From: Dendrobates tinctorius
Taxonomy: Eukaryota
Assembly: GCF_039654945.1 (NCBI RefSeq)
Contig: NW_027361688.1
Coordinates: 3,348,001 to 3,412,000, forward strand
Reading direction: 5' to 3'
Length of the DNA: 64,000 nucleotides
Each line of letters opens with the position of its first letter. The stretch's first letter is position 1. Below, in pieces: positions 1 to 64,000 of the stretch. Both the position numbers and the translations under genes were made by a program. Below the pieces are notes generated by a model. That model had not been told where the DNA came from. It saw only the letters and a program-made list of their open reading frames with translations, and searched no databases.

Positions 1-530
1 TGGCAGGGATTCTGCAGCGTCATTGCTGAGTAGCTATATAAACATACAGTATGTGATGGGAAAAATGAAAAGAGAGGTCACGGGGAAACTGAAGAAGGCT
101 GTGTCTTCCTATTTGTTTTATAATAACTAAACAACAAAAAACCATAAAGCATAAAAGAATCTGCCCTTAAAGGGGAAAAGTTTCATCCTGATCCCATGTA
201 AGCATCAAACTGGAACAACATGATCCAGAGTGCCAATCAGACCGGATGACCAACCTGGATCAGTGTCGATCAAAAAGGATATACTTTAATGATCCCAAGT
301 GTCAATCACAAGGAATCATCCAGAAAATCTTGAGTGTCGATCATAATAATCATGATCCAGAGTGTCGTTCAGACTGATTCAAAATTTGTAATCCCTAGTG
401 TGGGATCAGACAGGATCAGCATTCATGATCATGAGAGTCGATCAGACTTGATCAAACATCTATAATAGTGAGTGTTGATAATAATATTCATGAACTCAGA
501 TGTCGATAAGACTGGCCTAATATTTATGAT
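1..530 (-). promoter_or_regulatory. Paralogous copy of the AKR-A upstream region (probable third AKR gene just left of the window)
   Basis: 1-190 aligns to 27375-27540 (gattct..gtcattgct..gatgggaaaaa..gagaggtcac..gaaggctgtgtctt..aaaggggaaaagtt), followed by the same GATC-rich repeat. Confidence 0.7.
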
Positions 531-616
531 CTACACATAGAAAAAACATAAGCGTGCACAATGTAGTATAGATATAAGATACTAACCATGTGATTCCAGC
601 TTCGTCCTGGGGATTA

Positions 617-1428
617 TCGTATTTTTCAGACTATAAGACGCACCCCAAATTTTCAAAAGAAAAAATGGGGAAAGAAATTAATGCGTCAAATGAGGGTTCG
701 TCTTACTGTCCTGTATTCAGCTCACCCAGTGGGGATCGGCAGCGTTGGTGGCAGCAGGAGTCGGACAATTCTTCCAGTGGTTCAACGCTGCAGGGCGATG
801 ATCTCTCTCCCATCCCAACCTGGTGCGGATGGTGCGGTGGTGCTTGGTGATGCTGGGACTCCGGCGACATTTTGTGAAAGCCTGGAGCCTCTGCACTTCT
901 ATTGCCTTGATGCTGTGGCCTCCAGGAAAATGGCCGCCGGAGGCAGCGCATGCGCAGATTGAGATCTCGGCAACAAGATCCCATTCCGAGAACTCAGGAG
1001 ACGAGATCTTGGAGCCGAGATCTCAATCTGTGCATGCACCACCTCCAGCGGCCATTTTCCCAGAGGCCAGATTGATTCCCCGGGTGCAGATTGAGATCTC
1101 GGGAGATGAGATCTTGGAGCCGAAATCTCAATCTGCACATGCGCCCCATCCGGCAGCCATTTTCCCGGAGGCAAAAGCTTCGAGGCAATAGAAGTGCGGG
1201 GCTCCTGGCTTTCACAAAATGTTGCCGGAGCCCCCTGCACCACAGAGCACCGTCAAACTTGCCGCACCAGGCTGGGATGAGAGTGAGATCATCGCCCTGT
1301 AGCGTCGGACCACCGGAAAACTCACCTGACTCCTGCTGCCACCAAGTACATTCCGACTATAAGACGCACCCCCGTTTTCCCCCCAAATTTTGGGGGAAAA
1401 AGTGTTTCTTATAGTCTGAAAACTACGG
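617..1428. mobile_element. Tc2/Tc1-mariner-type MITE, TA TSD
   Basis: TIRs (t/c)CGTATTTTTCAGACTATAAG and CTTATAGTCTGAAAACTACGG, internally palindromic. Removing it restores the Penelope repeat seen at 9571-9603. Confidence 0.85.
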
Positions 1429-2760
1429 TATCTTATATCTATACTACATTATGCTTGCTTATGTTGTTTTTTCACCTCCTGCATTTTCGATTTCTAATTT
1501 CATGTATGTCTTAAACTTCAATAAAAAAAATATTTTTTTAATGGGCATACAATATATACTCTGTGGGTTCTCCTACTTTCCATGTGTAGTTCTATATGTT
1601 AATCAGTTCAGTCCTTGATTACTACTAACGATTGGTCTTGTGTAGTTAATTACTTTTTCTTCTGTTTTTGAACAGATTTAACCCCATTTGTCCATTATGG
1701 ACTTAAAGGCTAGGGAACAGACCTGGCCTAATAGAGCTTGTGACATTTTCAAACTGAGTGCTACTAGTAGTTCCAAAGATACCTATGACTATAAAGAAAA
1801 CACCAAAAAGTATCGTAATTTATTACACAAAATGACCCGTCTATGGTGGACCAAAACCTCCTTGGACAACTACTTTAACCAAAAGATCATCCCTAGAGGC
1901 CTTAAAATTCAGCTGTATCCCACCTTTGGCCTGGATGATGAGGTATTGATCAAAAAATGTCCTTCATTGCGATTATTAATGAAAAAAATGGGCAACTGTT
2001 GAATGAGGTTGATACCCAGATTGCTCAACTTCAAGCACAGATGTCCAAAGATTTAAAAGCCGATGAGGTTGAGAAATTCCATAAGGATGTTGACTGTGAT
2101 CTAGAAAAATGGGAAAAGGACATAAGTATGGAAAAAAATACCAGAGGGATCTAAATGATTACAAGACCAAAATCATTTCCAGATGGCAAAGAAGAGCACC
2201 AGAAGGACAAAAAACTATTTCTATGAACCCAATACCTCCCTGTCCTCAACATCAAATCATTCATCCTTTCACTGTTACTAATATGTTGGCTAGATTTGGA
2301 GGCCAAAGAAAGTACCCAAAGTACCCTAAAAATCCAGGGTTCAGGAATGAACCGCACAAGGTATTAAATTTATCCCATCATTGCCTTACTTCCATCCAAA
2401 CTAATGTTCTTGACAAAGGACTAACATTCTCTCTTGCTAAACCTTTAGATGCATTTACGGCATTAAAGGATATCCACCTGTTTGCTCGGAAACTTATTCT
2501 TAAGAGATTTCATGAGAGGTCATCCTCTGCCAATTTGTTTGAAACGGAAGAAGAACAACAAGCTTTGGCAATTTTAGAGTCCTTAGCTGATGGGAATGAG
2601 AGTTCCAAACCAACGGTGGTGAGTAATAATCCTTCCCATTTGTTTAAAAAAAAATAGAAAAAAATCCAAGTTTCACTACATGTCCGGCAGTAGATATTTT
2701 TGTTAAAATGGTCACAGCTGATATTGAAGGGTTAAAGAAGATCCCTACCTATCATACTAA

Positions 2761-5555
2761 TGGGTCACCCCCGTCCCAGGGCTGTGGGGTACTCGGTACC
2801 GGGCCAGTGTCGGTGGGATGTGTCGCGGTGGCTGTGACCCGGTCAGTGGCCCTGGGTGCCCAAATCAGTGGTTGTTTTTAATGTAGTTTATAGGAATAGT
2901 TCGTGACGCCACCTGTGGTGCTCGGCAAGTAAGATGTTAAGCCGACGCTGCAGACATATCCTCTGGGACAGATGGTGTGATGCAGCAATGGTGGTATAGC
3001 CCTCCACAGGCAGGGCTGTTGTCCCAGGGCAGTGTAGATGTTGGGACACTTTGATGGTGTAGTGTCCGGCGCAGGGGATGTGAGGAATGTTGGTACCCAG
3101 ATGTAGCAGTGCTGACGGTGTTGGCGCACAAGTGAATGGAAGACACCAGGGCTTGCAGTTCCAAAGCTTTACTCACAGTTCGTAGTGCACATTGGTGCCC
3201 GCTTCCATGCCGCGTCCTCCGGGGCAGAGACTCAATCAACCTCCCGGGCAAGTCAGGACTCTCCTCTCCAACACTCCGCCAACATGTACCTTTCCTGAAC
3301 GACTCCTCTATTGCGCCTTTTGGTGTGAAGAGCTCCAGTACCGTGGTACTCTGAAGTTCCTCCTGTCAGATGTTCCTAGAACCTTACTTGTATGACAGAC
3401 AGCTGTAGCCTGCTCAGGGATTCTCCTGGATCCCGGCTCTCTATCCGTGTTGCTGTTGTGTCCCAAGTCTTACATGGGAGTAGTGCATTTACAGCCAACT
3501 ACTCCACCGATGTCTGCTGCAGAACCATAAGTGTCCATACAACGTCGGGGACCGGGCCCCGGCCTTGCGCTGAGAACCTATAGGCAGGGTTCCTCTTCCA
3601 ACCCACAACTCCTCTCTGATCTCCTACTCCTTCGTTCCACGCTGTTCCTTCTCTCTCTTATGGAAGCTTAGGTTGCAGTTCTACGTCTTTCTCCTTCTGT
3701 TCCTTTCCCGTGCCCACTGGCTCAGATCACTGAGGCAGCTGCAGCACTTTCTCTTCTATCTCTCTTCTAGGGAGCTCGTTCCACTAAGACCAGTCCTCAG
3801 CCTCTCCTGACTGACTGTCTTCCTCCGCCTTAACCTCCCGTCAGGCTGACCTCCTGTCAGCCTGCTCTCAGACTGAACTCCAGACTGAACTCTCCTGTAA
3901 TTCTAAACCTTCCCACTCTTTTATATCTAACTCCACCCACCTCCCAGCACATCTCATGTTACGAAGCAAGGACCCACGAAAGGTGCTCTGCTACCCTCTA
4001 AGCATGGAGCCGCAATCTGGTCCTTTGCTGCACTATCCTGTGTGTGGGTGCAGGTGTTGGAGTGTGGAAAGGAGTTTCCAACTTACCTAGGTGGTGGGGC
4101 ACTACACCTTAGGAGAAGGTGCAGTCCCTCTGTGGCGACTGAACCTCAGGGGTGCCTGTTATGAATGAGTCACCGTAGGAGGCAAAAACAGAAATACTAG
4201 CTAAGTCCAGAAAACCAGAGAAGTTGGCAGCTATCGGATAGCAGACCCCTGAACCTATCAACAACAACTAGCAGTAGCCGTGGGGAATTCCTACGGTGCC
4301 CTAGACCCCTGGATCACAGCCGGAGAACTACATAGCCTAAAGACAGAAAGGGAAATCTAAACTGCCCCAGAGCAGACCCCAAAGCAATAGGCAGCCCCCA
4401 ACATATAATGACGGTGAAACAAGATGAAAAAACACTCACACAGATAGAAAGATAGGCTGAGCAAATGATGGGGCCCAAGCTAACTAGATAGGACAGGATA
4501 GAAAAGCTGCTGTCTGTAATCCTCCAAAACCCTATCAAAACAAGAGCCAACAGCTGATAGGGAAAAAAGCCCTGAAGACGCTAGGCTTCAAAAAGACTAT
4601 ATCAGTACTCAGGTATTTTCTGAAGACAGAGCAAAAAGGAATTCAGCTCGCCCCAGCAGGGAATGGCAGAAATCAAGAAAAACAATGCAAAACAAAACCA
4701 AAACACAAATGCAAAAAGTAGAGCAGAAAACTTAGCTTTTGAGGAGCCGGAATCAGACTGGTCTCCTAGAATCCCTCAGAGAGGTCACCAGCAAGGCAGA
4801 AGGGCGTCGGCTGCCTTATATCCAGTCAGTAATTCCCGTCACCCAGTCATCATCATCCTGCCCAGGTGCCTGGCAATCAGCCTCACTACCTTCCTTCACC
4901 AGAAGAGGGAGTTCTTCAGACCTCAATGGTGAAGGGGAAAATGAACTCATAACAGGCGCCACATACCCCCCCATTAAACACAGCACGTCCGCGGGCTGAA
5001 AGACAACAAAGTTGACAGCAAAGAAACATACAAAAATTTTGCAATGCATAACAAACTTTTTCTTATACTAATCTTCCTAGTATAGGAGGTACTCATTTTG
5101 AACGTTACAAACAATTCTATCTTACATTCTATCTAAAATTTTTAATTCTAAGTGCAATTCTCAATTCAAAGTGCTATTCTCTGTAACACATTTTTCTCTC
5201 TTTCTTCTAGACGCAAGACGCTGACCGCAAGTACCTGGTCCGTCACGTGTCACTTTCAATTCTTTATTCACTTCACTCATCTCTAGATCAGACATTCCTA
5301 ATTCTCTATAAAAGCCATTTCTCTGTTATCACTATTCTTATAAAACACATTATCAAATACTTTACAGTAAAACATTCAACAATTATTCTTGTAAGTGCTG
5401 GACACCGCTCCCAGACGGGATTTCTTGCAGTGTCCCTTGAGGTAGACATCATCTTCGAAAAGTGTCCATGCAAATCATCATCTTCGCAAAGAGTCCTTTT
5501 ATGTAAAGGAGAATGTGCAGTACCTCTGTGGCGACTGAGCCTCAGGGGCGCCACA
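2761..5555 (-). mobile_element. Internally deleted LTR retrotransposon, 4-bp TSD CTAA
   Basis: TG..CA ends; ctaa at 2757-2760 and 5556-5559; LTR end ctgtggcgactga.cctcaggggcgccaca present twice (~4130-4963 and ~5526-5555); purine tract on minus at ~4965. The Penelope RT frame resumes after it. Confidence 0.75.
4157..4954 (-). mobile_element. Solo LTR of the Sushi/chromovirus family found at 27975-37125, 6-bp TSD GG(T/C)GCC
   Basis: TGTTATG...CATAACA; highly similar to 27975-28794. Confidence 0.9.
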
Positions 5556-6136
5556 CTAACAGAGAGGAAGAACGGGCCATTAAAGAAATTCAAAGTTGGA
5601 TGGATGTTGCAAATAAGCGTAAATTTAGTGATTTGGCCCTACGACCTCTATGAGAAACAGGTTAATAAGCTGCTCTCAGTGAAGACCTGTTATGAAAAAT
5701 TAACGTTTAACCCTACAACGGTTTTTCAACAGGCATTGGTGGATATAATATTCCGGGCCTATGAGGCCAATATCATCCCTAAAAAACTTTTGGACACTAT
5801 AATTCAGGCTAAACCACAACTTCCAACTTTCTACCTAATTCCCAAAGTCAAAAAGGATCCTATTGACTTCCCCGGCAGACCCATCGTGTCAGGGAATGAA
5901 GATGTATGTGAGGTTACCTGTCAAACTATTGATTTTTTTTCTGAAACTTTTGGTGGCTACTCTACCCTCGTATATTAAAGACACTACTGCAGCCCTCGGC
6001 AGCCTTGATGCATTACTTCTCCAAGAGAATATGGTAATGGTCACTGCAGACATTGAAAGCTTATACACTTCCATTCGCCATAAAGACGGTTTAAATAAAA
6101 ACCGTAACATGGTTCCTTGAAGCTAGTGATTTAGAG

Positions 6137-7506
6137 CAGTGGTCCCCAACCTTTTTTGCACCAGGGACCGGCTTGAACCAAGACCATTCTTCCATGGCCC
6201 GGCAGGGCGGGGATGGAGGTGTGACAGGGGCGGGGCTTTGGTCATAAGGGGGCGGGGCTATGGACGCGGTTGTAGTTTAGCAGTGCATATTTATCATTTA
6301 ATTATAACATTTTTAATGTGACTCAACTCACCATAGGTTTTGAATGAGTGGGAGCACCTGGCTTGTTTCTCTGTTTCAGTGGGAGCACTGGGCTACTTCT
6401 ACTGATGACCGTCACTGCTAATGATGATTGGAACCTACAAGGAAATGGAGCATTGAGCACTTAAGAACAATTGTACTGGAGTACTGTACATGCTGATTAT
6501 TTTCTAATCATCAGAAAATGTATGTGTGGTCCCCCCCGTCCAGCTCTGTGTGGCTCCCCCTGTTGTATGCATGGCTCCCCTGTCCCATCCTGTATACATG
6601 GCTCTGCTCCCACTCTCCCATCCTTTATGCATGGCTCTGCTCCCACTCTCCCATCCTGTATATATGGCTCCGCTCCCATCCTCCCATCCTGTATGCATGG
6701 CTCTGCTCCCACTCTTCTATCCTGTATACATGGCTCCCCTGTCCCATCCTGTATGCATGGCTCCGCTCCCACTCTCCCGGCCTCCCTTGTATATATGGCT
6801 CCACTCCCACTCTCCCTCCCTTGTATATATGGCTCTGCTCCCACTCTCCCTCCCTTGTATATATGGCTCCGCTCCCACCCTCCCTCCCTTGTATATATGG
6901 CTCCGTTCCCACTCTCCCTCCCCTGTATATATGGCTCCGCTCCCACTCTCCCTCCCTTGTATATATGGCTCTGCTCCCACTCTCCCTCCCTTGTATATAT
7001 GGCTCCGTTCCCACTCTCCCTCCCCTGTATATATGGCTCCGCTCCCACTCTCCCTCCCCTGTATATATGGCTCCGCTCCCATTCTCCCTCCCTTATGGCT
7101 CCGCTCCCATTCTCCCTCCCTTATGGCTCCGCTCGGCTCCCCCATCCTCCCCATCATACTTACCCTCACGTTGCTGAACTTCCTTCCCGTCGCTGCACGT
7201 CCCTGCATCTCGCGGCGCTTCAGCTTCTTCCTGTGCGGAGCGGTCACATGATACCGCTCATTAAGGTCTATGAATATGGACGCCACGCCTATGGGAGATG
7301 AGTGGCGTCCATATTCATGACCTTAAATGAGCGGTAGCACGTGACCGCTCAGCGCTGGATGAAGCCGCCGCGGGATGAAGCCGCCGCGGGATGCAGGGTG
7401 AGTATCAGCTGCTGCACCGCCCCCCGGCTCCCCTTGTGTCCGCGGACCGGCAAGGGCACTGCAACGGCCCGGTGCTGGGCCGCGGACCGGCGGTTGGGGA
7501 CCCCTG
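6137..7506. mobile_element. Non-autonomous hAT (Charlie-like) element with internal 33-34-bp minisatellite, 8-bp TSD ATTTAGAG
   Basis: TIRs CAGTGGTCCCCAACC and GGTTGGGGACCCCTG; TSD at 6129-6136 and 7507-7514; repeat gtatatatggctccgctcccactctccctccc at ~6560-7130. Confidence 0.9.
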
Positions 7507-8679
7507 ATTTAGAGAGATCTCTGAATAAACTTATCTTAGAACTCTTGGAGTTCATACACACCAATAATTGTTTTATTTTAAAAAATCAGGTCTATCTACA
7601 ATTACAAGGAACCGCTATGGGGGCTGCATTTACCCCGTCTTATGCACACCTTTTTCTTGGGGCATGGAGGAGAGATAGATATTTTCCAACATAACCACCT
7701 AAACCAAATTGATAAGGTCCACAACAACTGGATATGTTATATTGATGACATATAGTTCACATGGGAGGGCACCACTGACCAACTCGACCTCTTTATGTCC
7801 ACATTAAATCAAAATGACTTGAATATTAAGCTGACTTTTTCCTTTGGCCATAAAATTAATTTTCTTGACTTAGATCTATAAGATACTTATCAACTGCACC
7901 ATTCAGACTGATGTATACCAGAAGCCTACAGCTACAAACTCACTTCTACATGCTAAATCCTCAAATCCAAAATCAACTATTGGTGGAATCCCTGTGGGTC
8001 AGCATCTGAGAATCAAACAAATTCGCTCAACCAGTGAAGCCTACAGGCATCAAGCCAGGGACCTCTATCAACACTTAGGTGAACGTGGCTATAGCCACAG
8101 ACAGATCCAGAAGGGGTATAGGACAGCTGCAAATGTATGACAGAATGATTTGCTATATAATAATAACAACAAAAAGTCTGATGGCACAGAAACCAACGGT
8201 CATCAACCAATTAGACTTATTACACAGTTTAATAACCGATGGGGCGACTTTAGGAACATTATCTTTAGGCATTGGAATGTCTTGAAAACAGATCCGGTAT
8301 TAAAATGGATACTTCTAGCTAGATCATAAATCACTGCCAAGAGATCCAAAAATCTTTGGTATCTCTTGGTGAACAGCCATTACTCACCTGGTCCGGGGTC
8401 TGCTGGCTCTGGAGCTGGAACCACTCTGGACTTTTTTCTGTGCACATTCTGTAAGGCCTGCAAGAACCTGGAAAAGAGTAAAGAATTTAGTAATTTTGAT
8501 GGTACTCGGACACTTAAAATCTTACACCGGTTAACCTGTGCATTCAAGGGTGTAATTTACCATGCCCAATGCCCGTGTAAAATGGTGTACATTGGCATGA
8601 CTACACGACGTGAACTGAAGATCCGAACCAGGGAACACATTAGGGTTTTGCCACCAAGTATTAAGTCTTATTTGCTAGA

Positions 8680-8842
8680 GGGATCAAATACTTATTTCTC
8701 ACTGCAAAATGCAAATTTATATAATTTATACAATGTGATTTTCTGGATTTATTTTTGATACTGTATCTGTCAAAGTTAAAATTAATCTACCTTTAAAATT
8801 ATAGACTGTTCATGTCTTTGTCAGTGGGCAAACTTACAAAAT
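8680..8842. mobile_element. Tc1-type terminal fragment
   Basis: caaatacttatttc...tacaatgtgattttctggattt...tgggcaaacttacaaaat resembles the reverse complement of the Tc1 terminus at 17400-17550. Confidence 0.5.
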
Positions 8843-9406
8843 TTTTAATATGCTATCTGACTTTTCCTTCCGTCCACTGTTATTTAGTACACCCTATTTG
8901 TCCACGTTTTTATTTGATTTTATCCCAGGACCTTGCATTCTTTATACTCCGGTCATTCACCATCCCCTACTGTGCGTTACACACTTATCAGGAACTTTCA
9001 AGCTGCTCATTACACCCACGTTTTTCAACGCTAATTCCCTCAATGCTGTACAAGTAACTGATTCCTATCTTCTTGTCATATTGCGCTGGACGTTATATTT
9101 TTAATCCCTGGCACTCTGGACACTTTTCTCCCCATTCTACTGCAACTCCACCTCTCATATTGCTAGTCAATATTTGATATGCTTTCTATCTGTTATGTTT
9201 TATTTGCCGTATTACTTGCACTACACTGGGGGCCGCAAACCGGTGCGTCCTTTATACATGGGTAAGAAGGACTGCGCATGCGCCGCATCATATACCAGCA
9301 CACACGCTAATTCGTTCCCTTCACACGTGATACACACGCCCCTCTCCCTTTACTCTCTGATTGGCTGCTCACCGCTTATAAACTTCACCTATCCCTCCCC
9401 CATACA

Positions 9407-9446
9407 CGCCTCCTGATGAAGATTTAGCAAAACGTGCGTTGGGGCG
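9407..9446 (+). ncRNA. Degenerate minimal type-I hammerhead ribozyme of the Penelope terminal repeat
   Basis: cgcctc-CTGATGA-agatttagc-AAAAC-gtgc-GTT-ggggcg; the GAAA box is mutated to AAAA. Confidence 0.6.
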
Positions 9447-9609
9447 GTGCGAACACTGCAAGCAGCAGGTGATACCTGCATGTGAGTCTTAATATAGTTA
9501 TTTAAGTCTCCCCTATGCGCTGTATACATGTTATGGAAGGTTTAATCATGTGATTCCAGCTTCGTCCTAGAGATTATCTGATATCTATATTATACATTAT
9601 GCATAATAC

Positions 9610-10340
9610 CAGATCATTATTCAACAGTGTGATCAACCTGGATTAACATTCATAACCTTCAGTGTCGATAGTAATCATGATCCTGAGTGTCAAATAAACC
9701 AGATTGTCAATTGGGATCACAAGTAGCGATTATACAGGATCAACATTCGTAATCCATAGTGTCGTCCAGACCAGATCAACATTCATGATCCTGACAGTTG
9801 ATCAGACCAGATCTACATTCGATCAGACCAAATCAACATTCATGATCCTGAGAATCAATCAGACCAGATCGTTATTTGGGATCACAGGTGTGATCAAACT
9901 GGATCTACATCTTAGTGTCAATCAGACTGGATCACCATCCATGATCCAAGTGTTGATCATAATATTCATGATCTCGAGTGTCAAACAGACCAGATCATTA
10001 TTTGGGATCACAAGTCTCTAACAGATTGGAACAACAGTCACGATCAAGAGTGTCATTCAGATCAGGTCATCATTTGGGATCACAAACGTCAATTAGACCA
10101 GAATAACATACATGACCTCAAGAGTCGATCAAATCAGATCTACATTCAATCAGACTGGATTACCATTCAAGATTCCAAGAGTCAATCAGGTGGCATCACA
10201 GGTGGTGTATTCAGACTGGATCTACCTTTATGATCCCTAGTGTTTTTCTCACCATCCAGGATCCAAGTGTTGATCATAATATTCTTGATCCTGAATGTCA
10301 AACGGACCTGATCATCATTTGGGATCACAAGTCTCAAACA
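9610..10340. repeat. Degenerate ~36-bp GATC-rich tandem repeat
   Basis: Consensus about gatcagactggatcaacattcatgatcccgagtgtc; continues the 190-530 block. Confidence 0.8.
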
Positions 10341-10469
10341 GTCTCAAATCATCTAAGCCGTTTTTTTAAGCTATGGACTGTGCCCGCAGTGATCCGCTCC
10401 TGATGTGATCGCACGATCACTAACTGATCTCATCTTTTGTTATTTTTTTTTATATGTCGCCCTTATAAT

Positions 10470-13400
10470 TAGTGATGAGCGAATAGTGAAATATATTGGG
10501 ATTTGGGAAATTTCTAATATCCATGTGTTCATACCGAATAACGAATCCAATGTAAGTCAATGGGAAAGCCGAATATTTTTCTGCTGGGCCCAACCAACAG
10601 GTCTAGGGGTCAGAGAAAAAAAGCTGAAATGGATGGTATAGAGTTAAAACTAAATGGGAACAGCATGGAGAAGATGCCTGCATGCCTTTCTGGTATCTGG
10701 GAATAATGTTGTCAGACTATTGCGCCAATTTTACAGATTTTTAAAAAGACCTACCAAACCAAAAACTTTTTTTTTAAAGGGAAAAATGCTAAGAAACATT
10801 TTTTCATTCATAATTACATGTAAATAACGCAAAATAAAAATACTAAAAAAAAAAAAATTCCTCCCCTTTAGCATATGTTCACTTGGAGCTTCCAGATACA
10901 CGCTTAAAGAGACCGTGAGAAGGGCAACACAATAAAAAAAATTATAATAATAATATATAGAGAGACTGAGAGTAGAAATTTGACCATTGCACAACGTACA
11001 AAGTTTTCCAAAAATTACCCCAAGCGGGCCGTATCATACACGCTGAAAGACACAGTGATGGGAGGCCTCACAATACATTTATCAGTTATTACAAGAGGTA
11101 GAGATAGGGAGTACAAGTTTCACCGAAGCACAAAGTGCAAAGGTTTCAAAAAGTACAAATCTTTAACCATGGGGTATACATAGATGAACACTAAGTACTT
11201 GTTGCAGGAGGAGGAGGAAATTTCCTCAACAAAATGGTTTTGAATTTTAAGGAATGGACGTTAAGACAACTTCCAAAACAAAAAAATTGGCCTGCATTGA
11301 CATTACGCTGCTGTCATCCATTGGGCTTACAAAGTCGGAGGAAATCCAGCCCTTGTTCAGTTTTAGAAGAGTCAGCCTGTCTGCATTTTTCATTGACAGG
11401 CATGTGCGCCTATCCCAAACTAAGAACCCGCTCAGATAACACTCTCGTGGCAAGGCATGACAACACCTCCAAGGTGTACAAGGAGAGGTCCGGCCAAATG
11501 TGGAGCTTGGAGAACCAAGAGTTAAAGGGCACTCAAGAATCAGGAAGGACGCTGGTATGGTCACTTAAGTAGCCCTTCATCATCATGGTCAACTTCTCCC
11601 TCCTCATCATAGCTAAACTCACAAATAGCCCTTGCTCATTGGACAGTCTCCTGAAAGTGGCCCAGTTGGTGGACATTAACCCCCCCTCCAGTTGCACCTG
11701 GTATTTGTGGCCCTCCCCTGTAATCCTTGTGGGTGAAAAGAGCCGGTAACTCTGCGTGCAGCGTTGTCTGAGGGTCATCTTTTTAGCAAGTCTTCCACTA
11801 CGGCTCTCTGGCATGCATGCACTGAAAATGGCACGTTTGCCTCCGACATTAGAGAAGCAAATTTCTCCTTGTACTGTGGGTCAAGAAAGGTGGACAGCCA
11901 GTATTTATTTCATGGTGGACAAAACGTCTTTCACGCAAGGTTCTTGGGAAAGGCATCTGGACATGAACTCTGCCATATGTGGCAAACTACAAAGAGTCAA
12001 ACGTTCAGTGTCCTCACCAGGAAGAACACTAACCATCCTCTCCTCCTCAACAATGCATAGCCTCCTCCTCCTTTTTAGGCCATCCATGTTGGACAACAAG
12101 AAGCTGTGATTGGGAGTTCCCTCTGTAGCGCAGAGTAAAAACTCCTGTTCCTCCTCATCTTACTCCTCCTCCTTCTCCTGTTCCTCATCATCACCCAATG
12201 TGGCCTGAGAATATTTTGTGAGGCTGGGCTGGGTGGTATCACCACTGTACACTCTTGCTCCATAGCCACCTGCTCGGCATTCAAAGCTTCCTCTTTGAGA
12301 TTCTGCTGCGGACGTTTTAATAGAAAAAGTAGCGGGATGGTTACACTAATAATAACGTCATCAGTGCTCACCATCTTGGTACAGTACTCAACGTTTTGAG
12401 GAACCTCACATAGGTCAGCAATCCACACCCACTCGGCAGTAGTTATGTGTGGGGGCTGAGTGTTACTCTGACGAGCCTTGAGAAGCTGGAATTCAGATAC
12501 TGCCCTCTGCTGCACACTAAGCCTTCCCAACGAATGGAAGCTCGAATTCCAGTGTGTGGGCAGGACACAAATCAGTTGGGGATGAGGCAAATTAAAGCAC
12601 TGCTGCAGCGAAGCTAGACCAACAAAACCCTGAGATGACTTTCGGAAATGTGCGCTGACACAGCGTACCTTGGCAAGTAGATCTGACAAGTCAGGGTGTG
12701 CTCTTAAAAAAATGGAGGATTGGCGTTCCAGCTCATCAAAAGCTTGAAATCTTTATTAATCCATAGGTAAAATACAATGATAGAAAAAACTCCTCTAATG
12801 TGGATCAAAGCAGGATGAAAGGAGGTATAAAGCGACGCGTTTTGATCTCCATGTAGATCTACATGTAGCTCTTTATCAAAGCTTTGATAAATCCTCCATT
12901 TTTCTTTTATGCATTCCACATCCTGTCAAGATGGAGTTTCGTGCACCAGTGTGGTTATCGGTGAGCTGGCTATGGCTTTCAGACTTTTCTTTTCCGTTGC
13001 TTATGTTTTTAAAAACCGCTGTACAACCAAGTTCAGCACATGGACCATGCATGGAACGTGTAGCAGCTTGCCGAGCTTTAAAGCCACCACCAAGTTACGC
13101 CCACTAATGCACACAACCAATTCTGGTTGGAGGTTCAGCAGGGAGAGCCACTGATCGGTCTGCTCTTTTACCCCTTTCAACAGCTCGGCTGTGTTGTGAT
13201 CTTTATCACCTAAACAGCTGAGCTTCAGCAGAGCATGCTGCCGCTTAACCAAGGCAGTGCTGCAGACTTCACCGCTGGGGAGTGATGGGGAGGTTAGTTC
13301 CACTGAGGATGAGGAGGAGGAGAGACAGGAACCCTGATGGAAGTTGGGGCCACTATTTTTGGTGTGGGTAAGATGTGTGATGTCACAGCCTCTGACTCTG

Positions 13401-14900
13401 TCCCAGACTCTACCAGGTTAACCCACTGTGCTGTCAGGGAAATGTATCGTCCCTGTACACAAGAACTTGTCCATGTGTCTGTGGTTAGGTGGACCTTCCC
13501 TCTGACAGCGTTGGCCAAAGCACGTCTGATATTATGTAATACGTGCTTATGTAACGCAGGGAAGGCACACCGGGAAAAACAGTGGCGGCTGGGAATCAAA
13601 TACCATGGGGCTGCCACCGCCAAGAGGTCGCGGAAAGACTCTGTTTCCACAAGTCGAAACTGCAACATTTCCAGGGCTAGCAATCTGGCAGTGTGAGTGT
13701 TTAACATTTGGGCCTGTGGGTGGGTGGCTGGATATTTCTGCTTTCTGGTAAACATCTGGGGGCAAGGACAAAGAACTGGACGTAGTTGCTGACTGTTGTG
13801 TTTGTGCAACCGCTGGTTGTGGGCAGGAGGCATTAGCGCCGGCTTCATGGTCAGAAGATTGGGAAAGTCATAACACAGGGGACGGGGCAGTGGTTTCACA
13901 CTCATACACAGATTTGGTACCAAGGCGTTCTGCCCACCTACTGGGGTGTTTGGCTGCCATGTGCTTTTGCATGCTGTTGGTGCTCAGGTTGGTAGTGTTC
14001 TTGCCTCCTTACCTTAGCTTGGTTTGGTAGATGCTGCAAATTACAGTTGTTTTTTCTGAAGGACTTCCAAAAAAAACTGCCATACAGGTGTACAACGCAC
14101 CCTTGGCCTGTTAACTAGCCAAGAAGGGGGACTCTGTGGAACAGTTGACAACATTGTCTCTCTGGTCAAACCACTACCTCTTCTTGCCTGTTTTCTTGAT
14201 ACGGATTCATACCTCTCTGCACTGCTGTGCTCGCTAGGCGTGCCTCCGTGCCATGTTGGATCAGTGGCCTCATCTTCGACCATGTCGTCTTCCAATTCGT
14301 CAATCTGATCCTCCTTCTGAGCTGCACTTTGAGGCTGACCTGATTGCAACTGTGCGTCATGATTATGCTCCACCTCTTCAGACATGAATTCACCTTTTCC
14401 AATGTGGCTTTCTCCTGGCCGTGGGTGCTCAAATGTTTGGGCATCACTGCACTGCACCTCCTCATGACCCTCTTTAATGGTGTACGTTGAGACCTGTCAA
14501 ATTACAAGGGAACGTAAACAGTTCTTCGGAGTGGTCAGCGTTGGGAGTCATAAGTCTCCTAGGACTTTTGATGGTAGGGGAACCAGGTTGAGGATTCAGA
14601 GGCCCAGCTTATTGGCAACTGAGACTGGACCATGTGGAAGACTTGGTGGTGCTGCTTGTCAACACACTGGAGCCTTTGTCTGCCATCCAACCCACAACAT
14701 CCTCGCACTTGTCTGGGTTTCTTAATGGTGTAGCGCGCTTACCGAATTTTAACAGGAATCTAGAACGAGATACAGTCACCTTCGGATCCGTCACAGCCTT
14801 GGCGGGCACCACCACATCCACTTCCCCCTTTCTCATATTGAATGCATTATGCTTATGAAACAAAAAAAATACTAGCTTTATTTTTAACAAGTACCCTCAC
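10470..14900 (-). mobile_element. Decayed hAT (ZBED-like) transposon
   Basis: Terminus TAGTGATGAGCGAATA at 10470; minus-strand fragments VHLTTDTWTS..YISLTAQW, CMVHVLNLVVQRFL, PTHWNS, PVWQFF (BED region); many stops and frameshifts; the other end was not located. Confidence 0.8.
12704..13003 (-). mobile_element. Short Penelope-like remnant interrupting the hAT transposase
   Basis: Breaks the frame after QRFLK; inverted repeat aaaaatggaggatt / aatcctccattttt; hammerhead-like TTGATAA..AAAACGCGTC on minus at ~12833-12883. Confidence 0.5.
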
Positions 14901-16751
14901 AAAGGTCTTATGTACAAATTCACTGTATTTAGCAATGCGTGGCTATTTTTTTGGTGATTGCAGCTTGATTACACTTGGCAACAGCAGACTGACGTGAATT
15001 ACAGGTAAATAGTCACGCTTGCATATCTCTGCAGGCTTTGCACCAGTTGCACAACTGCTATATACTGATATGCTATTTTTTAAACCAATAGAAAATTATG
15101 ATTTTTTCTTAGATCGCCTTGCTGACACATTCCAAATGCTGAGTAATCCATGTCACAGTTGGGGTTATGTTGACCTTTGGCTGCACACGGCTATCACATG
15201 TGCAGGGGGAGCTTATCTTAGTTATCCCACCTCTGTCACAATGTGACGAAAAACAGCAAGCTAGTCGTGCCCTAACAATTTACTGTAGGGGCTATTTTCG
15301 TCATCCCACTGCTGCCACACTAGATCACGAACTGCCGGGATTTATGTATATCCCACTTTTCAGTTCCACTTTGGAACTCGCAGCTCTCTGGCACCCCCCT
15401 TTCCCTCAGGTCAGTCAGAGAACTGCACCTAGGATAATTAGTCGCCGGACGGGCCATGTGATGTTCACTGGCTATCAGGCACGCTGCAGCGAGGGAATTT
15501 AAATGCTTTGGCCGCAGCCACACAATCAGCTTATAAAACCCCTTCCGTCACTCCCAGCTAGCCCACCTAGCCAAAACACACTTCGCTGCCACCAGCTTCC
15601 GATTTTCTCTATTAATATTTAAAATTAATAAAGGGGTATGAAGCCAACCCAAATTAGCAGCATAATTAGCTTATAGGCACGTGAATTCGTCACAGAGCAC
15701 GGAGACGGAACTAATAAATTTTGTATTTACTCCAAAAAGGGTAGGCAGTGTTTACAGAACATATAAAAAGGATTTTACAAAATCTGCGTGCTGTGTCTGT
15801 GCTGATAACAGGCTCTCTGTACAATGTGACTTATCAGAGAATGCTGCGTGCTGCATCTGTGCTGGTCACTTACTCCCCATACAATGTTTGCACAGCATTT
15901 TTGGCTGCATTAGACACTTATTTCTAGTATTTCCACTACTGTACATTGTGGCTAAATTCCATATATTTATTTATTTTTTATCTCTCCACCCATACTGGGG
16001 TCATACTTAGAAGAAAGCTCTTTTGTTTATGTGAAACCAAAGTCAGGGTTCAAAGTAGTGAGAAAAACACAATTCAAAAGAGTGTAAAATGTAAAACTTT
16101 TTTAAGAAGGATTAAATTTAAAAAAAGACATGAACCATAGAGTAAATGGGACTTGTAAGAGGATTCAAAAGGGGATAAAGTCAAGTAGATAAAGGTGGGA
16201 GGGGGTTTTCACAAAAAGTAAAGGATCGCAATGTAGTCTATATCAGACAAAGCAGAGAATACTAATGAACTTCCATGATTCACATAAGAATTTGCATGTA
16301 AGGCATGATACCATAAATCATAGTACAGACTATTAAGACAGTATAGTGACAAAAATAATCAGTCCATCTATATGTACAGTATATCATGCAGTATATAATT
16401 GGAAGACATGTAAAAAAAAGGCTTACTCAGTCCATATGTAATATACAGGTAGTATAGAGCTTACCTTGCATACATCCACCAGTGCCCCGACGCGCGTTTC
16501 ACTATTACGCTTTCTCAAGGGAAGTGTGTCTAATGCAGTCTTGTGTTGCTCTTTTATGTCAGTTAGGTAGGTTTATGAACCAAATGTGCATAGTGCATGG
16601 AACACCATCTCACTGCCACAGGTGCATTCTATTCCGGCACTCACATCCAGTGCGTGTAAGGAGGAAAACCCTCTGTGACGTCATAAACACGAGCCGGTAT
16701 TTGCTAGAGGCCTTCAGAGGTGCAGCAACATATGAATGTATTGGTGTAAAG

Positions 16752-16913
16752 CAGGGTTCCCCAACTCCAGTCCTCAAGGCCCACCAACAGATCATGTTTT
16801 CAGGATTTCCTTAGTATTGCTCAGGTGGTGATTGTTTCACGTGTGCAACACAAAGGAAATCCTGAAAACATGATCTGTTGGTGGGCCTTGAGGACTGGAG
16901 TTGGGGAACCCTG
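16752..16913. mobile_element. hAT MITE, 8-bp TSD GTGTAAAG
   Basis: About 60-bp perfect TIRs CAGGGTTCCCCAACTCCAGTCCTCAAGG...; TSD at 16744-16751 and 16914-16921. Confidence 0.92.
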
Positions 16914-17399
16914 GTGTAAAGTTCCGAGCTTCTTCGTGTCATAGCCTTTTGTGCTTTTTAATCATTTCTATGTGTTTTTTTTGTCTATCTTGTTTGTTAA
17001 TAAACTATTTCTACATATTTTTCTGGTGATCCTTGTCTATACATACTTTTTCTCTTATATATCCTTTTAATAAGGCTTTTTATACAATAGTATATATTAT
17101 GTATTAGTTCTTACATCTATGTGGTAGTTAGAAGAACATACTGTATATTGTATTATAGACAATGCAGATAATAGGACAAGGTAGTTTGTGGGGGTGTAAT
17201 TACACACCTGTCCCACAGGTGTCACTGTTACTCTCTACATTGGGAGTGTTCCGTTCTAGAATTGTGGTAGTCTAAATTCACATTATGGTTCTTCCAGCCC
17301 AGCAGATGGTAAAAGATGGGTCTGTAACCTTCTATAAGACACTTTCTGTAATCTGACCAATCATCCGAATCATCAAATTCCAGGTCAGTTGTGCATGTA

Positions 17400-18608
17400 C
17401 AGTGGGGAAAATAAGTATATGATATATGATGGTCGATTTTGCAAGTTTTCCCAGCTACAAAGAATGGAGAGGTCTGCAATTTTTATCGTAGGTACACTTC
17501 ACCTGTGAGAGACAGAATCTAAAAATAAAATCCAGAAAATCGCGTTGTAAGATTTTTACACCAAGAATTCTGGCTCTCACAGACTTTTTAGCTTTTCTTT
17601 AAGAAGCTTCCTACTCTGCACTCATTACCTGGATTAATTCCACTCGTTTGATCTCATTACCTGTATAAAAGACACTTGTCCACATAATCAATCACACTTC
17701 AACCTATCCACCGTGGCCAAGACCAAAGAGTTGTGTAAGGACACCTGGGACAAAATTGTAGACCTGCACAAGACTGGGATGGGTGGGCTTCAGGACAATA
17801 GGCGAGCAGCTTGGTGAGAAGGCAACAACTGTTGGCACAATTATTAGAATATGGAAGAAACACAAGATGACTGTCAGTCTTCGTCAGTCTGGGGCTCCAT
17901 GCAAGATCTCGCCTCATGAGCTAAGGATGATTCTGGGAAAGGTCAGGAATCAGCCCAGAACTACACGGGAGTTAGTAACACACTGCGCCGTCATGCATTA
18001 AAATCCTGCAGGACACGCAAGGTCCCCCGCTCATACCAGCACATAAACAGGCCTGTTTGAAGTTCACCAATGACCATCTGCATGATCCAGATGAGGCATG
18101 GGAGAAAGTCATGTGGTCAGATGAGACCAAAATAGAACTTTTTGGTATCAACTTCACTGACTGTGTTTGGACGAAGAGGAAGGATGAGTACAACTCAAAG
18201 AACACCATCATAACCGTGAAGCATGGTGGGGAACACATCATACTTTGGGAGTGCTTTTCTCCAAAGGGAATAGCATGACTGCACCGTATTAAAGGGAGGA
18301 TGGATGGGGCAATGTATCGTCGCAAGATTTTGGCCAACAACTTCCTTCCCTCAGTAAGAGCATTGAAGATGGGTCGTGGCTAGGTCTTCCAGCATGACAA
18401 TGACCCGAAACACACAGCCAGGACAACTAAGTAGTGACTCAATAAGAAGCATTTCAAGGTCCTGGAGTGGCCTAGCCAGTCTCCAAACCTGACCCCAATA
18501 GTAAATCTTTGGAGGGAGCTGAAACTCAATGTTGGCCAGTGACATCCTCGAAACCTGAAAGCAGGGCCAAAATCCCTGCTTACAGTGTGTGCAAACTTGG
18601 TCAAGAAC
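17400..18608 (+). mobile_element. Tc1-like transposon, 3'-truncated, decayed transposase
   Basis: TA|CAGTGGGGAAAATAAGTAT start; AKTKEL.., [39 protein letters not shown] motifs; the empty site is visible in the paralogous block at 39541. Confidence 0.9.
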
Positions 18609-20528
18609 TTTTGTTGTGAATCAAAAGTACTTCTTAGTTTTGTGTTGCATTAAAATGTTATGTATAATACCACACTTATTTCTTCCCACACTGATCTTCA
18701 GTGCAATGCTGTCACACACTATCTGCATAGTTTATTCAGTGTGTAATGACTTTATCTCCCTTTTTCTTTTTGTTAGTGCATTTTATTCAGTAATCTAGAT
18801 CTTGTGTTTGCATACATCTTGGTCCTTACTGAGCACTGCTGTGCCCATTTTTTGTATGTAGGCAATAAGCTGTGGCGACACAGCGTTTAATCTTAATTAT
18901 CCAGACTTCTACTTTCAGTTGGTCAAGACACATAGACTATTATTCATAAGCCTGAATGTTGACTCTAGAATTGATGCATTTTTTTGGTAGTTCAAGAATC
19001 ATAGACTATTGTTAGAACATTTGACTTTTGAATAGTTTTTTTTCTATATTGGTGAATGGGGGCTGCTTCTATGGGCTCCTACAGAGTATTGTCCACTATC
19101 TTTTCAAGACAGAGACATAGGGTAATTGAACAATAGATGTGTGTTAATATGTTGATTACACATTGTTATCAGGCCAGCTAGTTTGTTGACCTGTAAACAG
19201 AGAAGGTCTAAATATGCAAACAATGTGAGTTAATCTCTTCACACCTTCTACTTGACCTGTGGATGATGACCTGAACCACAGATGTAGGTATGAAAATGGA
19301 TTTACTTTCTTTCTGCAAAAAGAGAGTGATTTGACAGAACAACAGCCAGGACACAATGACTCCATAAGGAAACACTCTACAAGGACAACATGGCTACATC
19401 AAGAGGGACACAGATTTGACATTCTGCAGGATGTCAGCTCAGGGGACCACAGACCCAGCTGAAAGGATAGAGATTTGCTCCATTGAATATCACTGAATCT
19501 ATGAAAATGTTTGGAGAAGCCAGGTTGTGACCCTCTGGTCACCTGGGTCCCATGGATACATTGGGGGAGCTATGATTGTGACTCTCTGGCCACCTGACAC
19601 AATGGATACATTTGGAGAAGCCAGGTTGGGACCATCCCGTCACCTGGCTTCTCCATAGAGACATTGGGAGAAGCCAGATTGGGACCCTACATTCGCTTGG
19701 ACATGTGTCTCAATGGACTGTCAGCTCCAAAGCTTGTAGTTACTTCCTCTCTATGGGTGCCCACCAAAATCGGGATGCCACTGGTGGCAGTTGGTCCTGG
19801 AAGCACCGATGTCGCAGCTCTGTTGTTTTTGAGAGCATATTAGTGTGATTTATATTTTACTTTATCCCTGTACGTATTTCCTTATTAGTCTGGCTCGTGT
19901 ATTTTCATACACTACTAATACCCACTTCCCTGAGTGGGGAATGGAACAGATTAAGGGTGGATTCAGCAGCTCAGCAAGGTGCGTGGCCACAATGTCTTCA
20001 CCATTGCAAGTAATTTGGGGAGTAGTAATGGCTAAAGGGACCCATAGCGCTAGTGACATGGAAGGAGCCACTGCCCCTAGATATCCCACAACAGCATCAT
20101 TACAAAGCTGACCTTGGGGAGACTCTCCCATCATGATATCTTGATACTGATGATGCTGTTTTGTTTTATTTGCTTCTATTCATATATCATATTTAAAGGC
20201 AGAGTAGTAAAACTAAAACTTACATGGTGAAAATCAACAGAAAAGAGTGTTTTAAATTAAAATAATTAAAGACAGATTCATATAAATTTAAAGATGTTTA
20301 AAAAGCTAAGGGACTGCTATGGGCACGATCACAGATGCCACTACAGATTCTCATCTATTTGACAACCACATGAAATACTGAAAACAATTAAATTGATACT
20401 GTGTTGTTCAAAATGTTAAAAATATTTAAGGTATTGAATTACATCATTAGTTTTTTATTAGTTAAAGGGGTATTGGCAAAACTTTTAAACAGTTGACACC
20501 TTCAAAGTAAATAGGACATAAAATGTAC

Positions 20529-20534
20529 TTTATT
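20529..20534 (-). terminator. Probable polyadenylation signal of AKR-A
   Basis: AATAAA on the minus strand about 270 nt after the stop codon. Confidence 0.45.
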
Positions 20535-20805
20535 GCAATATACAGAAAAATGTTTTACTCTTGGCTTAGAACACAAAGAGATATTGCTGTGGAACTGCAA
20601 TATCTGAACTCAACCTTAGAATTTCTTATTAGGTGTTAAAGTTTATCTATGTGCTGTCATTTCAAATCTGAGCCATAATAAGAGCTACACCAAAGTCAGA
20701 ATCCATATCATAGATCATATATTCTCTGTAGATCACAATCTGCTAGACCAAGAAACCAAGACACAGAGGTTAATAGGATGAATCCAGAGAAATTGGTCAA
20801 TGTTC

Positions 20806-23800
20806 TTAGTATTCATCGTGATATGGATACTTGGGGCTTTCTTTCCAACTAAAATAAAAAAATAGAATATAAAAGTAAAGTAAGTACATAAAATGAAAGA
20901 TAATAAAAATACGTTAAAATATAATTTAATAAATAAAAATAGATAAAAGTAAATATAAAGAAAGAAATCTGAATATTTTTTTTCTTGGAAGGCAGAACGT
21001 CAGGAAAGACACTTACGCATCGATAATTAGGTAACGCATGTTTTTATTGACTCCATCTAGAGATTTCATGTCTTCATCATTTAACTCAAAGTCAAAAACC
21101 TGTAAGTGAAAAGTAATAAAAAATATAGATTATTTTTACGGTGAAGGAAATTATTCAAATTTTATTTTCTTCATTTACCTGGAAGTTTTGCTTGATCCTC
21201 TCAGGGCTGAAGCTTTTTGCCAAGACGACACATCCCCTCTGTAGCAAATATCTCATGGCCACCTGCGCAGGAGAGCGGCTCAGCTTCTTAGCGACTGTAT
21301 TTAAAACGGGGTCTTCAAGCACTTTGGGGGAATTCTGATCAATCCTGTCAGAAAGAAAATAAAATAAATCTTATACTTTTCCTAAAATTTTGGCAAAGGG
21401 ATAGGCAACAAGAACGTAGGGGACAATATTATATTAGTTATATTCTTGTACATATGGGCAGTATTATAGTAGTTATATTCTTGTACATAGGGGGCAGTAT
21501 TATAGTAGTTATATTCTTGTACATAGGGGCAGAATTATAGTAGTTATATTCTTGTACATAGGAGCAGTATTATAGTAGTTATATTCTTGTACATAGGGAG
21601 CAGTATTATAGTATATTCTTGTACATAGGGGCAGTATTATAGTAGTTATATTCTTGTCCATAGGGGCAGTATTATAGTAGTTATATTCTTGCACATAGGG
21701 AGCAGTATTATAGTAGTTATATTCTTGTACATAGGGGCAGTATTATAGTAGTTATATTCTTGTACATAGGGGCAGTATTATAGTAGTTATATTCTTGTAC
21801 ATAGGGGGCAGTATTATAGTAGTTATATTCTTGTACATAGGGGCAGAATTATAGTAGTTATATTCTTGTACATAGGAGCAGTATTATAGTAGTTATATTC
21901 TTGTACATAGGGAGCAGTATTATAGTATATTCTTGTACATAGGGGCAGTATTATAGTAGTTATATTCTTGTCCATAGGGGCAGTATTATAGTAGTTATAT
22001 TCGAGCTCATAGGGAGCAGTATTATAGTAGTTATATTCTTGTACATAGGGGCAGTATTATAGTAGTTATATTCTTGTACATAGGGGCAGTATTATAGTAG
22101 TTATATTCTTGTACATAGGGGCAGTATTATAGTAGTTATATTCTTGTATATAGGGGCAGTATTATAGTAGTTATATTCTTGTACATAGGGGCAGTATTAT
22201 AGTAGTTATATTCTTGTACATAGGGGCAGTATTATAGTAGTTATATTCTTGTACATAGGGGCAGTATTATAGTAGTTATATTCTTGTACTCTTGTACATA
22301 GGGGCAGTATTATAGTAGTTATATTCTTGTACATAGGAGCAGTATTATAGTAGTTATATTCCTGTACATAGGGGGCAGTATTATAGTTGTTAGATTCTTG
22401 TGCATAGGGGCAGTATTATAGTAGTTATATTCTTGTATATAGGGGCAGTATTATAGTAGTTATATTCTTGTACATAGGGGCAGTATTATAGTAGTTATAT
22501 TCTTGTACATAGGAGCAGTATTATAGTAGTTATATTCTTGTACATAGGAGCAGTATTATAGTAGTTATATTCTTGTACATAGGGAGCAGTATTATAGTAG
22601 TTATATTCTTGTATATAGGGGCAGTATTATAGTAGTTATATTCTTGTACATAGGGGCAGAATTATAGTAGTTATATTCTTGTACATAGGAGCAGTATTAT
22701 AGTAGTTATATTCTTGTACATAGGGAGCAGTATTATAGTAGTTATATTCTTGTACATAGGGGCAGTATTATAGTAGTTATATTCTTGTACATAGGGGCAG
22801 TATTATAGTAGTTATATTCTTGTACATAGGGGCAGTATTATAGTAGTTATATTCTTGTATATAGGGGCAGTATTATAGTAGTTATATTCTGGAAAATAGG
22901 AGCAGTATTATAGTAGTTATATTCTTGTACATAGGGGCAGTATTATAGTAGTTATATTCTTGTATATAGGGGGCAGTATTATAGTAGTTATATTCTTGTA
23001 CATAGGGGCAGTATTATAGTAGTTATATTCTTGTACATAGGGGCAGTATTATAGTAGTTATATTCTTGTACATAGGGGCAGTATTATAGTAGTTATATTC
23101 TTGTACATAGGGGCAGTATTATAGTAGTTATATTCTTGTACTCTTGTACATAGGGGCAGTATTATAGTAGTTATATTCTTGTACATAGGAGCAGTATTAT
23201 AGTAGTTATATTCCTGTACATAAGGGGCAGTATTATAGTAGTTATATTCTTGTACATAGGGGCAGTATTATAGTAGTTATATTCTTGTACATAGGGGCAG
23301 TATTATAGTAGTTATATTCTTGTACATAGGGGCAGTATTATAGTAGATATATTCTTGTATATAGGGGCAGTATTATAGTAGTTATATTCTGGAAAATAGG
23401 GGCAGTATTATAGTAGTTATATTCTTGTACATATGGAGCAGTATTATAGTAGTTATATTCTTGTACATAGGAGCAGTATTATAGTAGTTATATTCTTGTA
23501 CATAGGGGCAGTATTATAGTAGTTATATTCTGTACATAGGGGGCAGTATTATAGTAGTTATATTCTTGTACATAGGGGGCAGTATTATAGTAGTTATATT
23601 CTTGTACATAGGGAGCAGTATTACAGTAGTTATATTCTTGTACATAGGAGCAGTATTATAGTAGTTATATTCTTGTACATAGGGGCAGTATTATAGTAGT
23701 TATATTCTGTACATAGGGGGCAGTATTATAGTAGTTATATTCTTGTACATAGGGAGCAGTATTATAGTAGTTATATTCTTGTACATAGGGGCAGTATTAT

Positions 23801-26800
23801 AGTAGTTATATTCTGTACATAGGGGGCAGTATTATAGTAGTTATATTCTTGTACATAGGGAGCAGTATTATAGTAGTTATATTCTTGTACATAGGAGCAG
23901 TATTATAGTAGTTATATTCTTGTACATAGGGGCAGTATTATAGTAGTTATATTCTTGTACATAGGGGCAGTATTATAGTAGTTATATTCTTGTACATAGG
24001 GGCAGTATTATAGTAGTTATATTCTTGTACATAGGGAGCAGTATTATAGTAGTATATTCTTGTACATAGGAGCAGTATTATAGTAGCTATATTCTTGTAC
24101 ATAGGGGCAGTATTATAGTAGTTATATTCTGTACATAGGGGGCAGTATTATAGTAGTTATATTCTTGTACATAGGGGGCAGTATTATAGTAGTTATATTC
24201 TTGTACATAGGGAGCAGTATTATAGTAGTTATATTCTTGTACATAGGAGCAGTATTATAGTAGTTATATTCTTGTACATAGGGGCAGTATTATAGTAGTT
24301 ATATTCTTGTACATAGGGGCAGTATTATAGTAGTTATTTTCTTGTACATAGGAGCAGTATTATAATAGTTATATTCTTGTACATAGGGGCAGTATTATAG
24401 TAGTTATATTCTTGTACATATGGGCAGTATTATAGTAGTTATATTCTTGTACATAGGAGCAGTATTATAGTAGTTATATTCTTGTACATAGAGGCAGTAT
24501 TATAGTAGTGATATTCTTGTACATAGTTGGCAGCATTATAGTACTTATATTCTTGTACATAGGGGGCAGTATTACAGTACTTATATTCTTGTACATATGG
24601 GCAGTATTATAGTAGTTATATTCTTGTACATAGGGAGCAGTATTATAGTAGTCATATTCCTGTATATAGGGGCATAATTATAGTAGTTATATACTTGAAC
24701 ATAGGGGCAGTATTATAGTAGTTATATTCTTGTACATAGGGGCAGTATTATAGTACTTATATTCTTGTACATAGGGGGCAGTATTACAGTACTTATATTC
24801 TTGTACATATGGGCAGTATTATAGTAGTTATATTCTTGTACATAGGGAGCAGTTTTATAGTAGTCATATTCCTGTATATAGGGGCAGTATTATAGTAGTT
24901 ATATACTTGAACATAGGGGCAGTATTATAGTAGTTATATTCTTGTACATAGGGGACAGTAGTATAGTAGTTATATTCTTGTACATAGGGAGCAGTATTAT
25001 AGTAGTCATATTCCTGTATATAGGGGCAGTATTATAGTAGTTATATTCTTGTACATAGGAGCAGTATTATAGTAGTTATATTCTTGTACATAAGGGGCAG
25101 TATTATAGTACTTATATTCTTGTACATAGGGGGCAGTATTATACTAGTTATATTCTTGTACATAGGGGGCAGTATTATAGTACTTATATTCTTGTACATA
25201 GTGTAAGGCAGATCTCACTGAGTGCATTGGGGAGCGCCCGCTTGGCAGCGCTATAACATACAGGAAGACTCAATTTCCTTAAAAGTTCTCCTGGGTTTAT
25301 TGCTCCATATTTCTAGCAGCGCAAACGCAGAGTAGTCAGCCTTTAGGTCCAACATAAAATAATAACGTCCATAATCAGGGCTTTGCTCCCTCAGACCTTG
25401 TTCACACACAGGCCAGGGCAATGTCCATTAAACACTCAGTTCCATAGGACAGTACAGTCTCTTACTGACCGAGGACAGTGCCACTCACGGTTGTCCGACC
25501 GTCCACTCTGGAGGTATCTCACAGACCTCTTCCTCTGGTTCAGGAAAGCCAGCGCTGCTTCCCCAGGCTGTGCGATATCCAGCAAGCAGGGTTGGCCAGG
25601 AGCCACACACACAGGAGACCTTCTACCTCCCAGGTCACAGACAACCCTGCCAGTCATTGTTTCTGCATCACCACAGGGGGAACGGCTGTATGCATGACCT
25701 GGGGAGCCCACGTAGCGCCCCCTAGCTGTCAGAGGGGTTACTGCATTACAATAGGAGCAGTATTACAGTAGTTATATTTATAGATTTGCCTTTTTCTAGG
25801 ACACCATCAGATATAATAAAACAATGTTCTTGCTCTTACGCGCCCTTTGTTCTGCTGGACCCCAGTACGCTGTATCCGACCAGCACGATCTTATGAGATT
25901 TGCAGAACTCCAGTAATTTGCTCTGATTGAGGAATATGTGACATTCTACCTGTGCAGAGATATAATGGTTCATTACTGTATATAAAAGTGCGGATGATCT
26001 GCAATAATTTAAAGAACATTTCACTGTAAACAACATATCTGCTTATTTTCCAGAAACAGCGCCACAACTGTCTATGGGTTATATCTGGTATTACAGCTCC
26101 ATTAATGTGAAAGGAGCTGTGCTGCAATACCACACACAACCTGTAAGGAAGATTGGCACTTTTTCTCATTTTTTATCTGTGATTGATCCTTACTGGTCGG
26201 TGACATGTACCTGGTTGCACACTGGTTTGTACTTGAGTCCTGGCATGTTGAGAATCAGCTCCAGTTGCCGACGGTTAAAATTGGAGACTCCGATGGATCG
26301 GACGAGGCCGGCGTCTCTGCACGCTTCCATAGCCTAGAGGTTATGGTAAGATAATCTGGGAGATGCTCCATCCGAAAATGGGAATCTTACCCCGTATGGA
26401 GGAGAAGTCATTCTGCCCGGAGTCACCCATAATCTTATATATAATTTACCTTCCATGTTTCTCGGATATCTGTGTTATGGAAAGCCAATTTCCCATTTTC
26501 GTCTGTGGGAAAGAGATCATCTCCGGGCTGGATGGAGAGAAAAAAAAGAATTCACATATAATGTCTTCTGCTCTGATCTGATTGGGAGCCACGATCGATC
26601 CCACACACATATCCAGAAACCTTAAACTCCACTGGGGTGTGGATCAGGAAGAGATCCATGTAATCCAGCTGCAGATCCTTCAGAGATTTCTCCAGCCCGA
26701 GTCGGACCCTCTCGGGAGTGTGGTTATTGCCCCAAAGCTACAAAATATATTAAAAACCTGTAATAGCTCATCATCGCCACCTAGTGGTCATGTTAAAGTG

Positions 26801-27259
26801 AAAAAGATTATTTTGATAGGTCACCTTCCCAGTGTAAAAAATGTCTTCCCTCTTCACAGTCCCATCCGCAATCTTTGATCTAATGGCTTGGCCGACCTGG
26901 ACCTCATTCCTGTATATTAAGGCGCAGTCGATGTGGCGGTATCCGACCTCAATGGCGACCTTGGTGCTCTCACCGGCCTGTTCTTTGGTGTACTGTGCAG
27001 AATAAGATGACATTTTTATGGATCTCAATGCTTCCTTGTGAAATAAATAACGCATAGAGTGATGGCACGGTGTTCCAAATAGTGAAACATTGTGGTGGCG
27101 AGAGACCGGCAGTAATGCCGCTTTGCTTTGGATTCAGTAGTGCAGCCGCTACTTTATGTCTGATGCACTCACCGTGTCCGGGGCGTAGGTGCCAAATCCG
27201 ATCACTGGCATTTTATTCCCATCGTTCAGCACCACGTAGGAGTCCGGCTTCAGAGCCAT
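20806..27259 (-). CDS. Aldo-keto reductase family 1 (AKR1C / rho-crystallin / prostaglandin F synthase-like), intact, 9 exons, 324 aa (AKR-A)
   Basis: Exons (minus): 27259-27173 (87), 26992-26825 (168), 26737-26621 (117), 26527-26450 (78), 26333-26211 (123), 25949-25840 (110), 21344-21179 (166), 21099-21017 (83), 20848-20806 (43) = 975 nt. All introns are GT-AG and exon sizes match the AKR1 pattern. Protein: [27 protein letters not shown]...[11 protein letters not shown]...FYTGKLW...LFLIHTP...SIGVSNFN...VCNQVECH...LAKSF...YPYHDEY. Catalytic tetrad D51/Y56/K85/H118 is present. Confidence 0.95.
21430..25201. repeat. 35-36-bp minisatellite array in AKR-A intron 6 (about 105 copies)
   Basis: Unit cagtattatagtagttatattcttgtacatagggg. 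Confidence 0.97.
25202..25750 (-). mobile_element. Solo LTR in the minisatellite, 4-bp TSD ATAG
   Basis: TGTAAGGCA...TGCATTACA; atag on both sides; one more minisatellite unit follows. Confidence 0.7.
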
Positions 27260-27304
27260 GGTGTAATGTGTCCCAGTGTCTCGCAGAGCACAAGGTGCTG
27301 CCTG

Positions 27305-27311
27305 TATTTAT
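27305..27311 (-). promoter_or_regulatory. TATA-like element of AKR-A
   Basis: ATAAATA on the minus strand about 46 nt upstream of the ATG. Confidence 0.5.
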
Positions 27312-27529
27312 CTGGTCCTTCCCCTACCGTACCGCCCGTCCCAAAGGTCAGTGAAGGCGGACGCCTATTCGTCACGGATTCTACATTGTCATTGCTTAAC
27401 ACCTACATATGGGATGGGAAAAACGTGAATGAAGGGAGAGGTCACAGAGAAACTCTAGAAGGCTGTGTCTTCACGATTGCTTCATAAGAAGTGAACTAGA
27501 AAAAATACATAAAGGGGAAAAGTTCCCTC

Positions 27530-27974
27530 TTGATCCCAAGCGACCATCAGAATGGATGATCACTTATAATCCCAAGTGTGGATGAGATAAGATCAATGTT
27601 GATGTTTCCGAGTATCGATCAAACTGGAACCACACGATCCAGAGTGTCAATCAGACCGGATCACCAACCAGGATCAGTGTCGATTGGAAAGAATGAACTT
27701 TAGTAATTCCGTTTGTGAATCACATCAAATCGTCATCCTGGAATCCTAAGCTTCGATCATAGCAGTCATGATCCAGAGTGTCTATCAGACCGGATCGATA
27801 ATCACGTGATATCCTGAGAGTCGATCAGATCAATTTTCATATTTCCGAGAGTCGATCAGTCCGGATCAACATTTAAAATCCCAAGTGTTTATAATATTCA
27901 TAATCCCTAGTGTCGATGAGACTGAATCAAAATGAATAAACCCGAGTCTGGATCAAAGCGGATCAACAGTCATG
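27530..27974. repeat. Degenerate ~36-bp GATC-rich repeat upstream of AKR-A (continues at 37126-37290 and 37835-38680)
   Basis: Same consensus as 190-530 and 9610-10340. Confidence 0.8.
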
Positions 27975-28794
27975 TGTTATGATGAGTCACCGAAGGAGGA
28001 AAAAACAAAATACTAGCTAAGTCCAGAAAAACCAGAGAGGTTGGCAGCTATCGGATTGCAGACCCCTGAACCTATCCACAACAACTAGCAGTAGCCGTGG
28101 GGGGTTCCTACGGTGCCCTAGACCCCTCGATCACAGCCGGAGAACTACATAGCCTAAAGGCAGAAACGGGAAAAACTAAACTGCCCCAGAGCAGACCCCA
28201 AAGCAATAGGCAGCCCCCAACATATAATGACGGTGAAGCAAGATGAAAACACTAACACAGATAGAAAGATAGGTTGAGCAAATGATGGGGCCCAAGCTAA
28301 CTAAAATAGGACAGGATAGGAAAGCTCCTGTCTGCCATCCGCAAAAACCCTATCAAAAAATGTCCCAACCGTCTGATAGGAAAAACAGGCCCTGAAGACG
28401 CTAGGCTTCAAAAGACTATATCAGCACTCAGGTAAATTCTGAAGACAGAGCAAAAGATAAACAGATCAGAGACAAAAATGAAATTCAGCTCACCCCCGGC
28501 CGGGGACGGCAGAACTCCCAAAAAACAAGGCAAAGCAAAAACAAAACTGAAGTGTACAAAGCAGAGCAGAAAAACTTAGCTTTGAGACACAGGAATCAGA
28601 CTGGTCTCCAAGAATCCAGCAGGATCACCAGCAAGGCAGAAGGGCATCGGCTGCCTTATATCCAGTCCTTAATTCCAGCCACCCAGTCATCATCTAGCTG
28701 CCCAGGTGTTTCGTAATCAGCCTCACTACCTACCTTCACCAGAAGTGGGAGTTCATCAGACCTCAACGGTGAAGGGAAAAATGAACTCACAACA

Positions 28795-31700
28795 GTACCT
28801 CCCCCTTGAGGAGGGGTCACCGAACCCTCATCCATGCCACCAGGGCGATCCGGGTGAGCCCGAAGAAAGGCACGCACCAATCTTTCGGCATGAATATCAG
28901 AGGCAGAGACCCAGGAATTATCCTCCTGACCATAACCCTTCCACTTAACCAAATACTGGAGTCTCCGTCTAGCCAGACGGGAATCCAGTATCTTCTCTAC
29001 CTCATATTCCATGTTACCTTCAACCAATACAGGGTCAGGAGGTGCCACCACAGGAACTACTGGTTCAACAAACCTCTTCAACGAGGACTTATGAAACACA
29101 TTATGAATTTTAAATGTGACAGGAAGAGCCAACCGAAAAGAGACCGGATTAATAATCTCCAAAATCTTGTAAGGTCCAATAAATCTAGGCTTAAACTTAG
29201 GAGAAGCCACCTTCATAGCGATATTTTTTGATGACAACCAAACCATATCACCCACCTTAAACTGGGGACCAACGGTCCTACGCCGGTTGGAAAACCGCTG
29301 GGCCTTTTCCTGGGAGAGAGACAACTTATCCACTACTTGGTCCCAGATCTGGTGCATTCTCTCCACCACAGTGTCAACACCTGGGCAGGCAGAAGGCTCC
29401 ACCTGCCCTGAAGAAAATCGAGGGTGAAACCCAAAGTTACAAAAAAAAGGTGACATCAAAGTGGCAGAACTAGCTCTATTATTTAAAGCAAATTCGGCCA
29501 AGGGCAAAAATGAAACCCAATCATCCTGATCTGCAGAAATAAAACATCTCAAATACGACTCCAAAGTCTGTTTTGTTCTCTCCGTCTGCCCATTGGTCTG
29601 AGGGTGAAACGCAGAGGAGAAGGACAACTGAATTCCCAGCTTGGAACAGAAAGTCCTCCAAAATCTAGACACAAACTGAACTCCTCTGTCAGATACAATG
29701 TTCTCAGGAATCCTATGCAAGCGAACCACCTGTTGCAAAAACAAGGGCACCAACTCAGAGGAAGATGGCAACTTAGGGAGTAGTACAAGATGGACCATCT
29801 TAGAGAATCTATCACAAATCACCCAAATAACAGTCATTCTCTGAGAGACAGGCATATCAGAGATAAAATCCATTGAAATATGGGTCCATGGCCTCCTGGG
29901 CACCGGCAAAGGCATCAACAAGCCACTAGAGCGAGAGCAAGGTTTAGACCGGGAGCAAGTCCCACAGGACTGCACAAAATTCCTGACATCATGAGACAAG
30001 GCGGGCCACCAAAAAGATCGACTCACCAGATCTCTAGTACCAAAAATACCTGGATGACCAGCCAATGCGGAGCAATGAACTTCAGACATCACTCTCTTCC
30101 TCCACTGGTCAGGAACATACAACTTTCCACTGGGACAACACTCAGGTTTGTCCTCCTGAAACTCTTCCAGAGCACGTCTCAAATCGGGCGAGATGGCAGA
30201 AAGAACTACGCCCTCGCCTAAGATGGTAGCAGGCTTCGTCACAAAAGGAGAATCAGCAAGGAAACTCCGAGAGAGGGCGTCTGCCTTGACATTCTTATTG
30301 CCTGGAAGAAGACCACAAAATCAAAACGTGTGAAAAACAAGGCCCACCTAGCCTGTCTAGGATTCAAGCGCTTGGCCGACTCCAGGTAAATCAAATTCTT
30401 GTGGTCAGTAAGGACCACGACTTGGTGTTTGGCTCCCTCCAACCAATGTCTCCACTCAAATGCACATTTCATGGCCAACAGATCCCGATTTCCCACATCA
30501 TAGTTAGGTTCGGATGGGGAGAACTTTCGGGAAAAGAAAGCACAAGGATTCATTTTAGATGTCACAGGATCTTTTTGGGACAACACCGCTCCTGCACCAA
30601 TCTCAGAAGCGTCCACCTCCACCTGAAACGGGAATGAGACATCAGGTTGCCGCAAAACCGGAGCAGAAGTGAATCTTCGTTTCAGCTCCTGAAAGGAAGA
30701 AACAGCCTCCGGAGACCAATTCAGCACATCAGCACCCTTCCTAGTCAAATCAGTCAATGGCTTGGCAATACCAGAAAAATTAGCTATAAATTTCCGATAA
30801 AAATTAGCAAAACCCAAAAACTTCTGGAGGGCCTTCAAAGAAGTGGGCTGAACCCAATCATAAATGGCCTGTACCTTGGCCGGGTCCATTTCAATAGTTG
30901 ACGGAGACAAAATAAATCCCAAAAATGACATCCTCTGTACCCCAAAAAGGCATTTCAATCCCTTGACATACAGGGAATTCTCCCTCAAAATCCGGAACAC
31001 AGTCCGAACATGTTCCACATGAGAGTCCCAATTCTTGGAGAAGATCAAAATATCATCCAGATAGATAATCAAAAATTTATCCACAATGTCTCGGAATATA
31101 TCGTTCATGAAGCACAGGAAGACAGAAGGGGCATTAGTGAGCCCAAAAGGCATCACCAGGTACTCAAAATGTCCCTCCGGAGTATTAAACGCCATCTTCC
31201 ATTCATCCCCATGCTTAATGCGAATAAGATTATACGCCCCCCTGAGGTCAAGCTAGGTAAACCAGCAAGCACCTTTAACTCTGGAGAATAGATCAGAAAT
31301 CAGGGGTAACGGATACTGATATTTAACAGTAATTTTGTTGAGGGCACGATAATCAATACAAGGCCTTAAAGAACCATCCTTTTTGGCCACAAAAAAAAAA
31401 AAAACGGCACCTAAGGGTGAAGAGGATGGTCTAATATGACCCTTCTCCAACGCCTCCTTAATATAGGATCGCATAGCCTCGTGCTCGGGTACAGATAAAT
31501 TGAAGAGCCGACCCTTGGGAAATTTACACCCCGGGCTCAGTTCAATTGCACAGTCATAACTCCTATGAGGAGGCAAAGACGCAGACTCATTCTCACTAAA
31601 TACATCATAAAAGTCAGCCAAATAGTCAGGAACATCATGCGACTGGGGAGAGGTGGAGAAAACAGGAGCATCACTAAGGGCACACCGACAACCCCAACTC

Positions 31701-32722
31701 ACCACAGACAAAGATTTCCAATCCAGAACTGGATTATGGATTTGCAACCAGGGAAACCCCAGAACAATGGTATCATGCAAATTATGCAACACCAAAAATC
31801 TGCAATTTTCTTGATGGTCTGGGGCGACCCGCATGACCACCTGGGTCCAAAACTGAGGTTTATTCTTCGCCAAAGGAGTAGCATCAATACCCCTCAAAGG
31901 GATAGGCGTCCGCAGAGGTGTCATAGGAAATCCACAACGTTTAGCAAAATCCAAGTCCATTAGGTTCAGGGCTGCTCCCGAATCCACAAAAGCCTTGGCG
32001 GAAAATGTGGACAGGGAGCAGATCAGAGTAATTGCCAGAAGAAACTTAGGTTGAACACCACCCACAGAAAACGTGTGTGCACAACGTTTCTATCGTTTAG
32101 GGCAGACAGAAATAATATGTGAGGCATCTCCACAAAAAAAACACAGCTTATTACGCCCTCTGAACTCCTGACGTTGCGCCCTAGACAAAACTCTATCACA
32201 TTGCATAGGTTCAGACATTTTTTCAACAGGTGGCAACATCTCTCGTGTAGTTTTGCGTTCACGTAAACGCCGATCCACCTGAATGGCTAATGACATAGAA
32301 TCGTCAAGACCAGAGGGAACAGGAAATCCCAACATAGTATCTTTTACAGTTTCTGACAAACCCTTCCAAAAGAGGGCTGCCAAGGCACCATCATTCCAGG
32401 TAGTAAGGACCGCCCACTTTTGGAATTTTTGACAGTACAACTCTGCCGAATCCCGACCCTGGCTTAATGCCAACAGAGTCTTTTCAGCCTGATCAATAGC
32501 ATTAAGTTCATCATACAACAACCCCAAGGCTTGAAAAAATGCGTTCACATTATTCAGAATAGGATCATCAGGTTTCAAAGAAAACGCCCAATCCTGGGGA
32601 TCACCGCGCAGCAAAGAGATGACAATTTTAACCTGCTGCGCGGAGTTCCCCGACGAGTTAGGCTTCAAGGCAAAAAATAACTTACAATTATTCTTGAAAT
32701 TCAAGAATTTAGACCGATCCCC
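28795..32722 (-). pseudogene. Gag-pol of the Sushi-like element, minus copy (CCHC, protease, RT, RNase H, integrase, chromodomain), frameshifted
   Basis: [65 protein letters not shown]. Confidence 0.9.
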
Positions 32723-33248
32723 AAGGACTAGGGATCGGTCTAAATTCGGATGGCAGACAGCAGCTTTTCTATCCTGTCCTATTTTAGTTAGCTTGGGCCC
32801 CATCATTTGCTCAACCTATCTTTCTATCTGTGTTAGTGTTTTCATCTTGCTTCACAGTCATTATATGTTGGGGTCTGCCTATTGCTATGGGGTCTGCTCT
32901 GGGGCTGTTTAGATTTCCCTTTCTGTCTTTAGGCTATGTAGCTCTCCGGCTGTGATCGAGGGGTCTAGGGCACCGTAGGAACCCCCCACGGCTACTGCTA
33001 GTTGTTGTGGATAGGTTCAGGGGTCTGCAATCCGATAGCTGCCAACCTCTCTGGTTTTTCTGGACTTAGCTGGTATTTTGTTTTTTCCTCCTTCGGTGAC
33101 TCATCATAACAGAATCACCAGCCATACCGCAGATCCTAGGGTACTCAATAGCAGGAGAGAATTGTAAAAAAAAAAAGTATGTCAGAATTTTTTTTGTGCA
33201 TATTTTTTCCTCTATATCTCTGAGGCCGTAGGGGGAATTTTTCTCTCA

Positions 33249-36200
33249 ATGGAGATGAAGCAATTGTCTGATCGTGTGGAGCAGCTCGCTGCTGAAGTGC
33301 GGGGAATTTCCGCCTATCTTGCTCATTCACATGCTGCTGAACCAAAGATTCCTACTCCTGATGTGTTTTTCGGGGATCGGTCTAAATTCTTGAATTTCAA
33401 GAATAATTGTAAATTATTTTTTGCCTTGAAGCCTAACTCGTCGGGGAACTCCGCGCAGCAGGTTAAAATTGTCATCTCTTTGCTGCGCGGCGATCCCCAG
33501 GATTGGGCGTTTTCTTTGAAACCTGATGATCCTATTCTGAATAATGTGAACGCATTTTTTCAAGCCTTGGGGTTGTTGTATGATGAACCTAATGCTATTG
33601 ATCAGGCTGAAAAGACCCTGTTGGCATTAAGCCAGGTTCGGGATTCGGCAGAGTTGTACTGTCAAAAATTCTGAAAGTGGTCGGTCCTTACTACCTGGAA
33701 TGATGGTGCTTTGGCAGCCCTCTTTCGGAAGGGTTTGTCAGAAACTGTAAAAGATACTATGGAGGGATTTCCTGTTCCCTCTGGTCTTGACGATTCTATG
33801 TCATTAGCCATTCAGGTGGATCAGCGTTTACGTGATCGCAAAACTACACGAGAGATGTTGCCACCTGTTGAACAAATGTCTGAACCTATGCAATGTGATA
33901 GAGTTTTGTCTAGGGTTTGTCTAGGGTGCAACGTCAGGAGTTCAGAAGGCGTAATAAGCTGTGTTTTTTTGTGGAGATGCCTCGCATGTTATTTCTGTCT
34001 GCCCTAAACGAGAGAAACGTTGTGCACACACGTTTTCTGTGGGTGGTGTTCAACCTAAGTTTCTTCTGGCAATTACTCTGATCTGCTCCCTGTCCACATT
34101 TTCCGCCAAGGCTTTTGTGGATTCAGGAGCAGCTCTGAACCTGATGGACTTGGATTTTACTAAACGTTGTGGATTTCCTATGACACCTCTGCGGACGCCT
34201 ATCCCTTTGAGGGGTATTGATGCTACTCCTTTGGCGAAGAATAAACCTCAGTTTTGGACCCAGGTGGTAATGCGGGTCTCCCCAGACCATCAAGAAAATT
34301 GCGGATTCTTGGTGTTGCATAATTTGCATGATACCATTGTTCTGGGGTTTCCCTGGTTGCAAATCCATAATCCAGTTCTGGATTGGAAATCTGTGTCTGT
34401 GGTGAGTTGGGGTTGTCGGTGTGCCCTTAGTGACGCTCCTGTTTTCTCCACCTCTCCCCAGTCGCATGATGTTCCTGACTATTTGGCTGACTTTTATGAT
34501 GTATTTAGTGAGAATGAGTCTGCGTCTTTGCCTCCTCATAGGAGTTATGACTGTGCAATTGAGCTGAACCCGGGGTGTAAATTCCCCAAGGGTCGGCTTT
34601 TCAATTTATCTGTACCCGAGCATGAGGCTATGCGGTCCTATATTAAGGAGTCGTTGGAGAAGGGTCATATTAGACCATCCTCTTCACCCTTAGGTGCTGG
34701 GTTTTTTTTCGTGGCTAAAAAGGATGGTTCATTAAGGCCTTGTATTGATTATCGGGCCCTCAACAAAATTACTGTTAAATATCAGTATCCGTTACCCCTG
34801 ATTTCTGATCTATTCTCCAGAGTTAAAGGTGCTTGCTGGTTTACCAAGCTTGACCTCAGGGGGGCGTATAATCTTATTCGCATTAAGCATGGGGATGAAT
34901 GGAAGATGGCGTTTAATACTCCGGAGGGACATTTTGAGTACCTGGTGATGCCCTTTGGGCTAACTAATGCCCCTTCTGTCTTCCAGTGCTTCATGAGCGA
35001 TATATTCCGAGATATTGTGGATAAATTTTTGATTATCTATCTGGATGATATTTTGATCTTCTCCAAGAATTGGGACTCTCATGTGGAACATGTTCAGACT
35101 GTGTTCCGGATTTTGAGGGAGAATTCCCTGTATGTCAAGGGATCGAAATGCCTTTTTGGGGTACAGAGGATTTCATTTTTGTGATTTATTTTGTCTCCGT
35201 CAACTATTGAATTGGACCCGGCCAAGGTACAGGCCATTTATCATTGGGTTCAGCCCACTTCTTTGAAGGCCCTCCAGAAGTTTTTGGGTTTTGCTAATTT
35301 TTATCAGAAATTTATAGCTAATTTTTCTGGTATTGCCAAGCCATTGACGGATTTGACTAGGAAGGGTGCTGATGTGCTGAATTGGTCTCCGGAGGCTGTT
35401 TCTTCCTTTCAGGAGCTGAAGCGAAGATTCACTTCTGCTCCGGTTTTGCGGCAACCTGATGTCTCACTCCCGTTTCAGGTGGAGGTGGACGCTTCTGAGA
35501 TTGGTGCAGGAGCGGTGTTGTCCCAAAAAGATCCTGTGACATCTAAAATGAATCCTTGTGCTTTCTTTTCCCGAAAGTTCTCCCCATCCGAACGTAACTA
35601 TGATGTGGGGAATCGGGAACTGTTGGCCATGAAATGGGCATTTGAGGAGTGGAGACATTGGTTGGAGGGAGCTAAACATCAAGTTGTGGTCCTCACTGAC
35701 CACAAGAATTTGATTTACCTGGAGTCGGCCAAGCGCTTGAATCCTAGACAGGCTAGGTGGGCCTTGTTTTTCACACGTTTTGATTTTCTGGTCTCTTTTC
35801 TTCCGGACACTAAGAATGTCAAGGCAGACGCCCTCTCTAGGAGTTTCCTTGCTGATTCTCCTGTTGTGACTAAGCCTGCTACCATCTTAGGCGAGGGGGT
35901 AGTTCTTTCTGCCATCTCGCCTGATTTGAGACATGCTCTGGAAGAGTTTCAGGAGGACAAACCTGAGCGTTATCCCAGTGGAAAGTTGTATGTTCCTGAC
36001 CAGTGGAGGAAGAGAGTGATGTCTGAAGTTCATTGCTCTGCATTGGCTGGTCATCCGGGTATTTTTGGTACTAGAGATCTGGTGAGTCTGTCTTTTTGGT
36101 GGCCCGCCTTGTCTCGTGATGTCAGGAATTTTGTGCAGTCCTGTGGGACTTGCTCCCGGTCTAAACCTTGTTCTCGCTCTAGTGGCTTGTTGATGCCTTT

Positions 36201-36990
36201 GCCGGTGCCCAGGAGGCCATGGACCCATATTTCAATGGATTTTATCTCTGATATGCCTGTCTCTCAGAGGATGACTGTTATTTGGGTGATTTGTGATAGA
36301 TTCTCTAAGATGGTCCATCTTGTACCACTCCCTAAGTTGCCATCTTCCTCTGAGTTGGTGCCCTTGTTTTTGCAACAGGTGGTTCCCTTGCACGGGATTC
36401 CTGAGAACATTGTATCTGACAGAGGAGTTCAGCTTGTGTCTAGATTTTGGAGAACTTTCTGTTCCAAGCTGGGAATTCAGTTGTCCTTCTCCTCTGCTTT
36501 TCACCCTCAGACCAATGGGCAGACGGAGAGAACAAACCAGACCTTGGAGTCGTATTTGAGATGTTTTATTTCCGCTGATCAGGATGATTGGGTCTCATTT
36601 TTGCCCTTGGCCGAATTTGCTTTAAATAATAGAGCTAGTTCTGCCACTTTGATGTCACCTTTTTTTTGTAACTTTGGGTTTCACCCTCGATTTTCTTCAG
36701 GGCAGGTGGAGCCTTCTGCCTGCCCAGGTGTTGACACTGTGGTGGAGAGAATGCACCAGATCTGGGACCAAGTAGTGGATAAGTTGTCTCTCTCCCAGGA
36801 AAAGGCCAAGCGGTTTTCCAACCAGCGTAGGACCGTTGGTCCCCAGTTTAAGGTGGGTGATATGGTTTGGTTGTCATCAAAAAATATCGCTATGAAGGTG
36901 GCTTCTCCTAAGTTTAAGCCTAGATTTATTGGACCTTACAAGATTTTGGAGATTATTAATCCGGTCTCTTTTCGATTGGCTCTTCCTGTC
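33249..36990 (+). pseudogene. Gag-pol of the Sushi-like element, plus copy, truncated before the chromodomain
   Basis: ORFs 33249-33674, 33961-35184 and 35191-37047; stops at 33672 and 35182; ~10-bp duplication near 33910. Confidence 0.9.
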
Positions 36991-37290
36991 TTCCAGTCCT
37001 CAATTCCATCCACCCAGTCATCATCTAGCTGCCCAGGTGTTTGGTAATCAGCCTCACTACCTTCCTTCACCAGAGGAGGGAGTTCATCAGACCTCAACGG
37101 TGAAGGGAAAAATGAACTCACAACAGTCATGATCCCGAGTGTGGATCAGACAAGGTCAATGTTGATGTTTCTAATTGTGGGTCAGACTGGGTCAACATTA
37201 ATAATCCTGAGTGTTGATCATAATATTCATGATCCCAAGTGTCGATCAGACTGGACTAATATTCACGATCATGAGGATCGATCATTATTT

Positions 37291-37830
37291 GAATCATAGA
37301 ATCATAGAATCGTAGAGTTGGAAGGGACCTCCTGGGCCATCTGGTCCAACCCCCTGCTCAAAGCAGGATTCGCTAAATCATCCCAGTCAGATGTCTGTCC
37401 AGCCTCTGTTTGAAGACTTCCATTGAAGGAGAACTCACCACTTCTCGTGGCAGCTTGTTCCACTCATTGATCACTCTAACTGTCAAAAAGTTTTTTCTAA
37501 TATCTAATCTGTGTCTCCTCCCATTCAGTTTCATCCCATTGCTTCTAGTCTTTCCTTGTGCAAATGAGAATAAAGTTGATCCTTCTACAATGTGACAGCC
37601 CTTTAGATATTTGTAGACAGCTATTAAGTCTCCTCTCAGTCTTCTCTTTTGCAAACTAAACATTCCCAAATCCTGCAACCTTTCCTCATAAGACAGGGTT
37701 TGCAGACCGGTCACCATTTTGGTCGCTCTTTTCTGAACTTGCTCCAGTTTGTTGATGTCTTTTTTAAAATGTGGCGCCCAAAACTGGACACAATATTCCA
37801 GATGAGGTCTGACCAAAGAGGAGTAGAGGG
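37291..37830 (-). mobile_element. CR1 LINE 3' fragment
   Basis: [42 protein letters not shown]; 3' (ATTCTATG)n tail at 37291-37312. Confidence 0.93.
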
Positions 37831-40766
37831 AAATAATGTGATCAGGCTGGATCATGGATAATGTGATCAACTATGTGATCAGGCTGGATTAACACTCCTT
37901 ATCTTCAGTGTCGATCAGACTAAATTGTCATCCAGGATCCCAAATGTCGATCATTTGTGATCCCGAGTGTCAAATAGACCAGATCATCAATTGGGATCAC
38001 AAGTGTCGATTATATTGGATCAATATTCATAATCCAAAGTGTCACTCAGATCAGTTCAACATTCATGATCCCGATAGTTGATCAGACCTGTTCTACATTC
38101 GATCAGACAGTATCAACATTCGTGATCCCAAGAATCAATCAGACCAGATTGTTATTTGGGATCAGAGGTTTGATCAGACTGGTTCTACATTTAAGATCCC
38201 TTGTGTCAATCAGACTGGATCACCAACCAGGATCCCAGTGCTGTTAATATCCATGATCCCGAGTGTCAAACAGACCAGATCATCCCAAGTGTCGATCCTA
38301 CCAGATTAATATTTATGATCCCGAGAGTCAATCAGAGCAGATGGTTATTTGGGATCACATGTGTGCTCAGACTAAATCTACATTCATGATCCCAAGTGTG
38401 AATAAGACAGGATCACCAGCTAGGATGCCAAATGTTGATCATAACATTCTTGATATCGAGTGTCAAACAGACCTGATCACCATTGGGATCACAGGTCTCG
38501 AACAGACTGGATCACCATTCATGATCTTGAGTGTCATTCAGATCAGATCATCACTAAGGATCACAAGTGCTGCTTAGACTGGATCAACATTCATTATCCC
38601 GAGTGTCAAAAAGACCAGATCACCAAGTAAGGATCACAAGTGGATCAACATTCGATCAGACCGGATCTACACTCAGAACGATTCTATGTGTTGACATGAG
38701 CGGTAATGTTGTTTCATTCTAAGAAATCATATAAGCCATCTTTTTTAAGCTATGGACTGTGCCCGCAGCGACCCATTCCTGATGTGACCGCTCGATCACT
38801 GGTGGATCTAATCGTTTTTTTTAATGTCGCTCTTGTAATCAGAAGGAGCTGCCGACAATTTGTGCGTGAGGTTGAGCGGCCGTATTAATATTCATTCTTT
38901 TCTCTACGGTTACATCAGCTTATGTGATCTGGTATTATGTAATGTGACTTCCTCTTATGTAGATATCGTTCTCTCCCGTATTTACATTTACCTAGCAGTG
39001 GCCACTAGGGGGCACATATGTACCTTAAAAAAAAAACTGATTTGTCATCATTCTTCAGCATATACCGATGTCTATGAACTTTGCTCAGGTTTATACATTA
39101 ACTCTGGTGACCTCACACACGACATACAAAAATGTGCATGAAATCAAATGTGTAGGTGCCCTTTAAGGGCGAAGTAACAAAACATGTCCCATAGGACGAG
39201 CACATAGATCTCATTCTTACAAGTGTCTGTAGTAATATTTCTCATGGTGGGGGGATTCTGAATGGTCCTTCCATCTAGAAGAACATATATTGTATTATAG
39301 ACAATGCAGATAATAGGACAAGGCAGTTTCTTGGGGGTGTAATTACACACCTGTCCTGCAGGTGTCACTGTTACTCTCTATATTGGGAGTGTTCCATTCT
39401 AGAATTTTCGTAGGCTGGATTCACATTATGGTTCTTCCAGCCCAGCAGATGGTAAAAGATGGGTCTGTAAAGTTCTACAAGACACTTTCTGTAATCAGAC
39501 CAATCATCCGAATCATCAAATCTCGGGTCAGTTGTGCATGTATTTGGCAAATATCCATTAAAGGGGTATTCCCATCTCCGGCACTTATTTGCCAACATTT
39601 CTGGTAGGAGTGGGGGTATTTGAGCTCCAAACCTTTCCTTTCTTTCACCCACCCAGGAACTCCCTCATCCGTCCTGGTAACGTCTCCAGGACAGATACTT
39701 TGGGTCAGGGTTTACATAAACCACACCCACTTGGCTTAGTAGCAGAATGGCCATGTCTCCTTCTGAGAACTGGAAATCTAAAACCTTGGATGATTCAGAC
39801 TAAAGTAATGATCGGCAAAGTTTTTGACATTTAAACTTACTAAATTTCGGAAAAAAAAATCAAAAGTACTCTAAAGTCTCAAGTTGCCCTGAATAGTCAT
39901 GTATAATACTGTACTGTTTTCCTCCAACACTGATCATCTTCCCTGCAATACTGTTATACACTGTCTGTATAGTTTATTCAGTGTGCAATGACATTTTCTC
40001 CCTATCTCTGTGGCTCTCCAGATTGACTACAAAAGGGCTGCTGCATTCCCTGCCTTGGCTTTTATACTGGCTATGATAGTTCCTCCTGATTGGCTGTGCA
40101 GTACCATGTGATATGGTGGCTGCAAGGCATTATGGAGAAGTCCGCTTGACGTCATGTGATCCTAATCTGGCTGATGAAATCTTCTGCAATGTGTTAAATA
40201 GCAGTGGCCATTTTAGGCGATTCATGTGAAGCAATTTGAATCATAAATTGTTTAAATTTGGCAGGTTCAGCTAATTCCTAAAATTCAGCACAAATTTGAT
40301 TTGCATCAAATCAGTTGACTCTTCACTAGAAAATAGCATTAATATCAATGATATTCTTTACTCACATAGAATCAACATATCCCATTATTATTCATATATT
40401 TCAGAGACAAACTAATAAACACATCAAACTAAAAGAATGAGGTAGCGCATTCCAGAGAAGTGGCGCAGCACAAGAGAAATGTTAGGCTCATCTGGTGATG
40501 CACATTCTCCAAACCCTTCTACGGGTGGGGATACGAGCTACGGGCGTCAATGAAGCAGCGAGGTGGGGCACACGGGACATGGACAACTGAAAGACTGGCA
40601 TGCCACAGGTAGACAGGTGGAATACTGATAACTATAGGCAAGCAGGTGGGATGCTGGAAACCACTCTCAGGTGGGAAACATCCATGAAACCGCAGGCAAG
40701 CGGAATACTGAAACCGCTGGCATGCGGGAGACGTCTAGGAGACCTCAGGCAAGCATTTGTTGATCT

Positions 40767-41210
40767 GGAAACTGCTGGCAGGTGGAAAACATGCAGTGAA
40801 CTGCAGGCAGGTAGGTGGGATGCTGGCAAGAGGGAGATGTCTAGGAAACCACAGGAAGAGATGCAGGAAACCTCTGGCATGCGGGAGAAATCCACAAGCT
40901 GACAGGCAAGTAAGCATGAGATATCCAGTAGACCACAAGCAGGCAAGCGGAAGACGTCCAAGAGACCACAAGCAAGCAGGCAACTTGCTGGAAACTGCTG
41001 GCAGGTGGAAGACATGCAGTGGACTGCAGGCAGGTAGGTGGGATGCTGGCAAGAGGGAGATGTCTAGGAAACCACAGGAAGAGATGCAGGAAACCTCTGG
41101 CATGCGGGAGAAATCCAGAAGATGACAGGCAAGTAAGCATGAGATGTCCAGTAGACCACAAGCAGGCAAGTGGAAGACGTCCAAGAGACCACAAGCAAGC
41201 TGGAAACTGT
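40767..41210. repeat. About 223-bp tandem duplication (2 copies) in a gcaggc-rich low-complexity tract
   Basis: ggaaactgctggcaggtgga at 40767 and 40990. Confidence 0.85.

Positions 41211-64000: not shown

What the first reader, a model, noticed from the sequence alone, without database searches (positions are those of the whole stretch)
27975..37125. One retrotransposon insertion folded into a ~3.6-kb inverted repeat just upstream of AKR-A
A single GTCATG TSD brackets both gag-pol copies. Arms 29118-32722 and 33372-36990 are inverted near-identical copies about 650 bp apart, and 32747-33111 is an inverted copy of 27975-28341. In element orientation the path is: first 135 nt of the LTR, jump to the integrase end, copy backwards into the LTR, jump to gag, continue to the end. 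Inference: a template-switch inverted duplication. Read-through transcription would give a long hairpin dsRNA (an endo-siRNA or piRNA source against this family), and the DNA could extrude a cruciform starting under 2 kb from the AKR-A start codon.
Basis: partly seen in the sequence, partly recalled or inferred. Interest (0 to 1): 0.7.

Follow-up and report, generated by a model that had tools for sequence, protein, structure and literature searches.

The report
Two retrotransposon copies nested head-to-head
Just upstream of an aldo-keto reductase gene, a 4.2-kb piece of one jumping gene sits backwards inside the front end of a different copy of the same family, likely an ordinary nested insertion later trimmed by DNA repair rather than one element folded back on itself, and no evidence shows that it makes silencing RNA.

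Summary
The structure is real: inverted arms 29118-32722 and 33372-36990 (97.2% alike) of a Ty3/gypsy chromovirus inside one 6-bp TSD, the family's normal length. It is not a duplication of one template. The arms differ more than 98% of random pairs among 60 genomic copies, share no mutation unique to them, and disagree at 8 of 21 inherited lineage markers, against 6 of 623 between the two LTRs of intact copies. The outer frame (LTR 1-134, left arm, 3' LTR) is lineage X; the inverted 4.24-kb insert is mostly lineage Y2, with three patches matching the left arm, likely early gene conversion. The central junction has a 17-nt snap-back insert typical of end joining. Two of 60 sampled copies also lie in antisense nests. 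Both 5' promoters are gone, the 649-bp spacer argues against a cruciform, and RNA output is untested. Reads did not settle the junctions. The scan noted a similar one-off antisense nest in another genome. Ordinary; low interest.

The parts
27969..27974 (.). Left copy of 6-bp target-site duplication GTCATG
   Evidence: family TSD is 6 bp in 33 of 35 two-LTR copies
27975..28794 (-). Complete 820-bp 3' LTR of host element A (lineage X); TATAA at 28660-28656 and predicted self-priming 5' sequence at 28632-28622 point towards AKR-A
   Evidence: promoter role inferred
28795..28811 (-). Polypurine tract of element A
   Evidence: sequence; same tract in copy L087
28795..32724 (-). Internal region of element A: gag (5' end lost), protease, RT, RNase H, integrase with SH3 and chromodomain; reading frame interrupted
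29118..32722 (-). Left arm of the 3.6-kb inverted repeat (part of A, lineage X1)
32705..32747 (.). Central junction: end of A, 6-nt filler (32725-32730), then a 17-nt inverted copy of A's own end (32731-32747) giving a 17-bp stem with 9-nt loop; 1-nt microhomology into B
   Evidence: end-joining origin inferred
32747..36990 (+). Inverted 4244-bp fragment of a second copy B (reference positions 454-4708): mostly lineage Y2, both termini missing, reading frame interrupted
32747..33111 (+). LTR positions 454-820 of B (no U3, TATA or start site); A-type alleles at 32783/32785, Y2 alleles at 32942/33072
32856..32917 (+). Patch in B's LTR with alleles found in the diverged sister-subfamily set and almost never in 102 young LTR rows
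33112..33123 (+). Primer-binding site of B, complementary (10 of 11) to LTR 163-173: predicted self-priming
33372..36990 (+). Right arm of the 3.6-kb inverted repeat (part of B)
34651..35014 (+). Patch of B that carries A-type alleles, including two rare ones shared with arm A: likely early gene conversion between the arms
36985..36998 (.). Outer junction: B cut inside integrase, one extra base, A's 5' LTR cut immediately before its TATAA; CTTCC direct repeat across the join
36992..37125 (-). First 134 nt of A's 5' LTR (lineage X alleles at LTR 74 and 107, where 8 of 8 Y2 copies differ)
37126..37131 (.). Right copy of the TSD GTCATG
21010..27259 (-). Neighbouring host gene AKR-A (aldo-keto reductase, AKR1-type exon layout), ATG 27259; exons 1-6 with canonical splice sites, frame open through exon 7

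Best explanation
The locus is a composite of two different copies of one Ty3/gypsy chromovirus family: host element A keeps its TSD, 3' LTR and first 134 LTR bases, and a 4.24-kb piece of a second copy B lies backwards in its 5' end, likely because B inserted antisense into A and both junctions were later trimmed by end-joining deletions, with likely early gene conversion between the arms. Shown: two lineages, one TSD, junction anatomy, loss of both 5' promoters. Inferred: nested integration (B's own ends and TSD are gone), palindrome-driven deletion at the centre, polymerase-theta-type repair, conversion. It most likely does nothing specific: it is a dead, promoterless inverted repeat that would give hairpin RNA only on read-through from outside.
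For: Arms 2.83% apart, more than 98% of 1770 random pairs among 60 copies (median 2.1%); 53 of 60 and 52 of 60 copies are closer to an arm than the arms are to each other. No state unique to both arms; 31 and 35 rare non-CpG states each. Discordant at 8 of 21 markers against 6 of 623 in 38 intact LTR pairs; independent pairs median 6; 4 of 15 non-CpG markers, P 1e-5 to 8e-4. Haplotypes: A = X1, B = Y2 with three A-type patches; outer LTR piece is X, not Y2. Antisense nests occur in the family: one with its 6-bp TSD intact (G000:C46) and one truncated (G000:C564), 2 of 60 copies; truncated or gapped copies are common in that survey. 17-nt snap-back insert matches the SD-MMEJ snap-back scheme (PMC5728401 passages). 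Head-to-head junctions commonly carry asymmetric deletions (PMC8701086 passages).
Against: B's termini and TSD are absent, so integration of B is not shown, and two separate deletions are needed; the outer deletion has no strong palindrome to drive it. Both ends and one middle patch of B are A-type, and two rare alleles are shared (12 of 1596 control pairs reach 2), which needs added conversion; divergence inside the patch is not reduced (9/344 vs 89/3240), so it must be early. The tree is star-like and does not reject the arms as a clade (p-AU 0.34). Markers were defined after the fact on 56 copies chosen as best hits to the arms, out of thousands of candidates; 4 of the 8 discordant markers are in CpG context. 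The two antisense nests involve a more diverged (86-88%) relative, not two young copies. No read bridges either inner junction.
Confidence: 0.55

Rival explanations
1. One-step repair event: a break in A's 5' end (LTR 135 to gag) was repaired by capturing or copying a 4.24-kb fragment of another family copy or free cDNA in reverse orientation, with template switches between A and the donor; B was never integrated on its own.
For: One event explains both junctions; both look like end joining; B is A-type at both ends; both arms carry similar mutation loads (31, 35); the filler resembles bases beside the other junction (6-7 nt, post hoc, about 3% by chance). Capture of retrotransposon cDNA at breaks is reported in yeast (PMC11372161, search listing and start of abstract only).
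Against: Homology-directed repair between family copies normally keeps orientation (established knowledge); blind capture of a same-family fragment needs a burst-time coincidence; nested antisense precursors already exist in this genome.
Confidence: 0.22
2. Chimera made before integration: two co-packaged RNAs (X1 and Y2) or two cDNAs were joined by aberrant reverse-transcriptase switches with polarity change, and the 9.15-kb product integrated once.
For: Both outer LTR ends and a normal 6-bp TSD are present; B alternates between exactly A's type and Y2, as copy-choice recombination would give; no sign that one arm is younger.
Against: With two RNAs and RNase H, B should be the reciprocal mosaic of A; it matches A in its patches except at one site (inference). 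B's LTR joins a PBS as in a finished 5' LTR and stops at LTR 454, not at the predicted RNA 5' end near 163. A third, sister-subfamily patch sits in B's LTR.
Confidence: 0.13
3. One reading: one template folded back by template switching (true inverted duplication), with later drift or ectopic conversion creating the differences.
For: Single TSD; arm divergence (2.8%) is like LTR-piece divergence here (2.7-4.5%); AU test does not reject arm monophyly; arms share lineage-X and two rare alleles.
Against: 8 of 21 marker discordance vs 0.96% control; the discordant alleles form one coherent Y2 haplotype; 33112-33371 and the LTR-PBS join are absent from arm A, so a nascent strand could not have copied them from itself; it would need at least two long conversion tracts from one minority lineage.
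Confidence: 0.05
4. Assembly artefact: a fold-back read or mis-join between repeat copies.
For: No contig of the laid runs bridges the central junction, though local depth is about 2 and such holes prove nothing.
Against: Fold-back reads give near-identical arms, not 101 differences sorted by lineage; a mis-join would not leave a matching TSD of the right length, lineage-matched outer LTR pieces and a templated filler.
Confidence: 0.05

Closest known systems
Antisense nested self-insertion of EVADE (Arabidopsis Ty1/copia), PMC11624286 (passages read)
   Same: An LTR retrotransposon inserted backwards into a copy of its own family, giving inverted repeats proposed as a hairpin or dsRNA source; siRNA output was not tested there either.
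   Different: EVD nest keeps both elements' LTRs and the inner TSD and its promoters; here a vertebrate Ty3/gypsy nest lacks B's ends and both 5' promoters.
Same-family nested insertions ('autoinsertions') of plant Ty3/gypsy elements, PMC6911290 (passages read)
   Same: Gypsy elements insert into their own family, in either orientation.
   Different: That survey covers plants and intact nested pairs; here the inner copy is a trimmed fragment with conversion patches.
Mu killer (maize MuDR inverted duplication; cited in PMC11624286 passages and reference list, details recalled)
   Same: A rearranged, inverted transposon sequence that could give hairpin RNA against its family.
   Different: Mu killer is a single-element duplication of a DNA transposon, is transcribed from a flanking promoter and silences in trans; none of these is shown here and single-element origin is not met.
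SD-MMEJ snap-back junctions, PMC5728401 (passages read); asymmetric deletions at head-to-head transgene junctions, PMC8701086 (passages read)
   Same: Inverted templated insert next to the break with short microhomology; asymmetric deletion leaving a spacer at a palindrome centre.
   Different: Those are experimental breaks and transgenes; here the enzyme and order of events are inferred from one junction.
Tf1/sushi-group chromoviruses (PMC6317226 passages)
   Same: Gypsy domain order, integrase chromodomain, PBS complementary to a site 25-30 nt downstream of the LTR TATA (predicted self-priming).
   Different: No tree against named sushi elements was built; 6-bp TSD here.

Membership tests
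Ty3/gypsy chromovirus (Tf1/sushi group) | gag-PR-RT-RNaseH-INT order between LTRs with TG...CA ends and PPT | tested here: met
Ty3/gypsy chromovirus (Tf1/sushi group) | Chromodomain at integrase C-terminus | tested here: met
   PF00385 E 2e-14 in arm A frame
Ty3/gypsy chromovirus (Tf1/sushi group) | Self-priming PBS complementary to the transcript 5' end | tested here: inconclusive
   10 of 11 complementarity to LTR 163-173, 28 nt after TATAA; start site not mapped
Ty3/gypsy chromovirus (Tf1/sushi group) | RT phylogeny with named Tf1/sushi elements | not tested
   no such tree built
Single-template inverted duplication (fold-back / template switch) | Arms identical at birth, hence concordant at inherited markers | tested here: not met
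   8 of 21 discordant vs 6 of 623 control; X vs Y2 haplotypes
Single-template inverted duplication (fold-back / template switch) | One TSD around the whole structure | tested here: met
Antisense nested same-family insertion | Outer element with own TSD, interrupted by a different copy in reverse orientation | tested here: met
Antisense nested same-family insertion | Inner element has LTR termini and its own TSD | tested here: inconclusive
   both termini of B are absent: lost by deletion or never present
Mu-killer-type hairpin silencer | Long inverted repeat able to pair | tested here: met
   98% paired incl. G-U; 2425 and 2288 of 3585 21-nt windows fully paired
Mu-killer-type hairpin silencer | A transcript running through both arms | not tested
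   no RNA run laid; internal 5' promoters are deleted
Mu-killer-type hairpin silencer | Locus-derived small RNAs and silencing of the family in trans | not testable with these tools
   needs small-RNA and segregation data

The most novel reading that the evidence does not exclude
A heterozygous retrotransposon particle produced a single 9-kb chimeric cDNA with a built-in 3.6-kb inverted repeat that integrated once, and read-through across it made a vertebrate 'killer' locus whose hairpin RNA helped end the family's burst, while its surviving 3' LTR promoter points into an aldo-keto reductase gene.
Probability: 0.05. Interest if true: 0.7.

Novelty: new member of a known kind. Interest (0 to 1): 0.25.

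Why it matters
As it stands it matters little: antisense nests of LTR elements are known, and 2 of 60 sampled copies of this family lie in one, so a family with thousands of copies likely has many dsRNA-capable loci. It is a clean worked case that one TSD around two inverted arms does not mean one template, and that lineage markers rather than overall divergence decide this in a young family. If arm-specific small RNAs were found it would be a traceable hairpin source in a vertebrate, because the 101 arm differences and two unique junctions allow reads to be assigned. The intact 3' LTR facing AKR-A is the more plausible route to any effect on the host gene.

Tried and rejected
Reads: Logan contigs of four runs of one sample laid on 27400-37700 and four runs on the central junction: no contig bridges 32725-32744; a single-copy flank contig has depth about 2 and reaches only 26 bases into the LTR, so neither presence nor absence follows. 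Trees: the first (FastTree) split the arms mainly through a misaligned poly-T run and was discarded; the IQ-TREE tree of 58 rows (L036, L041, L045, L054 left out) is star-like, p-AU 0.34, uninformative. A spreading rearranged variant: rejected, junction searches found only the window (40 candidates scored each). A lineage carrying B's whole inner-LTR haplotype: not found among hits. Recent homogenisation of arms: longest identical run 214 bp, P 0.17. Excess CpG decay as a sign of special methylation: 89 and 85 of 101 CpG kept vs 5096 of 5757 in 57 other copies, no excess. A clustered-difference control for the old-type patch counted deletions as differences and was not used. Chance TSD in the flanking repeat: GTCATG is 3 of 22 CATG sites, two being the TSD copies. 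Filler templated from the other junction: 6-7 nt, post hoc, not relied on. A tblastx for AKR exons timed out and was replaced. Absolute dating was not attempted (no rate for this genome). Paper searches listed no vertebrate case of this kind by title or abstract start; this is not proof of absence, and no supplements were read.
Full report
Setting. The window lies at G000:C20:3348001-3412000 in a 6.36-Gb, 830-contig genome, a vertebrate by inference from the intron layout of its reductase genes. It holds part of a tandem cluster of aldo-keto reductase genes, all on the minus strand, with start codons at window positions -115, 27259, 60974 and 75972. The gene at 27259 (AKR-A) has canonical splice sites for exons 1-6 and an open frame through exon 7 (my exon-7 bounds were set 3 nt off the AG/GT sites).

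Observation. Self-comparison confirms every coordinate: arms 29118-32722 and 33372-36990 are inverted, 101 mismatches in 3601 bases, 649 bp apart; 32747-33111 is an inverted copy of 27975-28341 (10/365); 36992-37125 repeats the LTR end directly (6/134); GTCATG flanks both ends. Pfam gives gag, protease, RT, RNase H, integrase, SH3 and chromodomain, a Ty3/gypsy chromovirus; both arms have interrupted frames. The PBS is complementary at 10 of 11 bases to LTR 163-173, 28 nt after the single TATAA at LTR 135, as described for self-priming Tf1/sushi elements (PMC6317226, passages). The family is large (at least 2825 LTR and 8468 internal candidates), about 5.85 kb long, and makes 6-bp TSDs in 33 of 35 two-LTR copies. 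Against one natural copy the locus reads: positions 5851-1098 minus, 454-4708 plus, 134-1 minus. Neither junction recurs among the 40 candidates scored in each search.

One template or two? I fetched 60 near-full-length copies, the best hits to either arm. The arms are 2.83% apart, more than 98% of the 1770 pairs among those copies (median 2.1%); 53 and 52 of 60 copies are nearer to an arm than the arms are to each other. LTR pairs of 41 copies differ by a median 1.6%. The family is a star-like burst, and the tree cannot reject the arms as a clade (p-AU 0.34), so distance alone does not decide. No state is unique to the two arms, while each has 31 or 35 rare non-CpG states (median 24 in 57 others); a late duplication is therefore excluded. 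Inherited markers decide the rest. Seventeen LTR sites are concordant between the two LTRs of intact copies (6 discordances in 623 comparisons, 38 pairs), and 17 internal sites are in linkage with others. Over the 21 markers that both arms cover they disagree at 8; independent copies disagree at a median of 6 (1540 pairs). Without CpG-context sites it is 4 of 15, P 1e-5 at the control rate and 8e-4 at three times it. The haplotype table shows arm A and the 3' LTR as lineage X1 and the inverted segment as lineage Y2 (LTR 651, LTR 781, 32178, 31979, 30752, 29992 in arm-A coordinates). The outer 134-nt LTR piece has the X alleles at LTR 74 and 107, where 8 of 8 Y2 copies differ. So the frame is one element, A, and the insert comes from another, B. 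Caveat: markers were defined after the fact on copies chosen for likeness to the arms, and internal inheritance is inferred from linkage.

Against a clean two-copy picture: B carries A-type alleles in three patches (32783/32785; 34651-35014; the site matching 29430), including two rare alleles shared with arm A, a level reached by 12 of 1596 control pairs. Divergence inside the middle patch is not lower (9/344 vs 89/3240), so any conversion was early. Arm A has the non-X allele at 31453. B's LTR also has a 60-bp patch of sister-subfamily alleles. Non-reciprocal patches fit gene conversion between neighbouring arms better than a two-RNA particle, where RNase H should leave reciprocal mosaics (inference).

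Junctions. Centre: A ends at 32724, then GGACTA, then a 17-nt inverted copy of A's own end, then B's LTR at position 454 with one shared base. This is the snap-back pattern of synthesis-dependent microhomology-mediated end joining (PMC5728401, passages). Outer: B is cut in integrase, one extra base follows, and A's 5' LTR is cut immediately before TATAA. Head-to-head junctions commonly lose their centre asymmetrically (PMC8701086, passages).

Precedent in the same genome. Among the 60 copies, one (G000:C46) sits antisense inside a diverged relative with its 6-bp TSD ATCGAG intact, and one (G000:C564) is cut by an antisense relative whose LTR end abuts it and whose remainder is missing. Truncated or gapped copies are common in the same survey. 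Nested antisense insertion followed by deletion is thus a route this family takes; I give it 0.55, one-step capture or repair copying 0.22, a pre-integration chimera 0.13, single-template fold-back 0.05, misassembly 0.05. B's missing ends prevent a firmer split.

Function. A transcript through both arms would pair at 98% of positions. But the arms lie head to head with both 5' promoters removed; the only intact TATA is in the 3' LTR and points away from the repeat, towards AKR-A, about 1.4 kb upstream of its ATG, with no AATAAA or ATTAAA in the LTR. Hairpin RNA would need outside read-through; this was not tested. CpG retention in the arms matches the family. A cruciform over a 649-bp spacer with mismatched arms is unlikely; even short spacers stabilise palindromes (PMC8701086, passages). 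Only the 17-bp stem at the centre is a tight hairpin. Laid contigs neither confirm nor contradict the junctions.

Comparison. It resembles the antisense self-nest of EVADE (PMC11624286, passages) and plant gypsy autoinsertions (PMC6911290, passages). It would work like Mu killer (recalled; cited in PMC11624286) only if transcribed, and fails that model's single-element origin. The scan holds one similar note from another genome and none near this locus. Verdict: real, a new instance of a known kind of rearrangement, interest 0.25.

Noticed in passing
window 28660-28622 (minus strand): The intact 3' LTR keeps its TATAA and predicted start site in the same orientation as AKR-A, about 1.4 kb upstream of the ATG, and has no AATAAA/ATTAAA: a candidate alternative promoter for the gene.
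   Followed up: partly
window 4157-4954: Solo LTR of the diverged sister subfamily (about 9% substitutions from the 3' LTR) with a 6-bp TSD carrying one mismatch, upstream of the AKR paralogue at -115; another diverged LTR lies at L164:3856-4646. Three AKR promoter-side regions thus have LTRs of this family nearby or upstream.
   Followed up: partly
window -115, 27259, 60974, 75972 (first and last outside the window): At least four tandem AKR1-type genes; in AKR-A and AKR-B a ~35-bp AT-rich satellite of 3.8-5 kb (21414-25201; about 53100-58340) fills the intron between exons 6 and 7.
   Followed up: partly
G000:C46:73836097-73850250 (L153, L154): Young copy inserted antisense into a diverged relative with TSD ATCGAG intact, giving about 4-kb inverted arms at 86% identity; its own 5' LTR is interrupted by a 2.4-kb insertion.
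   Followed up: yes
G000:C564:479577-485757 (L151, L152): Young copy cut at position 4922 by the exact LTR end of an antisense sister-subfamily element that is itself truncated: nested insertion plus deletion.
   Followed up: partly
L057 and L155 (G000:C70:13748421-13755076); L074 (G000:C107): Same-orientation self-nesting: in L057 a diverged LTR sits just before the PPT of a young copy; in L074 a diverged LTR begins 6 bp after the young 3' LTR.
   Followed up: no
L038/L041, L054/L061, L042/L045: Near-identical element pairs on one contig (L042/L045 with the same TSD), suggesting segmental duplication or uncollapsed haplotypes.
   Followed up: no
window 37291-37840: High-copy fragment with a 165-aa minus-strand frame and no Pfam hit; resembles the 3' end of a CR1-type LINE (recalled, untested).
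   Followed up: no
window 44000-45100: Old degenerate gypsy integrase remnant, about 70% like arm A at 44983-45082.
   Followed up: no
window 745-1345, 7223-7365, 16752-16913, 57098-57223: Several short imperfect inverted repeats (MITE-like) and tandem arrays at 6557-7141 and 60584-60822.
   Followed up: no
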